NCBI GenBank assembly: GCA_017475935.1 | Contig: JAFVEP010000024.1 | Coordinates: forward strand, 1 to 56,155 | Direction of reading: 5' to 3' | Source: Alphaproteobacteria bacterium | Lineage (GTDB): Bacteria; Pseudomonadota; Alphaproteobacteria; RF32; CAG-239 | DNA: 56,155 nucleotides | Shown here: positions 1-56,155 of the stretch, in pieces | Layout of the letters: every line of letters starts with the position of its first letter | How positions within the stretch are numbered: the first letter of the stretch is position 1 | Made by a program: the position numbers and the translations under genes | Notes under the pieces: generated by a model | The model's input: the letters and a program-made list of their open reading frames with translations, nothing else | Databases searched by the model: none | Told to the model about the DNA's origin: nothing

Positions 1-240
1 CAAAAGGAAAAAGAAAAACAACAGGAAAAAGAACGCCAAAAACAAAAGGAAAAAGAAAAACAACAGGAAAAAGAACGCCAAAAACAAAAGGAAAAAGAAA
101 AACAACAGGAAAAAGAACGCCAAAAACAAAAGGAAAAAGAAAAACAACAGGAAAAAGAACGTCAAAAACAAAAGGAAAAAGAGAAGCAACAGGAAAAAGA
201 ACGTCAAAAACAAAAAGAAAAAAAGGCCGAAAAGTCAAAA
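1..240 (+). repeat. 42-nt in-frame tandem repeat, about 5.5 copies, near-perfect
   Basis: caaaaggaaaaagaaaaacaacaggaaaaagaacgccaaaaa recurs at 1, 43, 85, 127 and 169 with only c/t wobble changes. Confidence 0.9.
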
Positions 241-1260
241 GCTCCGGAAACAAACGAGGATACATTCGACTCGCGGCAAGACACGGACGTTGATGACTTT
301 TTGCTCAATAAGAATATTTTGCCTCAAACTTCGGAAACACAAGATTTTACATCTTTTTCCGCCTCTGATCCGGATGAAGAAGATCTTCCCGACGCTTTGC
401 CTGACTTATCTGACATAGAGGATGATATTCCTTTGCATGCGGATATGCATATACCAAGAGATGTTCCAACGCCAGAAGACAGCCGTTTTTCTAAAGCAGA
501 ACCAGTCGAAACGAAAGACGCACCGACAAAAGCGAAGGAAACCACTGTACCTCAACCGGCCAAAGCCCCAAAAATTAAGGCCTACGACGATGCTATGCTC
601 AAAATCAAAGAGGCTCTCGAATCAAATGAGACCGTTTCTCTGAATGATATGGATGACGCCGGTCCCGTTTCCTTAAGCAATGAAGACGACACCGATCTGG
701 CCGATGTATTTGAAACCGCAAGCGAAGACACAACCGATGTCATGGAAAATGCATCGCCTGATGTTGCGGAAAACCAATCCACTGATGAGGCGTTTGAACC
801 GGCCGACGAAGAACCGATCGCCGATAAAAACGACGATTGGGAATATGTTGATGAAAATGATAAAGCGATCACCGATGCAGACGGCGATTGGGAATATGTC
901 GATGAAAACGGTAATCCGATCACCGATGCAGACGGCGATTGGGAATATGTCGACGAAAACGGCAATCCGATCACCGATGCGGACGGCGATTGGAAATACG
1001 TCGATGACGATCAAAAAACAGCCGACATTGCCAATGCTTTCAACGAAACGTCTTCCGCAGAAGATCAACCTCTCGACGATGCTATCGGCAAGGCCTTCAA
1101 CGATCAACCGTTTGACGACGCGACAGATGATCTGGCCGATGCTTTTGCCGAATCCGCACCGCAATCGAATGAACCTGCGCAAGATGATGCGCTGGCTGAT
1201 GCCTTCGCTTCCGATTCGCCGGATCCTTTGGCGAGTGCTTTTGAGGATAAAAACACATAA
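1..1260 (+). CDS. 5'-truncated CDS continuing upstream of the window. Repeat-rich protein with K/E-rich 14-aa repeats followed by a strongly acidic C-terminal half
   Basis: Frame 1 is open from nt 1 to the TAA at 1258-1260, so the ORF-track TTG start at 301 is a window-edge artefact. nt 1-240 encode (QKEKEKQQEKERQK)n. 832-1011 encode DWEYVDENGNPITDADG repeats. Confidence 0.7.
   Translation, partial: QKEKEKQQEKERQKQKEKEKQQEKERQKQKEKEKQQEKERQKQKEKEKQQEKERQKQKEKEKQQEKERQKQKEKKAEKSKAPETNEDTFDSRQDTDVDDFLLNKNILPQTSETQDFTSFSASDPDEEDLPDALPDLSDIEDDIPLHADMHIPRDVPTPEDSRFSKAEPVETKDAPTKAKETTVPQPAKAPKIKAYDDAMLKIKEALESNETVSLNDMDDAGPVSLSNEDDTDLADVFETASEDTTDVMENASPDVAENQSTDEAFEPADEEPIADKNDDWEYVDENDKAITDADGDWEYVDENGNPITDADGDWEYVDENGNPITDADGDWKYVDDDQKTADIANAFNETSSAEDQPLDDAIGKAFNDQPFDDATDDLADAFAESAPQSNEPAQDDALADAFASDSPDPLASAFEDKNT
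832..1011 (+). repeat. 48-51-nt in-frame tandem repeat, about 3.5 copies, encoding an acidic 17-aa unit
   Basis: gacggcgattgggaatatgtcgatgaaaacgg(t/c)aatccgatcaccgatgc(a/g) is repeated at 880 and 931, with diverged copies at 832 and 982. Confidence 0.85.
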
Positions 1261-1321
1261 AAAAATTATTTACAAATCATCACCGGATGATTAAAATAGC
1301 AACCAACAAAAGGATGGAAAT

Positions 1322-1792
1322 ATGGCTGAAAAAGGGAATAAAAACGTTGTTTCAAAAGACATGCTCTGGTATGTCGACAACTATATTGTCTTAATCGATT
1401 ATTATGATCGAACAATTTCGCGTATTGCCGCCCGTTGCGTGCGTTTGGGCAATATTGCGTTGGAAGAATACAAATTTTACCCGTACATTTTGGATGTGTT
1501 GGAAGAGATCTGCGATACGGGAAATTTCATTTTGGAACACAACGAACTTTACCCGTATGTCGAAAAGAAGATCGCCGGCGGCATTGAAGCGCTGAAGAAA
1601 AATCTGTCCATCTATCAGGAAGAATTGACGAACAACCAATCTCCGGAAATGCTGCGTGCGGATCCGAATGAGGGTAAAAAAATCAACGAAGCCTTGAGCA
1701 ACTTTGACAAGGCGGTTGATCCGACCGTCGGTGCCGGCATGAATATTGATGATTTGATGGAAAAACTCATGTCAGAAAACAATCAAGGATAG
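1322..1792 (+). CDS. hypothetical protein (156 aa), no recognisable domain
   Basis: Intact ORF with AAGGATGG upstream of the ATG, co-directional and tightly spaced with flanking genes. Confidence 0.6.
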   Translation: MAEKGNKNVVSKDMLWYVDNYIVLIDYYDRTISRIAARCVRLGNIALEEYKFYPYILDVLEEICDTGNFILEHNELYPYVEKKIAGGIEALKKNLSIYQEELTNNQSPEMLRADPNEGKKINEALSNFDKAVDPTVGAGMNIDDLMEKLMSENNQG

Positions 1793-1817
1793 CCTATTAC
1801 AATAGAGAGTAAGACCA

Positions 1818-3173
1818 ATGAAAAAAACAAACATTTTACGTATTGCCCATCTTTCCGCCCTTTTCATCTTAGGGTTGACCGGTTGTATGAGTGAAAAGGC
1901 CAGATTTGTTGATCCGGCGCAAGCACAGGATACTCCTTTGACTGCCGAAGCAAACAACACAACACCTTCAACTTTGGTTGAAATGCTCCCAACGCAAATT
2001 TTCGCTTCATCCGCTGTCAATGAAGAACCGATCAAAAAGGATCCGCAGGAACCGAACATGATCCGCACACCGCGCGGCGCTAATGAGTTAGATTTGGAAA
2101 CACCGCTGCGTTGTAATGTCAACTGGGAAACTCAACAAATGGTTCTGACGCTTCCTTATGAAAAATCCGCATTTAAACTTGAGCGCAACGGCCATAACGA
2201 TCCCCTGCCGCGCTTTGAAGTAACCGGCTTTGATTTTGAGATGATGCCGGCCGAACAAGCCATTGTCAAGCTCACGAAAGAAGCAGGAATCCGCGTCTCA
2301 TCTGCTGATGGTCCATATACCAGTATTTCCGCAACGGATTTGAAAGGCGAGCTGTCAGCGGTCTTGAAGATGATCGCCGATTCGGCCGGAATTTACTATA
2401 CCTATGACGCCAAGGATAAGATTCTGACTTTAAGCCGTCGGGTAAACATGACTCTTTCCACACCGCCGTCCCGTCCGATTATCTTAGGTTTAATGGATGT
2501 TATCCGCGGTGCCGGCATTACGGATATTGTCACCAACTGGGCAGACTACACTATTACCTTTGATGCGGATATTGAAACACAAAACAAAATGGTCGAGTTA
2601 ATTAATTTCTTTGAAAACAGCCCGACTCTGGTTGCTTACGACGTGAGCGTTTTCCGTCTTTATCCGTTCGATACATCTCGTGATATTGAGTGGAAAAACA
2701 TGCTGCAAGCTTTCGATTTTGGCTCTATTACAACCGCGCAGACCGGTGTTATCGGCCGCGTTTTAACGACCACCAACGAAATTTCCGTCGAAAAACTGCA
2801 GCAATTCCTCGGCAACCAAGCAACCATCGAAAAAGTTTCCGAAGGCAAATTCGTGGTTCCGAATCTATGGCTGGCTCGTTTCGACATCGGCAAATGCAGC
2901 ATGCCGGAAGCCGACGTCTACGGCATGTCAATTTTAGCCAAAGCTTCGCTTGAAAAGAATAACCTGATTTTCACGGATGTCACGATGGAAGAAACCAACG
3001 GACAGGTAACAAATTTCAAAATCCGTAATAAATTAGGTGAAAACTTCTTAATTATCGGATTACCGAATGAACTGTTTGGAACGAATTTGCCGAAATCCGA
3101 AACAATTGTATTCATGGTTCCGCGCCTGATTCGCACATTAAAAACGAACGAAAAGATCAAAAACAAGTTATAA
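1818..3173 (+). CDS. outer-membrane lipoprotein with secretin-like N0 and C-terminal motifs
   Basis: Signal peptide with lipobox LTGC (MKKTNILRIAHLSALFILGLTGC). The segment FDFEMMPAEQAIVKLTKEAGIRVS...ELSAVLKMIADSAGIYYTYDAKDKILTLS resembles a secretin N0/STN pattern. The C-terminus GENFLIIGLP...SETIVFMVPRLI resembles the end of a secretin domain. Family assignment is by eye only. Confidence 0.45.
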   Translation: MKKTNILRIAHLSALFILGLTGCMSEKARFVDPAQAQDTPLTAEANNTTPSTLVEMLPTQIFASSAVNEEPIKKDPQEPNMIRTPRGANELDLETPLRCNVNWETQQMVLTLPYEKSAFKLERNGHNDPLPRFEVTGFDFEMMPAEQAIVKLTKEAGIRVSSADGPYTSISATDLKGELSAVLKMIADSAGIYYTYDAKDKILTLSRRVNMTLSTPPSRPIILGLMDVIRGAGITDIVTNWADYTITFDADIETQNKMVELINFFENSPTLVAYDVSVFRLYPFDTSRDIEWKNMLQAFDFGSITTAQTGVIGRVLTTTNEISVEKLQQFLGNQATIEKVSEGKFVVPNLWLARFDIGKCSMPEADVYGMSILAKASLEKNNLIFTDVTMEETNGQVTNFKIRNKLGENFLIIGLPNELFGTNLPKSETIVFMVPRLIRTLKTNEKIKNKL

Positions 3174-3185
3174 TCGGAGAAAGCT

Positions 3186-3818
3186 ATGCCTGAAAATCAA
3201 AATCATCCAATGGGAACAAACGGACCGCGTAAAATCCGCAAGATTAAACGTGTCAGACCGGCGGCGCCGCAACCGCAGGCTTATGGTATGCCGAGTAAAG
3301 TCAACTACGCTGAACCAATTCAACCGGCACCGCAAGATCAAGACGATCTGCCGTTGGAAGCCTATTTCGGAGATAACGGCGATTCAGAAAACATCCGTTT
3401 TGTAACTGATGAAGATGTTGCCCCGCAAGCTCAAGAAACCATCGGTTATTTTTTCCGCAACAAAACCGTTTTATTATTACTGGCCTTGTTCACGCTTTTC
3501 GGCATTATCATCGGCGCAACCATGTTTTCTCAAAAACAAGCCGCTCGCGGACGCGGGTTAGATGGTGTTGTCTTTAATCAAGATGTTCCGGCCGGCCGGT
3601 CACGTTGCGGTTTAGTTGAACCGCACCAAGGCTGCGTTCTGTACATCATGAATCCTAAAAATCAAGAAGTAACCGGCAGAGACTTTTTCGCCACTGCTGC
3701 TCAATGGACAAAGCGCCAGCGTTATCTGATAGATACCGGCAACATGCGTTACAGCAACGTACGCATCAAACCGGGATATATTGCACAAATCAATATTCCG
3801 CCGATATCCAATCAATAA
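3186..3818 (+). CDS. bitopic membrane protein (210 aa) with a Pro/acidic cytoplasmic N-terminus, one TM helix and a periplasmic C-domain
   Basis: GGAGAAAG RBS. TM helix TVLLLLALFTLFGIIIGATMF. Located 12 nt after the lipoprotein gene. Confidence 0.6.
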   Translation: MPENQNHPMGTNGPRKIRKIKRVRPAAPQPQAYGMPSKVNYAEPIQPAPQDQDDLPLEAYFGDNGDSENIRFVTDEDVAPQAQETIGYFFRNKTVLLLLALFTLFGIIIGATMFSQKQAARGRGLDGVVFNQDVPAGRSRCGLVEPHQGCVLYIMNPKNQEVTGRDFFATAAQWTKRQRYLIDTGNMRYSNVRIKPGYIAQINIPPISNQ

Positions 3819-3823
3819 AAGCA

Positions 3824-3852
3824 TTGACAAAAAGAAAATATTGTGCTACATC
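3824..3852 (+). promoter_or_regulatory. candidate sigma70-type promoter with extended -10
   Basis: TTGACA (3824-3829), 17-nt spacer ending in TGc, then TACATC (3847-3852). Lies about 40 nt upstream of the 3890 ATG. Confidence 0.35.
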
Positions 3853-3889
3853 TGACTCGCTTTGATGTATTACTTAATTTTTAATTTTT

Positions 3890-4078
3890 ATGGACAACAA
3901 CACAACAACCGTCAACGGGATTACCTACTGTAATTTCTGTTGCAAAGAGTTGCAAAACGGCGAAGAATGTGATTGCGCAGCCTCACAGCGTGCCGCTGAA
4001 AAAGCCAAGAAAAAGGCCGAGCGCGCCAAGTTAAACAAACATAATGAAACACCGCCGCGCCGTAAAACCTTGTGGTAA
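3890..4078 (+). CDS. small Cys-rich protein (62 aa) with a basic C-terminal tail
   Basis: Contains CNFCC...CDC followed by AEKAKKKAERAKLNK. Has its own promoter-like site and a strong terminator. No clear SD. Confidence 0.45.
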   Translation: MDNNTTTVNGITYCNFCCKELQNGEECDCAASQRAAEKAKKKAERAKLNKHNETPPRRKTLW

Positions 4079-4080
4079 TC

Positions 4081-4118
4081 AAAAGATCCTGCTCTTTTCG
4101 GGCAGGATCTTTTGTCTT
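4081..4118 (+). terminator. rho-independent terminator
   Basis: Perfect 11-bp stem AAAGATCCTGC/GCAGGATCTTT with a 9-nt loop, then TTTTGTCTTT. Confidence 0.8.
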
Positions 4119-4169
4119 TAAGTGTGTAATCAAAACATCTTCCCTTTCGCGACGCTGCGCTATAATCCT

Positions 4170-4239
4170 ATTTACTGTCATTTCTCGAAGTGCGCTGCGC
4201 GTCACTTCGTCAAGAAATCTCATCTTTGCGTAGCACTAT
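4170..4239 (+). repeat. 70-nt hairpin unit (type B), preceded by a partial tail-only unit at about 4134-4162
   Basis: Head tttactgtcat, then hairpin TTTCT/CGAAGTG/CGC-tgc-GCG/t/CACTTCG/tca/AGAAA, then tail tctcatctttgcgtagcactata. About 97% identical to 55938-56007. Confidence 0.8.
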
Positions 4240-4266
4240 ATTTTTTTAATTCGAAAATACCCTGAT

Positions 4267-4440
4267 CTCGTGTGTCCCATACTCGGAGGCATGACTTTTT
4301 ATTAATTGATAAAAAACACTTGACTTTTGCTGCGGGGGTAATGTGAAAAAAAATATTTTTAAACAGATAAAGTCACCCCTGTTTTTCGCTTTGAAAGCGA
4401 AAAATTGAAGGGGCTCCCGAATCTTAATGCAAAAGGAGAA
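4267..4440 (+). promoter_or_regulatory. conserved promoter/leader cassette, copy 1, upstream of a pilin-like ORF
   Basis: About 90% identical to 56031-56155. Contains TTGACT (4319-4324), G5 (4333-4337), TAATGT (4338-4343), a long leader hairpin at 4375-4412 (CCCC-tg-TTTTTCGCTTT-g-AAAGCGAAAAA-ttgaa-GGGG) and the RBS AAAGGAG at 4431-4437. Confidence 0.5.
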
Positions 4441-4445
4441 GTAAC

Positions 4446-4598
4446 ATGGGAACAAAAACAAACCAATCCGGTCGCAGTATGATTGAAATGCTGGGCGTCT
4501 TGGCCATCATTGGCGTTCTGTCAGTGGGAGGCATCGCCGGCTATTCCAAAGCAAAGGCGTCATTCTTAAATTCAGATAAATTCATATCATCTTTTTAA
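4446..4598 (+). pseudogene. truncated type IV pilin-like gene (50 codons: class III signal plus N-terminal helix only)
   Basis: Encodes MGTKTNQSGRSMIEMLGVLAIIGVLSVGGIAGYSKAKASFLNSDKFISSF*. The first 36 codons match the 47438 pilin at 34/36 residues. Homology stops after GYSKA and a stop follows 13 codons later. Below the ORF-track cutoff. Confidence 0.55.
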
Positions 4599-4662
4599 CA
4601 AATATTAATATTTTTGTTTCATACTCTGACACAGAAGTAACATTTTCAAAGCAGAGGTTTTT

Positions 4663-4977
4663 ATGGAAACAACGAATAAAGATTTAGTCATCGAGCAAAA
4701 GCATGAAGGAACAAAGTTAACATGTACTCTTTCGGGGTGGTTGGATCCGAACACATCGCCGAAATTAATTGAACAAATCGATCTGGCGGAGATTAAGGAA
4801 CTTGTTTTTGACATGAAAAATGTCGAATATGTTTTTTCGGCCGGTTTACGTGCATTCATGATTTTTCAAAGAATAATGGATGCACAGAACGGAACGATCA
4901 AATTAATTAACGTATCCGATCAAGTCAGATCTATTTTTGAATACACCGGTTTTGAAAGCCTTTTAGAACCTAAATAA
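4663..4977 (+). CDS. STAS-domain anti-sigma-factor antagonist (SpoIIAA/RsbV-like)
   Basis: 104 aa. Contains VEYVFSAGLRAFMIF...IKLINVSDQVRSIFEYTGF, typical of the STAS fold with a phosphorylatable Ser. Confidence 0.8.
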   Translation: METTNKDLVIEQKHEGTKLTCTLSGWLDPNTSPKLIEQIDLAEIKELVFDMKNVEYVFSAGLRAFMIFQRIMDAQNGTIKLINVSDQVRSIFEYTGFESLLEPK

Positions 4978-4982
4978 CGAAC

Positions 4983-7319
4983 ATGCTCAAATCTTGGTTT
5001 CGCAAACACTCCCTGAATTTCAAGTTAAATATAAGCATTTTAACTTGCGTTTGCTTAGGCTTTTTTGGCCTCATAACTTTTATTTCGCAATATGCCGAAC
5101 CGATTATTCAATCTCAAAGTGAACACAACGCCAAACAGACCGTTGATTCATATATTGCCGATATAACCTTTTTGGTTTCGGACACAGAGCGAATTGTTCT
5201 TAACACCAAGAACACTCTTGACCAACTGTCCAGCACGGATATGGAATCATTATTGGTCGTTTTGAATTCAGCCATCAAGACCGGCAGCAATTCAACTCTG
5301 ACTTTCACGAATGCTTGGGTTTACATTTTCCAGCCAAACAATGTCATCAAAGGCAATTTATATATCAGCACGAAGGAAAATGGCGAAACTTATTTCAAAT
5401 CAGAAAAGGTGAGCAATTTTTATGATCGTTTTCCGTGGTTTAAGGAAGTTCCCAAAAAAGAAAAAATCTACTGGTCTGAGCCATACAAAGATAAGACTTC
5501 CGGTCAGGTTGTCGTCACCTGTTTGGTTCCGTTTAAATTTAAGGATACTGGCGATTTCAGCGGATTAGTTGCCCTAACCGTTGACTTAAGCCGTATACAA
5601 GAAAGCATCAATCATTTTTCGTATTATAAATCCGGAAAACTTTTGCTCTTATCGCGAACCGGATTATATGTCACGCATCCGAATCCAAACATCGCACTTA
5701 AAAAAACAATTTTCGATCTGGCTGATGAACTCAATCTCGATCAACTGGCCTATGTCGGCATGGAGCTTGCCAAAGGTAAATCGGGACAGATTGAAATAGA
5801 TCACTCCTCCGTTATCAGCGGACAAGCAATATTTTTCTATGCGCCGATCAAAAAACTCGGTTGGGGATTTTGTCTTGTTTATTCAAAAAAGGAATTTTTA
5901 CGGCCGATTCATCATTTCCAAATCATTGTTTTATTAGCCTTTTGCGCCGGCGCTGTTTTGCTGTTTTTCCTGATCAGCCACATCTGCCGCAAGTCAACCG
6001 ATCAACTTCTTACGCTAAGCTCCTTAGCAACCCAATATGGCAACGGCGATTTTACGGAAAATTTCAAGGATAACCCGTCTTCATCGGATATAAACGTTAT
6101 TGCCAATGCCCTAACCAGCATGAAGGAAAATTTGCTCAATTACATCGAGAAGGAAAGAAAAACAGCTTCCGATCAGCAAAGAAACGAAAGTGAACTTGAA
6201 ATTGCGCACAGCATACAGAAATCCGCCTTGTCGGAACAATATCCGCAGCACGAAGCTTTCGATATTTCAACTTTAATGATACCGGCCAAACAAATCGGCG
6301 GCGATTTTTACGATTTCTTTTTCATCAATGAAAATCGATTTGCCTTTGTTATTGCAGATGTTTCAGGAAAAGGCATTCCGGCCGCATTGTTCATGATGAA
6401 AGCGCAAACGCTGATTAAAAATGCCTGCAAAAACAACCGCGATCTGGCGAGTGCCATTCACTTAGCCAACAACGAGCTGTGCGAAGGCAACGAATCGTGC
6501 ATGTTTGTCACGGCATTCATCGCCGTTGTCGATCTGATCAGCGGTAATATGAACTTTGTCAATGCCGGACACACCATTCCGCTTTTTTATACAAATGATA
6601 AATATCGTTTCCTCAACCCGCAAAAAAATATTGTACTGGGTGCTAAAGAAAATGCTGAATTTGTGGCCGAAAAAATTTCACTTACTTCCGGAGATCGTGT
6701 GTTTATATACACAGACGGCGTGACCGAAGCCGAAAACGAAGAATCCGATTTTTATGGCGAAAAAAGATTGGAACACGTATTGCAAAAAATATCTTCTTCG
6801 CCGACTCGCAATTTGCATAACGTTCTGCAAGACATTAAAAAATTCACCAAAACCGCACCGCAATCAGACGATATTGCCATGCTTGAATTTGTTTACAACG
6901 GCTTCAAAACGGGCTCTATTGTCTTTGCCGCCGATTTAAAAAATCTGGCCGGTATGATTAACTTCTTAAAAGGTGAAATGAACAAGCACAACCTTTCGGA
7001 AGCAGCGCAATTTGCCATGATCAGCGCCGCCGAGGAAATATTCAGCAACATTGCTCTTTATGCCTACAAATCGGAGGAAAACGGCACCATCAAAATCAAA
7101 ACTTTCACCAAAGATGATAAATTTTATGCCTCATTCTCCGACAGCGGAAAACCATATAATCCGCTGGCTAAAAAAGATCCGGATATTAAGCAGGATATCA
7201 AAAAGCGCGAAGTCGGCGGTTTAGGCGTATTTTTAGCCAAAAAACTGACCGATGACATATCCTACAGCTACAAAAAGGGATTAAACATCCTAACCATCGG
7301 TATTTCTTTACATAAATAG
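4983..7319 (+). CDS. membrane sensor (Cache-like periplasmic domain and HAMP) fused to a PP2C/SpoIIE phosphatase and a C-terminal RsbW-like HATPase kinase domain
   Basis: Two TM helices flank a region of about 280 aa. PP2C motifs GGDFYDFF, FVIADVSGKG, YTDGVTEA and DDIAML. C-terminal EEIFSNIALYAY...GGLGVFLAKKLTDDISY. Confidence 0.8.
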   Translation: MLKSWFRKHSLNFKLNISILTCVCLGFFGLITFISQYAEPIIQSQSEHNAKQTVDSYIADITFLVSDTERIVLNTKNTLDQLSSTDMESLLVVLNSAIKTGSNSTLTFTNAWVYIFQPNNVIKGNLYISTKENGETYFKSEKVSNFYDRFPWFKEVPKKEKIYWSEPYKDKTSGQVVVTCLVPFKFKDTGDFSGLVALTVDLSRIQESINHFSYYKSGKLLLLSRTGLYVTHPNPNIALKKTIFDLADELNLDQLAYVGMELAKGKSGQIEIDHSSVISGQAIFFYAPIKKLGWGFCLVYSKKEFLRPIHHFQIIVLLAFCAGAVLLFFLISHICRKSTDQLLTLSSLATQYGNGDFTENFKDNPSSSDINVIANALTSMKENLLNYIEKERKTASDQQRNESELEIAHSIQKSALSEQYPQHEAFDISTLMIPAKQIGGDFYDFFFINENRFAFVIADVSGKGIPAALFMMKAQTLIKNACKNNRDLASAIHLANNELCEGNESCMFVTAFIAVVDLISGNMNFVNAGHTIPLFYTNDKYRFLNPQKNIVLGAKENAEFVAEKISLTSGDRVFIYTDGVTEAENEESDFYGEKRLEHVLQKISSSPTRNLHNVLQDIKKFTKTAPQSDDIAMLEFVYNGFKTGSIVFAADLKNLAGMINFLKGEMNKHNLSEAAQFAMISAAEEIFSNIALYAYKSEENGTIKIKTFTKDDKFYASFSDSGKPYNPLAKKDPDIKQDIKKREVGGLGVFLAKKLTDDISYSYKKGLNILTIGISLHK

Positions 7320-7329
7320 ATTGATAAAA

Positions 7330-8466
7330 TCAATCGTCAAAATCTTCGTCATCGGAAGTTGATAGAACCGACATGCATAAAATAATCCCGAAGCTGGCCA
7401 TCAGCGAAAACATAACCGTTCCGCCGTACGAAATAAGCGGCAGCGGCACACCGACAACCGGAAGCAGACCCATAACCATCGCAATGTTGATGAAAACATA
7501 TAAAAAATAGTTCGTATTCAGGCCGATAATCACCAACTTAGCGAAATAATTTTTTGCTCGGTAGGCAAAGACATATCCAAACGCAATGACCAAAATATTG
7601 AGCAGCAAAAGTGATAACCCGCCGATCAGTCCGAACTCTTCGGAAAACATCGTAAAAATGAAGTCCGTATGCTTTTCCGGCAAAAAATTAAGATGCGTCT
7701 GCGTGCCATGCAAAAAGCCTTTTCCCCATAATCCACCGGAACCGAACGCAATTTTCGATTGAATAATGTGATACCCTGCCCCAAGCGGATCCCGCTCCGG
7801 ATCCAAAAAAGTCAAAACTCGGTTTTTTTGATATTCATGCAAAAAATTCCAGATCAGAGGCAGTAAAGCACCCCCTGCAACCGCTACAACGGCAAACTTC
7901 CACCATTGCACGCCGATGGCAAACAGAATAATCGTTGCCGTCAAAAGCAACATAGTCGCTGTTCCCAAATCCGGTTCCAAAATAATGAGCGCAACGGGAA
8001 TCAGCACTAAAATCGCCGGAATAATAATGCCGCGAAAAGATTGAATCACCTGCAGCGATGTCGAGCTGAAATAGCGCGCCAAAAAAAGCACCAAGCCGAT
8101 TTTCATCAACTCTGACGGCTGTATTTTGAAAAAGCCGAGATCAATCCAACGCTGCGCCCCCATGCCGACATGCCCGCCAACTTCAACAGCCACCAAAAGA
8201 AGCAAGGTAACGGCATAAAAAACATAGGAAAATTTGTAATAATTTTTAACATCAATCATCGCTAACCCAAGCATTAACAGCAGAGAAAGCCCAAAACGAC
8301 TAATGTGGCGAAAAGCCCAAGGACTCCAACTTCCGTTGGCCGCAGAATACAACGTTGTCGTACCGATAACGGCCAACAGCACAATCAAAAAAATATAAGA
8401 AAAACTCAAGCGGAAAAATTTATCGCGCCAGGTTAATTTTTGTTTTGCAAATTCCAACTCGTGCAT
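7330..8466 (-). CDS. rodA: SEDS-family peptidoglycan glycosyltransferase RodA
   Basis: 378 aa polytopic FtsW/RodA/SpoVE-like protein, immediately downstream of mrdA in the mre operon. Confidence 0.9.
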   Translation of the reverse strand: MHELEFAKQKLTWRDKFFRLSFSYIFLIVLLAVIGTTTLYSAANGSWSPWAFRHISRFGLSLLLMLGLAMIDVKNYYKFSYVFYAVTLLLLVAVEVGGHVGMGAQRWIDLGFFKIQPSELMKIGLVLFLARYFSSTSLQVIQSFRGIIIPAILVLIPVALIILEPDLGTATMLLLTATIILFAIGVQWWKFAVVAVAGGALLPLIWNFLHEYQKNRVLTFLDPERDPLGAGYHIIQSKIAFGSGGLWGKGFLHGTQTHLNFLPEKHTDFIFTMFSEEFGLIGGLSLLLLNILVIAFGYVFAYRAKNYFAKLVIIGLNTNYFLYVFINIAMVMGLLPVVGVPLPLISYGGTVMFSLMASFGIILCMSVLSTSDDEDFDD

Positions 8467-8470
8467 TTTT

Positions 8471-10279
8471 TCACCTTATATCCAACTTAAGCGCTTCCTG
8501 CAAAATTTTACCGGCAATCGGCGCCGCCACACCGGAACCGGAAGAACCATGTTCTACAATAACGGCAACCGCATACCGCGGATTATCCACCGGTGTAAAT
8601 CCGATGAAAAGAGCATGATTGCGCAAATTCCACGGCAAATTTTCATCTCGGGTAATGCCGCGTCTCCGTTCTTTCATAGAGATACGTCTGACCTGCGTCG
8701 TCCCCGTTTTTCCGCCCATTTTTGCACCATTGACATTGAAGCGCGCCCGACCGGCCGTACCTCCGGCACCGTTAACAACTTCAAACATCCCCTGTTTCAC
8801 GATTTCAATATTACGCACAGAAATCTTCAGCCGCTTTATTTTTTTCAAATTTTCCTTACTTTGTTTCACAAAAGTCGGTTGAACGGCATATCCCCCGTTA
8901 ACGACTCGAGCCAGCATCGTCACAAGCTGCAAAGGCGTAACCAAAACATAGCCTTGCCCGATACCTGAATTGGCCGAATCCCCCCTGCTCCACAGCGTGC
9001 CGTATTTTTCTTTTTTCCACTCTTTAGATGGGATCAATCCGGATTTTTCATTATCCAAACCGACATTTAAAATCTGCCCCATACCCAGTTGCAGAGCCAT
9101 ATCATGAATTTTATCAATACCGACTCTGAGCGCCGTTTCATAAAAGAAAATATCGCAAGAATGTTTCAACGCTTCAACCACATTCAAGTAACCGTGTCCG
9201 GAATGTTTCCAGCAGTGAAAGCGAATATTACCGATATCCATGCCGCCGGTACAATTAAACTCTGTATTCAGATTGATAACACCGGCTTCAAGCGCCGCCA
9301 ACGCCACCACAATTTTAAATGTCGACCCTGGGGAATACTGTCCCGAAACGGCCTTATTGATCAACGGTGTGCGCTCGTTATTGAGCAGTGCATTCCAGTG
9401 CTTGTAGCTGATACCGCCGGCAAACAGGTTCGGATCATAGGAAGGAGTTGAAACCAGTGCCAAAATTTCACCGCTGTGTACGTCAAGCACGACCGCCGCC
9501 CCGCTTTCATTACCGAAAGCCTCAAACGCCGCCTGTTGCAAGCGCGAATCAATGGTGATGGAAACGCTTTGGCCTTCTGAGCCGGCTTCTCTTTCTATTT
9601 CCTTCATCACCCGCCCGAAAGCATTAACTTCCAACTTAATCGAACCGACTTTGCCTTGCAAAATATGATCCAATGTTTTTTCCAATCCGGACTTGCCGAT
9701 TTTAAATCCGGGAACCATGTACAGCGGATTTTCCTGTTTGTCACCCTCGGCAACCGGTCCGACATAACCTAAAACATGGGCATATAAATTAGCGTACGGA
9801 TAATATCTGTTTAAGCCTTCATCAATTTCAATCCCCGGAAGTTCCGGCGCATGCAGCAAAATTTTAGCGACTTCTTCCCATGTCAGATTATCTTTAAGCT
9901 TAATCGGCACAAACCTTTTGCGTTTGCGAATATTTTGTTCGATTTTCACTTTTTCTTCATCATTAAACGGAACAATCCGTTCAAATATTTCCAGTGTTTT
10001 TTGAATATCCGGCGTTTGTTCGGCGATCAGCAAAACCTGAAAATTCTGATCATTTTTAGCAATCAATTCACCGTTTCTGTCATAGATCACCCCGCGCGGA
10101 GCCACTAAAAACCGCGTTGAAATTCTATTTTCATCAGACAATGTGCGATATTTATCCGCTTGATAAATCTGCAAATAGCATAAACGCGCCACAATCAGTA
10201 AGAACGCCGCCAGATTGAACAAAATAATCCACAGTGTTCGTCGGCTTAATACTTTAATTTTATCCGTGTTTTTACTCAT
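8471..10279 (-). CDS. mrdA: penicillin-binding protein 2 (elongasome transpeptidase)
   Basis: Motifs STFK and KTGT, with an N-terminal TM anchor. Start placed at MSKNTDKIK (10279), overlapping the mreD stop by 8 nt. The ORF extends to 10321. Confidence 0.9.
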   Translation of the reverse strand: MSKNTDKIKVLSRRTLWIILFNLAAFLLIVARLCYLQIYQADKYRTLSDENRISTRFLVAPRGVIYDRNGELIAKNDQNFQVLLIAEQTPDIQKTLEIFERIVPFNDEEKVKIEQNIRKRKRFVPIKLKDNLTWEEVAKILLHAPELPGIEIDEGLNRYYPYANLYAHVLGYVGPVAEGDKQENPLYMVPGFKIGKSGLEKTLDHILQGKVGSIKLEVNAFGRVMKEIEREAGSEGQSVSITIDSRLQQAAFEAFGNESGAAVVLDVHSGEILALVSTPSYDPNLFAGGISYKHWNALLNNERTPLINKAVSGQYSPGSTFKIVVALAALEAGVINLNTEFNCTGGMDIGNIRFHCWKHSGHGYLNVVEALKHSCDIFFYETALRVGIDKIHDMALQLGMGQILNVGLDNEKSGLIPSKEWKKEKYGTLWSRGDSANSGIGQGYVLVTPLQLVTMLARVVNGGYAVQPTFVKQSKENLKKIKRLKISVRNIEIVKQGMFEVVNGAGGTAGRARFNVNGAKMGGKTGTTQVRRISMKERRRGITRDENLPWNLRNHALFIGFTPVDNPRYAVAVIVEHGSSGSGVAAPIAGKILQEALKLDIR

Positions 10280-10799
10280 TAATCCCCTCTTGCGGCAAAA
10301 ATTTATTTTGCAGCCAAACATTAACAGATACGATCAGCGGATAAAACATCACAGTCGAAATAAAGTTCAGCAGAACTTCCGTCAACGAAAGAAAACTTTG
10401 GTGATATAGCGAAAGAAGAAGCCATTTCAACAAAATAAAAGCCAAGCCGATAAATATAAAGCTAACCCAACTCCAGCAAAAAGATAAAGCATAAAGAAGC
10501 TTGCTCAGACGATGTAAAACAAAAACGAAAAACATCATCATCAAAACATTTGTGCCGAGCGGCGATGAACTGTATATATCAGTCAAAAATCCGACGCGAA
10601 ACGCCGCAAAATAGCCGAAGGAATCCTTTTTCCGAATTGTCCAGTAATAGACACATATCACGCCGATCGTCGGGCGAAAAAAATTCGTTTGGCTCATATG
10701 AATCGGCATATAAAACAAGAACATCAACAAAATCGTCGCCAACAGCGGCACGGCATTAATCAGCATGATGCGTGCATTTTCTTGCCAACTGTCATTCAT
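10272..10799 (-). CDS. mreD: rod shape-determining protein MreD
   Basis: 175 aa polytopic membrane protein between mreC and mrdA. Its start abuts the mreC stop. Confidence 0.8.
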   Translation of the reverse strand: MNDSWQENARIMLINAVPLLATILLMFLFYMPIHMSQTNFFRPTIGVICVYYWTIRKKDSFGYFAAFRVGFLTDIYSSSPLGTNVLMMMFFVFVLHRLSKLLYALSFCWSWVSFIFIGLAFILLKWLLLSLYHQSFLSLTEVLLNFISTVMFYPLIVSVNVWLQNKFLPQEGINE

Positions 10800-11663
10800 C
10801 TATGGCACCTCCGTCGAAGAATCGGGAAGTTCATCAAGTGTCAAGCCATAATCAACAATCCGTACATATTCGATTCGACTTATATCGGCCATTGTTTCCA
10901 CACTGATCACGCCGCCTTTATTAGAGCTGACAAAGCCGATCGGCAAACCGGCCGGAAACATTCCGCCGACACCGGAGGTTACGATCACATCACCTTCTTG
11001 CACATCAGCATTCGAGCGCACAAAAATCATCTGCGGAAACGCCGTATTATTTCCGCTCAAAATTCCCCGCACTCTGGTTCTTTCCACCACCACCGGAATT
11101 TTCGAGTTAATATCCGTCACCAAAATAACCTTGGCATAATGGCCGCTCACACTGTCTATACGTCCGATCACACTTTCATCACCCAAAACGATCTGACCTC
11201 TTTTCACATTTTCATCACCGATATAAACCAAAATCATATGGGTAAAATTATCCCCAGATTCCGCAATAATTTTTGCGCTGATAAACGACGCTTCCAGCGG
11301 CGGAACATAATTCAAAAGTCTTTCCAAAAGTTGATTTTCCACCTCCAGCGTTCGCACTTTATTTTGCAAAACCATAAGCTGATGATTTTCCGCGCGCAGA
11401 ATTTTATTATCGGCATATATATGGCTGATATCATAAAAATAAGTATAGATACGATGGATAATGCGCGCCGGAAATTCAATAACACTCATCACCGGACCGG
11501 TCACGGAAATCATTGCTTTGTCAATTTTATCAACCATAGGGCTATTGACTTTTCCGAGCAGAAAAAACATTCCGGCACAAACAAACAAGAGCACAACAAA
11601 AAAACGCCGCAAGACTGCTCTCAGCTGACCGATTTTAAGAAGCCATGCGCCGTTTTTTTTCAT
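10800..11663 (-). CDS. mreC: rod shape-determining protein MreC
   Basis: 287 aa with an N-terminal TM helix, a coiled-coil (NHQLMVLQNKVRTLEVENQLL) and a beta-rich C-domain (GDVIVTSG...FPAGLPIG). Confidence 0.9.
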   Translation of the reverse strand: MKKNGAWLLKIGQLRAVLRRFFVVLLFVCAGMFFLLGKVNSPMVDKIDKAMISVTGPVMSVIEFPARIIHRIYTYFYDISHIYADNKILRAENHQLMVLQNKVRTLEVENQLLERLLNYVPPLEASFISAKIIAESGDNFTHMILVYIGDENVKRGQIVLGDESVIGRIDSVSGHYAKVILVTDINSKIPVVVERTRVRGILSGNNTAFPQMIFVRSNADVQEGDVIVTSGVGGMFPAGLPIGFVSSNKGGVISVETMADISRIEYVRIVDYGLTLDELPDSSTEVP

Positions 11664-11689
11664 TGATTATTCCTTTTATTGCCCGTTTA

Positions 11690-12772
<1,083 letters not shown>

Positions 12773-12784
12773 TCACGTTAATGT

Positions 12785-13726
12785 TCAAGTGATATTTTCA
12801 TTGATCGCCTTGATAATTTGACTTAAAAATTCATGCTGATTTTCATAAGGCTCAGACAGCACAAAATCCGCCGTTGTTTTTTGTTTAAGCCATGTTCTTT
12901 GTCTTTTAGCATATTGTCGGGTATGCAGTTTTGCACTTTCCAAGGCCGTTTCCAACGAACATTCTCCGCGCACAAACCGGCTTAATTCCGGAACGCCCAA
13001 AGCTTTCATAACCGGCAAATCCGGCGCCAAATTTTGCCTAACCAAATTTTCGATTTCTTGCACAACGCCGTATTGATAAACCATCAAATCCAGTCTTTGA
13101 CGGCAGCGGCTTTCAATTTCATCGATCGTCGGCACAATTTTAACTTTAACAAATCGTGCTTCCGGAAGCTTTTGCACCAATGGAAGTTTATACCAATCCG
13201 AAACCTTTTCGCCGGTAAATTCGATAATCTCCAGTGCCCGCACAATGCGTACCTGATCATTGCCGTTTATCTTCCGTCCGATTGCAGGATCCAAGCGACA
13301 AAGGCTGTCATACAATGCGGCCAACCCTTCTTTATGCAAACGTTGATTTATCTTCTGCCGCACTTCCGGCGCAACCGGCGGAATCGGCGTCACGCCGTTA
13401 ACCAGCGCATCGGCGTAAAATCCTGTTCCACCAACAACAACCGGAATTTTTCCCTCTTGCCATATTTTTTTAATTTCCGCCACACACAAATCAAGCCAAT
13501 CAACAACATTCCCGCGTTTGGCGCAATCATAAATTTCGAACAAACGATGTTCGACTTTGGCATAATCGTCAGCAGACGGCGCCGCCGAAATAATCGGCAC
13601 GCCTTTATATATCTGAACCGAATCGCAATTAACGACCACGCCGCCGGCTTTCAGTGCGACCTCCATGGCTAATTTCGATTTTCCCGAAGCTGTCGGGCCG
13701 GATATAACAACAACACTGTGATTCAT
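12785..13726 (-). CDS. miaA: tRNA dimethylallyltransferase
   Basis: P-loop VVISGPTASGKS. Start placed at MNHSVVV (13726), just after the U32 stop. The ORF extends to 13753. Confidence 0.9.
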   Translation of the reverse strand: MNHSVVVISGPTASGKSKLAMEVALKAGGVVVNCDSVQIYKGVPIISAAPSADDYAKVEHRLFEIYDCAKRGNVVDWLDLCVAEIKKIWQEGKIPVVVGGTGFYADALVNGVTPIPPVAPEVRQKINQRLHKEGLAALYDSLCRLDPAIGRKINGNDQVRIVRALEIIEFTGEKVSDWYKLPLVQKLPEARFVKVKIVPTIDEIESRCRQRLDLMVYQYGVVQEIENLVRQNLAPDLPVMKALGVPELSRFVRGECSLETALESAKLHTRQYAKRQRTWLKQKTTADFVLSEPYENQHEFLSQIIKAINENIT

Positions 13727-13727
13727 C

Positions 13728-15137
13728 TTATTCTTGTGCCGGACACCCTTCAATCAACTGATCAAATTCATCTTTTTTACGTGCATACATTTGCGCATTA
13801 TCACCCTTCAGTCCCTGATATTTGCGTGCGATCACAAACTGCGGAAGCAAGCGTTTAATTTCGGCAATCGGCCGCTTCCACCGATCCGGACGAATACGGA
13901 TTTTTTTCCCTTCACCGGCAGAAACTTTGGTGGTTATTTCGCCGCTGTCAGCATCTTCAAAAGAATCCAGAACAAGACGCACATTCTCCATCGAAGAAGG
14001 AATTAAGAAGTCAATAAATTCACCCGAATTAATATAATTTCTGATTTCAAAAACAGCATCATCTCCCTGCCATTCAACAATTGATCCGGCAAAGAGCCAC
14101 TCACCGAGCGTACGCGTATATTCATAATTCTGGCTGATATTTGTCAGCTTGCCGTCGTGGAAACCCAGACAATAGCCTCTGTTTTGCAAGGAATAGAGGT
14201 CATCCATATATTTTTCGTAATTCCAGCTCTGCGGATCACGGTAATAGTCATCAATTGCCTGCCGATAAGCTCTGGCCACCGTTCCGGCATAATATTCCGT
14301 TTTGTTGCGGCCTTCAACTTTGAGTGAATCCATACCGATCGACAAGATATCATTGAGCCGCGGCATCAAGCACATATCTTTCGAATTGAGCAAGTAGCCG
14401 CCATGTTCATCCTCTACAATTTCGTAATATTCATCCGGTCTGAATTCTTCTTCCAACATAAAATCGAGAGTCTGAACATTTTCCGGCGTTATATTCAGAT
14501 CTTTGATTGTCCCGTCTTTCATTTTCACTTTAAGTTTATAGTGCCACCGACAGCAATGCGCGCATTTGCCGCGATTCGCGCTGCGATCGGCCATAAAATT
14601 AGAGATCAGACAGCGGCCGGAATAGGACATACACATGGCTCCGTGCACAAAACATTCAAGCAAAACATCCGGACATTTTTCTCTGATTTCCTTCATTTCG
14701 GCAAACGTAACTTCACGGCCGAGAACACATAATTTTGCCCCCATAGACTGCCAAAAATCAACCGTTTGCCACGAGCAAATATTGGCCTGCGTTGACACAA
14801 AACGATTAAGTTCCGGCGCATGCTGCTGCAAGTAATAAAACACACCCGGATCAGCCACCAACACACCATCCGGCTTCAGTTCCTGCAGTGTTTTGACGAA
14901 CATCGGCAGTTTAGCGGCTTCTTCGTTATGAATATACAGATTCAGCGTCAAATATATTTTTTTGCCGTGTGCATGCACAAAGTCTATTCCTTCTTTTAGA
15001 TCTTCCAGCGAAAATTTAGACTGTGTGCGCAAGCTCATATCCGGCGTACCGGCATAAACCGCATCTGCTCCGTATAAAATCGCCGTTTTAAGTTTAACCA
15101 GCGAACCGGCCGGCAGTAATAGTTCAGCTTTTTTCAT
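13728..15137 (-). CDS. peptidase U32-family protein (YegQ/TrhP-like)
   Basis: N-terminus MKKAELLLPAGSLVKLKTAILYGADAVYAG and a Cys cluster (CMSYSGRC...CAHCCRW) typical of the U32 family. Confidence 0.8.
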   Translation of the reverse strand: MKKAELLLPAGSLVKLKTAILYGADAVYAGTPDMSLRTQSKFSLEDLKEGIDFVHAHGKKIYLTLNLYIHNEEAAKLPMFVKTLQELKPDGVLVADPGVFYYLQQHAPELNRFVSTQANICSWQTVDFWQSMGAKLCVLGREVTFAEMKEIREKCPDVLLECFVHGAMCMSYSGRCLISNFMADRSANRGKCAHCCRWHYKLKVKMKDGTIKDLNITPENVQTLDFMLEEEFRPDEYYEIVEDEHGGYLLNSKDMCLMPRLNDILSIGMDSLKVEGRNKTEYYAGTVARAYRQAIDDYYRDPQSWNYEKYMDDLYSLQNRGYCLGFHDGKLTNISQNYEYTRTLGEWLFAGSIVEWQGDDAVFEIRNYINSGEFIDFLIPSSMENVRLVLDSFEDADSGEITTKVSAGEGKKIRIRPDRWKRPIAEIKRLLPQFVIARKYQGLKGDNAQMYARKKDEFDQLIEGCPAQE

Positions 15138-15913
15138 TATTTTACGACCTCAATTTTTGTTGCAACGGTTTCCATTTTACCAAACGGAGTTGATTCCATA
15201 ACCGCCTTTGCCAAGAACGGAACTTTTGTTTTTTCATCTTTCAGCACCCAAAAGATGATGGGTTCGTTACGATCAACCAAAAATCCGGCATCGGCATCAT
15301 CTAAAATTTCCATATTATAGCGGCATTTCAACGCCTTACCTTTAAAAAACGCCGTTTCGATTTTCTCTCTGCCAAGTGTTTTTACTTTCGAAAGGGCATA
15401 GCGTTTTCCGTTGAACGAATATTTTTCAAAATCACAATTATCCTTGCGTTGAATTTGTTCAATCAAGGCGGCGAATGTCGAGAGCAAATCATTAGACGAC
15501 GGATAAGCTTCATCAACCACAATCGCATCTCGGCGTTTTTTATCGTTTTTGGTACTCACGCGATACTGGGGAACACCGTTTTGATACACAATTTCTTTCG
15601 TACGATGTCTAAATCGCGAATGAGCCTCATAAAAATAGTCCTGCGGTCGAAACACATCTTTTTCATATGTTCCGACAGCGTGGTACTGCGCTTTAAAAGG
15701 ATATAGCGTCCCGAAAGTACCGGTGGTGATGAGCGAAGTTTTCACATCATAATCTTTGCTGCGATAAAACGAATATTCCAATGTTTCTTCGCAGGCATCA
15801 AAAACGCCGATACTTGTTTTAAAATAATGTTTAACCTGCAGTGCTTGCACCGGTGCAGCCGTCAGCAAAAAAAACAAAAAGAAAAAAAAGTTGTAGTGCA
15901 TTTTATTAGCCAA
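15137..15913 (-). CDS. exported hypothetical protein (possibly DUF3108-like)
   Basis: Signal peptide FFFFLFFLLTAAPVQA. The stop overlaps the U32 ATG (TAATG). Confidence 0.55.
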   Translation of the reverse strand: MANKMHYNFFFFLFFLLTAAPVQALQVKHYFKTSIGVFDACEETLEYSFYRSKDYDVKTSLITTGTFGTLYPFKAQYHAVGTYEKDVFRPQDYFYEAHSRFRHRTKEIVYQNGVPQYRVSTKNDKKRRDAIVVDEAYPSSNDLLSTFAALIEQIQRKDNCDFEKYSFNGKRYALSKVKTLGREKIETAFFKGKALKCRYNMEILDDADAGFLVDRNEPIIFWVLKDEKTKVPFLAKAVMESTPFGKMETVATKIEVVK

Positions 15914-15971
15914 TCCTTAAGCAATTTTTTCTAAAATAGCACAAAAAACAGGATAATAAAGGAAAAAATTC

Positions 15972-16880
15972 ATGGGTGCAAAAGTTTTATTGCTTTACGG
16001 CGGATTTTCCGCAGAAAAAGAGGTCAGTAAATCATCAAAGAATGACATTGCTCAAGCCTTAAAATCCAAAGGATATGATGTTATTGAACATGAATTGGCC
16101 GATGTGTGGCAACTACTTGCGGTCATTCAAAAAGAAAAACCGGCGGTTATCTATAACGGTCTTTACGGAAACTGGGGTGAAGACGGCGAAATTCAGGCGC
16201 TTTTAGACATGTTGCAAATTCCCTACACTCATTCACCGATGAAGGCCTCCGTTTTGGGTATGGATAAAAATTTAACCAAAAAAATCGCTGCTGAATGCGG
16301 CATTAAAACCGCTCCGAGCGAAACAAAAACCTATGCTGAATTAATGCAAAACGGCACCGCGATTGACTATCCGTATGTTGTCAAGCCGATTTGCGACGGT
16401 TCAAGCGTCGGTGTTTTCATCGTCCGGCAGGAAAGCGATCTGAAGGCTGTTCATTATGATACTCCCCAAATGCCGGTAATGATTGAAAAATACATCGCCG
16501 GCCGCGAATTGACAGCCATGTGTTTAGAGGGCAAATCTTACGTTGTTACCGAGCTCAAAGCTAAAAACGATTTTTATGATTATCAGGCCAAATATACCGA
16601 CGGTTTAACCACACACATCCTCCCGGCTGATTTACCGTACGAAGTCAGCGAAGCATGTTTGCGTTATGCCGAAAAAATCCACCAAGCGCTCGGTTGCCGC
16701 ACACTGTCGCGTTCTGACTTCCGATACAATCCGCAAGACGGCGTTGTTTTTTTGGAAATCAACACCAACCCCGGCATGACCTCATTGTCACTTGTACCGG
16801 AGCAGGCCGCTTACATCGGTCTGTCCTATGCGGATTTGTGCGATAAATTGATACAAAACGCCTCCTTCCGCAAAAGATAG
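15972..16880 (+). CDS. ddl: D-alanine--D-alanine ligase
   Basis: ATP-grasp protein of 302 aa. N-terminus LLYGGFSAEKEVS and C-terminus FLEINTNPGMT. Confidence 0.9.
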   Translation: MGAKVLLLYGGFSAEKEVSKSSKNDIAQALKSKGYDVIEHELADVWQLLAVIQKEKPAVIYNGLYGNWGEDGEIQALLDMLQIPYTHSPMKASVLGMDKNLTKKIAAECGIKTAPSETKTYAELMQNGTAIDYPYVVKPICDGSSVGVFIVRQESDLKAVHYDTPQMPVMIEKYIAGRELTAMCLEGKSYVVTELKAKNDFYDYQAKYTDGLTTHILPADLPYEVSEACLRYAEKIHQALGCRTLSRSDFRYNPQDGVVFLEINTNPGMTSLSLVPEQAAYIGLSYADLCDKLIQNASFRKR

Positions 16881-16905
16881 CATTGATTAAATAACTCACA
16901 AAAAC

Positions 16906-16933
16906 AACGGCAACCCGAAAGTTGCCGTTTTTA
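16906..16933. terminator. bidirectional rho-independent terminator between convergent genes
   Basis: Stem AACGGCAAC/GTTGCCGTT with loop ccgaaa, an A-run upstream and a T-run downstream. Confidence 0.75.
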
Positions 16934-16967
16934 TAATCAAGACTTCATTTACGAAACGCTTTTTAGT

Positions 16968-17390
16968 CTATTCTCTTCCTCCCGCTCTGTGAGGCATTGG
17001 TGTTTCCTTGCCACGCTGAGAAGATTTTTCTGTATTTTCCCATGTATTTTGCTTTGTTTCTTCCGGCACATTTAACCTCTGTTGCTCTTTCTCTTTCAGA
17101 CGACTTTGCACCCGCTTTTTAACTTCTTCAACTTTCTCAGGACTATTTTTCCGGTTATTTTTTTTCTCTTTAACCTTTTGAGACATCTTATTTATTTCTT
17201 GTATGTGTGTATATGCTTCCCTGACGGCCGTATATGCTCCGTATGAACCTACTGTACAAGCCATAATTCCCAAACCGACCGGCCCTCCTACCGCAACACC
17301 GGCGCATACTCCCACGGTACACAACAAAGCAACAACACCCGCCTTCTTATGTTTCTTTCCATAATCTATTGTATTTTTTAAGATATTCAT
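16968..17390 (-). CDS. hypothetical membrane protein with a Gly/Ala-rich TM pair and a K/E-rich tail
   Basis: 140 aa. Contains AGVVALLCTVGVCAGVAVGGPVGLGIMACTVGSYGAY followed by a basic/acidic low-complexity tail. Confidence 0.5.
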   Translation of the reverse strand: MNILKNTIDYGKKHKKAGVVALLCTVGVCAGVAVGGPVGLGIMACTVGSYGAYTAVREAYTHIQEINKMSQKVKEKKNNRKNSPEKVEEVKKRVQSRLKEKEQQRLNVPEETKQNTWENTEKSSQRGKETPMPHRAGGRE

Positions 17391-17526
17391 TTTAACCTTC
17401 GTCGAATCGTTTTTTCTACTTTCAGTTTACCCGCGCGCAAATTTTGTCAGGCGTTTTCGTCATATTTTGTAAATTTTTTTAAGCCACGCCTTTCCGGCAC
17501 CTGTGCGCACCGCATCTTTTTTAAAT

Positions 17527-17560
17527 ATCATCGCTTGCACGGCACCACGCATCCGTTTTG
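17527..17560 (+). repeat. decayed copy of the hairpin-unit family (left arm conserved, right arm degenerate)
   Basis: atcatcgcttgcacggcac matches 55867-55885 at 17/19. The expected right arm no longer pairs. Confidence 0.5.
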
Positions 17561-17598
17561 TAAAAAAAAATGTCATACCCGTCCGACAGGAGGAAATC

Positions 17599-19407
17599 TT
17601 ACTTATCGCCGATTCTCAGCGCTTCAATAAATGCCGATTGCGGCACTTCAACTTTACCGAACTGACGCATGCGCTGTTTACCTTTCTTTTGGTTATCCAA
17701 AAGTTTACGTTTACGCGTTACATCGCCACCATAACATTTTGCCGTAACGTCTTTACGCATCGGTGCAATCGTTTCACGCGCCACAATACGCCCGCCGATC
17801 GCTGCCTGCAGCGGAATTTTAAACAAATGCCGCGGAATTAAGTCTTTCAGGCGTTCACAAATTTGCCGGCCGCGTGCTTCTGCTTCACCGCGATTACATA
17901 GAAACGCCAGCGCATCGACCGGTTCTTCATTAATCAAAATCTGCACTTTCACCAGATCAGCCGGCGCATAGCCGATCAGCTCATAATTAAAGCTGGCATA
18001 TCCGCTGCTGATTGATTTCAATCGATCGTAAAAATCAAACACAATTTCGCTGAGAGGAATTTTATAAACAACCATCGCCCGATTACCGACATAGGTTAAA
18101 TCTTCCTGTTCACCGCGGCGTTCCGTACATAGTTTAAGAATGGAACCCAAGTAGTCGTCCGGAACCATAATTGTTGCTCTGACCATCGGCTCTTCAATAC
18201 GCGCAATCGACGTCACATCAGGCATATCCGCCGGATTATGCAGCACCATTTCGCTGCCGTTCGTCAAATAAATATTGTAAGCAACCGACGGTGCCGTGGT
18301 GATAATGTCCAAGTCAAACTCGCGGCCGATCCGCTCCTGAATAATTTCCATATGCAGCAAACCCAAAAAGCCGCAACGGAATCCCAACCCCAAAGCCGTC
18401 GATGTTTCCGGTTGATAGTTAATACTCGCGTCGTTCAATTTAAGCTTAGCCAACGCATCTTTGAGCGCATTATATTGACTGCTGTCCACCGGAAAAATGG
18501 AACAGAAAACGACGGAAACGGAAGGTTTAAATCCCTCCAACGCCTGAGCGCACGGATTTTTATTGTCGGTAATCGTATCACCGATCCGGCAGTCTTCCAA
18601 ACTTTTAATGCTCGCCGTTACAAAGCCGACCTCTCCCGGATAAAGAGCTTCGCTATCTGTCATTTTCGGGGTAAACACACCGATTCGATCAATGACATAA
18701 TCATTGCCGCCGGCCATCATCCGAATATTTTGTTTTTTGCGCAGCACACCGTCTTTCACCCGCACTAAGATAACTACGCCCAAATAAGAGTCATACCAGC
18801 TATCAATCAGCAGAGCTTTGGTCGGTGCATTAATATCGCCCTGCGGCGCCGGCAGTTTATGAACGATTGTTTCCAGCAAGTTTTCAATTCCTACGCCGGT
18901 TTTGCCGGAAACTTCCACCGCGTCGGATGTATCCAATCCGATCACATCTTCAATTTGTGCTTTCACTCTCTCCACATCAGCGGAAGGCAAATCAATTTTA
19001 TTTAAGGCTGTGATAATTTCATGATTATTATCCAACGAAAGATAAACATTCGCCAGCGTTTGTGCTTCAACTCCCTGTGTGGCATCCACCACCAAAACCG
19101 TACCTTCGCATGACGCCAGCGAGCGCGAAACCTCGTACGTAAAATCGACATGCCCCGGTGTATCAATCATGTTGAGCTGATAAGTCTGTCCGTCTTTTGC
19201 CCGATAGTTCAAACGCACCGTCTGCGCCTTAATCGTAATCCCTCGTTCGCGCTCAATATCCATTGAATCCAAAACCTGTTCGGTCATTTCGCGTTGTTGC
19301 AAACCGCCGCAATACTCAATGATACGATCGGCAATCGTCGACTTTCCGTGATCAATGTGCGCCACGATGGCAAAGTTACGGATCAAACTCAAATCTGTCA
19401 TTTTCAC
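17599..19407 (-). CDS. lepA: translation elongation factor 4
   Basis: [17 protein letters not shown] and NKIDL motifs, 602 aa. Confidence 0.95.
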
Positions 19408-19511
19408 TCCTTAAAAACAGCCCTAACATAATTTATTTTTTCGTTTTAATCAATAATTATTGTCAAATGTTAAAAAATATGTTTTAATAGACGAAAGTCA
19501 GGAGAAATAAA

Positions 19512-19949
19512 ATGCGTAAAATGATTGACATTGAATTCGGTTCTTCGCGCTATAATGAGCTTGTCGAGCTGCGCTACAAAATTTTATTGGAACCGCTCGG
19601 GTTAAAATTTTTGGATTCATTTCGCCCCGAAGAAGCCAAATATTTGCATTTAGGCTGTGTCGAATCTTTAGATAATCGACTTGTCGGCGGACTGATTTTA
19701 GCACCGGTTGACGATGAAACCATCCGCATGATGCAGGTTGCCGTCGATACAATCTATCAGGGTGAAGGAATTGGCCGTGAATTGGTAAAATATGCCGAAA
19801 AACGCGCCAAAGAAGCCGGCTATTCCAAGATTGTTATGCACGCCATGCTCTCCGTGGTCGGTTTTTATGAATCACTTGGTTTTCAGCATAAAGGCGATGC
19901 TTTCGAAGAGCAAGGCATTACCTTTATGAAAATGGTCAAAGAATTGTAG
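19512..19949 (+). CDS. GNAT-family N-acetyltransferase
   Basis: Acetyl-CoA motif QVAVDTIYQGEGIGRELV, 145 aa. Confidence 0.8.
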   Translation: MRKMIDIEFGSSRYNELVELRYKILLEPLGLKFLDSFRPEEAKYLHLGCVESLDNRLVGGLILAPVDDETIRMMQVAVDTIYQGEGIGRELVKYAEKRAKEAGYSKIVMHAMLSVVGFYESLGFQHKGDAFEEQGITFMKMVKEL

Positions 19950-19956
19950 GTGATAG

Positions 19957-20832
19957 ATGAAAAACAACTTGTGCATTGCTGATTTTTTAGACAAGCTTTG
20001 CCGCAATCGGTATGATAAAAACGGAATTGATCTGGCAGAACAAGCCTTGCATAACCTGCGCTCCATTGTCTCAGCCGATGATTATGGAAAGATCGTTTTT
20101 TTGAACCACGCCGTCAGATCTTTTGAATCTATGATGGATGGAGAAAAAGTTGATCTTGAAGCCCCTGAGGTACAAGAAAGAATTTCTCAATATAAAAAGG
20201 CTATTGAAAGCGATTTTCTTCACCCTGAAAACAAAATCGCACGATATGATGTTTTGCTGCAGTTTTTGAGCTATAATCAGGCCGGAAACTCTCAATATTT
20301 TGATGTTTTGCAAAAAAAACTTGATCATATAGCTGCCGGCGATGACCACAAATTAGAAAATTGCTATAAAGAAGCTTTCTTTTTCGGTCAGAATGTTAAC
20401 CGGACAAAATATTTAAAGGTCATGCATGACATATACACCAAGGCTCAAAACAAGAAAAAATTCCGCGAGGCAGCGAGTAAGCTCGGCTTAATTTTTGATC
20501 CGGTCAAAAACAAACCGATAACGGAAAGAAAGTTAACACCAGATCAAAGGCACAAACGGCTTCACGTTATTCTGGACCTTATTCAAAACCAACTTCCTCT
20601 TGAACAAGAAACCAATTTGATGGAAGAAGCTTTAACTTTGGCACACGCAAACAACCTTTCCAGAAGTGAAAATTTTGAACTGAAACGTTCTTTATGCCAA
20701 CGTTTGCAACAAAATTATTACGCCATGAACAATCCGGAAGCCGGCAACAAAAAAGGGTTGGAGTACGGAAAGTGGGACAGAGCCCTTACTCAAGCAATGG
20801 TGCGCGGACATGAGCGGCACGACACATATTGA
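19957..20832 (+). CDS. hypothetical protein (291 aa, predicted helical, no signal peptide)
   Basis: Intact ORF 7 nt after the GNAT gene. No recognisable motif. Confidence 0.55.
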   Translation: MKNNLCIADFLDKLCRNRYDKNGIDLAEQALHNLRSIVSADDYGKIVFLNHAVRSFESMMDGEKVDLEAPEVQERISQYKKAIESDFLHPENKIARYDVLLQFLSYNQAGNSQYFDVLQKKLDHIAAGDDHKLENCYKEAFFFGQNVNRTKYLKVMHDIYTKAQNKKKFREAASKLGLIFDPVKNKPITERKLTPDQRHKRLHVILDLIQNQLPLEQETNLMEEALTLAHANNLSRSENFELKRSLCQRLQQNYYAMNNPEAGNKKGLEYGKWDRALTQAMVRGHERHDTY

Positions 20833-20840
20833 TGATTTTT

Positions 20841-21902
20841 TTATTTCTGTAAGTAAATCGGGCTTTTTTTGTACTCTTTAATCGCCATTTTCAGCATCAC
20901 GCCGATGCATGCGGCAACCGGCACGGCGATAATCATCCCGAGGAGTCCGAGCAGAACACCGCCGGCGAGCAAAGCAAACATCACCCATACCGGATGCAAA
21001 CCGATGTTTTCGCCGACCAATTTCGGAGTTAAGAAATTTCCCTCAATAAACTGACCGATCAAAAAGACGGCAACAACCTCTAAAATTTTCGGCAAAGTTC
21101 CGTATTGTGTCACCACCAAAACCATCGCCATTAAAAAACCGCTGATTGATCCGACATAAGGAATAAACGAAATCAAACCGGCTAAAAATCCGACCAAAAC
21201 ACCTAAATGCAGGTTAACCAGCCACAAGCCGCAAGAATAAAATGTCCCAAGAATCACACAGACCAAAAACTGCCCGCGCAAATAGCCTGAAATTATCCGA
21301 TTAACTTCCTCTGCAAATTCTTTCACAATTTTTTTATTTCTTTTCGGCACCAAATCATAGATTTTTCCAACAAAATCCGGCCAATCACGCAGCATATAAA
21401 ACGCCACAACCGGTGCGATCAACAGCAGCGAAACCACATTCACCAGTGCAAAGCCGTTCTGTATAACACTTTTAACGACTTTCGCCGCCGGTTTGAACGA
21501 TTCGCCGATATTCCCCTGCAGCATTTGCTCCACATTTTCAATACCCAAGCTCGGCGCCAGAACCGTCAGCCGATGAACCCATTGTGTTATTTTTTCACCG
21601 AAAGAGCTGATGAACTGCGGCAAATCCGCCAAAAACTGCCCGATCTGCGAAACCGCTGCCCCGCCGATCAACAGCAGCAGCGGAAACAAAATAAGCAAAA
21701 ACGTCCCCAAAACAACCACTGTCGCACTTGTACGCGAAAGTTTTTTCATTTTTTGCACAAACGGATTTAAGAAATACGCCAGCGCAATACCGACCACAAA
21801 CGGAAGCAATACGGAGCGCAGGACATAAAGAAAACCGCACACCACAACTCCGACAACAGCTATCAACAGATAACGTTTATTTTTCACTTGCTGATCTTTC
21901 AT
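20841..21902 (-). CDS. AI-2E family transporter (PerM/YhhT-like)
   Basis: 353 aa polytopic protein. The C-terminal PKLVGENIGLHPVWVMFALLAGGVLLGLLGMIIAVPV is typical of the family. Confidence 0.8.
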   Translation of the reverse strand: MKDQQVKNKRYLLIAVVGVVVCGFLYVLRSVLLPFVVGIALAYFLNPFVQKMKKLSRTSATVVVLGTFLLILFPLLLLIGGAAVSQIGQFLADLPQFISSFGEKITQWVHRLTVLAPSLGIENVEQMLQGNIGESFKPAAKVVKSVIQNGFALVNVVSLLLIAPVVAFYMLRDWPDFVGKIYDLVPKRNKKIVKEFAEEVNRIISGYLRGQFLVCVILGTFYSCGLWLVNLHLGVLVGFLAGLISFIPYVGSISGFLMAMVLVVTQYGTLPKILEVVAVFLIGQFIEGNFLTPKLVGENIGLHPVWVMFALLAGGVLLGLLGMIIAVPVAACIGVMLKMAIKEYKKSPIYLQK

Positions 21903-21906
21903 TTTC

Positions 21907-22947
21907 TCACCTTATGATAAAGTAGTTGCCGGCAGTCTCATAACTTAAACCGATTTCCTGCAGAGCCTGCCACAGTGCTTCCAACGATCCGGTATAGCGA
22001 ATTATAAAATTAACTTTGCCGCCGCCGAAGCTTTGCGTATCAATTCCCTCGACCATGGAAAGCTCGGTCATGGCCGTACTTTTTGTCAGCCAATCCTTCA
22101 TATCTTGATAGATATAGACCGCATTAATCTGCCCGACAGATATACTTTTTTCCGCATTTTTCATCTGTCTTTCCATATTAGAAATATACATCACGCTTTT
22201 TTCCACGGCTTTATCAAATATATCATTTTTCTGATCATTATAGATCGTAAAGCTGTCTTCGCTTTTATTTTTTTCATTTTTAATGATGATTTTCAAATCT
22301 TCATTTGGCAATTTCTGGGCATAAACCACATAAATCCGATCTGTTCCGGCCATTTGTGCAATTTGTTCATAAAGACCGGAACCCATATAAAGGGCATTTT
22401 CCGCTGATAGTTCATACAGATTTCTGTACCGATCGGAAATCGTATGAAGCTGCATATTGCCGAACTTAATCAAGCCTTTAGAGAGCCAATTTTTTCGCCA
22501 ATCATTGGCGTTTTCCCATAAAAGGGGTTGCGCATCATATTCCGACTTAAAGACGGGCAGAACCAACATTTCAACGGTTTCAGACTGAATCATCTGGTTT
22601 TCGATTAAATAATCTTTTAAGAGTTGTCCGTCAATTTGCACAGTCAAGTCTGCGGTATATTTCGTTCCGCCGGCTTTTTCATTTTCAACTCCGACGGAGC
22701 GAATAAAATGGGCAATTTCATTATCGGACAAATCATTCAATTTTTCAATATTTTCCGCTTCCGTCAGGCGTGCGGCAACTTCCAAAAACGCCTGACGCTG
22801 GGCATCTGTCATCGCTTTTTCTTTAGCTTTAACCGAATCTTCGGCGGTAACATCAACCTCAACCAAGGCGGCATAATCTGTTTTGGCACAAGCGCCGAAG
22901 GCCCACAAAAAGCAAATCATCACATACAAAAGAAATTTCATAAACAA
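21907..22947 (-). CDS. exported hypothetical protein (possibly DUF2066-like)
   Basis: Signal peptide MFMKFLLYVMICFLWAFGACA. Located 4 nt upstream of the AI-2E gene. Confidence 0.5.
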   Translation of the reverse strand: MFMKFLLYVMICFLWAFGACAKTDYAALVEVDVTAEDSVKAKEKAMTDAQRQAFLEVAARLTEAENIEKLNDLSDNEIAHFIRSVGVENEKAGGTKYTADLTVQIDGQLLKDYLIENQMIQSETVEMLVLPVFKSEYDAQPLLWENANDWRKNWLSKGLIKFGNMQLHTISDRYRNLYELSAENALYMGSGLYEQIAQMAGTDRIYVVYAQKLPNEDLKIIIKNEKNKSEDSFTIYNDQKNDIFDKAVEKSVMYISNMERQMKNAEKSISVGQINAVYIYQDMKDWLTKSTAMTELSMVEGIDTQSFGGGKVNFIIRYTGSLEALWQALQEIGLSYETAGNYFIIR

Positions 22948-23084
22948 CTCCTTTATTCAAAAACGTTGCGTTTAACATATTACAAATTCGGTTAAAAAGC
23001 AAAACTTTTTATAGATTTTTTAATACTTGTGTAGTTTATTATGAGCATTAATTTATAGAGTCAGAATAATTCGGGACAATATCA

Positions 23085-24089
23085 ATGATTAAAAGCAATT
23101 ATATAAAAGAATTAATTGAAAAAGCCAAAAAGGATATCAAAACCATTGTCTTGCCTGAAGGCGAGGACGAGCGCGTTCTTGAGGCGGCTCACGTCATCAC
23201 GGAAGCCAAAGCAGCCAAAATCGTCATTCTCGGCGATGAAGCGGAAATCAAAAAGTTTTATCAAAAAAACAACTGGGATCTGCACGATATTCAAATTATC
23301 AAACCTGAAGAATCGCCGCATTTGGAAGAATATACGCAACTCTTATACGACTTGCGCAAAGAAAAGGGGTTATCTCGTGAAGATGCCGCCAAACTGGCGC
23401 TTAATTACAACTACTTCGGAACGCTGATGATCAACGCTGGTGCTGCCGATGGTATGGTTTCCGGTGCCAATCACTCTACGGCCGATACGGTACGGCCGGC
23501 ACTGCAAATTATTAAATCGGCTAAAAAAGGACGGTGCGCTTCTTCGTTTTTCATCATTTTAGCCAAGGGTGAGCCTTATATCTTCGCGGATTGCGGTATT
23601 GTGATTAATCCGACCGATCAGGAAATGGCCGACATTGCTTTGTCATCGGCCGAAACGGCTTTACATTTCGGCATCAAACCGAGCATTGCCATGCTTTCTT
23701 TTTCAACGAAAGGTTCGGGCAAAGGCGACGAGGTGGAAAAAGTCAAGCGCGCAACCAAAATCGCCCAAGAGACCTTGCAAAGCGATGAATATAAAAATCT
23801 CGGCATTGAAATCGATGGCGAACTACAAGCCGATGCCGCTTTGGATATGACGGTTGCCGCCAAAAAAGCACCGGGAAGCCCTGTGGCCGGTCGGGCTAAA
23901 ATCATGGTTTTCCCGACATTGGAAGCCGGAAATATTTGCTATAAAATGTTGCAGCGCTTAGGCGGATGCGAAGCCTACGGACCGGTTTTGCAAGGACTGA
24001 ATGCACCGGTGAACGATTTATCGCGCGGCTGTTTTGCCGAAGACATTGTCGGCACAATCGCCATCACTTGTTTGCAAGCCATAAAATAA
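23085..24089 (+). CDS. pta: phosphate acetyltransferase (short, catalytic-domain-only form)
   Basis: 334 aa PTA_PTB domain (VLPEGEDERVLEAA...GANHSTADTVRPALQ), followed by ackA. Confidence 0.9.
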   Translation: MIKSNYIKELIEKAKKDIKTIVLPEGEDERVLEAAHVITEAKAAKIVILGDEAEIKKFYQKNNWDLHDIQIIKPEESPHLEEYTQLLYDLRKEKGLSREDAAKLALNYNYFGTLMINAGAADGMVSGANHSTADTVRPALQIIKSAKKGRCASSFFIILAKGEPYIFADCGIVINPTDQEMADIALSSAETALHFGIKPSIAMLSFSTKGSGKGDEVEKVKRATKIAQETLQSDEYKNLGIEIDGELQADAALDMTVAAKKAPGSPVAGRAKIMVFPTLEAGNICYKMLQRLGGCEAYGPVLQGLNAPVNDLSRGCFAEDIVGTIAITCLQAIK

Positions 24090-24101
24090 AGGAAAAAAAA
24101 G

Positions 24102-25283
24102 ATGAAAAAAATTCTGGTTATCAACTGCGGTTCTTCCTCACTAAAATTTCAGCTCTACGACGTTGAAGCGAATACATATAACGTGGTATCAAAAGGTATT
24201 GCCGAACGCATCGGCCAAGAAAACGCCGTCATCAAAATCGCTTACGGCGACGGACCTAAAACCGAACACCCGACGGCTATGCCGACGCATTCGGAAGCTA
24301 TCCGCGGTGTTTTCAAGCTTCTGCTCAACGGTGCTTTAAAAAGCATGGATGAGCTTTATGCCGTCGGTCACCGTATCGTCCAAGGCGGCGATATTTTCAA
24401 AGAATCCGTATTGGTCACCGACCAAGTGATTGAGGACATTGCTTCTTTGTCAGATCTTGCTCCTTTGCATAATCCTGCGCATGTTCTCGGCATCAAAGCG
24501 GTTAAAGAAGTTTTGCCAAACATTCCGCAAGTCGTGGTGTTTGATACTTCTTTTCACCAAACCATGGCGCCGGAAGCTTACCTTTATGCCCTACCGGAAG
24601 ACCAGTACAAGCGCAACAAAATCCGCCGTTACGGTTTTCACGGAACATCTCATAAGTATGTTTCCGAGGAATGCGCCAAGCTCATCGGTAAAAAAGGCAA
24701 AATCATTACGCTCCACTTAGGCAACGGTGCTTCTCTGGCGGCTATCGACAACGGCAAGTGCATTGACACATCCATGGGCTTCACACCTCTGGCCGGAACC
24801 ATTATGGGCACGCGTTGCGGCGATGTTGATCCTTATGTTCCGGTTTATATCATGAAAAAAGACGGATTAAGCGCCGACGAAGTCAATAATTTAATGAACA
24901 AACAAAGCGGCATGCTGGCTTTGTGCGGATTTTCCGACAATCGTGATATAGAATCGGGCATGCTGGCCGGCGATGAAAAATGCACTTTAGCAACCAAGTG
25001 CTATGTGCACTCTTTGGTCAAAATTATCGGTTCTTACATTGCCGAACTCGGCGGTGTCGATGCCATTGTCTTTACCGCCGGCGTCGGTGAAAACGGCGTG
25101 GTTATGCGGAAAATGGTTATGGAAAAACTTTCCTATTTAGGGATTAAAGTTGATGAAGAAAACAACCAAAAGCATAGCGAACTTGTCATGCTTTCAACAC
25201 CGGATTCAAAAGTCAAGGTTTATATGATTCCGACTGATGAAGAACTGATGATTGCGAAAGATACCGTTCGTTTAACCGCCTAA
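24102..25283 (+). CDS. ackA: acetate kinase
   Basis: ILVINCGSSSLKFQL and RRYGFHGTSH motifs, 393 aa. Confidence 0.95.
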   Translation: MKKILVINCGSSSLKFQLYDVEANTYNVVSKGIAERIGQENAVIKIAYGDGPKTEHPTAMPTHSEAIRGVFKLLLNGALKSMDELYAVGHRIVQGGDIFKESVLVTDQVIEDIASLSDLAPLHNPAHVLGIKAVKEVLPNIPQVVVFDTSFHQTMAPEAYLYALPEDQYKRNKIRRYGFHGTSHKYVSEECAKLIGKKGKIITLHLGNGASLAAIDNGKCIDTSMGFTPLAGTIMGTRCGDVDPYVPVYIMKKDGLSADEVNNLMNKQSGMLALCGFSDNRDIESGMLAGDEKCTLATKCYVHSLVKIIGSYIAELGGVDAIVFTAGVGENGVVMRKMVMEKLSYLGIKVDEENNQKHSELVMLSTPDSKVKVYMIPTDEELMIAKDTVRLTA

Positions 25284-25312
25284 GGTTCAGGGTGCAAACG
25301 CCGCCGGCATTT

Positions 25313-26482
25313 TTAACGAACAGGTGGCTTTTTGATGTTGTTAATTTTCAATATTCCGATAAAAAATCCGGAAAAAGCGAACTGCAGACCGATTTCCATC
25401 AAAAAGGCACTCAGCAGAACAAGCCGCACCATTTTTTCGGGAACAAGATTATGATATCCGGTTTCGGACCATGCGCTCAGCGCCGTCACACCCACGGCAA
25501 AACCGATCACAAACAAAAGGATTCCGCCGAAAATAAAATAATCCTCTTTGATGTGTATCATTTTTTCGGTGAACCGACTGACGGGAAGAAAGTTGTTTGT
25601 ACTGGCATATATTTTTGAAAAAAGAAACAGCAAAATAATGTTCACCCCGATAATTGCGGCAAATATGCAATAAAGCAAAGTATGTATGCTAAAGACAACA
25701 TCGCCGATTTGCACCGGACCGGCCAAAAGAAACATACTGCCTATTCCGCCGCAAACGGTCAAGAATATCCCCGGATAAAGATACAGCCAATCCGGTGTGT
25801 AGATGTATAAAAATTTAAGATGCCGCCAGCCGTCGCGAAAGCTTCTCAGATGCGGTTTATGCGATCTGCCGTCTTTTCGCAGCACGGTTGGAATCTGTGT
25901 AATTTTCAAATGATAGAGTTCCGCTTTCACGACCATTTCGGAGGCATATTCCATTCCGGCTGTCTGCAGCCCGAGTTTTTCGATACTTTTTTTATTATAA
26001 CCCCTTAATCCGCAATGAAAGTCTTTAATTTTGCTGTTAAAAAACAAGCGTCCGATGGCAGATAGAATCAGATTACCGACATACTTATGCAGCCAAGGCA
26101 TCGCGCCTTTTTCAATACCGCCGGCGAAACGATCTCCCATGACTAAATCATAACCCGCGCGCAATTTTTCCACAAAACCTTCCAAATGCAAAAAGTCATA
26201 ACTATCGTCCGCATCACCCATAATGACATATTTTCCGCGGGCATTTTGTGTACCGCAAATTAAGGCACTTCCGTATCCTTTTTTTTCAACATGAACAACT
26301 CTTGCCCCCATTTTTTGCGCTATTTCGGCACTTTTATCCGTACTGGCATTATCCGCGATTAAGATTTCGCCGGCAATTTGATAATTTTTAAGAAATTGCT
26401 GCGCTTTAGAAATACACGCACCAATCGTTTCCTCTTCATTAAGGCAAGGCATCAGAATGGTTAATTCTATTTCATCGGTCAT
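25313..26482 (-). CDS. family 2 glycosyltransferase with a C-terminal four-TM domain
   Basis: ILMPCLNEEETI, IADNASTDKS and the GDADDSYD DxD motif. Start placed at MTDEIE (26482), preceded by GGGAGA. The ORF extends to 26650. Confidence 0.8.
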   Translation of the reverse strand: MTDEIELTILMPCLNEEETIGACISKAQQFLKNYQIAGEILIADNASTDKSAEIAQKMGARVVHVEKKGYGSALICGTQNARGKYVIMGDADDSYDFLHLEGFVEKLRAGYDLVMGDRFAGGIEKGAMPWLHKYVGNLILSAIGRLFFNSKIKDFHCGLRGYNKKSIEKLGLQTAGMEYASEMVVKAELYHLKITQIPTVLRKDGRSHKPHLRSFRDGWRHLKFLYIYTPDWLYLYPGIFLTVCGGIGSMFLLAGPVQIGDVVFSIHTLLYCIFAAIIGVNIILLFLFSKIYASTNNFLPVSRFTEKMIHIKEDYFIFGGILLFVIGFAVGVTALSAWSETGYHNLVPEKMVRLVLLSAFLMEIGLQFAFSGFFIGILKINNIKKPPVR

Positions 26483-26652
26483 TTTTTCTCCCACAGCCGG
26501 TCTTTGTGATTGATCATAACAAATAAATATCTCCTTGTCCATGCTAAAAACCTGAAATGGAAATCTATAAAAAATAACCGACAAATATTCAAGCATAGAA
26601 AACAAAACATAATAAACAACAGTCAAAAAAACGTATCGAAACTCCAACAAAA

Positions 26653-26681
26653 AAGGAGTGGTTTTTCATAAACCACTCCTT
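26653..26681 (-). terminator. rho-independent terminator for the 26693 gene (U-tracts on both strands)
   Basis: Stem GGAGTGGTTT/AAACCACTCC with loop ttcat, flanked by A/T runs. Confidence 0.75.
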
Positions 26682-26692
26682 TTTTTTCATTT

Positions 26693-27043
26693 CTACAACA
26701 GCACCTGTTTGATCATTTCCTCGCTGTACACGCTGCGGAAATAAATGTCACGGACCAACCGTTTCGACACCTCTACACTCGTTCCGTTTTCACACTGGAA
26801 GAGGTATTCTTCTTTCTTGGCAATGCGCTTGGCCGGAACAAAGCGATACCCTCCCTGACTATCCCGTTCGATAAAGCACCGGCGCAACACATCAACGGCC
26901 TTATCCGTTCCGACGAGTTCGACACCGATTCTTTTCAGCAACGACATGTCATACATCTCTTCAATGACGCACCAACGAAGCGGCACTTTTTTCGGAATGC
27001 GAAAATATTCCCGAAAAAACTTGAGTGTTGTTTTTATCTCCAT
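26693..27043 (-). CDS. hypothetical protein (116 aa)
   Basis: Intact ORF with its own terminator. No recognisable motif. Confidence 0.5.
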   Translation of the reverse strand: MEIKTTLKFFREYFRIPKKVPLRWCVIEEMYDMSLLKRIGVELVGTDKAVDVLRRCFIERDSQGGYRFVPAKRIAKKEEYLFQCENGTSVEVSKRLVRDIYFRSVYSEEMIKQVLL

Positions 27044-27142
27044 AATTCAATAATTATTGGTGAATATCAGAGTCAGATTATATCCAAAATGACAAAATGT
27101 CAACAAAATTTTATATAGCGGCAAGAGCAAAATTTTTTCATA

Positions 27143-27176
27143 ACAAAAAAGGTATTCTTTCCAATCAGAATACCTT
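27143..27176 (-). terminator. rho-independent terminator for the 27201 gene
   Basis: Stem AAGGTATTCT/AGAATACCTT with an 8-nt loop, followed on the minus strand by TTTTTTGTT. Confidence 0.75.
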
Positions 27177-27200
27177 TTACCTTCAGTATAGCGGCCAAGT

Positions 27201-27467
27201 TTAATTATTGCCGTTTGGAGCCGGCTGCGGCGCGGGTGTATCCGATCCGGTCACTCCGTCTTTAACATCGCGGGCGACTTTTTTGGTACCGTCCCACACG
27301 TCACTGGTCACCTTTTTGGTACCGTCCCACACATCGCCGGTCACTTCTTTAGTACCATCCCATGTATCATCGGCCACTTCTTTGGTACCTTCCCACACAC
27401 CGTTTTCAGCAAAACAAGGCATGGCTGCCGACAATAAAAGTCCTAAAAGCAAATAAAATTTTTTCAT
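27201..27467 (-). CDS. small secreted protein with four 11-aa repeats (TK(E/K)VxxDxWDG)
   Basis: Start at MKKFYLLLGLLLSAAMPCFA (27467) with an AAAGGAGAAA RBS. 33-nt DNA repeats lie at about 27270-27400. Confidence 0.65.
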   Translation of the reverse strand: MKKFYLLLGLLLSAAMPCFAENGVWEGTKEVADDTWDGTKEVTGDVWDGTKKVTSDVWDGTKKVARDVKDGVTGSDTPAPQPAPNGNN

Positions 27468-27535
27468 CGGTTTCTCCTTTTCACATAAAAACATAATCAC
27501 CTGTGTTTTTATTTCAACGGATATCATACGAAAGA

Positions 27536-27931
27536 TCAAAACCGACTGCGAACAAATGTAAAACCAACCCATACAAAGCCGATAACAAGCGCTGCCAGTA
27601 ACACATAAAACGAGGCATACAAAATGCCGAGCAGAAGCAGAAAAGCCAGAACAAACATAAACAAACTCAGCACTATATCCGCAAGACTTTTCGTATTAAA
27701 TGAACGTTCCAAAGTGTCCGATAACGTTTCCGGCAATCCATCAACCCTTCGCCCGCATTTCACGCAATGCACGGCATCTACCGGCATATTTGCGCCGCAG
27801 TAATCGCATATCCGATAAAAGCCCTCCCCGTTATCTTTCATCAACCGCCGACACACGGGGCAGAAACGCCACCGCCAAAAGCGCCGCGGTTCAACTTCTT
27901 TCTGGCAATTAAAACAAAAATATTTTTTCAT
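27536..27931 (-). CDS. zinc-ribbon protein with a C-terminal TM hairpin
   Basis: Start at MKKYFCFNCQ (27931) with a GGAGAGG RBS. Four CxxC pairs (CFNC, CPVC, CDYC, CVKC) are followed by two hydrophobic helices. Confidence 0.6.
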   Translation of the reverse strand: MKKYFCFNCQKEVEPRRFWRWRFCPVCRRLMKDNGEGFYRICDYCGANMPVDAVHCVKCGRRVDGLPETLSDTLERSFNTKSLADIVLSLFMFVLAFLLLLGILYASFYVLLAALVIGFVWVGFTFVRSRF

Positions 27932-28050
27932 CAGCCTCTCCTGTCCATAACTTAGGTTCTTTTGCCATAAAATGCAAGAGAATAAAAATTGATGACTTCT
28001 TAATATTTTTATATTAAGATGCACGTATATGTCTGTTTATGGAGGCAAAA

Positions 28051-29607
28051 ATGAAAAAAATCATAATCATCGGTGCCGGTCCTGCCGGATTAACAGCAGC
28101 ATACGAGCTGACCAAACAAAAAAAAGAAAAATTTGACGTTATCGTTCTTGAGGAAGACCTTTCTGTTGGCGGAATTTCCAAAACCGTTCGTTATAAAGGC
28201 AATCGCATGGATATCGGCGGGCACCGTTTTTTTTCAAAAGACGCCCGTGTGGTTCAGTGGTGGAATAATTTGCTTCCTTTGCAAGGAAAACCATCTTATG
28301 ATGACCTGATCACAGGCCGTCAACTTGATTTGGCGGCAAATGGTCCCGATCCGCAGACAAATGACAAAGTGATGCTTAAAAGGCGCCGTGTTTCACGCAT
28401 TTATTATCGGCATAAATTCTTCGATTATCCGGTCAAAATGAATATGAACACCATTTTGAACATGGGGCTTTGGACGACCTTTAAAGCCGGATGCAGTTAC
28501 CTGCACGCCATCATGAAAAAATTGCCGGAAACGTCATTGGAAAATTTTTATATCAACCGTTTCGGCAAGCGCTTATATTCCATGTTTTTCGAGGGTTACA
28601 CCGAAAAATTGTGGGGGCGTCATCCGCGGGTTATCTCGGCCGATTGGGGCGCACAGCGCGTAAAGGGGCTGTCTATTGTCGCCATCATAAAGGATATTGT
28701 GCAAAAGCTTTTGCCGTTCAAATCTCATCACGTTGAAACATCACTGATTGAAGAATTCAGCTATCCGAAATTCGGCCCCGGACAATTATGGGAAACCGCC
28801 GCCGATGAAATCATTAAAGCCGGCGGCAAAATCATTCTCGGCGCCCGCGTAACCAAAATTAAAAAGAACGGCTATCGAATCACGGACATTACTTACGAAA
28901 AAGACGGTCGTGAATTTCAAGAAAAGGCCGACATTGTCATTTCATCCATGCCGATCAAAGACCTGATCGGAGGCATGAATAATGTAGCGCAAGCAATTCA
29001 GAACATCGCCGCCGGTTTGCCATATCGCGATTTTGTAACCGTCGGACTGCTGCTTGAAAAACTGAATTTAAAAAATAAAACCAAGCTGAAAACCTTAAAC
29101 AACATTGTTCCCGATTGCTGGATTTACGTTCAAGACACCAAAGTCAAATTGGGACGCATTCAAATTTTCAACAACTGGTCGCCTTACCTTGTGCAAGATC
29201 CGATGAAAACGGTTTGGATCGGCTTGGAATACTTTTGCACAGAAGGTGATCAACACTGGCAAATGACCGATGCCCAATGGCAGAAATTTGCAGCCGAAGA
29301 ACTGGTCGAAATGGGCATTATTGATAACCTTGAAGCCGTCAAAGATTCGCATGTTGAAAGAGTGAAAAAAGCTTATCCGGCCTACTTCGATACTTACAAA
29401 TATATCAACCGCCTGACCGATTGGCTGAACAAAATCCGCAATCTTTATTGCATCGGCCGCAACGGACAGCATCGCTATAACAATATGGATCATTCAATGG
29501 TTACCTCATTTTTGTGCGTCAAACATATTTTAGGCGAACTCAAAGACAAAAACGAAATTTGGAAAGTCAATACCGAAAAAGATTATCACGAAAAAGCCGA
29601 TCATTAA
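28051..29607 (+). CDS. NAD(P)/FAD-dependent oxidoreductase (amine-oxidase / UDP-galactopyranose-mutase-like fold)
   Basis: Rossmann motif [23 protein letters not shown] lies 5 nt before the ATG at 28051. The ORF also opens at 28039. Confidence 0.75.
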
Positions 29608-29720
29608 ATCTTTTGACTGCATAAACCATTGTCCATCTTTGAATAAAGGTTTTCGAATTTATTTCTTTTCACGTAAGACACTTTTGTTTTACGGTGTTTA
29701 AACAGAAAAGGAGAATTCAC

Positions 29721-29861
29721 ATGAAATCTAGAAAATTATCTTGCAATCCTAATTCAAAATCATCATCTTCACACGGCGGTTGCGGCTGCAAGGGCGCATC
29801 GGGCTACGAAAACGAAGAAGTGATCGAAGAAGAGGAAGTAACATTTTCAGATAAAAAGTAA
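29721..29861 (+). CDS. small ORF (46 aa) with a Ser/Cys/Gly-rich N-half and an acidic C-half
   Basis: Encodes MKSRKLSCNPNSKSSSSHGGCGCKGASGYENEEVIEEEEVTFSDKK. AAAGGAGAA lies 5 nt upstream of the ATG. The stop overlaps the AAGGAG RBS of hsp20. Below the ORF-track cutoff. Confidence 0.4.
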   Translation: MKSRKLSCNPNSKSSSSHGGCGCKGASGYENEEVIEEEEVTFSDKK

Positions 29862-29871
29862 GGAGCCGCCA

Positions 29872-30372
29872 ATGAAAAATATGGTATCCGGCTGTTCCGC
29901 CAGAAATCACGGCTCCGAGCTCGGTTCACCGAACCGCTCAAGCGAAATAAATAATCTGATGAATTATTTTTGGAATTACATGGACATGCCGTCAACTTTG
30001 GCCGAAACGCCTACGGAAATAGAACCGAAAATGCAGATTGCCGAAACAGATGACGCAGTCAGCGTTACGGCGGAACTTCCGGGAATTGCGGACAAAGATC
30101 TCGACTTGCAGATCTCTTCCGACGGCTATTTATCGATTTGCGGCGAAAAAAGAAATGTTGTCGAACAAACCGATAAAAATGCTTATTTTTCCGAAATTTC
30201 ATACGGAACATTTAAAAGGACAATTCCTTTGCCGTGGGATTTGGATTATGAAAAAGCAAAAGCGGATTTTCAAAACGGTGTTCTTAAGGTTTTTATTCCT
30301 AAATCACCGATTGAAAAACAAAAATTCCGCAAAATTGCCATTAATTCCTCACCATCAGAAAAAAACAACTGA
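29872..30372 (+). CDS. Hsp20/alpha-crystallin family small heat-shock protein
   Basis: Alpha-crystallin domain: VSVTAELPGIADKDLDLQI...GTFKRTIPLP...ADFQNGVLKVFIPK. Confidence 0.85.
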   Translation: MKNMVSGCSARNHGSELGSPNRSSEINNLMNYFWNYMDMPSTLAETPTEIEPKMQIAETDDAVSVTAELPGIADKDLDLQISSDGYLSICGEKRNVVEQTDKNAYFSEISYGTFKRTIPLPWDLDYEKAKADFQNGVLKVFIPKSPIEKQKFRKIAINSSPSEKNN

Positions 30373-30377
30373 TCTCA

Positions 30378-30410
30378 ACCCTGTTTCCTAAGGAAGCAGG
30401 GTCTTTTTTT
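30378..30410 (+). terminator. rho-independent terminator
   Basis: Stem ACCCTGTTTCC/GGAAGCAGGGT (one G-U pair) with loop taa, then CTTTTTTT. Confidence 0.8.
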
Positions 30411-30484
30411 ATCCGACTTTTAACCAAAACTTAAAGTTTCACAGTTACAATCATGCCGAGAGGATGTATAAGAAAGGTCGTATT

Positions 30485-33400
30485 ATGTCTGAAAATACGC
30501 TATTTACCAAGGTTGTGTGCGTGGCAACGGCATGTTGTTTTGCACAGTCGGTTATGCCTAAAATTGCTTACGGACGCGGATTGGATCCTGTTTCTTTCAG
30601 CAGAATGTATGCCGTCGCGCAAAGCGGCGACGTTGAGGGTTTACGCGCCTCAGTCTATCGCGGCATGAACATCGATGCGGTCAATGCCCGCGGCGATACC
30701 GGACTTTGTGTTGCGGCCAGAAATCGCGATTCTTATACATACAATGCTTTTCGGGCGGCCGGCGCAAATCCGCGTCACCCGTGCGTACAGAATATTAAAG
30801 GTTATGAAGATTTCGTCGAATCATCAAACGCTGTTCCGGTAACGGCCACACCGCGTGATGCGTACGGCACTCTCGGCAAGGAAGAATATAAAATTTCTTC
30901 TTGGGTATGGTGGGGACTCGGCGGATTAATCGTCACCGGCATTGCTTTGGGGCTGGCCTTTTCCTGCGGCGGTGGCGGCGGTGGCGGCGGCGATTCAGGC
31001 GGCAGTGGTAGCGGCGAAAGCTACAACAGCTTAGGCGCATACGCCGGTAAAAGCGGAAAAGTCCGCAAATCAACATCCGGCACAGCCACCAACACTTCAT
31101 CCATCACATGGGAAAACTCCAAAACAGACAAGATAACTGCCATTAATTTAAACAACAATGTTTTGAGTAACACGCAGTATTTAGATGTCATTTTGAATGC
31201 CAAAAAAGGCGGCAAATATACGAATGAGCAGAACAAAATTTTAAAAGCCGGCGCCGGAACGGTTGCCATGAACGCGGTTAAAAACAGTCAGACATCTAAC
31301 GAAGGCTACATTAATATTGACTCATACAATGCGTCCATCGGCATGATCGCCAGCGAATTATCAACCGCTGTAAATAACGGCCGCGGCATCATTGACGGCA
31401 GCGATACAAACGGTATTGATATCAATTTTTCCGGTTATAAAAAAGACAATGTTGTTATCGGCATGTATGCGGATACAAGTTCAACACTGACCAACAACGG
31501 TGACATCAAAGGATCAGCCGTTAAAGCAACAGCTGACCCGTCATCTCAGCAAAACACCAACAATGAAACAGGGTTGGTTTCTAACTTAACCGACGGAACT
31601 TCATCGTCAGCATCAACCTCCAGCAAGGGTACTCTTGTCGGCATGGAAGCCATGCTGATCAATGTCGGCACCGATTTAAGCAACAAATATGTCACTCTGA
31701 TCAATAACACCGGCGGCAAAATCAATTTAAGCGCCGGTGACGGCGGCACGGAAACCGAGGTCACTGTTTCCATGATCGGCATGGGAAGCTGGCTGGATTA
31801 TAATTTTATGAACAGCTCACAAAACATCAATCGGGCCGAAAACGTACAGATTATTAACAAAGGTGACATTTCTTTAAGTTACACCGGTTCTTACAGCACC
31901 CCATCGACAACGGATTTACGTAAGGGCTTAGGCGGCGTTGTCGGCATGCGCGGAGATGCGCGCACAAGTGTATTAAACTATGCAGATGCCCGCATCAGCA
32001 TCACACTTGATGATTACACGGCAAAATCCGACAACAATTCATCAAGTTCGCAAGCACAAAGCGGCACCGAAGTTGCGGCCGGCATGCAATCCGTTCATGG
32101 CGCCAATTTAACCAACAACGGCACGATTTCCATCATCACGCCTTCGTCAAACAACCGCATCAGTTACGGACTTCTTTCTGTTGAAGGATCGGGAACCGTT
32201 TCAGGACTTTACACCAATTTGAATCAAAAGCTGATCAATAACGGCAACATTCAAATGGAGGTCAGCAACAGCTACGGCATGGCTTCGTACAACGGCGGCA
32301 CACTAAGCAACATTGGAACAATCACCATGGGCCGCGCCGGCACAACAACCTTATACGGTAAAAACGTAGCCATGTACGGTTCCGGTTCAAGTCAGGAAAC
32401 GACCATGGAAAACACCGGCACCATTAATTTACATTCATATAAATCAACGGCCATGCAGAACGATTATCCGGGCGGCACCGTCATGTATAACAAAGGCATC
32501 ATCAACATTGAGCGCAGTGCGACAGACTCGTATGTTTTCGGCGGCGCATACAGTGAAGCGCACAACAGCAAGACCATCAACTATTATGCGACAGCCTCAA
32601 ATGAAGGATCATCCGGTTCAGAAAGCTCTGCCATTGGTACGGATGATGCACCTTTTGCCAACATCAAAACGCCTGTCGGTATTTCGGCTGTCAGCACAAA
32701 AGCGCAAACCGCCGACGGCAAAGAGAATTCCGACGGTTCTAAAACCGAGAAAATATATAACGATCAGGGCGCATCAATTTTACTCAGCGGCGCGGCATAT
32801 GTTTCTGCCCTGTCGGTTGAAACCGCACAAGGCCGTGCCGAAAACAACGGCACTATCACCATTCAGGACAGCGATGTTAAAAACGCCGTCGATTCGGTCG
32901 GTATGTACATGGACGCCAGCACAATTTCGAGCGCTCGTATCACCAATGGTGCGAACGGAGTGATCAAAACCAACTCTAGATTTTCCAAGGCAATGATGAG
33001 CCTTTCACCGGCAATTTCAGCCATGGTCAACAACGGAAAGATCGAAGCCAATGCCGAATATTCGTTCGGTATGTTTGCCGATGGCAAAAGTTTAGTCAAC
33101 AACACCTCCACCGGTCAAATCCAGCTTAACAACAATAACAGTGCTGCCATTTATGTCAAAGGGGCGTCAACAATCAACAACGACGGAACTTTAAATGTCG
33201 GACAGCGTGCGCAAGGCTTAATGAACAGCTACGGTATTTATTTGGATGGTGATGCCGCCGAAGCAACCAACAGCGGTATCATCAATGTTTATGCCGACAA
33301 AAAACGAAACACGAATGTTACGGCGGCAATTCTCTTAAACAAGAATGCGACGGTTAAAAACAAAAATATGATCCATGTCAATTCCGGCGGCGCTTATGGT

Positions 33401-36400
33401 ATTTATGCAAAAGCGGGCGAAGGCAGTTCCATCATCAACGAAACAGAAGGAAGTATCGTTGTCGGAACCAGAACCACCTCTGTCAGTGACAGTTACGCTA
33501 TTTATGCCGCAGAAGGCGCAAATGCCTCCATTACCAACAACGGAACAATCACTTTGAATAACAATGGCAAGGCCTATGCTATTTATGCTTTAGGTGAATC
33601 TTCCGTAATTAACAACGGCATCATCAATCTCGAAAATGACAACGGAACGGCTATTTCCGTTGCCAACGGCACAGCCAGCAATAAGAACACCTTAAACCTC
33701 TTGCACAATAACAATGTCGGGCTGGAATTAAACGGAGAAGGTGAAATTATTAACGAAGAAGGATCTGTCATTAATGTCGGCAACGCTTCAAGCTTCAATG
33801 TTTCAAACATCAGTCAAGGCAATGCGGCGATGAGTAACACGGCCGAAGCCAAAGGAACCATCACCAACAAGGGTGAAATTGTCATCGACAACAAGAACAG
33901 CAGCAGCGACAACACCGGAATCAGAGTTATTGAATCGGCTGACAGCGACTCCGAAGGCGGCGAATCTTCATCAGTGACCGTCAACAACAACGGCGTTCTG
34001 CGCGCACTGACCGGCTACACAACAGCCATTACAGCCGGAAAAAACACAACAGTCAACAATGACGGAACCATCACCATTCTGGCGAACAGTTACGGCATCA
34101 AAAGTATTGGTGAAACAGGCAGCTTTACGTTTACGAACCACAACAACGGCATCATTAATGTCAACGGCAACAATAGCAAGGGTGTTTATGCCGAAAACGG
34201 CACAATTAACAATTACGGCAAAATTTTAGTCGGCAATTACACAGGCAGCAATGGCATTGAAACTTACGGCAAAGTTTCCGGCATCAACAACTACGGCACA
34301 ATAAAAGTTACCGGCAACAGCTCCAACGGTATTTATGTTTATCCGGTCGGCGGCCAGACTTTAACCATAGCCAACGGCGCCGGAGCAGTCTTAGAGGGTG
34401 GTTTTGCTTCCGTCAATGCCAAAAATGTCGGCGCCGTCACCATCACCAACGACGGTAAAATCCGCAATGCACAATACGGCATTTACGCCACTGAAGGTGC
34501 TTCTGAATTAACCATTACCAACAACGATGAGCTGAGCGGCACCATCGCCGCCATTTATGCGGAAACAAACACAAGCGTCGACATCAAGAATATTGGTACA
34601 ATTACCAATGGTATTTATCTTGTTCCGAAGCGTGACGGTGTTAAAATCAGTATAACAAACACCGGCACCATCACCGGCAGCGCTTTAACGAAAAATTACG
34701 GCATTTATATCAATAACAGCGGTTTTACGCCAAGTGAAGAAAGCGGCTATTATTTTGAAGATAAAGATCTCGGCGGTGCGACATGTACCACGGCGCAAGG
34801 CGTACAATGGTGTTATAAGAAAAAAGAAGGCGGAGACGGAGAACAAGGCGGAGGCGGAGAACAAGGCGGAGGCGGAGAACAAGGCGGAGGCGGAGAACAA
34901 GGCGGAGGCGGAGAACAAGATCCTTATACCAACAGCAAAACTGTCAATGTTCCGGAAAATAAAATAGGATTTTCTTTTACCAATGGCAACGATTTCACAT
35001 TTACCAACAGTAAAGACACCGGTGTGATAAACATTATCGGCGCCAATGCCAAGGGGGTTTATGCCACCAGCGGCACAATCAACAACAAAGGAAAAATCAC
35101 CATCGGCAATTATGCTGACAGCTATGGCATTTACGCCGAGGGCAATGTCAAAGCCATCAACAACACAGGCAGCATCACGGTCAACAATGCGGCTTCCAGT
35201 GCAATTTACGCCGCACCGATCGGCGGTTCATCCATTGCTATCACTAATGGCGTCGGCGGCATTTTGAGCGGCGGTTTTGCCTCCATCAATGCCAACAATG
35301 TCGGTGCCGTTAACATCACCAACAGCGGTACAATTTCCGGCGCCAAATACGGCATTTATTCAACGCAAGGTGCTTCGCCTTTAACCATTATCAATAATAA
35401 TGCTTTGGGCGGCACGATTGCCGGCATTTATGCCGAATCGAACTCTAACATTAATATTACCAATTTAAGTACCATCACCAACGGCATTTTCCTTGTTCCA
35501 AAGACCGAAAATGTCGGGATTACGATTAATAATAGCGGCACAATCACCAACAACACCGGCAAGGTTGAAATCAATGGTCAGCTGATACTTGATAGCCAAA
35601 ACTACGGCATTTACATCTATCAGTCGGACTTCAACCGCGCATATACATTTGATAACCTCGGCGGAGCGACTTGGGGCACCAACCGCTTTGAGCCGGATGA
35701 TCCGTCAATTGTGGCCGATCTCAGCAACAACGAAAAGGTTATCGTTGCTAAAAAGGCATCTGAAAATCCTAAACATTTAGCATCTCCTGGATTCCAGATT
35801 CTCGAAAACAGGATATTTATTAATGATAGCAATGGCCATATTGCTTTCGCCCCAAATTCGGATAGCGATAGGCTATATGGAATAAATGCTTTAATGGGAA
35901 CAATTATTAACAGAGGAGTAATTGATGCTCAGTGTCCAATCGGTAATTGTTGGGCTATATCTGGTGGACGGCACATAAGCTCTATTAAAAACTATGGCAC
36001 AATTAAGGGAGAGATTGTACTACGTGATCTTGAATCAGATGCCACTTTAGTGAATGGGAAAAACGGCAATATAGTAAGTGACACATTCGCAATTAATGCA
36101 AAAAACGGTTCAAAATTAACCATTCTTAATGACGGAATAATAAGCAAAACGGAACATGCTACCAGTGAATCTTCTGTCTCATATTATGCTATCGATACAT
36201 ATGGCATTTCACAAGTAACAATTAAAAATAATTCTAAAATCACCTCATCAAGTGCCACAACTATCCATGCACGAGAGGTTAATGACATTGAGATTTATAA
36301 CACCGGTACTATTGAAAGCCCCGATACAGATTTTGTTGAGGCCATATATATTGAAGCAAACAATAGTATCAAGATTACCAATACTGGAAGCATCATCGGT

Positions 36401-39400
36401 GGTATTTACCTTGTTCCGAAGAACACAAGCACAACGATTGATTTATATAACTCAGGTACTATGTCCGGTGGACCTAGAAGGCATGAGGCTAACATTTACA
36501 TTGCTCCGGATGGCTTTACGAAAGAATACACCTTCACCAACTTAGGCTCGGCCACATGCGGCCCATCGGGAACATGCATCGTCCAAGCCCCTGAACCGGA
36601 AGAAACCGATACCGGTACAGGTACGGGCACAGGCACAGGTACGGGTACAGGAACTGGTACGGGTACAGGTACAAGCGGCGACAATACCGGCTCATTTGAT
36701 CCGTATGATTCTAGTATCGTCGCAAGTGAAACGAATAATGAGGATATAAGAGTAGATAGCATACAAGATGACGGCACAGCATTCTCAACAAATGCAATAG
36801 TCAATGGGATTGAAATTACGGGCAAAAGTAATTCTTTTGTTTTCGAAAATAAAGGTAAGATTACTGTGCAGAGAAGTTCTAGCCACGGCATAATTGCCGA
36901 CAGCGGCACAATCATTAACCTTGGTACGATTCAATTGGATGGTAGCTATGCAGATCAATTCGATCCGAATTATGAGAGTGGAAAGGCCAATTACCGAAAA
37001 GATCTCAAAGGTATCTTAGGTCGCGAAGATGTAAAAGCGATTAAAAATTACGGAACAATTAATATTGAGGGTAATCCGCAAGGGCATAATTATGGAATCA
37101 CAGCCTCTCAACTGAACTCTCCTTTCGTCATAACCAACGGTGTCGGCGGTAGCATTGCAGGTCCTGCCCAAAGCTCTATTTATGTAACTGATACGGGTTA
37201 CCCCGTAACAGTTAATAATGACGGCACAATCAGTGGCGCCAAAGAATATGGTATTTATGTTGCAACAACTTCAGATATAAATATTAACAACAGCGGTACA
37301 TTAGAGGGAACTGTTGCTGCAATTTATGCCGCAACAAATAAGAATATAAGCCTCACCAATACCGGAACGATAACAAATGGTGTTTATCTTTATATGGGCA
37401 GTGAAGATGCCACTATTCAAATTCACAACACCGGTACGATCACAGGTAGCGCCAAAACACATAATGTTGGAATTTATATCGACCATGCATATGAAAAAGA
37501 TTATGGCATTACATCTGCAGACTTGGGAGGTGCTTCTTGTTTAACTTCCAATGGTAAATGCATCTCTGATACAGGTACTGAACAAGGCGGAGGCACCGAC
37601 ACAACCCTTGAGCCAAGTACTGGCCCATTCGTCGCTCCGGATGATCCGTCGATTGTGGCCGATCAAAGCAATTCAGCAACAGTGTCACTTAACTACGCCA
37701 AAGATAAGGGATTTACCATTCAAAATCAAGATAACAGCTATGTATTCATTAATGAAGAAACCGGTATAATCAACGTTAATAAAAACGAATCAGCTATTGC
37801 TGCAGATAGCGGTACAATCATTAACCGCGGACAAATTAACGTAGCTGCTGGTGTTGGTATAGGTATTGATGTCAGTAAAAATATTCGAGCTATTAAAAAT
37901 TATGGCACAATTCAAGCCAGAGAAGGCACTGCTATTTCAGCAGGGAATTTGACCTCAGATCTGACTGTTTCCAACGGTTTCAATGGAGTCATAGAAGGTG
38001 AAGAAAAACCAGTTTATATAAACAATACATCGAATGCTGTTTCTTTGACGGTTCTCAATGATGGTCAAATTCGCAGTAAGGGATATGCCATTTATGCCAT
38101 CAACGATAACGGCTTAATCACAATTAAGAACCATGGAACAATTATCGGTGACAGCGACAACACAGGAAACTATACAGCTGTCTATGCACGATCCGCTGTA
38201 GGCTTTAACATTACCAATAGCGGAACCATTACTAATGGTATTTATCTCTTTCCTAAAAGCGAAAATGCCACGATTAACATCAAAAATACCGGAACCATCA
38301 CCGGCAATGCAAAAACACAAAATTTTGGAATTTACATAATGAATTCGTCTATAGTCCCAGAACTCAGACCATATTACAACCTCACAAGCGCGGACTTAGG
38401 TTCAGCGACATGTTCGACCGCACAAGGTTCCGAATATTGCGGTTCCGCCCCTGTGGGAAACAACAATGTCGGCACTTCATCCTTTACGAAGAAAATGTAT
38501 ACGCTGAAAATTTTGAACACGGGAACCATCGCCAACAGCGGTGAAATGAACTTCGGCGATGATCAAGATCCGAATATTTCCGTCGGCGCCGGCGGTCAAT
38601 ATCAGGCCGATTCGTTTACCGGAACGGTAGGCGCTGATTCCAGCATTGTCGAAAGCGGATTCGATACCACCTATGTCAATGAAAATTCATTCGTCGGTAC
38701 CGATAAAGGCATTGTCGTCAAATCAAAATCCTACATGTTCAACGCCGACAAACAGGCGAACGCAAACGGCAATACCGACGTTGTCATGACCATGAAATCC
38801 ATAGACAGTGTCGTTGATGATCAGAAAATTGCCGGCTATTTGACACAAAACTATGAAAACCAAAAAGGCGAAGTCCTGTTTGCCTCTTTAAAATCGGCCG
38901 CCACAAAGAAAGCTTTCGCACAAAACTTGAACCGCGATCTCGGCTTCAACATGATACCGAACTTAATCAAGCAAAATACGGACACCGAAAAGGTCATTCA
39001 TCGCGAAATCACCGACGCACTTTTTGCCTCCGATCGTGATGGTGCGCATATCAAAATGCTGACCTATCAACGTCGCGCCGGAACAAAAAGCGGAGCTTTG
39101 GGATACAAAGACAAAGTCAGCGGCGCTTTCGGATTTTATCAGCACACCTTATCGAATGGCATCCGCACAGCGCTCGGATTCGACATTTATCGTGCCGTCA
39201 GCAGTTATAACGATGACTCTTCACGTTATCACAACGCTGCCGAAATCTTTGCTCCGATCATGCTCGGATCGCGTGAAAATGCGCTGATGTTCAAGCCGAA
39301 AGCCGGATTTACCCGCGGACATTATCGCCGCAGAAGTGCTTATGACGCCCATAAAGCGCGCACAAAGGAATACTATTACGGTGCCGATACGCAGTTCGAA

Positions 39401-39832
39401 CATACAACAGACTTCGGTATTGCCGAAATCGTTCCAATGGCCGGATTCGATGTGTTGAACATTCATGCCGGTAAAATTTCCGAAAGCAACAACGGCTTAA
39501 AGATCAAGAGTAAAGATCTGACCTCAGCACAATCCATGCTCGGTCTGAGCTTGCGGAAAAAATTCATCACCGATAATTCCGAAACATTGGCCCTCGAAAT
39601 CGGCGGCAAGTACTACCGCGAATTCGGCGATAAAGATCGCTCAAAGGTCAGTGTTGCCGACGCTCAAGGCTACTACACCATTCGCGGCCGTCAAACACAG
39701 CGCGACTTCGGTTTACTGACCGCCAAGGGAGAATATACATACGGAAACATTGAAGCTACGGCTGAGCTGGGCGTTCCTTTGGAACAAAAAGCCAAACCTT
39801 TCGGTTTGTTCAGTATCGGTTATCGTTTTTAG
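30485..39832 (+). CDS. giant autotransporter-type surface protein (about 3115 aa): ankyrin N-terminus, hydrophobic lipobox-like segment, poly-Gly linker, repetitive passenger, C-terminal beta-barrel
   Basis: The single ORF opens at 30464. The ATG at 30485 has a better-spaced AGAAAGG. The passenger is dominated by N-x-G-x-I / YGIYA beta-strand repeats. The C-terminal region of about 300 aa is rich in alternating aromatic residues and ends ...FGLFSIGYRF, an OMP signature. Confidence 0.85.
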   Translation: MSENTLFTKVVCVATACCFAQSVMPKIAYGRGLDPVSFSRMYAVAQSGDVEGLRASVYRGMNIDAVNARGDTGLCVAARNRDSYTYNAFRAAGANPRHPCVQNIKGYEDFVESSNAVPVTATPRDAYGTLGKEEYKISSWVWWGLGGLIVTGIALGLAFSCGGGGGGGGDSGGSGSGESYNSLGAYAGKSGKVRKSTSGTATNTSSITWENSKTDKITAINLNNNVLSNTQYLDVILNAKKGGKYTNEQNKILKAGAGTVAMNAVKNSQTSNEGYINIDSYNASIGMIASELSTAVNNGRGIIDGSDTNGIDINFSGYKKDNVVIGMYADTSSTLTNNGDIKGSAVKATADPSSQQNTNNETGLVSNLTDGTSSSASTSSKGTLVGMEAMLINVGTDLSNKYVTLINNTGGKINLSAGDGGTETEVTVSMIGMGSWLDYNFMNSSQNINRAENVQIINKGDISLSYTGSYSTPSTTDLRKGLGGVVGMRGDARTSVLNYADARISITLDDYTAKSDNNSSSSQAQSGTEVAAGMQSVHGANLTNNGTISIITPSSNNRISYGLLSVEGSGTVSGLYTNLNQKLINNGNIQMEVSNSYGMASYNGGTLSNIGTITMGRAGTTTLYGKNVAMYGSGSSQETTMENTGTINLHSYKSTAMQNDYPGGTVMYNKGIINIERSATDSYVFGGAYSEAHNSKTINYYATASNEGSSGSESSAIGTDDAPFANIKTPVGISAVSTKAQTADGKENSDGSKTEKIYNDQGASILLSGAAYVSALSVETAQGRAENNGTITIQDSDVKNAVDSVGMYMDASTISSARITNGANGVIKTNSRFSKAMMSLSPAISAMVNNGKIEANAEYSFGMFADGKSLVNNTSTGQIQLNNNNSAAIYVKGASTINNDGTLNVGQRAQGLMNSYGIYLDGDAAEATNSGIINVYADKKRNTNVTAAILLNKNATVKNKNMIHVNSGGAYGIYAKAGEGSSIINETEGSIVVGTRTTSVSDSYAIYAAEGANASITNNGTITLNNNGKAYAIYALGESSVINNGIINLENDNGTAISVANGTASNKNTLNLLHNNNVGLELNGEGEIINEEGSVINVGNASSFNVSNISQGNAAMSNTAEAKGTITNKGEIVIDNKNSSSDNTGIRVIESADSDSEGGESSSVTVNNNGVLRALTGYTTAITAGKNTTVNNDGTITILANSYGIKSIGETGSFTFTNHNNGIINVNGNNSKGVYAENGTINNYGKILVGNYTGSNGIETYGKVSGINNYGTIKVTGNSSNGIYVYPVGGQTLTIANGAGAVLEGGFASVNAKNVGAVTITNDGKIRNAQYGIYATEGASELTITNNDELSGTIAAIYAETNTSVDIKNIGTITNGIYLVPKRDGVKISITNTGTITGSALTKNYGIYINNSGFTPSEESGYYFEDKDLGGATCTTAQGVQWCYKKKEGGDGEQGGGGEQGGGGEQGGGGEQGGGGEQDPYTNSKTVNVPENKIGFSFTNGNDFTFTNSKDTGVINIIGANAKGVYATSGTINNKGKITIGNYADSYGIYAEGNVKAINNTGSITVNNAASSAIYAAPIGGSSIAITNGVGGILSGGFASINANNVGAVNITNSGTISGAKYGIYSTQGASPLTIINNNALGGTIAGIYAESNSNINITNLSTITNGIFLVPKTENVGITINNSGTITNNTGKVEINGQLILDSQNYGIYIYQSDFNRAYTFDNLGGATWGTNRFEPDDPSIVADLSNNEKVIVAKKASENPKHLASPGFQILENRIFINDSNGHIAFAPNSDSDRLYGINALMGTIINRGVIDAQCPIGNCWAISGGRHISSIKNYGTIKGEIVLRDLESDATLVNGKNGNIVSDTFAINAKNGSKLTILNDGIISKTEHATSESSVSYYAIDTYGISQVTIKNNSKITSSSATTIHAREVNDIEIYNTGTIESPDTDFVEAIYIEANNSIKITNTGSIIGGIYLVPKNTSTTIDLYNSGTMSGGPRRHEANIYIAPDGFTKEYTFTNLGSATCGPSGTCIVQAPEPEETDTGTGTGTGTGTGTGTGTGTGTSGDNTGSFDPYDSSIVASETNNEDIRVDSIQDDGTAFSTNAIVNGIEITGKSNSFVFENKGKITVQRSSSHGIIADSGTIINLGTIQLDGSYADQFDPNYESGKANYRKDLKGILGREDVKAIKNYGTINIEGNPQGHNYGITASQLNSPFVITNGVGGSIAGPAQSSIYVTDTGYPVTVNNDGTISGAKEYGIYVATTSDININNSGTLEGTVAAIYAATNKNISLTNTGTITNGVYLYMGSEDATIQIHNTGTITGSAKTHNVGIYIDHAYEKDYGITSADLGGASCLTSNGKCISDTGTEQGGGTDTTLEPSTGPFVAPDDPSIVADQSNSATVSLNYAKDKGFTIQNQDNSYVFINEETGIINVNKNESAIAADSGTIINRGQINVAAGVGIGIDVSKNIRAIKNYGTIQAREGTAISAGNLTSDLTVSNGFNGVIEGEEKPVYINNTSNAVSLTVLNDGQIRSKGYAIYAINDNGLITIKNHGTIIGDSDNTGNYTAVYARSAVGFNITNSGTITNGIYLFPKSENATINIKNTGTITGNAKTQNFGIYIMNSSIVPELRPYYNLTSADLGSATCSTAQGSEYCGSAPVGNNNVGTSSFTKKMYTLKILNTGTIANSGEMNFGDDQDPNISVGAGGQYQADSFTGTVGADSSIVESGFDTTYVNENSFVGTDKGIVVKSKSYMFNADKQANANGNTDVVMTMKSIDSVVDDQKIAGYLTQNYENQKGEVLFASLKSAATKKAFAQNLNRDLGFNMIPNLIKQNTDTEKVIHREITDALFASDRDGAHIKMLTYQRRAGTKSGALGYKDKVSGAFGFYQHTLSNGIRTALGFDIYRAVSSYNDDSSRYHNAAEIFAPIMLGSRENALMFKPKAGFTRGHYRRRSAYDAHKARTKEYYYGADTQFEHTTDFGIAEIVPMAGFDVLNIHAGKISESNNGLKIKSKDLTSAQSMLGLSLRKKFITDNSETLALEIGGKYYREFGDKDRSKVSVADAQGYYTIRGRQTQRDFGLLTAKGEYTYGNIEATAELGVPLEQKAKPFGLFSIGYRF
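34829..34918 (+). repeat. perfect 18-nt tandem repeat, 4.5 copies, encoding (GEQGGG)n
   Basis: ggagaacaaggcggaggc begins at 34838, 34856, 34874 and 34892, with a half copy at 34910. Confidence 0.95.
36611..36673 (+). repeat. imperfect 6-nt repeat encoding (TG)10 T
   Basis: The run accggtacaggtacgggcacaggcacaggtacgggtacagga... uses mixed codons, so it is not a pure microsatellite. Confidence 0.9.
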
Positions 39833-39843
39833 GCTGAAAAAAC

Positions 39844-40719
39844 TTATTTGAGGGCTTCTGAGGCCGAGATCACATCGATCAGCTCATCGGTGATCATCTC
39901 TTGGCGTTTCTGCTGAAATTCCAAATCCAGAGCCGCCAGATTTTCATCAATATTTTTTTCGGCATTCTGCATGTTTGTCATACGCGTGTAATGTTCGGCC
40001 GCAAGCGAATAATTCAGCTGACTGGACACGGCCGCAAGCAATGATTCGTTAATCAAAGCCGGCAGAAGCTGTTCTTGAGCCAAGGTAATCAACGGAATAT
40101 TGTTTGTCGGCCATGGCTTATCTTTCAGCCGTTTTAATACAGAAAAGTCAAAAGGCAGAATCTGCCGCTTTTCGACGCTGACGGAAGAATTTTTACTATG
40201 TTTATGAAACCATACCGTCACCGTATTGATATGTTTCAGACGGATCGCCTCATCAATCTTGATAATAATCGTTTCCGCCAAAGAATTGACCGCCTTAACC
40301 GAATTGGAAACGCTGTATCTGCCGTAAACATCTAAGTTTTGTTGTTCGGCAAGCATCATCAAACGCTTACCGATAATCAGGAACAAAACATTTTTCACGT
40401 CAATCTTTTTCTTTTGCAATTCAGCCGCGGCTTTTTCCATAATTTCCCGATTAAATTTGCCGACCATACCGTTATCCGAACCGATCAAAATGACCAGATG
40501 TTTTTGCTGCGCCGTTTTTTGTTTCGGCTGCAACGGAACGCCGAATTTTTGCACATACGCGTGAAAAGCATCACGCAGATTGCGCCGATACTGATCCAAG
40601 GCTCGATTAGCCTGTTCATATTGCAATATGCTGACCGAAGAAAGCGTTTTCATGGTATTGACAATACCACGTAAATCCTGTGTATTTTTAATTTTTCGCT
40701 GCAGCAATTCAAGCGTCAT
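39844..40719 (-). CDS. atpG: N-type ATPase gamma subunit
   Basis: 291 aa gamma-like protein, the last gene of the atpDCQRBEFAG operon. Confidence 0.85.
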   Translation of the reverse strand: MTLELLQRKIKNTQDLRGIVNTMKTLSSVSILQYEQANRALDQYRRNLRDAFHAYVQKFGVPLQPKQKTAQQKHLVILIGSDNGMVGKFNREIMEKAAAELQKKKIDVKNVLFLIIGKRLMMLAEQQNLDVYGRYSVSNSVKAVNSLAETIIIKIDEAIRLKHINTVTVWFHKHSKNSSVSVEKRQILPFDFSVLKRLKDKPWPTNNIPLITLAQEQLLPALINESLLAAVSSQLNYSLAAEHYTRMTNMQNAEKNIDENLAALDLEFQQKRQEMITDELIDVISASEALK

Positions 40720-42229
40720 CGGCGATTAATCCTTCACGAAGCAAAGCCTGCCGAAACGCGGCAATCATTTCATTTTGACGTTCAGAAGATATTTTTTGCC
40801 GTTCCTCTATTGCCTTTGCTTCTCGAGCAAACTGTGTGTTAAAAATCCGCAAAACCGAAGCCTGCGCCGGCACAAAATTTTGTGCGGACAGCTGATCGAA
40901 CAAACCGGCATTTGTCGCCATAAACACGGCAATTTGATCAGATGCCGCCAGTGTTTGATACTGCCTTTGCTCCAAAACGGACCGAATTGCCTGACCGCGG
41001 CGAATGCGGTTCCTTGTTTCTTGATCAAGCTGTGTACCGAAACGGCTGAAAGATTCCAGCTCTTCAAACTGCGAATAGAACAATTTCAACGGACCGATCA
41101 AACTTTTATAAGCCGGAAGCTGCGCATCACCGCCCACACGCGAAACAGAACGGCCGATATCAATCGCCGGCATAATACCTTTTTGAAACAAATTGGCGGA
41201 CAGATAAATTTGCCCATCGGTGATTGAAATAATATTCGTCGGAATAAACGCCGAAATATTTCCCGCTTCGGTCGAAACAATCGGCAGGGCCGTCAGCGAT
41301 CCGCCGCCAGCTTCGGGACGCAAATGCGTCGCCCGCTCTAAAAGTCGGGAATGAATATAAAAGATATCTCCCGGAAAAGCTTCTCTTCCCGGTGGTCTTC
41401 TCAACAGCAAAGACATTTGCCGATAAGCTCTGGCATGATTGGTCAAGTCATCATAAACGACCAAAACATCACGCCCCCGATGCATAAAATATTCTCCGAT
41501 AGACGTTGCGGCATAAGGCGCAATATACTGCATACCGGCTTCATCATCAGCGGCGGCGCAAACCACAATACACTGATCTGACACTCCGTATTTTTCCAAA
41601 TCGGCAATCACACCGGCCACTGCCGAATTACGCTGCCCGATGGCACAATAAATACAAATAACATCTTTATCTTTTTGATGAATAATCGCATCGAGCGCCA
41701 AGGCCGTCTTTCCGGTCTGGCGATCACCTAAAATCAGTTCGCGTTGTCCGCGCCCGATCGGCACAAATGCATCAACGGCTTTAATCCCTGTTTCCAGCGG
41801 CTGATCAACCGGAGCCCGATCCATAATCGGCGCCGAATCAACCTCCACCGGACATCGGTTTTGCGCCGATATCGGCCCTTTACCATCTAGCGGCAAACCG
41901 ATCGGATTAATCACCCGCCCCAACAATGAATCGGAAACAGGAACATCAACCACCCTGCCCGTTCGATAAACCATATCACCGGCTTTAACAGAATCCGGAT
42001 TATTCAAAAACACTGCACCGACCGTGTCGCGATTAAGCGTTTGCACCATAGCGAAAACATCATCGGAAAACTTCAGCAACTCATTCATCTGTGCGTGTGC
42101 CAATCCCTTAATCAGCGCTGTTCCGGACGAAATAGACGACACAACACTGACCTCCTCATGTTTCAATTCGGCCTTGGTATTTTTAATGCTCTGATCAATC
42201 GCATTGAAGGTGTTTTTTATATCAAGCAT
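40709..42229 (-). CDS. atpA: N-type ATPase alpha subunit
   Basis: Walker A GDRQTGKT, 506 aa. Confidence 0.95.
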   Translation of the reverse strand: MLDIKNTFNAIDQSIKNTKAELKHEEVSVVSSISSGTALIKGLAHAQMNELLKFSDDVFAMVQTLNRDTVGAVFLNNPDSVKAGDMVYRTGRVVDVPVSDSLLGRVINPIGLPLDGKGPISAQNRCPVEVDSAPIMDRAPVDQPLETGIKAVDAFVPIGRGQRELILGDRQTGKTALALDAIIHQKDKDVICIYCAIGQRNSAVAGVIADLEKYGVSDQCIVVCAAADDEAGMQYIAPYAATSIGEYFMHRGRDVLVVYDDLTNHARAYRQMSLLLRRPPGREAFPGDIFYIHSRLLERATHLRPEAGGGSLTALPIVSTEAGNISAFIPTNIISITDGQIYLSANLFQKGIMPAIDIGRSVSRVGGDAQLPAYKSLIGPLKLFYSQFEELESFSRFGTQLDQETRNRIRRGQAIRSVLEQRQYQTLAASDQIAVFMATNAGLFDQLSAQNFVPAQASVLRIFNTQFAREAKAIEERQKISSERQNEMIAAFRQALLREGLIADDA

Positions 42230-43004
42230 TTTTCCCTCTGTTTAACAAGTTTTCCAACTGATCGCTCATCTGCTTGTGAAAATTTTCCATATAAGAAGCC
42301 AAGTTCCACGAAATCATCTGATCACGAACGCGTAAGGCAATACCGCATATCAGCGCAGAATCTTGCGCAAAAGTGATTTCCGCCGAGCGATCAACCTGCA
42401 GGCTGTTATGCATAAAATGCGTTAAATCTTTTTGCAAAGAATCGTTAAGCGGCAGCGCCGATAAAATTTTAATTTGACGATCTGTTTTTAATGCCGCCGC
42501 AATCTGTTTTTTTTCCTCATCGTCAAGCGTTTCTATTTTTTGCTTAAATTTCTCGACAATCAGCGCATGCAAAGACAAATCCGCCATTTGTTCCAACGCA
42601 CCGCGCGCAAAGGCATCAAAATGTTCCACAACAAGATTTTGCAGAGCCAATTCGAGTGTTTTTTGTTCGGCAAGCAGTTTATTTTTCCACTGCAAGCGGG
42701 CATTTTCATACTCCTTGTGAGCTTCTGCCGCAAGCTTCTGAGCCAATTCTTGCGCATGTTCTTGGGTTTGATCCAGAATAACCTGACGTTGCCGATCAAT
42801 ATCAGCCATTTTGGCCGAACATTCTTTAGAAAGTTTCAAAGCACGCGCATGTTCATCAGCAGCTTTTTGCAATTCGCTTTTAATCACTTTCTGCCGTTCT
42901 TCTACAATTTTCAAAACCGGTAAATACAAAAATTTACGCAGCAAAAAAAGCAAAAGCAACAGATTAAAAATTTGTGCAATCAGTGTAAAAAAATCTATAC
43001 TCAT
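42222..43004 (-). CDS. atpF: N-type ATPase b subunit (long form, 260 aa; no separate delta gene)
   Basis: N-terminal TM helix FFTLIAQIFNLLLLLFLL, then a long charged helix. No delta gene is present in the operon. Confidence 0.8.
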   Translation of the reverse strand: MSIDFFTLIAQIFNLLLLLFLLRKFLYLPVLKIVEERQKVIKSELQKAADEHARALKLSKECSAKMADIDRQRQVILDQTQEHAQELAQKLAAEAHKEYENARLQWKNKLLAEQKTLELALQNLVVEHFDAFARGALEQMADLSLHALIVEKFKQKIETLDDEEKKQIAAALKTDRQIKILSALPLNDSLQKDLTHFMHNSLQVDRSAEITFAQDSALICGIALRVRDQMISWNLASYMENFHKQMSDQLENLLNRGKNA

Positions 43005-43028
43005 TTTTCTTTCACAGTCCCGAGCGAA

Positions 43029-43298
43029 TTATTGGCTGATTGCATAATTCCAAAACGGATTTGCATAAAGCGCCAAAAACGCAATCAGCAAAGCATAAAG
43101 TGCTGTTGTTTCAATCATGGCAAGCGAAACAAACATTGTCGAGCGAATACGGCTGGCTTCGTCCGGTTGCTGAGCCATCGCCTGCAGAGCCGTCGCGGCG
43201 GCATGTCCTTCACCGAGTGCCGAGCCGATCGAGCCTATGCCCATACACAGACAGGCTCCCAAAATTGATACAGCACCTATAATCGCATATGAATCCAT
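43029..43298 (-). CDS. atpE: N-type ATPase c subunit
   Basis: 89-aa hairpin protein aligning without gaps to known c subunits, with the loop QQPDEA and the helix-2 motif IETTALY. Confidence 0.9.
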   Translation of the reverse strand: MDSYAIIGAVSILGACLCMGIGSIGSALGEGHAAATALQAMAQQPDEASRIRSTMFVSLAMIETTALYALLIAFLALYANPFWNYAISQ

Positions 43299-43315
43299 CT
43301 TACACCTCCATCTAG

Positions 43316-44053
43316 TTAAGTTAAATTTTCAGGTTCAATTTCTTCTTTGACGGCTGAAGAATAAACCACCGCCAGCAAAGCAAAAATATACGCTTGTATT
43401 GATCCGGTCAAAAGACCGAGAGTTTGCATCGTCAGCGGCGCCACAATCGGCACAAACGCACTTAAAATACTGGCAAACATCACACCGCTGAGCATATTGC
43501 CGAACAAACGCAAACCCATCGCAAAAATCGAGAAAAATTCGCTGAAAATGTTCATCGGCAGCATCAGCGGAATCGGATCAATAAATTTTTTCAAATACCC
43601 TTTAATTCCGGCATTTTTAATTGAAAAATACGGAATGGCCAGAAAGACAACTCCGGCCAGAGCCATGGTCGTACTCAGCGAGGCTGTCGGCGGTCGAAAC
43701 CATGGAATAAAGGTCAAAAGATTTGATACCAAAATAAAACAAAACAACCCCATCGCCATACCGAGATACTGATTAGTTTTCGAACCGCTTGTTTCGTTTG
43801 CTTCTTTTTGCAGCCAAAGAACCATCGTTTCAATCAATGTTTGCGCTTTTGAAACCTCTTTGCCGCAAGTCAAATGCCGCGTAATCAGCCACGAAATCAG
43901 CACAATCAGCGCCATCACAATCCAACTGTTAAAAATCGTGACATTGATGTAGATATTATCCCACGAAAAAAGATGAATGCTGTCATAATTATCCAAGCCG
44001 ATTTTTTTATCGGTGACCGGAATATCAAGCCAGCGAGAAAAATCAACGTTCAT
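43316..44053 (-). CDS. atpB: N-type ATPase a subunit
   Basis: Polytopic protein with the conserved Arg region GLRLFGNMLSG. Start placed at MNVDF (44053), preceded by GGAGAAAAAA. The ORF extends to 44113. Confidence 0.85.
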   Translation of the reverse strand: MNVDFSRWLDIPVTDKKIGLDNYDSIHLFSWDNIYINVTIFNSWIVMALIVLISWLITRHLTCGKEVSKAQTLIETMVLWLQKEANETSGSKTNQYLGMAMGLFCFILVSNLLTFIPWFRPPTASLSTTMALAGVVFLAIPYFSIKNAGIKGYLKKFIDPIPLMLPMNIFSEFFSIFAMGLRLFGNMLSGVMFASILSAFVPIVAPLTMQTLGLLTGSIQAYIFALLAVVYSSAVKEEIEPENLT

Positions 44054-44390
44054 TTTTTTCTCCGCTGCGGCTGACATCATGGACAATTCGGCGTTTTTCG
44101 ACCCAAATGACAAGAATTTTCATCAAAAAGAACGCGACTAAATAAATCAAAATCAACGAAATCTGCCGATGTCCGACCAGAATCAACACACCGAAAAACA
44201 AAGCAATCCGGCAAATAGCCACGCTGGCAAACATAGAAATACGATGCTTACTTGTATTTAATTTTTTAATGCTCCAGCGCAAGCTTTCAAAATAAATCAT
44301 ACCGACACCGGCCCCGCAGATTGCCGCCACAATCATACGCCACAGGGATGATTCGGAAAACAAATAGTGCAGAATATCATTTATTTCCAT
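44043..44390 (-). CDS. atpR: N-ATPase accessory subunit AtpR (three TM helices)
   Basis: 115 aa with three hydrophobic helices carrying embedded Arg residues. Its position between atpQ and atpB is diagnostic. Confidence 0.7.
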   Translation of the reverse strand: MEINDILHYLFSESSLWRMIVAAICGAGVGMIYFESLRWSIKKLNTSKHRISMFASVAICRIALFFGVLILVGHRQISLILIYLVAFFLMKILVIWVEKRRIVHDVSRSGEKNER

Positions 44391-44393
44391 AAG

Positions 44394-44697
44394 CTATAAT
44401 CTCCTATCCGAACCTATTTTTTCAATTTTTTCATTTTCGATTTTAATCCAAAAATACGCATTGCCTATCCCCCAGATAAAGCCGAGAAACAGTCCGGTCA
44501 AGCGCCACGAAAAATGCTGAGGCCAAACTTCATCCAAGTAACCGCCGCCGAATATACCGAGAACAATCGGCGTAATAATCACACCACTCAAAGACGCAAT
44601 CATACCGAAATTAGTCCGCCAGCGCTGACGCGGCCGATTTTCCATTGTTTGCGCCTTGCGCACCAATTTATCGCGAATTTGGCTTTGCACCGAGTGA

Positions 44698-44711
<14 letters not shown>
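44394..44711 (-). CDS. atpQ: N-ATPase accessory subunit AtpQ (AtpZ/AtpI-like, two TM helices)
   Basis: 105 aa with two TM helices. Its position directly after atpC is diagnostic. Confidence 0.7.
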
Positions 44712-46966
<2,255 letters not shown>

Positions 46967-47057
46967 TTTCTCCGCTGATCTATAACTTCATAGCATATTG
47001 GAATAGACATTTCAATCATTATATCTCAGCCGTCAACACATTTCAAAAGGAGAACAC

Positions 47058-47291
47058 ATGTCAAAGTTTTTAATTTTAGCCGCCGGTATTTTCATGTTCG
47101 CGTCAGCCGCTCATGCCGGTCAAAATATCCGCCGCCTGCCGGAATATCAAAATATTGATTTGCAAGCGCGCACATCATTACAAAAGTGTTTGGATGATAA
47201 AACCAACAGCATTGAGCATTGCATGCACAAAACCAAAAAAATGCTCAAGCATGAAAAGAAAAAACTCAAGCACCCAAATGCTGAAAATTAA
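47058..47291 (+). CDS. small secreted basic protein (77 aa)
   Basis: Signal peptide MSKFLILAAGIFMFASAAHA, an AAAGGAGAA RBS and a terminator downstream. Confidence 0.55.
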   Translation: MSKFLILAAGIFMFASAAHAGQNIRRLPEYQNIDLQARTSLQKCLDDKTNSIEHCMHKTKKMLKHEKKKLKHPNAEN

Positions 47292-47310
47292 GAGCATTTC
47301 TACTCTAACA

Positions 47311-47348
47311 AAAATCACTTTTTTGCCAAACGCAAGAAAGTGATTTTT
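47311..47348 (+). terminator. rho-independent terminator
   Basis: Perfect 11-bp stem AAAATCACTTT/AAAGTGATTTT. The T-rich tail is interrupted. Confidence 0.6.
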
Positions 47349-47437
47349 CGCATATTTTAAAAAATGCTTGTTTTTTTGCCGCAAGCTGATATGCTATAGA
47401 AAGTTTTTTTACAGATTTTTATAAGGAGAATATCAGA

Positions 47438-48052
47438 ATGAAAACCAAAACAACCCAATCCGGAAGAAGTATGATCGAGATGCTCGGCGTCTTGGCCATC
47501 ATCGGCGTATTATCGGTGGGTGGCATCGCCGGCTATTCCAAAGCCATGAGCAAATACCGCATTAATAAAACGGCAGATCAGGTTGCCCAAATAATCAATG
47601 GTGTGCGTACGCTCTATAGCGGGCAAAAAAACTATGCCGGTATTAACAACACTGTTCTGCGCAAGGCCAAAATCTTACCGGAATCGGCTTTTGAAAGCTC
47701 TACATCTAATAACGCCACCAACCCATTCGGCGGTAGTTTTTCGATTAACGCAACGGGTAGAAAAATCCACGACGATCAAAAGGCTGCTACGTTGATGGTA
47801 TATGATATACCTGAAGATGCATGCATTGAACTCGCCACGCAAGATTGGGGCGCCGGCGAAGGCTTGTTTGCTGTAGCGCTCGGCTCTCCATCCCAATATT
47901 TAGATGGCTGCTCGGGTTCTTTTGATAATGGTTCATCCATTCTAGTAGGATGCGCTGGCGGATCAACTGTTTCTCTCCCGATACCGGTTGATAAAGCTAC
48001 GAATGCTTGTTCAATAGGTAGTAATCTGCGTATAAGTTTCTTCTTTTACTGA
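47438..48052 (+). CDS. type IV pilin / pseudopilin-like protein
   Basis: Class III signal MKTKTTQSG|RSMIEMLGVLAIIGVLSVGGIAGY with G at -1 and E at +5. The C-domain has paired Cys residues. TAAGGAGAA RBS. Confidence 0.8.
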   Translation: MKTKTTQSGRSMIEMLGVLAIIGVLSVGGIAGYSKAMSKYRINKTADQVAQIINGVRTLYSGQKNYAGINNTVLRKAKILPESAFESSTSNNATNPFGGSFSINATGRKIHDDQKAATLMVYDIPEDACIELATQDWGAGEGLFAVALGSPSQYLDGCSGSFDNGSSILVGCAGGSTVSLPIPVDKATNACSIGSNLRISFFFY

Positions 48053-48062
48053 TTTTACCATC

Positions 48063-48098
48063 AAAAAAACCTCGCCTTGCAACAGGCGAGGTTTTTTT
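48063..48098. terminator. bidirectional rho-independent terminator between convergent genes
   Basis: A7, then CCTCGCC, loop ttgcaaca, GGCGAGG, then T7. Confidence 0.85.
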
Positions 48099-48112
48099 AT
48101 ATACATCAGCAC

Positions 48113-50026
48113 CTAATACTGAACTTTACGAACCGGTGCATAGACCTCGACACTATCCAGTGTCGGATCCGTACACTGATCCCCGTGACAACTCTTCATC
48201 ACCGTTGCTTTACGAGCGCGATTTAAGCCGCGAACAGTGATTGACGGAACATAGGTTTCCACAATCGTCAGCTTAAATGTCAAATAAGCAATGTTATTCT
48301 TTTGATCCATCGCGTAGATCTTAATCGGATAAACACCGCCGTCGCCCGGCATTGCCAATCCCGTAAACAAGCGCTGTTCAGGATTATATTTCAACCACTT
48401 CGGCAACGGCGTATCGTCAACCAAACCGGCTTTGGTCGTAAACGTACCCTCTTTCCAGCCCATCTTATCAAATACTTTTGCCGGCACGCTGATTTCGATA
48501 TGCTGACCGGTTTCATAAGTTACATCCGGCAATAATTTTTCGGACGACAAATTAACCGGCGGACGACGGCTCGGAATTTCCATCAAATACGGTCTGTTAT
48601 CCGGAATAAACTCACCGTTACGCCATTTTTCCAATGTTTCGCGCAGAGCAAGAGCAATTTGTGACGGCGATTCGCTGAGCATGTAATACGGAACAGCATC
48701 TAAACCGATGGTCGCATACAATGTCCCGAGCGCATCCTGCAGATCAACATAAGCAAGCGAAGCTTTTGTTTCATCGCTGATCGCCCGAGCGGCCTCAAGC
48801 TGACTTTTTTCGGCTTTGCTGCCTTTAGCCGCCGTCACATCTTCAGCAATATTTTCCGATGTTCCGGCAATTTCCATCGCAATCTGATAATCTTCCTCAG
48901 CCGAAACATAGCGCGCCCATCCGACATAAACCTGATTCAAAATCAAAGAAGTCATACGCTGACGGCGCAAATTTGCCAAAGTTCTTTCATCAACCCCTTG
49001 GTATTTATTTTCATAAACCGTCATAGATGCCTCTTTAGCTGCCGAACACCATTTTTGACTATATGCATTCGGATTGCTGCGATAATTACTGTCGCTGTCA
49101 TCGCGGAAGTTATCAATGATAATTTGCAAGTCGTCGGAAGAAGTCAACAAATCGTGAACTTTAAGTTCCGGACGATTGGTTAAAGCCAGCCATTCCAGTC
49201 GTGACAAGTTCTGTTTAATATTCGGCAAAGCGAAGTTACCGTATTCTTTACCGACAAGCGTAAATTGTGTTGCCGGATGCAGACCCATAAGCGAAGCCAG
49301 ATTTTCGTGTGCTGTTTCCATATCGCGTTTCAAATCGGAAAGTTTTTGAATAGCTTCCATGTACTTACGTTTTTTGACCAATTGCTGTGTATCCGGAGTT
49401 TTACCCTCTTTAGCCAAATCTTTTGCTTCAACATTCATCTCGTCAACATCAAGCGTAATATGCTCGATGGTATCGTCAATAACCGGAAGCAAACGCTGTG
49501 CGGTCAAAGCTTTCCAATAGAGTACACGAGCTTCCTGCAAAATATTTTGAATAACTTTGCGGCTTTGTTCAACCGAAACGCTGTGTTTGAAAGTTTGATC
49601 ATTATTCATGTAATACAGCATTGAAATATCCAAAACATTCCAAGCCACCTTCAAATCCGGACTTTTATCGCCGTAGTTATTATTCATATAGCCGGCGTTC
49701 GAGGCAATTTCCTGCAGTTGCGAATATCCGGAATGGCCGGCTTTCAGCAAGCTTTCCTGATAACGCATCATCCGTCCGCTGTAATTATATTTAAGCGCCA
49801 AAGCCATGGTCATATACATGTCAATCGGCTTTTCAATTTTAGTCGGTGCCTTCGCATACATATTGTGCATATCGGCATCATAGCGTATTGCGCTGTCCCA
49901 ATCGGAATAATATGCCGCATCAGGTTCAGCCGCATAATAAGCAGTGCCTTTAGCGTCATTATGCTGTTTGTTAACGCAAGCGCAAACAGCCATCAATCCG
50001 GCAATCAAATAAAGAAATTTTTTCAT
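48113..50026 (-). CDS. TolC-like outer-membrane factor lipoprotein with a C-terminal Ig/cadherin-like domain
   Basis: Signal and lipobox LIAGLMAVCAC. Two OEP-like repeats (PIDMYMTMALALKYNYSG..., LEWLALTNRPELKV...). C-terminal PKWLKYNPEQRLFTGLAMPGDGGVYPIKIYAMD, a putative-Ig/dystroglycan-type pattern. Confidence 0.6.
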   Translation of the reverse strand: MKKFLYLIAGLMAVCACVNKQHNDAKGTAYYAAEPDAAYYSDWDSAIRYDADMHNMYAKAPTKIEKPIDMYMTMALALKYNYSGRMMRYQESLLKAGHSGYSQLQEIASNAGYMNNNYGDKSPDLKVAWNVLDISMLYYMNNDQTFKHSVSVEQSRKVIQNILQEARVLYWKALTAQRLLPVIDDTIEHITLDVDEMNVEAKDLAKEGKTPDTQQLVKKRKYMEAIQKLSDLKRDMETAHENLASLMGLHPATQFTLVGKEYGNFALPNIKQNLSRLEWLALTNRPELKVHDLLTSSDDLQIIIDNFRDDSDSNYRSNPNAYSQKWCSAAKEASMTVYENKYQGVDERTLANLRRQRMTSLILNQVYVGWARYVSAEEDYQIAMEIAGTSENIAEDVTAAKGSKAEKSQLEAARAISDETKASLAYVDLQDALGTLYATIGLDAVPYYMLSESPSQIALALRETLEKWRNGEFIPDNRPYLMEIPSRRPPVNLSSEKLLPDVTYETGQHIEISVPAKVFDKMGWKEGTFTTKAGLVDDTPLPKWLKYNPEQRLFTGLAMPGDGGVYPIKIYAMDQKNNIAYLTFKLTIVETYVPSITVRGLNRARKATVMKSCHGDQCTDPTLDSVEVYAPVRKVQY

Positions 50027-50140
50027 ATCGGTACCCTTTATATGTCAATTATCTCACCCCATAATAATCATTAAAAATTAACATTTTATTACACTTTTTC
50101 ATTTAGTATCATTTTAAACGAACAAATTTGGGGTAAGAAA

Positions 50141-50917
50141 ATGGTTTCAATACTGGGCACATTATTCAAATACAAAGAAAAGGAATCTCCCGACCAGCTC
50201 GGTTATTTTCCCGAGCGCATACACGTTGATGCTTTTCCGGAGCGCCGCTATTTATGGACATCGCGTTTTCTGGTCATCATCACTTGTTTAAGTATTTGTC
50301 TCAACATGATTATCGCCAGCATTATTTTCATGCTTCTAAAAATGCATCATGTACAGCCGCAGCTGTTTCGTATCAATGAAGACACAAATCAGCTTGAATT
50401 AATGCAAAGAGAAGAAATCAACTACTTTGCCAGCGATTTAATCGCCGAAAAATATATCCGAGATTATATCCTGCTGCGTTATACCATTACGGAAGATTAC
50501 GCCGAATTACAGGATCGTTGGCGCAAAGGATCCATCTTATATTGGTATTCCACCAACGCTATTTTTCAGGAATTTCAGCAAAAAGATGTCGCCACGGCCA
50601 ACGAACAATTCAAAAAAATCGGCTTACAACGCTATGTTGAAATAGATTGGACCAAACGTGTGTCGCGCTCCATGTGGATGGTTCAGTTCAAAACCTATGA
50701 CATCACCCGCGATAACCCTAAACCGAAAGTAGATATCTGGCGGGCAACCATGCGTATCGGCTACGTTTTAAACATGCAGTTTCCAAAACCTGAAGATAAA
50801 ATCTTAAACCCGTACGGATTTGTTGTATACAGTTACACACTTTCTTATCAGGGAGACTATCATAACGGTCCGGAAGAAGTTCCGAGCAACTTGAAATATA
50901 ACCTTATGATGTATTGA
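50141..50917 (+). CDS. VirB8-family protein (bitopic, NTF2-like periplasmic domain)
   Basis: Colinear with Brucella/Agrobacterium VirB8. ERRYLW plus a TM helix. HHVQPQLFRINEDTN aligns with HVPYLVRVNAQTG. EKYIRDYILLRYT aligns with DKYWLSQYVIARET. IWRATMRIGYV aligns with HWIATIGYQYV. NPYGFVVYSYTLS aligns with NPLGFNVTSYRVD. Confidence 0.75.
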   Translation: MVSILGTLFKYKEKESPDQLGYFPERIHVDAFPERRYLWTSRFLVIITCLSICLNMIIASIIFMLLKMHHVQPQLFRINEDTNQLELMQREEINYFASDLIAEKYIRDYILLRYTITEDYAELQDRWRKGSILYWYSTNAIFQEFQQKDVATANEQFKKIGLQRYVEIDWTKRVSRSMWMVQFKTYDITRDNPKPKVDIWRATMRIGYVLNMQFPKPEDKILNPYGFVVYSYTLSYQGDYHNGPEEVPSNLKYNLMMY

Positions 50918-50918
50918 T

Positions 50919-51668
50919 ATGAAAAGAGGTTTCGCCGCATTATTTTTTATGCTTTGTGCTTGCAAAAGCATAGAGATTCCGCCGCAATATGCTTACGACG
51001 AAATTCAAACCTCAACTTTTAAAATCGCGGTATGGAAAAAAATCACCGATCCGTCTATGCCGTATAAAATATATATTGAAGGCGATGGTTCGGCATTTAC
51101 GCCCTCCGGTCGTGTCAGTTCAGATCCGACACCGAACGGAACACTTGTACGCAAGCTTGCTTTCGGCGACCCGCATTTAAATGTCATTTATATGGCGCGC
51201 GCCTGCCAATATGTTCAAGATCGTGCATGTAAGCCTGTTTATTGGTCAACCGCCCGTTTTTCGCCGGAAACGATTCAAGCGGCTTATGAAACAATTCAAA
51301 AGATAGCGGCCGATAAGCCTTTAACCTTAGTCGGATTTTCCGGCGGCGCACAGATTGCCGGTCTGATCGCGGTTAAATATCCTGATTTAGACATCCGCAA
51401 ACTAGTCACGGTTGCCGGCAATTTAGACGTCCGTGCATGGACAGATCATCATAAGCTTCCGCCGCTTGATCTTTCCGATGATTTAAGAAATTATGCCGCA
51501 GCGTATGCCCGCTTTCCGCAAGTTCACTACATCGGTTTAAAAGATGACAACATTGTTGCGTCGATCAGCGAAAACTTTGTGGCAAATCCGCAAACACTGA
51601 AAAAAATAAAAAGCGCCTCCCATACACGCGGTTGGGAAAGCGCTTTTCAGCAAATTCAAGCCGAATAG
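50919..51668 (+). CDS. alpha/beta-hydrolase lipoprotein
   Basis: Signal and lipobox FFMLCAC. Nucleophile elbow GFSGG. C-terminal SASHTRGW. The start is 1 nt after the VirB8-like stop. Confidence 0.65.
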   Translation: MKRGFAALFFMLCACKSIEIPPQYAYDEIQTSTFKIAVWKKITDPSMPYKIYIEGDGSAFTPSGRVSSDPTPNGTLVRKLAFGDPHLNVIYMARACQYVQDRACKPVYWSTARFSPETIQAAYETIQKIAADKPLTLVGFSGGAQIAGLIAVKYPDLDIRKLVTVAGNLDVRAWTDHHKLPPLDLSDDLRNYAAAYARFPQVHYIGLKDDNIVASISENFVANPQTLKKIKSASHTRGWESAFQQIQAE

Positions 51669-51670
51669 AT

Positions 51671-52285
51671 CTAGTTTTGCCTCATAATGTTTCCGACTAA
51701 AATCGTCAGATTCGACGTAAACAATTTAACTGAAATAGACAGCAAAATAATGCCGAAAGCTTTCTGGAAAATGCAGACAATTCCCGGCGATAAAATCTTT
51801 TCCAACTTCGAAGCCGACTGTAACACAACATAAACGACCAAAATATTTAAAAAGATAGCCAGTATAATGTTCAAATCCGAATATTGCGAACGGATGGATA
51901 ACAAAGTCGTAAACGATCCGGCACCGGCGATCAACGGAAAAACAACCGGCGTAAAAGTGGCATCATTAGAAGATGTTTTGCTTTGATGAAAAATATGAAT
52001 ATCCAAAACCATTTCCATCGCCACAATGAAAATAATAATCGATCCGGCAACGGCAAATGAGGATATATCCAAACCAAACAAGCCCAAAAAGGCATTTCCG
52101 ACATACATAAAACCCAAAAACAGACACAAAGAAATAATCGATGCCCGCGGCGCACTGACAACATAGCCGTTATGTTTTAAGTTCAAAACAACCGGTAAAG
52201 TACCGATCACGTCAATAATCGCGAACAATACGATGAATGCGCTCATAAACTGCGTACTATCAAAACTTCCCAAACTCGCCAACAT
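51671..52285 (-). CDS. MarC-family (UPF0056) membrane protein
   Basis: 204 aa with six TM helices. N-terminus FIVLFAIIDVIGTLPVVL is typical of the family. Confidence 0.75.
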   Translation of the reverse strand: MLASLGSFDSTQFMSAFIVLFAIIDVIGTLPVVLNLKHNGYVVSAPRASIISLCLFLGFMYVGNAFLGLFGLDISSFAVAGSIIIFIVAMEMVLDIHIFHQSKTSSNDATFTPVVFPLIAGAGSFTTLLSIRSQYSDLNIILAIFLNILVVYVVLQSASKLEKILSPGIVCIFQKAFGIILLSISVKLFTSNLTILVGNIMRQN

Positions 52286-52302
52286 TAAACAATCTCCTTT
52301 AT

Positions 52303-52338
52303 AAAAAAACAGCGACGATCAAAATAATCGCCGCTGTT
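52303..52338 (-). terminator. rho-independent terminator of hppA
   Basis: On the minus strand: AACAGCGGCGAT, 7-nt loop, ATCGTCGCTGTT, then TTTTTTAT. Confidence 0.8.
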
Positions 52339-52356
52339 CTAGCAAACAAAATTTAA

Positions 52357-54810
52357 TTAGTCAACCTTTTTCGCTTCAATGCGCATCGCATAAAACGAAC
52401 GCCATACGAAAACAAGGCCGATCAGCAAAAATACGACAGCCACGGTCAGCGCCACATCCGGATTGGTTTCCCAAACCTTGGCTGACATTTCAGCGGCCAG
52501 CAAACCGAACAATGTCGTAAATTTAATAATCGGATTCAAGGCAACGGAAGCCGTATCTTTGTACGGATCACCGACCGTATCGCCGACAACGGATGCTGCA
52601 TGCAATTCCGATCCTTTTTCGTTTAAGTCCACTTCAACCACTTTTTTGGCATTATCCCAAGCACCGCCGGCATTCGCCATATACAGCGCCTGATATAATC
52701 CGAAGACCGCAATTGAAATCAGATAGCTGGCAAACAATTCCGGACCGAAGAAGGCAAACGAAATCGCAAATGAAAAGATCACAATAAAGATATTAAACAT
52801 ACCTTTCTGAGCATATTGTGTACAAATGCGCACCACCGTTTTGGAATCTTCGACCGACGCGGCTTTTTTTGTATCCAGCTTAATATGTTCTTTAATATAG
52901 TTCACTGCGCGATAAGCACCGGTCGAAACAGCCTGAATGGCCGCGCCCGAGAACCAATAAATGACCGCGCCGCCCAACAGCAATCCCATCAGCACGCGGG
53001 CATCAATCAAATTCAGTTCCAATTTCAGAAGCAAGATGATCGAGAAGATCATGGTTGTCGCACCGATCACCGCCGTTCCGATCAGCACCGGTTTCGACGT
53101 TGCTTTAAAAGTATTCCCGGCCGAATCGTTTGCTTCCAGCAAATGTTTTCCATGTTCAAAATCCGGCGCAAAACCATATTCTTTTTGAATTTCTTTTTTA
53201 ATACCTTTCTGTGCTTCAATCTGCGAAAGTTCAAACACGGATTGCGCATTATCCGTTACCGGACCATAGCTGTCAACAGCAATAGTCACCGGTCCCATAC
53301 CGAGCATACCGAAAGCGACCAAACCGAAAGCAAAGACCGTCGGATAAATCATCAGATATTGCAAATCACCTTGCGAGGCGACATAAGCCACCGCCATCAA
53401 GCCGACCATAACAACACCCTGCCAAAATCCCGAGAAGTTACCGGAAACAATACCGGACAAAATATTCAGCGATGCGCCGGCTTCACGACTGGCATTTACA
53501 ACCTCTTGAACATGCTGAGATTTCGAAGATGTAAATATTTTCGTAAATTCCGGAATAATCGCTGCCGCCAAAGTTCCGCAGCTGATGATCACCGAAAGTT
53601 TCCACCAAATCTGGGTACCGAACTGCGTTGCCGGCAGCATCAGGTAAGAAACACCAAACGTAACGGCAATCGAGATCAGCGATGTCAGCCAAATCAAACT
53701 GGTTAAAGGTTTTTCAAAATCAAAAGATTCTTTTTTACCGAAAATCATCTTGGCAAAAAATCCGTTAAGCGCATATGAAAAGACCGATGTCATGATCATC
53801 AGAATACGCATAGCGAAAATCCATGTAATCAAGCGAGCCTGCAGTTCCGGTGCATAAACATATTCTGCCAAGCTGCCGTCTTCGGTATAGTGCATACCGC
53901 CGGCCAAAACGATAAAACTAATCAAGGCCACGCCGGTCACGCCGTATGTTTCAAATCCGTCCGCAGTCGGGCCGCATGAATCGCCGGCATTGTCACCCGT
54001 ACAATCGGCAATAACACCCGGATTGCGTGCATCATCTTCATCAATTTTGAAAATAATTTTCATCAAATCAGCACCGATATCGGCAATTTTCGTAAAGATA
54101 CCGCCGCAAATACGCAGCGCCGAAGCACCGAGCGATTCGCCGATCGCAAAGCCGATAAAGCAAGCACCGGCCGTATCACGCGGTACAAATACCAAGATGA
54201 ACAACATCACCAAAAGTTCAACACAAATCAACAAAACGCCGATCGACATACCCGAGCGCAGCGGCAAATCCATAACCGGATAAGCTTTGCCTTTAAGCGA
54301 AGCAAAAGAAGTACGCGAGTTGGCATATGTATTAATGCGCATACCGAACCAAGCCACCGTAAACGAACCTAAAATTCCTAAAACGGACCACAGCAAAATA
54401 TAGAGTACTTTCGCCAGAGGCGTATTATTCAGGCCGGCAAAGTAATAAACGATGCATGCGCCGATAAACAATTCAAGTACAAACAAGAGTTTAGCCTGCT
54501 GTTTCATATACGTTTTGCATGTTGCATAAATCGTTTCAGAAACTTTAAGCATGGATTCGTGCGCCGGAAGTTTTTTTATGCTGAAAAACTCCCACAATCC
54601 GAAAACCATGCCCAACAAACAAATGCCCATGCCGGCAACCAGAAGCTGATTTCCGGAAACGGTCAATCCGAACAAGTTATAAGTGGCGTTATCCAAAGAA
54701 GGAATCAACAGATCCAACTCTGAAGCATCAGCGCCGTTTATAACAGAAAATAAAAGTGCAAAGGCCGTTAAAAAAGCCTTACAAATCTGAGTTCTGTTTA
54801 TAATCATCAT
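52357..54810 (-). CDS. hppA: membrane-bound pyrophosphatase (M-PPase), divergent, Lys-type (K+-independent-like)
   Basis: GGIFTKIADIGADL, DDARNPGVIADCTGDNAGD, GNTFKATSKP and GDTVGDPYKDT motifs. 817 aa. Confidence 0.9.
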   Translation of the reverse strand: MMIINRTQICKAFLTAFALLFSVINGADASELDLLIPSLDNATYNLFGLTVSGNQLLVAGMGICLLGMVFGLWEFFSIKKLPAHESMLKVSETIYATCKTYMKQQAKLLFVLELFIGACIVYYFAGLNNTPLAKVLYILLWSVLGILGSFTVAWFGMRINTYANSRTSFASLKGKAYPVMDLPLRSGMSIGVLLICVELLVMLFILVFVPRDTAGACFIGFAIGESLGASALRICGGIFTKIADIGADLMKIIFKIDEDDARNPGVIADCTGDNAGDSCGPTADGFETYGVTGVALISFIVLAGGMHYTEDGSLAEYVYAPELQARLITWIFAMRILMIMTSVFSYALNGFFAKMIFGKKESFDFEKPLTSLIWLTSLISIAVTFGVSYLMLPATQFGTQIWWKLSVIISCGTLAAAIIPEFTKIFTSSKSQHVQEVVNASREAGASLNILSGIVSGNFSGFWQGVVMVGLMAVAYVASQGDLQYLMIYPTVFAFGLVAFGMLGMGPVTIAVDSYGPVTDNAQSVFELSQIEAQKGIKKEIQKEYGFAPDFEHGKHLLEANDSAGNTFKATSKPVLIGTAVIGATTMIFSIILLLKLELNLIDARVLMGLLLGGAVIYWFSGAAIQAVSTGAYRAVNYIKEHIKLDTKKAASVEDSKTVVRICTQYAQKGMFNIFIVIFSFAISFAFFGPELFASYLISIAVFGLYQALYMANAGGAWDNAKKVVEVDLNEKGSELHAASVVGDTVGDPYKDTASVALNPIIKFTTLFGLLAAEMSAKVWETNPDVALTVAVVFLLIGLVFVWRSFYAMRIEAKKVD

Positions 54811-54921
54811 TCTTTCCTTTTAAAATTAAAACATGGTCACACGAGTTCTCCATCGCTGACCGGATGAACGTATAGTAAAACATATTGGTTAAGAATGCAT
54901 TATTATTTTTCACAAAATGCG

Positions 54922-55716
54922 TTATGGCGTGGATAACCTGTCTTTTTCGTTTTTCATCGACGTTTCGGTTTCAAGATAAGTCAACCCTGTTTTATCTTTA
55001 ATATCAACGTCCGCGCCGGATTTAATCAGCAAATTTTCGACATTATCGCTTTGAAACATGCGCGCATAAAAAAGTGCCGTCCGACCGCTGCGATCCTGTT
55101 GATTAACATTCGCACCGGCCTCAAGAAGCATTTTAACCATGATCAAGTTCATATCGTTGGTTGCGGCATTCATCAAAGGCGTACCCATCGGAGTTTCCTG
55201 ATTGATATCGGCGCCGTTTTGCATCAGCATTTCCAACATTTTAACGGCACGAACCATTTGTTGTTCAACAATTTCCTGAACGCGCGCTTCTGTTTTATAC
55301 TGTTCCGCCTGATCATTTTTTTGCACGGCATCAAGCATCATTTTCTGCAAAATCAGTTCATTGGCTTTAGAAGTCGCGACAATAATCGGCGTCATTCCGT
55401 TTGCCGAAGGCATATTCACATCGGCACCGGCTTTAATTAAGTTTTCCGCCATTGTCAAGTCATCGTTATGCGTCAGCACAAAGAAAAGCATGGTGTTACC
55501 GTCGGCATCTTTGGAATTGACATCAAGTCCGGAACGGATCAGCTCATTAAATGCGGCAACATCATTTGATGATAAAATTCTCTGCACATACTGATCATAA
55601 ATTTCTCCGTTTTGCGCCGAAGCCTGTATTGCGGTTTCTGAAGGTTCCTGCATAGCTTGCGTAGCAAGCGGCATCAAAAGCATTGCAGACATCATCATTA
55701 TTTTCCATAGCATCAT
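54922..55716 (-). CDS. secreted ankyrin-repeat protein
   Basis: Signal peptide MMSAMLLMPLATQA. ANK repeats include DADGNTMLFFVL...LIKAGADVN and DRSGRTALFYA...LIKSGADVD. Confidence 0.8.
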   Translation of the reverse strand: MMLWKIMMMSAMLLMPLATQAMQEPSETAIQASAQNGEIYDQYVQRILSSNDVAAFNELIRSGLDVNSKDADGNTMLFFVLTHNDDLTMAENLIKAGADVNMPSANGMTPIIVATSKANELILQKMMLDAVQKNDQAEQYKTEARVQEIVEQQMVRAVKMLEMLMQNGADINQETPMGTPLMNAATNDMNLIMVKMLLEAGANVNQQDRSGRTALFYARMFQSDNVENLLIKSGADVDIKDKTGLTYLETETSMKNEKDRLSTP

Positions 55717-55757
55717 TTTTCTCCTTATGACGGCAATGTATCACTCTAAAATCAATC

Positions 55758-55815
55758 TGACAAGCCCCTTTTCACGTTGAAAGCGAAAAATTCAAAGTCT
55801 TCCGAATCTTTTAGT
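55758..55815 (+). repeat. degenerate, gene-less remnant of the 3' part of the leader cassette
   Basis: gccccttttcacgttgaaagcgaaaaattcaaagtcttccgaatctt parallels 4374-4424 but is not followed by an RBS or pilin ORF. Confidence 0.45.
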
Positions 55816-55860
55816 AACAAAGCCATTTCTGCCCCTATACGCCGTGTCCGTGTGTCTTTT

Positions 55861-55930
55861 TTTATTGTCATCGCTCGCACGGCACGCCGTGTCCGTGCGT
55901 CCAGCGATCTCATCTTTGCGCAGCACTATA
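55861..55930 (+). repeat. 70-nt hairpin unit (type A)
   Basis: Head tttattgtcat, then hairpin TCGCT/CGCACGG/CAC-gcc-GTG/t/CCGTGCG/tcc/AGCGA, then tail tctcatctttgcgcagcactata. Confidence 0.85.
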
Positions 55931-55937
55931 CATCTAT

Positions 55938-56007
55938 TTTACTGTCATTTCTCGAAGTGCGCTACGCGTCACTTCGTCAAGAAATCTCATCTTTGCGCAG
56001 CACTATA
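55938..56007 (+). repeat. 70-nt hairpin unit (type B')
   Basis: Same head and tail as type A. Hairpin TTTCT/CGAAGTG/CGC-tac-GCG/t/CACTTCG/tca/AGAAA. 7-nt spacer catctat after unit A. Confidence 0.85.
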
Positions 56008-56030
56008 TCTGAATATTGAAGATGCCCCAA

Positions 56031-56155
56031 CCTCGTGTGTTCCACACTCGGAGGCATGATTTTTTATTAATTTATAAAAAAAGACTTGACTTTTGCTGCG
56101 GGGGGGTAATGTGAAAAAAAATATTTTTAAACGGGTAAAGTCACCCCTATTTTTC
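56031..56155 (+). promoter_or_regulatory. conserved promoter/leader cassette, copy 2, cut by the window end
   Basis: About 90% identical to 4267-4386. TTGACT (56086-56091), G7 (56100-56106), TAATGT (56107-56112). Ends inside the leader hairpin, so the driven gene lies beyond the window. Confidence 0.5.

What the first reader, a model, noticed from the sequence alone, without database searches (positions are those of the whole stretch)
4134..4239. Same hairpin unit recurs 52 kb away in the same position relative to a pilin-type promoter cassette
Unit B at 4170-4239 is about 97% identical to 55938-56007. It differs in one loop base and one tail base.

It is preceded by a tail-only fragment (catcttccctttcgcgacgctgcgctata, 4134-4162). 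That fragment begins right after the terminator of the small Cys-rich ORF.

At both loci the order is hairpin unit(s), then about 25 nt of unrelated sequence, then the conserved promoter/leader cassette, then a pilin-like start. This fixed synteny suggests the units are functionally tied to the cassette rather than randomly dispersed. Possible roles are insulator, recombination site, or a processing or regulatory RNA.
Basis: seen in the sequence. Interest (0 to 1): 0.65.

Follow-up and report, generated by a model that had tools for sequence, protein, structure and literature searches.

The report
Palindromic repeat element beside pilin promoters
The recurring hairpin is one arm of a small, apparently undescribed, mobile-looking palindromic repeat found in gut and rumen Alphaproteobacteria; in this genome it sits upstream of pilin genes most likely because it was copied along with them, not because it is a dedicated pilin control element.

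Summary
A 64-nt unit recurs at 4177-4240, 55867-55930 and 55944-56007. It consists of GTC, a bulged 16-bp hairpin, and the tail CTNAYCTTTGCGNAGCRCTATA. Types A and B share the fold but differ at six base pairs.

The unit is not part of the pilin promoter. It is the left arm of a 130-190 bp mosaic palindromic element.

The family occurs in at least 10-16 related rumen and gut alphaproteobacterial MAGs. There it is intergenic, in every orientation, and about 30 exact-pattern copies lie away from pilin genes. One orthologous site is empty in one genome and filled in others, with a 9-10 bp flanking direct repeat. This is MITE-like behaviour.

Covariation is strong: 97% of cells paired, 11 of 16 pairs doubly changed, almost no G-U.

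In this genome all seven unit sites adjoin pilin genes, and six of nine cassette promoters carry the element. All six share one identical junction, which indicates a single insertion copied during pilin-family expansion.

Verdict: new member of a known kind, moderate interest.

The parts
4136..4176 (+). Degenerate half-unit (5' arm plus loop) fused to a tail end (GCGCTATA), followed by the linker TCCTATTTACT.
   Evidence: Alignment with half-units and a tail-to-unit junction at other loci of the same genome. Sequence.
4177..4240 (+). Unit B, the left-arm module. GTC, then a hairpin (6 bp, TCA bulge, 7 bp, 3-bp cap), then the tail CTCATCTTTGCGTAGCACTATA.
   Evidence: Covariance model 90.2 bits. 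Fold -12.8 kcal/mol, z -4.1. Repeat family D11.
4253..4295 (+). Right arm of the composite element: GAAAATACCCTGATC, a degenerate hairpin, then GAGGCATGAC. It is an inverted, tail-less, decayed copy of the unit design.
   Evidence: Conserved flanks shared with the right arms of relatives. Its own fold is not significant (z -1.3).
4320..4344 (+). Promoter-like core of the pilin cassette, adjacent to but not part of the repeat: TTGACT, TTTGCTGC, G5, TAATGT.
   Evidence: Read. G-tract lengths. Not called by the sigma-70 consensus scan because the spacer is 13-15 nt.
4376..4413 (+). Leader hairpin: CCCCT...AGGGG enclosing the palindrome TTTTCGCTTTGAAAGCGAAAA. It is conserved in all cassette copies.
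   Evidence: Fold -14.5 kcal/mol, z -3.05. Copies listed.
4446..4598 (+). Truncated type IVb prepilin ORF (50 aa). Homology to full-length paralogues ends at 4552.
   Evidence: ORF list. N_methyl motif. Repeat D14 to 47438-47544.
55762..55825 (+). Promoter-less remnant of a cassette leader (CCCCTTTTCACGTTGAAAGCGAAAAATTCAAAG...), lying upstream of the units.
   Evidence: Fuzzy match to the leader with 2 mismatches. Sequence.
55838..55866 (+). Half-unit remnant (ACGCCGTGTCCGTGTGTC) plus the T7ATT run that precedes unit A.
   Evidence: Alignment A4. Sequence.
55867..55930 (+). Unit A. Same architecture as unit B, with six base pairs changed on both sides.
   Evidence: Covariance model 82 bits. 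Fold -16.3 kcal/mol, z -4.2, with a dot-bracket identical to unit B.
55944..56007 (+). Unit B', 97% identical to 4177-4240.
   Evidence: Covariance model 88.1 bits. Repeat family D11.
56018..56060 (+). Right arm of the composite element: GAAGATGCCCCAACC, a degenerate hairpin, then GAGGCATGAT. It is followed by T6ATT.
   Evidence: A weak covariance-model hit on the minus strand at 56004-56060 (9.4 bits, E = 3).
56086..56112 (+). Promoter-like core of the second pilin cassette: TTGACT, TTTGCTGC, G7, TAATGT. The pilin start lies beyond the window end.
   Evidence: Sequence. Continuation on L001:18647-18780. G-tract count.

Best explanation
The 64-nt hairpin unit is the left-arm module of a small, non-coding, mosaic palindromic repeat element. 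The element resembles MITEs, REP/BIME and RPEs and belongs to a clade of uncultured rumen and gut Alphaproteobacteria.

**Anatomy of a complete element**
- One or more left units: GTC, a bulged 16-bp hairpin, CTNAYCTTT, a GCGNAGC mini-hairpin motif, then RCTATA.
- A 10-40 nt spacer.
- An inverted, tail-less copy of the same hairpin design, ending in ...GAGGNATGAC.
- The ends are therefore inverted repeats: GTCATNCCTC and GAGGNATGAC.

**Shown**
- The hairpin is maintained by compensatory changes that are almost purely Watson-Crick.
- The element is dispersed in intergenic DNA of many related genomes, in every orientation.
- It is present or absent at an orthologous site, with a 9-10 bp direct repeat of the target T tract.
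- In one genome it even lies in frame inside prepilin leader peptides.

**Inferred**
- It is, or was, mobilised in trans as DNA. The hairpins and their conserved unpaired bases would serve as recognition features.
- In this genome one copy inserted into the T-rich DNA just upstream of a pilin promoter.
- It was then copied with the block (element, promoter, leader, pilin 5' end) as the type IVb pilin family expanded by duplication and unequal recombination.
- The left-arm units were later duplicated, exchanged (types A, B, C) and truncated into half-units.

The position of the units next to pilin promoters is thus inheritance of a duplicated block, not a dedicated regulatory link.
For: **Structure**
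- Units A and B fold identically although they differ at six pairs.
- Across 31 distinct units, 97.4% of cells are paired, 11 of 16 pairs change on both sides, and only 3 cells show a one-sided change such as G-U. None of 500 shuffles reached these values, and slid-partner controls gave 27-47% pairing.

**Composite architecture**
- In relatives the same covariance model hits the opposite strand, with the inverted unit starting about 22-32 nt after the left unit ends, at 47-58 bits.
- 31 of 49 pattern-matched tails are followed by a right arm ending in GAGGNATGAC. Most of those without one are chance matches in unrelated taxa or copies cut by a contig end.
- Window positions 4253-4295 and 56018-56060 carry the same flanks.

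**Dispersal**
- The gapped pattern finds the unit, always with 42-nt spacing, in 10 MAGs and in rumen metagenomes.
- The covariance model adds about six more genomes.
- Copies are intergenic in convergent, divergent and tandem contexts.
- None of about 30 lies within 1.5 kb of a pilin start. Only L048 has pilins within 8 kb.

**Mobility**
- L145 is an empty orthologous site. L158 and L144 are filled; L144 carries two tandem copies.
- The insertion sits in a terminator T tract and is flanked by the direct repeat GGATTTTTTT.
- RGIG4773 pilin leaders are empty (11 aa), partly filled (39 aa) or fully filled (55-56 aa, in frame).
- The element persists at an orthologous site in genomes whose flanking protein is 81-95% identical, with an in-place compensatory change in L020: CGCGGTA paired with TACCGCG.

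**Co-duplication in this genome**
- The right junction GGCATGAYTTTTTATTAATTKATAAAAAA...CTTGA is essentially the same in all six element-bearing cassettes, with point differences only.
- Three cassette promoters lack the element.
- Footprints of rearrangement are present: a truncated pilin, a leader remnant and half-units.
Against: - No transposase or autonomous parent element with the same ends was found. The RAYT search was negative in 1.1 Mb of loci, but this is a small sample of each genome.
- The target-site-duplication inference rests on one orthologous locus in three genomes.
- Copy number per MAG by exact pattern is low (1-6). A recent burst is therefore not shown, and MAGs under-assemble repeats.
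- In this genome every sampled unit is at a pilin locus.
- Diverged copies also adjoin pilin genes in several other genomes: L048, L131, L120, L083, L117 and the RGIG4773 leaders. Some real affinity between the element and pilin loci is not excluded.
- No copy-number difference was seen between samples at either window locus, so current activity is unproven.
- The right arms in the window are decayed and do not fold significantly.
Confidence: 0.68

Rival explanations
1. The units act in cis as a transcriptional insulator or terminator, or as an mRNA 3' stabiliser, between the upstream gene and the pilin promoter. This would be a co-opted REP-like role. Hairpins plus T runs would stop read-through into the pilin gene or protect the upstream transcript.
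For: - In this genome, half-units and the right arm are each followed by T5-7ATT.
- The simple terminator scan flags one half-unit plus T run, L001:19572-19584.
- In the tandem pilin arrays of L001 and L004 (L001:19499-19864, L004:10609-10995), no other strong terminator lies between one pilin and the next promoter.
- REP, Correia and ERIC elements are known to affect termination and mRNA stability (PMC10969869).
Against: - The full unit is not followed by a T run.
- The right-arm hairpins of the window are not more stable than shuffles (z -1.3 and -1.5).
- At locus 1 a strong terminator already precedes the units.
- At locus 2 the upstream gene is divergent, so there is nothing to terminate (gene list).
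- Covariation is almost free of G-U pairs, and the fold is equally good on both strands.
- In relatives the flanks are A-rich rather than T-rich, and orientation relative to genes is random.
- Three cassette promoters do without the units.
Confidence: 0.15
2. The units are recognition sites of a dedicated recombination system that shuffles, duplicates or switches pilin genes. This would be analogous to integron attC, shufflons or pilE/pilS, and would give surface variation.
For: - Units flank pilin genes on both sides in arrays: L001, L004, L011 and L131.
- The design (structure conserved, sequence variable, a conserved 3-nt bulge) recalls folded attC sites.
- Rearrangement footprints are present: a truncated pilin at 4446-4598 and a leader remnant at 55762-55825.
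- The pilin family is hugely expanded.
- Elements recur at pilin loci of several species at different positions.
Against: - No recombinase or integrase gene lies in the window or beside the arrays.
- There is no GTTRRRY-type core.
- Each pilin has its own promoter, so there is no single expression site.
- Loci are identical between samples, with no inversions or cassette swaps.
- About 30 exact-pattern copies in other genomes are unrelated to pilin genes.
- Ordinary homologous recombination between repeats explains the footprints.
Confidence: 0.08
3. The unit is a structured RNA, either a small RNA or a cis-regulatory or processing element of the pilin transcript.
For: - The secondary structure is strongly conserved with covariation.
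- Its position upstream of a gene is fixed in this genome.
Against: - No Rfam family matches at gathering or at E <= 1.
- The unit lies upstream of the promoter-like core, not in the leader.
- Only 3 of 496 cells show one-sided changes such as G-U.
- Inverted copies occur side by side.
- Orientation relative to genes is random in relatives.
- The element can be translated in frame inside ORFs.
Confidence: 0.05

Closest known systems
REP / BIME / REPIN elements (with RAYT transposases) of Enterobacteria and Pseudomonas
   Same: - Short imperfect palindromes with conserved flanking bases.
- Arranged as inverted doublets with a spacer, and as more complex mosaics.
- Intergenic.
- Persist at orthologous sites.
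- Structure kept while sequence varies (PMC3116915, PMC3337134).
   Different: - The two arms of a doublet usually carry different stems. The element therefore does not form one long REPIN hairpin, and the covariation at positions 6 and 40 supports local hairpins.
- A long conserved non-palindromic tail is present on one arm only.
- A TSD-like direct repeat is present; HUH/RAYT transposition makes none.
- No RAYT homologue was found in 1.1 Mb.
- Copy number appears low.
Bacterial MITEs such as Correia (CREE/NEMIS), ERIC and pneumococcal BOX elements
   Same: - 100-200 bp, non-coding, with terminal inverted repeats.
- Insertion into A/T-rich intergenic DNA close to promoters and terminators.
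- Present or absent between related genomes, with a flanking direct repeat.
- Modular build with a variable number of internal units, like boxA-(boxB)n-boxC (BOX comparison from my own knowledge; MITE features from PMC10969869).
   Different: - No sequence similarity is claimed or was tested.
- Each end is itself a covarying bulged hairpin, not just a transposase-binding inverted repeat.
- No parent insertion sequence is known.
- The duplication is 9-10 bp of a T tract, not the TA of Correia elements.
Rickettsia palindromic elements (RPE)
   Same: - Found in Alphaproteobacteria.
- About 100-150 bp palindromic elements found in intergenic DNA and inserted in frame in protein-coding genes (PMC10969869).
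- Here a 135-nt composite is read through as 45 extra residues of prepilin leader peptides in MAG RGIG4773.
   Different: - The host clade is different: free-living gut and rumen bacteria.
- In-frame copies were seen only in the cleavable pilin leader, not in metabolic enzymes.
- Homology to RPE families was not tested because no RPE sequences were on hand.
- The window copies are intergenic.
Integron attC sites
   Same: - Folded single-strand hairpins.
- Structure, with extrahelical bases, is conserved while sequence is not.
- Placed between genes of an array.
   Different: - No R/L boxes or GTTRRRY core.
- No integrase nearby.
- The genes carry their own promoters.
- The units also occur singly at unrelated loci.

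Membership tests
REP/REPIN (RAYT-mobilised) | Short imperfect palindrome with conserved flanking nucleotides | tested here: met
   A 16-bp bulged hairpin with invariant GTC at the 5' side, a TCA bulge and ATCT at the 3' side. 97.4% of cells are paired across 31 units.
REP/REPIN (RAYT-mobilised) | [quoted passage not shown] | tested here: met
   In relatives the covariance model hits the opposite strand, with the inverted unit starting about 22-32 nt after the left unit ends. A right arm follows 31 of 49 pattern-matched tails. In the window the right arm is decayed (9.4 bits).
REP/REPIN (RAYT-mobilised) | The two REPs of a doublet belong to the same group and are complementary, so the whole element forms one long hairpin | tested here: not met
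   Left and right stems differ, for example L020 CGCGGTA versus CAACCTG. The variable base N pairs within its own arm (pair 6-40 covaries: UA 14, CG 9, GC 5), not across arms.
REP/REPIN (RAYT-mobilised) | A RAYT (HUH-Y1) gene in the genome, typically flanked by the repeats | tested here: inconclusive
   phmmer with E. coli RayT found nothing at E <= 10 in six-frame ORFs of 1.1 Mb of unit-centred and pilin-centred loci. Whole genomes were not searchable.
REP/REPIN (RAYT-mobilised) | No target-site duplication (single-strand HUH mechanism) | tested here: not met
   The filled sites L158 and L144 are flanked by the direct repeat GGATTTTTTT. The empty orthologous site L145 has one copy. This rests on one locus only.
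MITE (generic) | Small (under about 300 bp), non-coding, with terminal inverted repeats | tested here: met
   The composite is 118-150 nt and the full insertion about 190 nt. The ends are GTCATNCCTC and GAGGNATGAC.
MITE (generic) | Presence/absence polymorphism at orthologous sites, with a target-site duplication | tested here: met
   L145 is empty; L143, L144 and L158 are filled. A 9-10 bp direct repeat flanks the insertion. Paralogous pilin leaders are empty, partly filled or fully filled, but no duplication is visible there.
MITE (generic) | A related autonomous insertion sequence with the same inverted repeats supplying the transposase | not tested
   No such element was seen in the loci held. 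An IS30-like transposase C-terminus abuts one element (L004:19660-19803), but shared ends were not shown.
Rickettsia palindromic elements | Palindromic element of about 100-150 bp that can sit in frame inside ORFs | tested here: met
   Prepilin leaders of RGIG4773 read through the full 135-nt composite...IKSHPSQSLAKANASRDLQINFNQAEDALTIPAESRHD.... This was not seen in the window itself.
Rickettsia palindromic elements | Sequence homology to one of the RPE families | not tested
Integron attC | R''/L''-L'/R' boxes with a GTTRRRY core, and an adjacent intI integrase | tested here: not met
   No such core appears in the unit consensus. No integrase Pfam hit is recorded among the called genes across most of the window (about 13-56 kb) or for the ORFs flanking locus 1.
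Rho-independent terminator | A GC-rich hairpin immediately followed by a U run | tested here: not met
   The unit hairpin is followed by CTCATCTTTGCG. The scan called no terminator at the units. Only half-units and right arms are followed by T runs in this genome.
Known RNA families (Rfam 15) | Match to a curated covariance model | tested here: not met
   No hits at gathering threshold in the window. Only sub-threshold chance hits appeared in 4050-4700.

The most novel reading that the evidence does not exclude
The element family has a real, selected affinity for type IVb pilin loci. Its hairpin arms would serve as recombination or priming sites that drive duplication, exchange and 5'-end remodelling of pilin genes, including in-frame remodelling of the cleavable leader peptide. 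On this reading it is part of the machinery that generates the very large pilin repertoires of these gut Alphaproteobacteria, rather than a passenger.
Probability: 0.12. Interest if true: 0.72.

Novelty: new member of a known kind. Interest (0 to 1): 0.4.

Why it matters
**For annotation.** The hairpin and the first 43 nt of the "promoter cassette" are repeat-element DNA. They should not be modelled as pilin regulatory sequence.

**For biology.**
- This adds an apparently undescribed mosaic palindromic element family in an uncultured gut and rumen alphaproteobacterial clade. It was not found in Rfam or in the few literature searches run here.
- The covariation is unusually clean and almost purely Watson-Crick.
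- One orthologous site gives an empty-versus-filled comparison.
- In one genome the element is read through in frame inside prepilin leader peptides, which is RPE-like behaviour outside Rickettsia.
- It shows how a passenger repeat can be amplified by expansion of a surface-protein gene family. The repeats are also plausible substrates for the unequal recombination that reshapes pilin arrays.

**For assembly.** The repeat and the conserved pilin 5' ends are where Logan and MAG contigs break.

Tried and rejected
- **Exact tail searches.** The exact 22-nt and 20-nt tail patterns found nothing in the genome and JGI metagenome collections. Relaxing two positions and adding the GTCAT anchor found the family.
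- **Rfam.** No match at gathering threshold, and only chance hits at E <= 1.
- **tRNA/tmRNA.** None in the window.
- **RAYT/HUH partner.** No homologue in 0.45 Mb, and later in 1.1 Mb, of loci.
- **Small ORFs next to units in other genomes.** No Pfam family in 8 of 10, and no shared family among 46 neighbours, so there is no candidate partner protein.
- **Strain variation in unit number or G-tract length.** None. L058, L001 and L002 differ from the window only by a few substitutions outside the units, plus one linker SNP.
- **One long REPIN-type hairpin or four-way fold of the whole element.** The fold is predicted thermodynamically but is not supported by covariation.
- **Long-range pairing of ATCTNAYCTTTG with CAAAGRTNAGAT.** The variable positions do not covary when alignment A2 is read by eye.
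- **A cryptic sigma-70 promoter formed by TTGTCA and TATAxx if the hairpin extrudes.** Dropped, because unit C and most relatives lack TTGTCA.
- **Sigma-54 or standard sigma-70 reading of the cassette promoter.** The consensus scan does not call it. The promoter assignment stays an inference.
Full report
**1. Observation**

- The window contains three copies of a unit of about 70 nt: 4171-4241, 55861-55931 and 55938-56008.
- The two B copies differ at one loop base and one tail base. Copy A is 75% identical to B.
- The 22-nt tail CTCATCTTTGCGYAGCACTATA occurs three times in the window and never in 100 shuffles.
- A covariance model built later and run without filters finds only these three units in 56 kb (82-90 bits). 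The next hit scores 15.5 bits.
- As single strands, A and B give the same dot-bracket structure: 6 bp, a 3-nt 3' bulge, 7 bp and a 3-bp cap. The z-scores range from -3.2 to -4.2, and the structure forms on either strand. They differ at six base pairs, all changed on both sides.
- The 'tail-only fragment' (really 4136-4164) is a hybrid.
  - Its first two-thirds aligns with 'half-units' (5' arm plus loop) that precede full units elsewhere in this genome.
  - Only its end, GCGCTATA plus the linker TCCTATTTACT, matches a tail-to-next-unit junction.
  - It follows a strong terminator of the small Cys-rich ORF at 4080-4114 (-23.7 kcal/mol).

**2. The surroundings in this organism**

- The downstream gene is a type IVb prepilin. 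A full-length paralogue at 47438-48052 matches the Bundlin and PilS Pfam families.
- The gene at 4446-4598 is a 50-aa truncated copy.
- Contigs from two ENA samples overlap the window at 99.8-99.9% identity and extend it.
- Other contigs from the same samples carry further paralogues, named in NCBI as 'Alphaproteobacteria bacterium' with locus tags IJ852_.
- In about 96 kb of this genome I found seven unit sites:
  - window locus 1;
  - window locus 2;
  - L001:19555-19712;
  - L004:9700-9845, directly after a tRNA-like sequence that I identified by eye and did not scan;
  - L004:10680-10843;
  - L004:19360-19662;
  - L011:6775-7066, which carries a third stem type, C.
- All seven sites adjoin pilin genes.
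- Three promoters of the same cassette type have no unit: L009:8001, L011:5152 and L011:5974. Their similarity to the other cassettes begins only at ATAAAAAAGACTTGA.
- The pilin at 47438 has a different upstream region altogether.
- The six element-bearing cassettes share essentially one junction, GGCATGAYTTTTTATTAATTKATAAAAAA...CTTGA, with point differences only.

**3. The unit belongs to a wider family**

- Exact tail patterns found nothing in the public collections.
- The gapped pattern GTCATN{38,46}CTTTGCGNAGCNCTATA found the unit in 10 rumen or gut alphaproteobacterial MAGs and in JGI rumen metagenomes. The spacing was always exactly 42 nt.
- Most matches with other spacings, plus two 64-nt matches (L014, L054), fall in unrelated taxa or lack the hairpin and are chance.
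- Thirty-one distinct units align without gaps.
- For the 16-pair structure:
  - 97.4% of cells pair;
  - 11 of 16 pairs have changes on both sides;
  - only 3 of 496 cells show a one-sided change such as G-U;
  - none of 500 shuffles reaches these values;
  - slid-partner controls give 27-47% pairing.
- The invariance of the tail is partly forced by my search pattern. Model hits with variant tails exist in L131, L083 and L120.
- A few discrete stem types recur across species and co-occur within genomes: CGAAGTG, CGCACGG, CGCGGTG and CGAGGTG.
- The tail motif GCGNAGC fits the consensus of the very stable GNA-triloop DNA mini-hairpin d(GCGAAGC). This comparison is from my own knowledge, not a test.
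- Together with the near absence of G-U pairs and the equal folding of both strands, this points to a DNA-level structure rather than an RNA-level one.

**4. Composite architecture**

- In relatives the unit is followed by an inverted copy of the same hairpin design: ATNCCT-TGA-stem-loop-stem-AGGNAT-GAC. It starts 10-41 nt after the tail.
- The model hits it on the opposite strand at 47-58 bits.
- The element therefore has inverted ends, GTCATNCCTC and GAGGNATGAC.
- There are two right-arm subtypes:
  - a long one that includes an extra small hairpin and AAAGAYGAGAT;
  - a short one of the form GAAGATGCCTTGAC-stem-GAGGCATGAC.
- Window positions 4253-4295 and 56018-56060 are the short type with decayed stems: GAAAATACCCTGATC...GAGGCATGAC and GAAGATGCCCCAACC...GAGGCATGAT.
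- Thermodynamic folding of whole elements predicts a four-way structure closed by the two ends.
- The variable base N pairs within its own arm (pair 6-40 covaries), and left and right stems differ. The conserved structure is two independent hairpins, like a BIME, not one REPIN hairpin.

**5. Distribution and mobility**

- About 30 non-redundant exact-pattern units in other genomes are intergenic. They occur in convergent, divergent and tandem contexts in either orientation.
- None lies within 1.5 kb of a pilin N-terminal motif. Only one locus, L048, has pilin homologues within 8 kb.
- Orthologues of a 474-aa gene next to one unit were fetched from 62 genomes.
  - The element is downstream of it in L143, L144 and L158.
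  - It is partly present in L146 and L147.
  - It is absent in L145 and the rest.
- Reading the sequences:
  - L145 has ...AAGCGGATTTTTT|CGTTTGACTCC...
  - L158 has about 190 nt inserted at that point, flanked by GGATTTTTTT on both sides.
  - L144 has two composites in tandem there, each ending in GATTTTTTT. One of them carries a foreign insertion of about 135 nt in a hairpin loop.
- This is insertion into a terminator T tract with a duplication of 9-10 bp. It argues for a MITE-like, probably DDE-type, mechanism. RAYT/HUH transposition makes no duplication.
- No RayT homologue was found in 1.1 Mb of loci.
- The element also persists at this orthologous site in genomes whose flanking protein is 81-95% identical. 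L020 shows an in-place compensatory change.

**6. Relation to pilins elsewhere**

- The pilin family is enormous. There are more than 7,900 database hits, at least 583 stretches in species-representative genomes, and about 30 of the 80 loci kept come from MAG RGIG4773 alone.
- Among the 80 pilin loci, strong units lie within 1.5 kb in L131 (both sides of the gene), L120 and L083. Weaker ones occur in L117.
- In RGIG4773 the composite lies in frame inside the prepilin leader peptide.
  - Empty paralogues read MRNFEIKNES|GRSM, an 11-residue leader.
  - Partial insertions give 39-residue leaders.
  - Full insertions give 55-56-residue leaders...IKSHPSQSLAKANASRDLQINFNQAEDALTIPAESRHD....
- This is the behaviour described for Rickettsia palindromic elements (PMC10969869).
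- L048 has two diverged composites, one between and one after two pilin genes.
- Pilin loci therefore acquire these elements repeatedly, at different positions.
- Given how many pilin genes these genomes hold, and the unbiased result of 0 in 30 starting from units, I read this as opportunity plus amplification by gene duplication. A real affinity is not excluded (see the novel case).

**7. Mechanism and verdict**

- Best explanation (confidence about 0.68): a MITE/REP/RPE-like mosaic palindromic element. One copy inserted just upstream of a pilin promoter and was then copied with the block (promoter, leader, pilin 5' end). Its left-arm units were later duplicated, exchanged and truncated.
- Shown here:
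  - the structure and its covariation;
  - the composite architecture;
  - dispersal across genomes;
  - the empty-versus-filled site;
  - the shared junction.
- Inferred:
  - mobilisation in trans;
  - hairpin recognition at the DNA level;
  - the order of events.
- Rivals:
  - a co-opted terminator or insulator role (0.15);
  - a dedicated pilin recombination system (0.08);
  - a structured RNA (0.05).
- Samples show no variation at either locus, so current activity is unproven.

**8. Novelty**

- There is no Rfam match.
- The few literature searches run here were aimed at comparison families (REPIN/RAYT, intergenic mosaic elements, RPE) and turned up no description of this element.
- The kind (small palindromic interspersed repeats) is well known. 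The family, its clean Watson-Crick covariation, its modular left arm and its in-frame occurrence in pilin leaders appear new.
- I rate it a new member of a known kind, with interest about 0.4.

Noticed in passing
window 4334-4338 and 56100-56106; L004:9870-9890: A homopolymeric G tract lies between the TTGACT and TAATGT hexamers of the pilin cassette promoter. Its length is 5, 7 or 9 G in different paralogues, and it changes the spacer length. This could be a phase-variation tract. The same locus has the same length in different samples.
   Followed up: partly
window 4446-4598 (and 4663-7319): The pilin ORF behind locus 1 is truncated to 50 aa, and homology ends at 4552. It sits 65 nt upstream of a STAS anti-sigma-antagonist gene and a Cache-SpoIIE-HATPase phosphatase/kinase gene. 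A pilin promoter and leader may therefore now drive a partner-switching module.
   Followed up: no
window 55762-55825: A promoter-less remnant of a cassette leader, including the palindrome, lies upstream of the units. It sits between them and the divergent ankyrin-repeat gene, and is a footprint of a deleted pilin cassette.
   Followed up: partly
window 4376-4413 and all cassette copies (e.g. L001:18706-18745): A conserved leader hairpin, CCCCT...AGGGG, encloses the perfect palindrome TTTTCGCTTTGAAAGCGAAAA. Variants TTGCAAAG and TTTGAAAG occur. It could be an operator or a 5'-UTR structure; its function is unknown.
   Followed up: no
L098:1345-1515, L132, L133, L070 (full); L074, L096 (partial); L075, L078 (empty): In MAG RGIG4773 the whole composite repeat element of about 135 nt is read through in frame as 45 extra residues of the prepilin leader peptide. 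This is RPE-like insertion into a coding region that is cleaved off.
   Followed up: yes
L001:18777-18915, L004:10995-11175, L011:5974-6100 and 7219-7444, L066, L076, L090, L109, L110: A second insertable module lengthens some prepilin leaders to 50-130 residues: ...ECGAEAPTFLSAVYNKRYTSEKVASRYKQS..., with small DNA hairpins. In 1.1 Mb of loci it was found only inside pilin leaders, in several species.
   Followed up: partly
loci L062-L141; Type IVb (Bundlin/PilS-type) pilin genes are extremely expanded in uncultured gut and rumen Alphaproteobacteria. There are more than 7,900 database relatives and at least 583 stretches in species-representative genomes. About 30 of the 80 best loci kept come from one MAG, RGIG4773.
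   Followed up: partly
L004:19660-19803 (minus strand): The C-terminus of an IS30-like transposase (...INNRPMKVLNWNTPCQLF) abuts the right end of one composite element exactly where the pilin promoter would be. This looks like an insertion sequence that landed next to the repeat. The contig ends there.
   Followed up: no
L144:4025-4165 (also L013): An unrelated sequence of about 135 nt is inserted in the loop of one hairpin unit. This recalls insertion sequences that target REP loops.
   Followed up: no
L006:3700-3950, L007:3720-3975: Pilin genes of MAG RGIG4773 have a leader of about 230 nt downstream of a TTGACT...TATGAT-type promoter. The leader ends in a terminator-like hairpin plus a T run just before the ribosome-binding site. 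This is a possible attenuator or riboswitch-like leader.
   Followed up: no
window 1-300, 814-1007, 30464-39832: Other repeats are present. There is an 18/24/42-nt AAG/CAA-rich tandem array at the window start. A 51-nt coding repeat (DADGDWEYVDENG) lies in an acidic protein. A 3,122-aa ORF contains internal repeats of about 870-980 nt and a GGEQ tandem.
   Followed up: no
L059, L060, L061 (Logan contigs) versus window 4512-4550: Independent assemblies of this region all break inside the conserved pilin N-terminal coding sequence. The pilin 5' block and its repeats fragment assemblies, so repeat counts in MAGs are underestimates.
   Followed up: partly

Follow-up and report, generated by a model that had tools for sequence, protein, structure and literature searches.

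The conserved non-coding block that runs up to a pilin-like start codon at position 4446 of the window is probably the expression module of a pilin family, consisting of a sigma-70-type promoter and a short 5'UTR placed before about 30 of the 38 pilin-like genes in the genome. This assignment comes from comparison of sequences; that expression is controlled by the hairpin in the leader and by the run of G residues in the promoter we can only infer. The window is the whole stretch of DNA analysed, the 56,155-nt contig C53 of a MAG from an uncultured rumen alphaproteobacterium (1.37 Mb, 80 contigs, 42% G+C). Two forms of leader occur, T1 with the hairpin (n = 24, including both window copies) and T2 without it (n = 8). 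The features of the two window copies and their surroundings are as follows.

4177..4240, + strand: REP-like hairpin unit 5' of the cassette; it belongs to a separate repeat family, recurs as query segment 1-66 independently of the cassette and aligns with units at 55933-56008
4253..4305, + strand: module B, made up of an imperfect hairpin and then TTTTTATT; terminator- or insulator-shaped and present in about half of the copies
4311..4325, + strand: A-tract (4311-4316) and -35 hexamer TTGACT (4320-4325), where the conserved part of every copy begins on its 5' side
4326..4338, + strand: promoter spacer, tttgctgc plus G5 (4334-4338), 13 bp in window copy 1
4339..4344, + strand: -10 hexamer TAATGT, which is TAATAT in 2 copies and otherwise invariant
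4346..4375, + strand: predicted transcription start in an A8 run, placed from the position of the -10 hexamer, then the A/U-rich single-stranded start of the 5'UTR, unpaired in folding
4376..4413, + strand: T1 leader hairpin, with an 11-bp inner stem, a 3-nt bulge and an outer CCCC(U)/(A)GGGG closure
4414..4445, + strand: linker with CTCCC (4414-4418), then the SD AAGGAGA (4433-4439), up to the start codon
4446..4598, + strand: pilin stump of 50 codons with an N_methyl motif; the class III signal and N-terminal helix are kept, after which homology is lost
55769..55810, + strand: decayed T1 leader remnant of half a hairpin plus linker, with no gene after it; 84% identity to query positions 184-226
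56018..56155, + strand: copy 2, ending with the contig; module B, -35 hexamer (56086-56091), G7 (56100-56106), TAATGT (56107-56112) and the start of the hairpin (56144-56155)

An earlier note on this DNA had matched 4267-4386 to 56031-56155 at about 90%, which pairwise alignment bears out, counting 9 mismatches plus 3 indel bases, namely an A and two G. It described two copies; the genome carries about 30, and chance is therefore excluded. Nor is the sequence 5' of the block unrelated, as had been stated, for homology passes 4267 and, by way of sequence that is only partly related, reaches the REP-like unit. The hairpin that it described is present, but at 4376-4413 and not one base further left (4375-4412); its 11-bp inner stem and CCCC/GGGG closure are as given, and the GGAG lies at 4435-4438 instead of 4434-4437. 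The ATG at 4446 was correctly placed, and copy 2 is indeed truncated by the contig end, 12 nt inside the hairpin. What had been called a long 5'-UTR is so in part: 4346-4445 is plausibly 5'UTR, whereas 4253-4305 is a terminator-like module and 4311-4344 the putative promoter.

Copies of the cassette and the genes behind them

Sequence search of the genome located the cassette at its roughly 30 places, many of them at contig ends, and a motif scan resolved 30 promoter cores. Common to every copy in the all-copy alignment is a core of A-tract, TTGACT, a short variable stretch, the G-run, TAATGT, A8 and TATTTTT; both AAGGAG and AAGAAG occur as the SD among the copies. Module B is missing from the copies in C79, C42, C52, C34, C19, C64 and C78, its predicted fold is weak (-11.5 kcal/mol, z = -1.6), and in copies lacking it conservation starts sharply at the A-tract and -35 hexamer. 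The genome-wide alignment of cassette copies, a check named by the earlier note, revealed a modular build; the hairpin folds in all of the complete T1 copies.

Twenty-two copies are assembled through into the sequence behind them: 15 of type T1 before full-length genes, 6 of type T2, and the one before the window stump. Of these, 22/22 read into a pilin-like ORF. This supports the proposal of the earlier note that the block is an expression module common to a family of paralogous surface proteins. Extrapolation from these copies suggests that a pilin ORF also follows copy 2; database look-ups using two neighbouring proteins found no record extending the contig.

The 38 pilin-like ORFs of the genome carry a G|RSMIEMLGVLAIIGVL signal (in the form G|RSMIEML), match Pfam N_methyl, PilS and Bundlin, and are type IVb-like pilin paralogs. 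The relatives to which the pilin protein led are uncultured rumen and gut Alphaproteobacteria MAGs. Promoter, UTR and signal are common to many of the 38 paralogs and the mature protein diverges, as in the expression cassettes of surface-protein families. T1 leaders precede genes of both pilin subfamilies and T2 leaders those of the long-leader-peptide subfamily only.

One pilin subfamily has prepilin leader peptides of 40-90 residues, made of reshuffled repeat modules (PECGAEAPQ, KEKILR and a third ending ...RQAYAPQYG) that look like translated repeat DNA. The window also contains, at 47438-48052, a full-length 204-aa pilin of the short-leader subfamily that has no cassette; a different hairpin and promoter-like sequence lie upstream of it.

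Eroded fragments of T1 leaders were found at 55769-55810 in the window, C14:13461-13558 and C77:1188-1260, each reduced to half a hairpin, linker, or linker and SD alone. They show that cassettes erode once separated from an intact promoter-gene unit. The cassette also explains the contig breaks at pilin genes in this assembly. For a reduced gut/rumen symbiont, 38 genes and about 30 copies of the module in 1.37 Mb are a very large investment, which suggests that diversifying its adhesins or antigens is central to how it lives.

Window copy 1 is itself a relic, with the shortest spacer of all (13 bp) and a pilin gene reduced to its 50-codon stump; an identical stump is present in two other assemblies. 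Immediately behind the stump come a STAS gene and a Cache-SpoIIE-HATPase_c_2 fusion gene (window 4446-7319). A scan detected no terminator between the stump and these STAS and SpoIIE/kinase genes, and residual transcription could therefore enter them, so the relic promoter may now feed a STAS/SpoIIE partner-switching pair.

Promoter, G-run and exchange between copies

Comparison with related species gives good support for reading the 5' half of the block as a sigma-70-type promoter and not as leader RNA. In sister species, notably the MAG RGIG4773 with its > 30 paralogs, pilin promoters stand at -240 to -270 and are near-consensus, with aaaaatagTTTGACTTTTG, a 16-17-bp spacer, an extended -10 TG and TATAGT or TATCAT. 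The A-tract and TTGACTTTTG context of these promoters is also found in the cassette, and TAATGT occupies the -10 position, corresponding to the TATAGT/TATCAT of the relatives. It was through this homology that the hexamers were assigned. A consensus promoter scan found none at the window copy, which it misses because the spacer there is 13 bp.

The arrangement of TTGACT, 8-10 nt, G5-8 and TAATGT, with its homopolymer between -35 and -10, occurs in 30 copies. The spacer is 13 bp in 1 copy, 14 bp in 4, 15 bp (the mode) in 19, 16 bp in 5 and 17 bp in 1; the spacers of 13-15 bp (24/30 copies) fall below the sigma-70 optimum. Spacers of 16-17 bp are mostly those of the short-leader-peptide subfamily, and the long-leader subfamily has 15 bp. 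From the geometry of the promoter, transcription most likely starts in the A8 run. The expression module would thus begin with an A-tract, TTGACT, a spacer ending in G5-G8 and TAATGT, and the G-run, by setting spacer length, would set promoter strength. The prevalence of short spacers and the negative consensus scan count against the expression-module reading as a whole.

Other uses of the same bases were rejected. Judged by eye, no GG/GC spacing fits a sigma-54 promoter, and the GC is absent from the 'gatac' variants. A uORF attenuator through the G-run would have only frames that begin at the -35 TTG and lack an SD. There is also an ATG-TGA start-stop inside the -10 hexamer which, like the G-run frames, lies upstream of the predicted transcription start.

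The non-coding module is held far tighter than the neutral sites beside it. From promoter to ATG, pairs of T1 copies are on average 0.88 identical and pairs of T2 copies 0.92, whereas the fourfold-degenerate third positions of the 26 conserved helix codons directly downstream are 0.53 identical, and the earlier note was right that conservation of the leader exceeds that of neighbouring sequence (88-92% versus 53%). Likewise, the leader on a contig of RGIG5118 differs from the C3 copy at 3 positions in about 145 nt (about 98% identity), with pilin proteins that are 74% identical. High identity could nevertheless come partly from recent duplication or gene conversion in place of selection, and part of the likeness of the cassettes is gene conversion. 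The expression module would then owe its uniformity to selection on promoter and leader, plus occasional conversion between copies.

Probable exchange between copies is seen at two loci. Window 4230-4338, compared with the corresponding locus of assembly ERZ28654170 (L198:1068-1175), has identical flanks around a patch of about 100 nt with clustered substitutions across module B, and G6 replaces G5. L203:270-600 and C3:22060-22389 encode an identical 231-aa pilin followed by the same adhE-like gene, but have different promoter variants (G7 and 'gatat' in L203); the upstream flank of L203 is unrelated to that of C3 and similar to that of C50. The difference between C3 and L203 is either a recombinational swap of promoter or locus, or an assembly chimera at a repeat. 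The C3 and C48 pilins have near-identical N-termini and differ in promoter variant.

It is possible, although doubtful, that these are contingency promoters in which the G-run slips during replication, each paralog switching independently between a weak (13-15 bp) and a strong (16-17 bp) state; such switching would be the chief regulatory logic of the cassette and is compatible with the expression module. The G-run lies exactly between the hexamers, where relatives have a T-run, G5-G8 translate into spacers of 13-17 bp, of which 16-17 bp is reached in only 6/30 copies, and tract length differs between assemblies at the window locus (G5 here, G6 in ERZ28654170) and at the C3 pilin (G6 here, G7 in another assembly). 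Both differences, however, lie within patches of substitutions (a conversion patch and a recombination patch, respectively), which favours conversion over clean slippage. Moreover, the C78 (G7) and C50 (G8) loci are identical in the independent sample ERZ28654170, and the C19 and C64 loci are identical in ERZ27256838, an assembly that matches this genome exactly at the window locus. Tracts of G5-G8 are also near the lower limit for efficient slippage. Phase variation at the G-run is plausible but unproven.

The leader hairpin and the T2 palindrome

In the T1 hairpin of window copy 1, the inner stem is formed by TTTTTCGCTTT (4382-4392) pairing with AAAGCGAAAAA (4394-4404), and CCCC (4376-4379) and GGGG (4410-4413) close it. 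Folded alone it reaches -18.1 kcal/mol (z = -4.45), and 0/200 shuffles fold as well. The same hairpin, with 12-16 pairs and -8.6 to -18.1 kcal/mol, is formed by 22/22 complete T1 copies. The outer 4-bp stem is mismatched in about 9/22 of these copies and the inner stem in about 8/22. A single compensatory double change (GCG/CGC to CAC/GTG) was found, in the most divergent copy, C35:16438, and evidence for selection on the pairing of the hairpin is thin.

The hairpin is probably a transcribed leader element with a post-transcriptional role in stability, processing or the tuning of translation. A T1 transcript of the expression module would start with about 30 unstructured A/U-rich bases, followed by the hairpin and about 20 bases to the ribosome-binding site. 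The hairpin would be neither terminator nor riboswitch and may act, for example, as a nuclease barrier or as a docking stem for a protein or Hfq. The uncompensated stem mismatches and the eight hairpin-free T2 paralogs weigh against this role.

Several more specific functions were sought. The T1 hairpin is followed by UCUCCCGAAU and not by a U-tract, and no terminator-like site was found in a scan of 4000-4700. Rfam 15 gave no match at E ≤ 1 on the loci of the window, C3 and RGIG5118 copies. Sequestration of the SD was rejected, as MFE structures leave the SD open and the sole pairing uses a codon, GGA, specific to the window. With the one compensatory change and the T2 paralogs, these results support only in part the cis-regulatory RNA that the earlier note had suggested.

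Control of the CsrA type was rejected, a CsrA gene being absent from the genome; an Hfq gene is present. A uORF starting at the TTG of the hairpin loop was rejected because its frame is not conserved between copies. The hairpin resembles the stem of the C72 terminator, but as a relic of an ancestral leader terminator it was rejected: the best local alignment score, 24, equals the mean of the shuffled null (24.1).

A serious rival to a post-transcriptional role is that the hairpin is a neutral passenger, which arose once, was copied with the gene and has been conserved by young duplication and conversion without having a function. This we regard as tentative. It agrees with the absence of the hairpin from T2 paralogs, with uncompensated stem mismatches in about half of the copies, with leader conservation that is uniform rather than focused on the stem, and with the documented conversion patches. 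It does not easily account for leaders that are still 88% identical when fourfold sites 50-200 nt downstream are at 53%, for a hairpin that folds in every complete copy, or for the compensatory double change; the remnants at 55769-55810 and in C14, moreover, show what unconstrained copies look like.

The T2 leader is only about 50 nt, and a T2 transcript would be hairpin-free. Its start is the exact reverse complement of the G-run/-10 region, which gives a perfect 18-bp palindrome across the -10 hexamer and the start (-37 kcal/mol, z = -6.5). The whole is a loop-less palindrome of about 40 bp, GGGGTAATGTG, an A-run, TA, a T-run and CACATTACCCC, which extends from the -10 hexamer to the first 20 or so transcribed bases in eight pilin paralogs. 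Its sites are the following.

C39:10510-10551: T2 palindrome
C40:22225-22265 and 39212-39252: T2 palindromes
C50:119-159 and 1009-1048: T2 palindromes
C55:79-120: T2 palindrome
C75:9718-9760: T2 palindrome
C30:~1-37: T2 palindrome

The palindrome could be an operator, a read-through insulator or a template-switch accident. Were it an operator, the 18-bp palindrome of T2 and the half-site GGGGTAATGTG of T1 would both cover the -10 hexamer, and a dimeric regulator would co-control all paralogs. That seems unlikely: the palindrome is perfect in 8/8 T2 copies from -10 to about +20 and its left arm is invariant in 30/30 copies, but the 24 T1 copies have a degenerate right arm, a loop-less palindrome of 40 bp is atypical of operators, no candidate regulator was identified, and the palindrome could be a one-off product of template switching inherited by T2. 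A wider and rather speculative proposal is that pilins are expressed one of many, G-run length and promoter swapping among the roughly 30 loci stochastically picking a few of them; a regulator acting on the whole family would then enforce this choice by recognising the invariant GGGGTAATGTG box, the T1 hairpin or the T2 palindrome.

That the leader is an RNA sensing a ligand or signal (riboswitch, attenuator or RNA thermometer) is very unlikely. There is a stable stem near the SD, the CUCCC 3' of the hairpin is able to pair with the GGAG of the SD, and the G-run, if transcribed, could pair with CUCCC. However, promoter homology puts the G-run upstream of the start, and the anti-SD pairing shows no covariation with the AAGGAG/AAGAAG variants. 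The failure to match Rfam and the lack of a U-tract or terminator-like site also speak against it, as does the form of the structure, a simple hairpin without a junction or a conserved loop for a ligand.

Least probable is an origin of the cassette as a mobile repeat (of MITE, REP or integron-like type) inserted 5' of genes: it is multi-copy, lies at many contig ends and often adjoins REP-like units, but it is always oriented toward the pilin gene, its conservation reaches the first codons, it lacks terminal inverted repeats and target duplications, and its hairpin sequence is confined to cassettes or remnants, a genome search having found the hairpin core outside cassettes only in two decayed remnants.

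Leaders in sister species and comparison with known systems

A blastn search of 49 other species of the genus and of 16 further relatives gave no match to the cassette. An exact-pattern scan of genome contigs found it on one RGIG5118 contig only, and an 18-mer scan of metagenomes gave chance matches only. On the evidence of these searches the cassette is species-specific.

Sister species have instead a leader of about 250 nt, with a three-way junction, a terminator-like stem and the SD, in that order, in its 3' half. The junction spans about 110 nt, the SD is complementary to its P1 strand, and it is seen in the L032-L110 upstream regions; compensatory changes occur in 19/28 of its predicted pairs. 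A covariance model of the sister leader (R1) found 3-44 copies per genome in 18/18 genus genomes searched. In the present genome it found 10 copies, before diverse genes, of which one only (in C72) is pilin-like. Junction sites in this genome are listed below.

C72:1360-1473: three-way junction
C57:24877-24990: three-way junction
C16:3948-4044: three-way junction
C18:305-423: three-way junction
C31:8435-8531: three-way junction
C8:15709-15811: three-way junction
C76:39-138: three-way junction
C78:41030-41149: three-way junction

The sRNA-Xcc1 model (RF02221) scored at best 27-41 bits on the sister leader in 31 genomes, none over the gathering cut-off of 53. The three-way-junction RNA looks like an undescribed genus-wide family of cis-leaders. 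Between the T1 leader 3' of the promoter and the sister leader there is no significant similarity, and the pilin family here would seem to have kept the ancestral promoter and gained a new, much shorter leader. The swap of a structured leader for a short one within one genus is a natural experiment on leader function. The module also offers a testable handle, with a defined promoter that has a tunable G-run and two leader forms differing by one hairpin.

Homopolymers occupy the promoter spacer in Bordetella pertussis fim2/fim3 (C-tract), Neisseria meningitidis porA (poly-G) and opc (poly-C), and Mycoplasma hyorhinis vlp (poly-A). As in these systems, the homopolymer of the cassette lies between the promoter elements of surface genes, the tract sets the spacer and each paralog has its own tract. 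The cassette differs from them in its short tracts (G5-G8), in the number of paralogs, about 30 against 2-7, in its host, an uncultured commensal alphaproteobacterium, and in that length switching at a locus has not been observed.

The vlp and vsp genes of Mycoplasma have conserved 5' expression cassettes in multigene families of variable surface proteins. Near-identical promoter, 5'UTR and N-terminal signal with diverging mature parts are shared with them. The products here, however, are type IV pilin-like and not lipoproteins, there are two leader forms (T1/T2), and sites for a site-specific invertase were not found. As in Neisseria pilE/pilS, the 5' end is conserved across many pilin paralogs, and copies show signs of having recombined with one another; unlike the silent pilS cassettes, nearly all copies have their own promoter, SD and ATG.

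The leader of E. coli ompA is a 5'UTR with a stabilising stem-loop, and the T1 leader resembles it in having a stable stem-loop on the mRNA of an abundant surface protein. The T1 hairpin lies about 30 nt from the predicted 5' end and not at the end, as in ompA, and its stabilising role would be by analogy. Overall, the cassette is an example of a type already known, the conserved expression cassette of multigene surface-protein families, with a homopolymer placed in the spacer of its promoter. What stands out is how many copies this small genome carries, and that the leader has been replaced within the genus.

Follow-up and report, generated by a model that had tools for sequence, protein, structure and literature searches.

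An ankyrin, hydrophobic-helix and poly-glycine module conserved between the signal peptide and the passenger of a large alphaproteobacterial autotransporter

Proteins secreted by the type V pathway are usually described by the scheme of signal peptide, passenger and barrel. A gene in the 56,155-nucleotide stretch of DNA that we analysed (the window; contig JAFVEP010000024.1) does not keep to it. In its product, the first-pass annotation had recognised an autotransporter with an ankyrin-like N-terminal part, followed by an internal hydrophobic segment that looked like a lipoprotein signal, and had proposed either that the ankyrin part stays in the cytoplasm behind a signal-anchor, or that translation starts from a non-canonical codon, or that two genes were fused. 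The locus raises the question of how a protein with such a segment 140 residues from its N-terminus is exported, and where the part that precedes the passenger finally resides.

The gene lies in a single open reading frame at 30464-39832 of the + strand. The in-frame ATG at 30464 is located 7 codons upstream of the one at 30485 and is not conserved; the only start common to all orthologs is the ATG located 37-39 codons before an F..MY motif. A Shine-Dalgarno-like AAAGG (30473-30477) stands 7 nt before the conserved start codon, and in 19 orthologous loci an AAAGG/GAGG motif precedes the conserved ATG at the same spacing. Clearly, the ATG at 30485 is the conserved start of the precursor. Counted from it, the gene (30485-39832) comprises 3115 codons and a stop. 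The bacterium is an uncultured alphaproteobacterium of the gut, and the gene product, 3115 residues long, is indeed an outer-membrane autotransporter. The order of its parts from the N-terminus is Sec signal peptide, ankyrin pair, hydrophobic helix, poly-Gly, passenger and barrel. The departure from the standard architecture seen in the first-pass annotation is thus genuine, and the non-standard N-terminal order is conserved; the stretch before the repetitive passenger, put there at about 150 residues, amounts to about 160 by our count.

The assignment to the autotransporters was confirmed at the C-terminus. PF03797 (cut-off 26 bits) scored 63.1-63.4 bits at 39074-39745, with E 4.5e-17, when the last 300 residues were scanned alone or in the genome search. 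Pfam and NCBIfam scans of the whole protein, or of its 400-500-residue pieces, gave no autotransporter match; we take the miss of PF03797 on the whole protein and on a 500-residue piece to be a filter effect, and full-length scans of giant low-complexity proteins can fail to detect this domain. The model that AF2 gave for the C-terminal domain (mean pLDDT 92.3, pTM 0.83) consists of strands at residues 21-85, a helix at residues 139-163 and then about 12 strands. The first of these elements represents a beta-sandwich located before the translocator (38600-38794; Pfam BigA_beta, PF25783, 23.4-24.3 bits, at the cut-off), the second a long alpha-helical linker of the pore-helix type (38954-39028; block pLDDT 89-95), and the third a type Va beta-barrel made of the last 263 residues (39041-39829) and ending in ...GYRF, with a C-terminal F in 30/30 orthologs listed. 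A Foldseek search with this model retrieved AaaA (1.8e-13), EstA, NalP (TM 0.82 on the target), EspP, Hbp, BrkA and AIDA-I, and the profile of the C-terminal domain had no match among PDB sequences. In its predicted fold, the C-terminus is a type Va barrel of the classical kind, with a helix in the pore. Since the barrel is C-terminal to the passenger, we rejected the possibility of an inverse (type Ve) autotransporter. An Omp85/BamA homolog is encoded in the same genome (223 bits, contig C78).

With AaaA and EstA of P. aeruginosa, NalP of N. meningitidis, EspP and Hbp of E. coli, BrkA and AIDA-I, which are all classical type Va proteins with solved translocators, the studied protein shares the 12-stranded barrel, the pore helix, the terminal Phe, the Sec signal and a long repetitive passenger. 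As in the BigA type defined by Pfam (PF25783 BigA_beta, PF27415/PF27417), a beta-sandwich precedes the barrel, and precomputed Pfam annotations assign PF27415, PF27417, PF25783 and PF03797 to the homologs. Unlike in classical type Va proteins, however, the passenger does not directly follow the signal peptide: about 130 residues lie between the two, made up of the ankyrin unit, poly-Gly and, between these, a second hydrophobic segment. We know of no described autotransporter with these three elements before its passenger, and a literature search found no description of such an architecture; the N-terminal module, consisting of two ankyrin repeats, a glycine-rich helix and a poly-Gly hinge, is apparently undescribed.

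The precursor starts with a segment that, judged from its sequence, is an ordinary, canonical Sec signal peptide of the cleavable type (residues 1-30, 30485-30574). Its n-region contains Lys, the h-region spans about 13-15 residues, and Pro25 and A-Y-G (-3/-1) follow. In the ortholog alignment (A1), M1 and K9 are invariant, and P25 and A30 are conserved in at least 90% of sequences; the n/h/AxA-type pattern is repeated in paralogs of 26-34% identity. The N-terminal Sec signal expected of type Va autotransporters is thus seen, by eye and in the alignment, in orthologs and paralogs, and we infer that it is cleaved. The first-pass annotation had overlooked this signal peptide. An extended signal peptide of the ESPR type was considered and rejected, as the leader is only about 30 residues long and has no extension from the conserved ATG. 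The other two autotransporters of the genome possess extended-type leaders of 39-45 residues, with the passenger directly after and the module absent. ESPR autotransporters likewise have an N-terminal addition that is specific to very large type V proteins, but the ESPR is a 20-25-residue extension removed with the signal peptide, whereas the module studied here comprises 130 residues and follows a short, ordinary one.

Residues 37-100 (30593-30784) form a diverged pair of ankyrin repeats with two cysteines, Cys75 (GLC-AA, in place of the His of TPLH) and Cys100 (NP-HPC), which are invariant in 26 orthologs and paralogs. The pair is followed by a conserved helical extension (residues 101-139, 30785-30901) that ends in GKEEYK; Q102, Y107, F110, R124, A126, G131, E133 and Y135 are invariant in A1, and AF2 helices occur at 99-102, 107-113 and 123-128. 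Pfam Ank_4 scored 14.6-14.8 bits, below its gathering cut-off of 22.7, and matched 8/19 orthologs (best E 5e-4). Among PDB sequences, the ortholog profile matched ankyrin-1/2 (E 1e-9) and a designed ankyrin of four repeats (E about 1e-3). A wider profile searched against 1.84 billion proteins matched about 100,000 of them, with E down to 1e-165, and its best matches were multi-ankyrin proteins in which positions ~35-97 of the profile were matched 20-38 times over. AF2 predicted two helix-turn-helix units (helices 38-46/50-58 and 73-79/83-91), and the best 50 Foldseek matches of the module model were all ankyrins or DARPins, with weak E values (0.03-0.15); the model is poor (pLDDT 56) and places neither the hydrophobic helix nor the C75-C100 distance. 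Clearly, the ankyrin-like character is real but diverged, and the repeat pair proposed earlier is present in this diverged form. A similar arrangement is found in the periplasmic AnkB of P. aeruginosa (PDB 9iq8), in which a signal or anchor is likewise followed by a small non-cytoplasmic ankyrin domain; its weak collinear match (profile positions 17-86 with chain residues 19-86, E 0.04) is not significant alone, and AnkB, unlike the module studied here, exists as a protein in its own right, about 160-180 residues long.

Behind the ankyrin unit and its extension, a second hydrophobic segment (residues 140-161, 30902-30967; WVWW...AFSC) and poly-Gly were found where the first-pass annotation had described them. 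The segment is a Gly/Ala-rich putative helix (AF2 helix 139-159, low confidence) with an invariant WW and a conserved face of small residues. It passes into a run of eight Gly and a Gly/Ser/Asp hinge (G8-DSGGSGSG, 30968-31015), in which G162-G165 are invariant or nearly so; relatives mostly have runs of 5-10 Gly, and a few have His/Lys/Ser-rich linkers instead. The only strongly hydrophobic 19-mers in the 3115 residues are those of the signal peptide and of this helix. The transfer free energy of the helix summed by the Hessa scale is +0.7 kcal/mol here and +0.6 to +2.05 kcal/mol in 16 members of A1; by the crude scale that we used, which does not decide between translocation and membrane insertion, the helix is marginal, yet its values overlap those of recognised membrane helices in the polytopic proteins of the window. 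A match of NCBIfam invert_tail (NF058595) to the helix and poly-Gly (E 0.15-0.28, 1/19 members) was dismissed as chance. The genome search found the helix/poly-Gly element nowhere besides the studied gene, and no paralog of the module; another Gly run of this genome sits in a 562-residue open frame that we read as FtsZ.

The module is under constraint and is better conserved than any other part of the protein. It occurs whole in 36/36 genomes of the genus with 53-65% identity, as compared with 37-46% for the barrel domain in orthologs, and its order is kept also in paralogs of only 26-34% identity. In contrast, the repetitive passenger of about 2500 residues (31016-38539) is highly variable in length among orthologs, whose open frames correspond to whole proteins of 1500-4450 residues. 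In orthologs, the module and the C-terminal domain belong to the same open frames, and 35/35 complete representatives start with the module at residue 1 and finish with this C-terminal domain. That domain is present in 0 of about 108 other proteins, mostly multi-ankyrin ones, that lack the full module among the best 150 matches.

These observations bear directly on the proposal that the AFSC segment is an ordinary lipoprotein signal read from an internal or non-canonical start, or that the N-terminal 150 codons are a separate gene, joined on through a recent fusion or a misassembly. In the studied species, the helix does end in ...AFSC followed by a Gly-rich tether. However, Cys161 (30965-30967) is specific to this species: its position is occupied by Gly or Ser in 18/18 orthologs, and a Cys within 3 residues of poly-Gly occurs in 1/43 representatives. 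Moreover, residues 158-161 (A-F-S-C) deviate from the lipobox consensus [LVI][ASTVI][GAS]C and lie far from any start, so that the segment lacks the features of a bacterial lipoprotein, i.e., an Lgt/LspA substrate. On this comparison, the lipoprotein-like appearance of the helix is a coincidence in one species. The first-pass remark that no in-frame ATG lies just upstream of the helix was correct, the aligned hydrophobic position being Leu (codon CTC), but no start codon is conserved near the helix: that position is Met in some orthologs and Leu (CTC), Ile or Val in others, and the orthologs, instead of initiating just before the helix, share the ATG of residue 1. The upstream 140 residues must be translated, because they are the best-conserved part of the protein and are conserved as protein (53-65%). 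As to the fusion, the comparison of orthologs revealed no stand-alone gene for the module or its ankyrin part; short proteins with the module alone continue into passenger sequence and have the appearance of fragments cut off at contig ends. The same architecture recurs in assemblies obtained independently from cattle, deer, yak, sheep and human gut, and all 35 complete module carriers end in the autotransporter domain; therefore, any fusion must be ancient and family-defining. A lipoprotein signal, an internal start or a recent fusion is thus already contradicted, and we regard this reading as scarcely credible.

Could the second hydrophobic segment, and not residues 1-30, be the true export signal, acting as a type II signal-anchor in the inner membrane with the ankyrin unit left in the cytoplasm? 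By the crude scale the helix is more hydrophobic than residues 1-30, and in close orthologs the flanking charges are arranged as around a signal sequence: in 24/26 sequences the charged residue nearest to the helix on its N-terminal side is K/R, and the stretch of 20 residues behind the helix is acidic (+21/-54). This polarity vanishes in the wider family: among 43 representatives, the 20-residue stretch behind the helix has a net charge anywhere between -5 and +4, and the flank before it is on the whole neutral. We therefore abandoned the positive-inside argument for either orientation of the helix, as it is clear in the 26 close sequences but lost over the 43 representatives. In some distant members, the helix is followed by Lys runs, e.g., GGKKKKK, which look like a stop-transfer flank. 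A signal-anchor would also require that the canonical signal peptide located upstream in every ortholog and paralog, with its n/h/AxA pattern kept at 26% identity, be non-functional. Furthermore, the two invariant cysteines would be better suited to an oxidising compartment, and a passenger of 2900 residues could not be fully secreted through the barrel with its N-terminus fixed in the inner membrane. A cytoplasmic location of the ankyrin unit, as suggested in the first-pass annotation, conflicts with all this and appears very improbable.

The explanation that we consider probable, if only just, is that of a type Va autotransporter with a cleaved Sec signal, in which the module is exported as the distal head of a fibre. 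The signal peptide would be removed, and Sec would carry the entire chain, together with its second hydrophobic segment, across the inner membrane. Passage of the helix would be permitted because it is only marginally hydrophobic and because its flanking-charge asymmetry is inconsistent; it would also be required, because there is no third hydrophobic segment to restart the export of the 2950 residues that have to arrive at the outer membrane. The module would then leave the cell last, as the N-terminal head of the fibre, and the Gly-rich helix at the tip may serve as a membrane-inserting or self-associating element beside an ankyrin binding unit. In paralogs, Cys-rich EGF-like modules directly follow poly-Gly, as would be expected of a functional head.

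Exported segments of this kind have parallels. The passenger of VacA of Helicobacter pylori has a GxxxG-rich hydrophobic N-terminus, and this, like the Gly/Ala-rich fusion peptides of viruses, passes a Sec-type channel unstopped and acts in a membrane later. The studied segment is likewise Gly/Ala-rich and moderately hydrophobic, which is an analogy only, with no sequence relation expected; unlike those peptides, it is placed after an ankyrin unit and before poly-Gly, and its membrane activity is only putative.

The weakest step of this explanation is the final location of the module, at the fibre tip or at an anchor in the envelope. The small-residue face of the helix speaks against the tip, as it suggests helix-helix packing inside a membrane, and so do the hydrophobicity of the helix, equal by the crude scale to that of accepted polytopic membrane helices, and the Lys runs that follow it in some distant members. 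The high conservation of the module fits contact with the machinery of its own cell at least as well as a host-exposed tip.

We hold it possible, though doubtful, that the module is instead an N-terminal envelope anchor: the exported ankyrin unit would fold in the periplasm, perhaps with a C75-C100 disulfide, and could not pass the translocator, while the helix would span the outer membrane beside the barrel, or poly-Gly would share the pore, so that the passenger would be held at both ends. The module, besides being the most conserved part, is common to paralogs with unrelated passengers, like a device for handling or anchoring; a 19-25-residue helix whose N-terminal edge is marked by WW and which leads straight into a flexible tether has the layout of a membrane anchor; and the variable charge after the helix, acidic or Lys-rich, is unfit for the inner membrane in any one orientation. 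The two invariant cysteines are matched by DsbA-like genes in the genome, but the genome search did not find DsbB, and the paralog passengers contain many-Cys EGF-like modules; therefore, Cys content is no bar to secretion in this lineage. Moreover, the predicted pore helix leaves little space for a second chain, a long rod-like passenger would set its N-terminus far from the membrane, the hinge being only about 15-40 residues long, and we know of no single-span alpha-helical outer-membrane anchor delivered in this way. A more specific form of anchoring, which we judge unlikely, is that the helix is an outer-membrane stop-transfer element: the periplasmic ankyrin fold would stall the last step of secretion, the helix would leave the open hybrid barrel of BamA and the autotransporter sideways into the lipid, and poly-Gly would serve as a surface hinge of an autotransporter held at both ends. 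If true, this would be the first single-span alpha-helical outer-membrane anchor installed via the type V/BAM route.

Two known arrangements resemble an anchored module in part. NalP and SphB1 are lipoprotein autotransporters with an N-terminal lipid anchor on the passenger; in the studied protein, the N-terminus of the passenger may likewise be membrane-held with a flexible tether next to it, but there is no conserved lipobox Cys, and the hydrophobic element lies 140 residues after the start of a separate signal peptide. Type Ve proteins (intimin, invasin) have an N-terminal periplasmic LysM domain, and if the anchor model is true, both would keep a small periplasmic N-terminal domain; their order, however, is signal, periplasmic domain, barrel and passenger, whereas the barrel of the studied protein is C-terminal and of the Va type.

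Taken together, these results demonstrate that a gut and rumen lineage of Alphaproteobacteria has placed a conserved 130-residue module, with a second hydrophobic segment that looks export-blocking, behind the signal peptide and before passengers of many different kinds. This module is lineage-specific and is the defining feature of a large autotransporter family in which the passengers differ widely, and it can serve as an annotation signature for this family, whose members are now labelled "hypothetical protein" in databases. Should the helix pass Sec and reach the tip, commensals would offer a natural example of an adhesin-like fibre with a membrane-active head. Should it remain in the envelope, this would represent a new mode of autotransporter anchoring and a natural stalled intermediate for BAM-assisted secretion.

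The autotransporter gene (30485–39832, plus strand) occupies a single uninterrupted open frame (30464–39832, plus strand). The ATG equivalent to 30485 was the sole start codon common to 19 orthologous loci, in which it was preceded by AAAGG or GAGG at a distance of 6–9 nt. Thus, we numbered residues from the Met at 30485, which gives a protein of 3115 aa and makes the feature at 30485–31030 residues 1–182. As judged from the sequence, aa 1–30 are a textbook Sec signal peptide: the Met, a short Lys-containing n-region, 13–15 hydrophobic residues, Pro25, and small residues at −3/−1 (A-Y-G in this protein, mostly A-x-A among its relatives). Across the 19 aligned orthologs, M1 and K9 did not vary, and P25 and A30 were at least 90% conserved. 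The same pattern was kept in paralogous families at 26–34% identity, although their sequences differ considerably (with ends such as VSQA, LANA, NANA, VSYA, NVNA or EARA). As hydrophobicity and the cleavage-site pattern persist at such low identity, the N-terminus is under selection as a signal peptide, and we infer that it is cleaved. The first-pass annotation, whose listed N-terminal features were all found, had overlooked this signal peptide.

Directly behind it lies a unit of about 110 residues, of which aa 37–100 resemble two diverged ankyrin repeats, in line with the ankyrin-like stretch noticed earlier. Pfam Ank_4 scored 14.6 bits, below its cut-off of 22.7, and matched 8 of 19 orthologs (best E value 5e-4), and, among PDB sequences, the ortholog profile matched ankyrin-1/2 (1e-9) and, less strongly, designed ankyrins (about 1e-3). 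A wider profile retrieved about 100,000 of 1.84 billion proteins, the best being multi-ankyrin proteins with 20–38 repeated matches to profile positions 35–97. The AF2 model of the module contained two helix-turn-helix pairs (pLDDT 70–80 in the ankyrin part, 56 overall), and its 50 best Foldseek matches were all ankyrin or DARPin structures, with weak E values. Two cysteines were invariant in 26/26 aligned orthologs and paralogs: Cys75, which stands where TPLH has its His, and Cys100, part of NP-HPC. The unit is followed by an invariant WW, a Gly/Ala-rich hydrophobic stretch of 19–25 residues, in which the small residues G146, G152 and A156 are conserved, and a run of glycines; the WVWW...AFSC segment (aa 140–161), the G8-DSGGSGSG tether and the lack of an in-frame ATG just ahead of the hydrophobic stretch were as described before. 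In some members (P0086, P0103, P0067, P0050 and P0096), poly-Gly is swapped for His/Lys/Ser-rich linkers (GHHHGKSHKH, KHKHSDKK, SSGGKKKKK), so the hinge is conserved as a flexible polar linker, not as glycine as such.

At the other end, PF03797, the autotransporter beta-domain, scored 63 bits (cut-off 26) both in the genome search and when the last 300 aa were scanned alone. With hmmscan, the whole 3122-aa protein (ORF 30464–39832) and a 500-aa C-terminal piece (38330–39829) gave no PF03797 match. Automated annotation can therefore miss the domain in giant low-complexity proteins of this kind. A profile of the C-terminal domain found nothing among PDB sequences. AF2 on 26 orthologs predicted a beta-sandwich, a long helix and about 12 strands (pLDDT 92.3, pTM 0.83), with AaaA, EstA, NalP (TM 0.82 on the target), EspP, Hbp, BrkA and AIDA-I at the top Foldseek ranks. 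Phe was the C-terminal residue in all 30 orthologs listed, and BamA is present in the genome. Together, the PF03797 score, the predicted fold, the terminal Phe and BamA confirm the autotransporter identity proposed earlier.

Since the signal peptide comes first, the ankyrin unit would be exported. The barrel, too, has to arrive at the outer membrane, and only two hydrophobic segments occur in the whole protein. We take the second to cross the Sec channel because all 2950 residues beyond it would otherwise remain cytoplasmic, which makes no sense for an autotransporter. Such passage is plausible given the summed Hessa scale of the helix (+0.6 to +2.05 kcal/mol, 16 orthologs scored), its richness in Gly and Ala, and flanks devoid of the consistent charge asymmetry expected of a fixed inner-membrane helix (net charge after the helix −5 to +4 in 43 representatives carrying the full module). 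The acidic downstream flank of close orthologs was dropped as an argument, as distant members have Lys-rich flanks there. A cytoplasmic ankyrin unit behind a signal-anchor, one of three readings proposed previously, is unlikely, since the conserved signal peptide would then go unused. The second, an internal or non-canonical start, fails because a Met present near the helix in some orthologs aligns with Leu (CTC) in this protein and with Ile or Val in others; moreover, the region upstream of the helix is strongly conserved as protein. As for a two-gene fusion, a stand-alone module was not found in the data searched, and any fusion is older than the family itself. Nor does the lipobox-like segment behave as a lipoprotein signal: A-F-S-C lies outside the lipobox consensus, all 18 orthologs have Gly or Ser in place of the Cys, which occurred in only 1 of the 43 representatives.

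The genome is a 1.37-Mb MAG, 96% complete, and its relatives are MAGs of gut and rumen Alphaproteobacteria, recovered from cattle, yak, deer, sheep and humans. All 36 genomes of the genus contained the module (53–65% identity), which invariably opened a frame of 1500–4450 codons, and the C-terminal domain was found in the same frames at 37–46% identity; the module is therefore the best-conserved part of the protein. The gene immediately preceding that of the autotransporter is hsp20 (29872–30372), which has a hairpin-plus-T-run terminator (30380–30410). In other species, at least 25 distinct orthologous loci have hsp20 in the same upstream position, which supports their orthology. Among the best 150 profile-search representatives, 43 carried the full module, beginning at residue 1 in all of them, upstream-extended gene calls apart. 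The autotransporter domain ended 35/35 complete ones; the other 8, short and continuing into passenger sequence, look like contig-end fragments. No autotransporter domain was found among the listed proteins lacking the full module (the rest of the best 150, mostly multi-ankyrin). In public databases, homologs are named 'hypothetical protein'; Pfam marks only BigA-type and PF03797 domains in them, and their annotation bears no ankyrin mark.

Paralogs with other passengers keep the order of signal peptide, ankyrin unit, helix and poly-Gly. In several of them (loci L103–L107, L109 and L114–L116 of genomes G004, G014, G012, G031, G021, G016, G002, G035 and G005), dense Cys-rich EGF-like modules (e.g., C-x-x-x-C-x-x-G-C) lie directly behind poly-Gly. 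Type V secretion normally handles Cys-poor passengers, and Cys-rich EGF-like cargo is unusual. Two genes for DsbA-like (Thioredoxin_4) proteins are present in the genome (contigs C52 and C7), whereas DsbB (PF02600) was not found in this 96%-complete assembly, a point relevant to how periplasmic disulfides would form, both in the module with its two cysteines and in the Cys-rich paralogs.

The protein belongs to the type Va family and has all tested defining features but one: in type Va autotransporters the passenger directly follows the signal peptide, whereas here the ankyrin unit, helix and poly-Gly intervene. The features noted earlier are confirmed, and their interpretation is right in part: the architecture is indeed non-standard, yet none of the three readings holds. 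The protein belongs neither with lipoprotein autotransporters such as NalP and SphB1 nor with ESPR proteins or inverse autotransporters. Unlike it, the other two PF03797 autotransporters of the genome (contig C62:4966–9876, locus L117:667–2001; contig C52, locus L118:470–1564, minus strand) have long leaders of 39–45 residues, broadly of the ESPR kind; in front of their hydrophobic core, both have a conserved pre-segment, M-x-L/K-S/Y-K/S-..-ALG-x-LN-x-QY-x-SVLK-x-C. It resembles an ESPR-like extension, but Pfam recognized no family in the first 78 aa of these proteins. A literature search found no description of the architecture of the window protein.

Where the exported module comes to rest may be viewed in two ways. 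The ankyrin unit might fold in the periplasm, with the helix or poly-Gly spanning the outer membrane. The high conservation of the module, its layout of a membrane anchor plus a tether, and the invariant Cys75 and Cys100 speak for this arrangement, which we nevertheless consider rather improbable. A location at the tip is favoured by the long passenger, which sets the N-terminus far from the cell, by the shortness of the hinge, and by the binding-type modules that immediately follow poly-Gly in paralogs; together with the preceding steps, we hold it to be somewhat the likelier course. The module would then exit last and form the distal head of the fibre, where the Gly/Ala helix may be membrane-active or self-associating.

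Follow-up and report, generated by a model that had tools for sequence, protein, structure and literature searches.

Pilin-flanking arrays of imperfect palindromes in an alphaproteobacterial genome resemble CGTC/TGTC-tagged REP repeats

Background

The CGTC REP superfamily (Di Nocera, De Gregorio & Rocco 2013), which takes in the Rickettsia RPE-4/6 and Neisseria dRS3 elements, comprises repeats with a CGTC tag, of which TGTC variants exist and for which CCTC is also accepted, with A and T at stem positions 1-2, stems of 8-9 bp, loops of 4-5 nt and a short CCA tail (PMC3733652). These repeats occur mostly in alpha-proteobacterial hosts, form dimers in opposite orientation, fall into sub-families with alternative complementary stem residues and have no dedicated transposase (PMC3733652). 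In the NIMEs of Neisseria, 20-bp dRS3 elements (ATTCCC-N8-GGGAAT) flank RS spacers in arrays, which lie beside pilS and other surface-protein genes and have been proposed as recombination substrates (PMC1797815). Recognition in the REP/RAYT system involves an unpaired tag beside a bulged hairpin (PMC3333891, PMC3479197).

We analysed a 56,155-nt stretch of DNA (the window) from an Alphaproteobacteria metagenome-assembled genome (MAG; locus tags IJ852_), whose lineage is uncultured and probably from the ruminant gut. The window contains palindromic units that we take, with a probability of about 0.6, to be REP-type palindromic DNA repeats tagged with CGTC/TGTC, in an elaborated variant, and not a new kind of RNA.

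Results

Sequence and fold of the L units

The initial annotation described two adjacent 70-nt units with common flanks and a common fold, and sequence, repeat search and folding agree on both. Three such units, which we call L, are present in the window (55861-55930, 55938-56007 and 4171-4240), all with the same flanks and fold. A repeat search of the window returned a 71-nt direct repeat (55860-55930 and 55937-56007, 77% identity), and the tail TCTCATCTTTGCGCAGCACTATA occurs three times, at 4218, 55908 and 55985, where shuffles expect 0.00.

4177..4240, plus strand: L unit of type B (core 4177-4220, tail 4217-4240; covariance-model match 71.3 bits)
55867..55910, plus strand: core of the type A L unit, from its fold and a covariance-model match (62.7 bits, E 1e-12)
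55907..55930, plus strand: L tail of unit A, ATCTCATCTTTGCGCAGCACTATA, which includes the last 4 nt of the core
55944..55987, plus strand: core of the type B' L unit, from its fold and a model match (71.2 bits)
55984..56007, plus strand: L tail of unit B', from its sequence and the tail search of the window

All three L units of the window fold as stem-bulge-stem-bulge-stem, with an A-T and a T-A pair lengthening stem 1 to 6 bp, at minimum free energies of -17.4 to -23.6 kcal/mol (z = -2.1 to -2.6). The type A core runs from a GTC tag through a 6-bp stem 1 (ATCGCT:AGCGAT), a TCC bulge, a 7-bp stem 2, a T bulge, a 3-bp stem 3 and a GCC loop to ATCT; the stems of type B' are ATTTCT:AGAAAT, CGAAGTG:CACTTCG and CGC:GCG. 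Type A units recur on contigs L020 (5211, 6377) and L034 (9724, 10720, 19465), and the L tail is kept in L006 and L016 as ATCT(C/T)(A/G)TCTTTGCGNAGCNCTAT.

Covariation and conserved features

Six base pairs are swapped between units A and B' (two in stem 1, three in stem 2 and one in stem 3), and all six proved to be compensated, as had been proposed. Over eight L units from three genomes, 97.9% of cells are paired and both sides have changed in 10 of 18 pairs; this covariation was matched by none of 500 shuffles, and slid registers pair just 29-46%. Over 11 distinct units, 98.8% of cells are paired and both sides have changed in 11 of 16 pairs, figures that lean towards structure because this alignment was fitted to the covariance model. 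The stems are conserved as structure and not as sequence, as had been suggested earlier. Further stem types of unchanged architecture are found elsewhere in the same MAG, on its other contigs, and on two additional MAG/metagenome contigs, and the sub-families with alternative complementary stem residues comprise types A, B, C, D and I plus E, F, H, X and Y. R units, a class described below, carry uncompensated changes.

The closing pairs 10-48 (AU) and 11-47 (UA) are invariant in all eight L units and hold in 10 of the 11 units of the wider alignment. The tag is TGTC in units A, B, B', C', E, F and H, CGTC in units C, I and those of L033 and L036, and AGTC or GGTC in units D, R1, U and Y; every L unit has GTC, and heads read NGTC followed by AT. 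TTAC, cited initially in support of an IS608-like end, occurs in B-type heads only (the others read TTATTGTCAT, TAATCGTCAT, ATGAGTCAT and ATACGTCAT), and it is NGTC and AT that are conserved instead. Units of all classes have the unpaired NGTC tag, the A-T/T-A closing pairs and the TCA bulge. The TCA and T bulges keep their positions and a near-constant sequence over at least five stem types in three genomes. Conservation extends to the non-palindromic tag and tails, and across the three genomes the tail is better conserved than the stems. At their 3' ends the units read AT, then CT(C/T/A), before class-specific conserved tails. In R, E, F and H units, 6 bp are followed by a bulge and another 7-9 bp, and the unit at L036 10724 (10-bp stem, TTTT loop) is the sole one near the canonical CGTC REP form. 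Terminal 6-bp inverted repeats are generally ATNNCT...AGNNAT, and in types D and I they are ATTCCT...AGGAAT.

Comparison with described repeats

With CGTC REPs the units share an unpaired CGTC/TGTC tag, an A/T stem start, an alpha-proteobacterial host, complementary sub-families and, among the copies seen and the roughly 190 kb covered, opposite-orientation pairs with spacers and no transposase nearby. Unlike CGTC REPs, they have a palindrome of about 39 nt with three helices (6+7+3 bp), conserved bulges of 3 nt and 1 nt, a 3-nt loop, a 3' end of CT(C/T) with a 20-nt conserved tail in place of CCA, and tail-to-tail pairs as common as head-to-head ones. The initial view that they belong to no known class is superseded, since tag, closing pairs, host class, dimer and array order, and compensating sub-families match CGTC-tagged REPs (PMC3733652). 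Agreement with this family is partial, covering tag and closing pairs and failing in stem length, bulges and tail; no Rfam family matched.

Resemblance to NIMEs lies in the six-base terminal inverted repeats round a variable centre, the recurring spacer families, the position beside pilin genes, an array composition that varies by locus and recombination tracts that end within arrays. The units differ from NIMEs in their alphaproteobacterial host and in a centre of about 27 nt with further helices, against 8 nt, and they fall outside the definition of dRS3. Bulged imperfect palindromes, an unpaired 5' tag, alternating classes and defined linkers are shared with the E. coli REP/BIME system and its RAYT (TnpA_REP) (PMC3333891, PMC2817692), whereas the NGTC tag (heads NGTCAT) in place of GTAG, the lack of a RAYT in about 190 kb and a far lower density in the sequence examined set the units apart. 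Sub-terminal hairpins and an extrahelical T recall the ends of IS200/IS605 elements (IS608) and PATEs, but no TTAC or other cleavage tetranucleotide is conserved, partner hairpins lie on the opposite strand, and neither tnpA nor tnpB was found in the same 190 kb. Of the initial proposal of REP-like ssDNA hairpins, the REP neighbourhood was correct; the analogy with IS608 and PATEs is not supported, given the variable TTAC, the occurrence of both orientations and the lack of Y1 and TnpB genes in that sequence.

R, U and truncated modules

Three unit classes were distinguished: L (24-nt conserved tail), R (tail ATCTTCGAATTA) and U (head GTCAC, tail CTCCCGAATCTT). In the window, an R unit on the opposite strand directly follows every L tail.

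4136..4170, plus strand: short S-type or degenerate module CATCTTCCCTTTCGCGACGCTGCGCTATAATCC before unit B, homologous to L030 6771-6800 and L020 5290-5262
4241..4295 (core 4255-4295), minus strand: R unit and tail, from fold and model match, with a T run next on the plus strand
4372..4425, plus strand: U unit in the leader, GTCAC CCCT GTTTTTCGC TTTGAAA GCGAAAAAT TGA AGGG, tail GCTCCCGAATCTT
55765..55810, plus strand: degenerate U unit, CCCCT..TTGAAAGCGAAAAATT..CCGAATCTT, with a 16-nt exact match to 4391-4406; compared with L033 11540-11600
55839..55866, plus strand: truncated unit, a type A loop and right arm that closes in ...GTGTC, with T7 and then the unit A head after it
56008..56060, minus strand: R unit and tail, from the reverse-complement fold and a weak model match at 56020-56060 (minus strand)
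56140..56155, plus strand: start of a U unit (GTCAC CCCT ATTTTTC...), ending at the window edge (model match 18.3 bits, E 0.057)

Read on the minus strand, the R unit at 56008..56060 is ATCAT GCCT CCGAGTGTG GAA CACACGAGG TTG GGGC ATCTTCAATATTCAGA; its architecture and tail type are those of R units in L016, L006, L030 and L034, and it resembles a terminator (56020-56060) because the plus strand reads as a hairpin and then a T run. A diverged R copy lies in L002 at the position matching 4241..4295. No REPIN-style pairing of L with R was seen, their stems being unrelated and the DNA fold giving separate hairpins. The leader U unit at 4372..4425 has an RNA fold of -22.2 kcal/mol (z -2.76), and its L033 paralogue keeps the flanks with stem 2 swapped to CCAAACC:GGTTTGG. 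The remainder of the U unit cut by the window edge is visible at L020 6147-6103, in a predicted pilin 5'UTR; contig L020, found through a MarC-like gene, extends the DNA past the window end. The degenerate U unit at 55765..55810 is a remnant of the pilin-leader hairpin module.

The partial unit noted earlier upstream of unit A was recovered as an 18-nt copy, 55839-55856, matching 55884-55901 at 94%. Comparable truncated units stand ahead of A or B units at L020 5256-5290, L030 6765-6806, and L034 10683-10719 and 19400-19464; they end in YRTC right before the next head, and tandem 5' halves and half-units are also present. Pairs in opposite orientation are the rule, and all copies seen are intergenic. 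Plus and minus units alternate with a 250-nt period in L016, the order in L030 is B(+) X(-) I(+) R(-), and the number and type of units vary among loci.

Occurrence and recombination

About 190 kb of this genome, on contigs chosen via pilin homologues, contain at least 10 L, 9 R and 8 U units. Five or more contigs of this genome carry units, as do two further assemblies, and the units are thus not just a local duplication. Within the window, a covariance-model scan found two loci only, and it found no units in L031, L032 and L043; the copy number may accordingly be low. Because the contigs were picked in this way and nearly all arrays are tied to the pilin promoter module, spread by co-duplication with pilin loci is possible. 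In L006, two loci flank a 443-aa gene beside tRNA-Gln, away from pilin genes, and in L016, another Alphaproteobacteria MAG, the array comes after a 150-aa gene and no pilin gene is visible; these non-pilin contexts point to a general intergenic repeat. A GTDB scan with the AGCAC tail gave no match, and a second one gave a single true relative (L016) and 11 chance matches in coding DNA. The JGI metagenome scan returned one true relative (L006) and one chance match, the IMG/VR scan chance matches only, and plasmid and phage BLAST none. A simple GTCAT-hairpin regular expression was nonspecific (15 window matches against a shuffle mean of 19) and was left out of all counts.

Between L001 and L002 there are 29 differences in 14 kb, 14 of them within 61 nt from the L tail to the R unit. 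This 61-nt tract is a gene conversion; the arrays recombine, and the truncated units agree with this.

Pilin setting

Arrays of this MAG lie between paralogous type IV pilin genes, upstream of and running into a module of promoter and leader.

4319..4344, plus strand: promoter-like CTTGAC - 9 nt - G5 - TAATGT, by consensus only (6 G in strain L002)
4446..4598, plus strand: 50-aa prepilin stub downstream of the module, with the N-terminal methylation motif only (Pfam N_methyl, E 4e-4)
56085..56112, plus strand: promoter-like CTTGAC - 9 nt - G7 - TAATGT right after the R unit, by consensus only

The G run of this element is 5, 6, 7 or 9 at paralogous or orthologous loci. At six loci of this genome, arrays stand directly upstream of the poly-G promoter (window loci 1 and 2, L020 5100-5290, L030 6770-7110, and L034 9700-9900 and 10620-10890), as would fit a reading of the units as cis-acting parts of a pilin expression or variation module. 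They would then be terminator or insulator hairpins and 24-nt-tail protein sites that were copied with the pilin promoters, their architecture kept for a pilin-specific regulator or recombinase. The likeness of R unit plus T run to an intrinsic terminator, the U unit in the predicted leader and the greater conservation of tail than stems across three genomes all agree with such a module. We nevertheless consider it unlikely, as L006 and L016 carry units outside a pilin context, and promoter and array are found apart: the promoter alone at L030 5880-5975, the promoter with only a U unit at L030 5000-5150 and an array without promoter at L034 19400-19640. The distance from tail to -35 is not fixed either (37 nt in L006, about 78 nt in the window), and pilin paralogues without units occur in the same genome (window 47438, L031 and L032).

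Search for partner enzymes

The units could also be non-autonomous ssDNA elements moved by an HUH Y1 enzyme encoded elsewhere (RAYT-like or an IS200/IS605 TnpA), with hairpin, bulges and tag serving as recognition and cleavage signals. Tag and bulged hairpin follow the logic of REP/RAYT (PMC3333891, PMC3479197); a GTC motif stands at every helix discontinuity of the L units, the YRTC ends of truncated units are compatible with a specific cleavage site, and L units can form direct tandems, each with a CTATA end. However, Pfam scans detected no Y1/RAYT (PF01797-type) or TnpB/IscB gene among the window ORFs or in the Pfam lists of L001, L020 and L030-L034 (about 130 kb of further same-genome contigs), a search of about 190 kb of this genome in total. 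The GTAG tag is absent, TTAC is variable, CGTC REPs are described without an associated tyrosine transposase (PMC3733652), and no filled-versus-empty site polymorphism was found among the strains compared. We judge mobilisation by a Y1 enzyme to be quite improbable.

No integrase is encoded in the window, and no phage or IS110/Piv-type recombinase was seen. Integron attC sites have R''/R' boxes (RYYYAAC / GTTRRRY) and stand one per cassette, all in the same orientation, with intI adjacent. This candidate was rejected, as the units are without R''/R' boxes, face both ways, can follow one another in tandem with no ORF in between, and have no integrase in the window. Inspection of the linker for an attC, oriT/nic, IHF site or CtrA box found the defining motifs absent.

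RNA-level and mutational readings

A structured small-RNA family, of which the units would be genes or domains, was one of the initial proposals. It would accord with covariation that includes a few G-U pairs on the head-first strand, where all G-T pairs of the well-conserved units lie, with the shared orientation of L units and their flanking gene(s) at all loci seen (the gene downstream wherever that one is known), and with the U units within the predicted mRNA leader. It is disfavoured, and we rate it as very unlikely: the units are without a convincing promoter or terminator of their own, orientation alternates within one array, and L lies upstream of the predicted promoter, often just past a conventional terminator. 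Rfam gave 0 matches at the gathering threshold over the whole window, and even at E-values up to 10 only noise (locus and L016); no tRNA or tmRNA was found in the window. Tail and head were also tried as promoters on both strands (sigma-70, the CTTGAC-N17-CTATAT consensus of alpha-proteobacteria, RpoH-like and sigma-54) and rejected, the consensus scan being empty; the CTATAT that closes the tail is similar to a -10, with no -35 at a workable distance. The minus-strand peptide MRFLDEV... was rejected as a gene, having no ribosome-binding site and an ORF of 17 to 100 codons between copies, depending on the flank; its apparent conservation arises because the nucleotides are conserved.

The compensated changes might be mutational, from template switching (quasipalindrome correction) or arm-to-arm gene conversion, in which case the fold would say little on function, but although gene conversion is demonstrably active in the arrays and half-units and tandem 5' halves exist, this is highly improbable, since template switching would erase bulges that stay put in at least five stem types and three genomes, and the non-palindromic tag and tails are conserved too.

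Discussion

Under our preferred reading of the units as an elaborated form of CGTC/TGTC-tagged REP, each is an imperfect palindrome able to form a hairpin on one strand. Family identity is set by the NGTC tag, the A-T/T-A closing pairs, the inner C-G and T-A of stem 1, the 3-nt TCA bulge and, in L, the single T bulge. Other stem positions may take any pairing sequence, and compensated swaps therefore separate types A, B, C, D and I from one another. Joined tail-to-tail and head-to-head, the three classes make up mosaic arrays like the BIMEs of E. coli or the NIMEs of Neisseria.

Such arrays may act mainly at the DNA level, as dispersed homology and hairpin sites, and may help pilin expression loci to convert one another's sequence and to rearrange. 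The R hairpin with its T run would block read-through into the switchable promoter, and the U hairpin would travel in the pilin mRNA leader. The G-T pairs on the head-first strand and the co-orientation of L units leave room for a role at the RNA level.

A bolder version, which we put forward as a long shot, makes the arrays working components of a programmed, NIME-like recombination system with which uncultured gut Alphaproteobacteria would diversify their pilins. A putative structure-specific DNA strand-transferase would read the GTC-marked discontinuities (tag, T bulge and TCA bulge) and cut after YRTC, and together with the poly-G switch it would govern the choice of pilin paralogue for expression and the form that this pilin takes. 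Cutting after YRTC would explain why truncation points recur, why half-units stand in tandem and why L, R and U modules are reshuffled.

If the units are CGTC/TGTC-tagged REPs, the superfamily would reach an uncultured alphaproteobacterial lineage in an unusually elaborate form, and the units would offer a natural data set for which features of such repeats cells read. Arrays of this kind may break metagenome assemblies at pilin loci, and annotation may mistake them for small RNAs or terminators. NIME-like arrays round multiple pilin genes would not be unique to Neisseria, poly-G promoters would be paired with arrays, and this lineage would provide an independent case of repeat-assisted surface-protein variation.

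Shared fold and covariation of the L units

A repeat search of the window recovered a 71-nt direct repeat (55860-55930 versus 55937-56007, 77% identity) and, directly upstream, an 18-nt partial copy (55839-55856) matching 55884-55901 at 94%, where the initial annotation had placed a partial unit. The 23-nt tail of these units, here class L, occurs three times in the window, at 4218, 55908 and 55985, against 0.00 expected from shuffles.

Full L units in the window
4171-4240, plus strand: unit B
55861-55930, plus strand: unit A
55938-56007, plus strand: unit B'

All three full units adopt one common predicted RNA fold on the plus strand, with energies of -17.4 to -23.6 kcal/mol (z -2.1 to -2.6). 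Stem 1, the outermost (6 bp), is separated from stem 2 (7 bp) by 3 bulged nt on the 3' side, a single bulged T stands between stem 2 and stem 3 (3 bp), and the loop has 3 nt. The stem-bulge-loop architecture originally described for these units thus recurs in each of them, and the six compensated swaps reported between A and B' were also recovered, both sides of each differing pair being altered.

Five L stem types were found: A and B in the window genome, C in a JGI metagenome contig (L006), D in another Alphaproteobacteria MAG (L016) and I in L030, a further contig of the window genome. In an ungapped alignment of eight L units, 97.9% of cells were paired and both sides had changed in 10 of 18 pairs; none of 500 shuffles matched the real pairing, and registers paired only 29-46% when slid. 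A six-unit covariance model recovered E-, F- and U-type units. The covariance-model alignment of 11 distinct sequences had 98.8% of cells paired and both-side changes in 11 of 16 pairs, values biased towards structure because the alignment was fitted to the model. Uncompensated changes are present in R units of the window genome.

A modular family of three classes

Three classes of unit share one plan. The NGTC tag is unpaired and precedes a stem that starts with A-T and T-A closing pairs and continues through two variable pairs to C-G and T-A; on the 3' side a 3-nt bulge (usually TCA) sets this stem off from a variable inner one, and AT|CT follows.

Unit classes
L (the units first annotated): T bulge and 3-bp apical stem; tail ATCTCATCTTTGCGNAGCNCTATA
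R: without apical stem; tail ATCTTCGAATTA...
U: head GTCAC; tail CTCCCGAATCTT

The terminator-like hairpin before the pilin promoter (56020-56060 and 4255-4295) belongs to class R and lies on the opposite strand, forming a tail-to-tail junction with the last L unit, and the hairpin in the predicted pilin leader is a U unit, starting at 4372 and 56140 (the latter cut by the window end). In a paralogue on L033, another contig of this genome, the U flanks are kept and the inner stem is swapped to CCAAACC:GGTTTGG. Arrays hold units in both orientations, with plus and minus units alternating at a period of 250 nt in L016 and the order S - B(+) - X(-) - I(+) - R(-) - promoter - U - pilin in L030. 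L033 also carries, at 11430-11640, the 5' half of a U-type unit (GTCACCCCTCCAAACC) in three tandem 33-nt copies, the 3' arm being present in the last copy only, with more half-units until the contig end.

Genomic distribution

Pattern scans of public collections returned two true relatives, L006 and L016, the remaining matches being chance occurrences in coding DNA. The window itself is a contig of an NCBI Alphaproteobacteria MAG (locus tags IJ852_), and more DNA of this genome was retrieved through exact protein matches. Contig L020 extends past the window end, and L030, L033 and L034 carry pilin paralogues; all four come from sample ERZ27256838, whose labels (XIEF21) hint at a MAG set from ruminant gut. 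In this genome, arrays lie directly upstream of a promoter-like element, beyond which come a leader containing a U unit and a gene for a type IV pilin (Bundlin/PilS or N_methyl in Pfam).

Arrays and promoter-like elements in the window genome
Window locus 1, near 4136-4425: array with promoter
Window locus 2, near 55765-56155: array with promoter
L020 5100-5290: array with promoter
L030 6770-7110: array with promoter
L034 9700-9900: array with promoter
L034 10620-10890: array with promoter
L030 5880-5975: promoter alone, after an ordinary terminator
L030 5000-5150: promoter with U only
L034 19400-19640: array without promoter

The last three loci show the modules to be separable. Numerous pilin genes have no units beside them, among them the one at window 47438 and the paralogues in L031 and L032; L043, from another species, has none at its pilin locus either. 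Units in L006 flank an unrelated 443-aa gene beside tRNA-Gln, and the L016 array comes after a 150-aa gene with no pilin within view. Unit density in the window is low, with two loci only in 56 kb (covariance model, filters off). The occurrence of units in other contigs, L006 and L016 disposes of a purely local duplication, which the initial annotation had considered.

Other features were observed on these contigs. An acidic protein gene (window 301-1260; L001 6150-6350) contains tandem DGDWEYVDENGNPITDA-like repeats, and this repeat region is strain-variable. A 3122-aa ORF (window 30464-39832), whose sole Pfam match is a weak one to the BigA beta-sandwich, probably encodes a giant surface protein. 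In the window, one 817-codon ORF (52357-54810) encodes the H+-pyrophosphatase; the ERZ27256838 assembly (L020 7480-9929) splits it into genes of 289 and 527 aa, through a frameshift or an assembly error. In a related species (L036, a J6N49 MAG), a pilin gene has ~120-nt tandem repeats upstream (9300-9620) and a duplicated ~75-nt element downstream (10820-10990), belonging to families other than the L, R and U units.

Promoter-like element, poly-G run and predicted leader

The promoter-like element reads CTTGAC - 9 nt - poly-G - TAATGT.

Poly-G runs
Window 4334-4338
Window 56100-56106
L002 ~9671
L034 ~9876

Run length is 5, 6, 7 or 9 across loci; at one shared locus, it is 5 G in the window and in strain L001 and 6 G in strain L002. 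A variable homopolymer run is a classic signature of slipped-strand phase variation, making this run a candidate phase switch that would alter promoter spacer length. The R hairpin, together with the adjoining T run, may shield the poly-G promoter from read-through, and the U hairpin would be transcribed within the leader. In the predicted leader RNA fold, the Shine-Dalgarno GGAG is paired with a CUCC just 3' of the U hairpin (window 4414-4438), which could occlude the ribosome-binding site. Window 4446-4598 encodes a 50-codon prepilin stub with the N-terminal methylation motif only. Genes for a STAS anti-sigma antagonist and a dCache-SpoIIE-HATPase protein come next; the conserved pilin N-terminus here is an assembly breakpoint in several public assemblies (L003-L005).

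Recombination within arrays

Over 14 kb, strains L001 and L002 show 29 differences, of which 14 are packed into a single 61-nt tract that spans an L tail to an R unit (L001 9569-9629 versus L002; window equivalent 4228-4290), and one more lies in the poly-G. This tract is a gene conversion whose donor paralogue lies outside the data. Unit number and type vary from locus to locus, and truncated units stand upstream of full ones (window 55839-55866 and other arrays). Truncated or short units all end in YRTC; directly after this come T-rich sequence and the GTCAT head of the following unit.

Truncated or short units ending in YRTC
Window 55853-55866
L020 5256-5290
L030 6765-6806
L034 10683-10719
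L034 19400-19464

GTC stands at every helix discontinuity of L units (tag, T bulge and TCA bulge). The GTC/YRTC motif could be a cleavage or recognition mark, or no more than an extension of the conserved head. The minus strand of L034 19640-19803 holds an ORF end, ...IDIIQNKINNRPMKVLNWNTPCQLFFTS*, that adjoins an R-unit head and weakly matches the C-terminus of an IS30-family transposase model (NF033563, E 0.083). An insertion sequence may have inserted at the array edge.

Relation to known repeats

We read the units as CGTC/TGTC-tagged REP-type palindromic DNA repeats of an elaborated form, set in BIME/NIME-like mosaic arrays, with a probability of about 0.6. The initial annotation had proposed a structured small RNA or an IS608-like element, and neither is the best filing. 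Rfam, where an existing family had been entertained, returned none at gathering or relaxed thresholds, and the window contains no tRNA or tmRNA. The TTAC taken as IS608-like occurs in B-type heads only, and the suggested Y1/RAYT or TnpB/IscB partners, like integrase genes, were absent from the window and from the precomputed Pfam lists of other contigs. Plasmid and phage records gave no match to the units, and viral contigs chance matches only. The tail fails as a promoter since it has no -35 element, and the minus-strand ORF lacks a ribosome-binding site and is inconsistent in length among copies.

CGTC-tagged REPs occur mostly in alpha-proteobacterial hosts, often paired in opposite orientation with spacers and without an associated transposase, and include the Neisseria dRS3 repeats as CGTC-1 members (PMC3733652). 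Compensated stem differences are documented between their sub-families (PMC3733652), which accounts for the feature that first drew attention to these units. The units match them in tag, closing pairs, host and sub-families. Their organisation is similar on the contigs covered, which for the window genome were picked via pilin homologues: copies are intergenic, and pairs in opposite orientation are the rule. The 8-9 bp stems, 4-5 nt loops and CCA tail of CGTC REPs are not shared by the units. One unit of a related species, at L036 10724, approaches the canonical format (CGTCAT, 10-bp stem, TTTT loop, ATCT).

NIME arrays, in which dRS3 repeats (ATTCCC-N8-GGGAAT) are separated by recurring spacer families, cluster beside surface-protein genes including pilS. 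A role as substrates for recombination or targets of a recombinase has been proposed for them, and at that time they were said to be unknown outside Neisseria (PMC1797815). The window arrays are a close parallel in array and pilin setting, and the ends of types D and I read ATTCCT...AGGAAT.

The family is best filed with known bacterial repeats, as an elaborated form, rather than as a novel RNA class or an IS608-like element. We infer that the arrays would act mostly on the DNA itself, providing dispersed homology and sites able to form hairpins, and may encourage pilin loci to convert one another and rearrange. What stands out is the unusual elaboration of the units, a clean natural covariation series, and, in an uncultured alphaproteobacterium, a NIME-like link to pilin genes that are putatively switchable.
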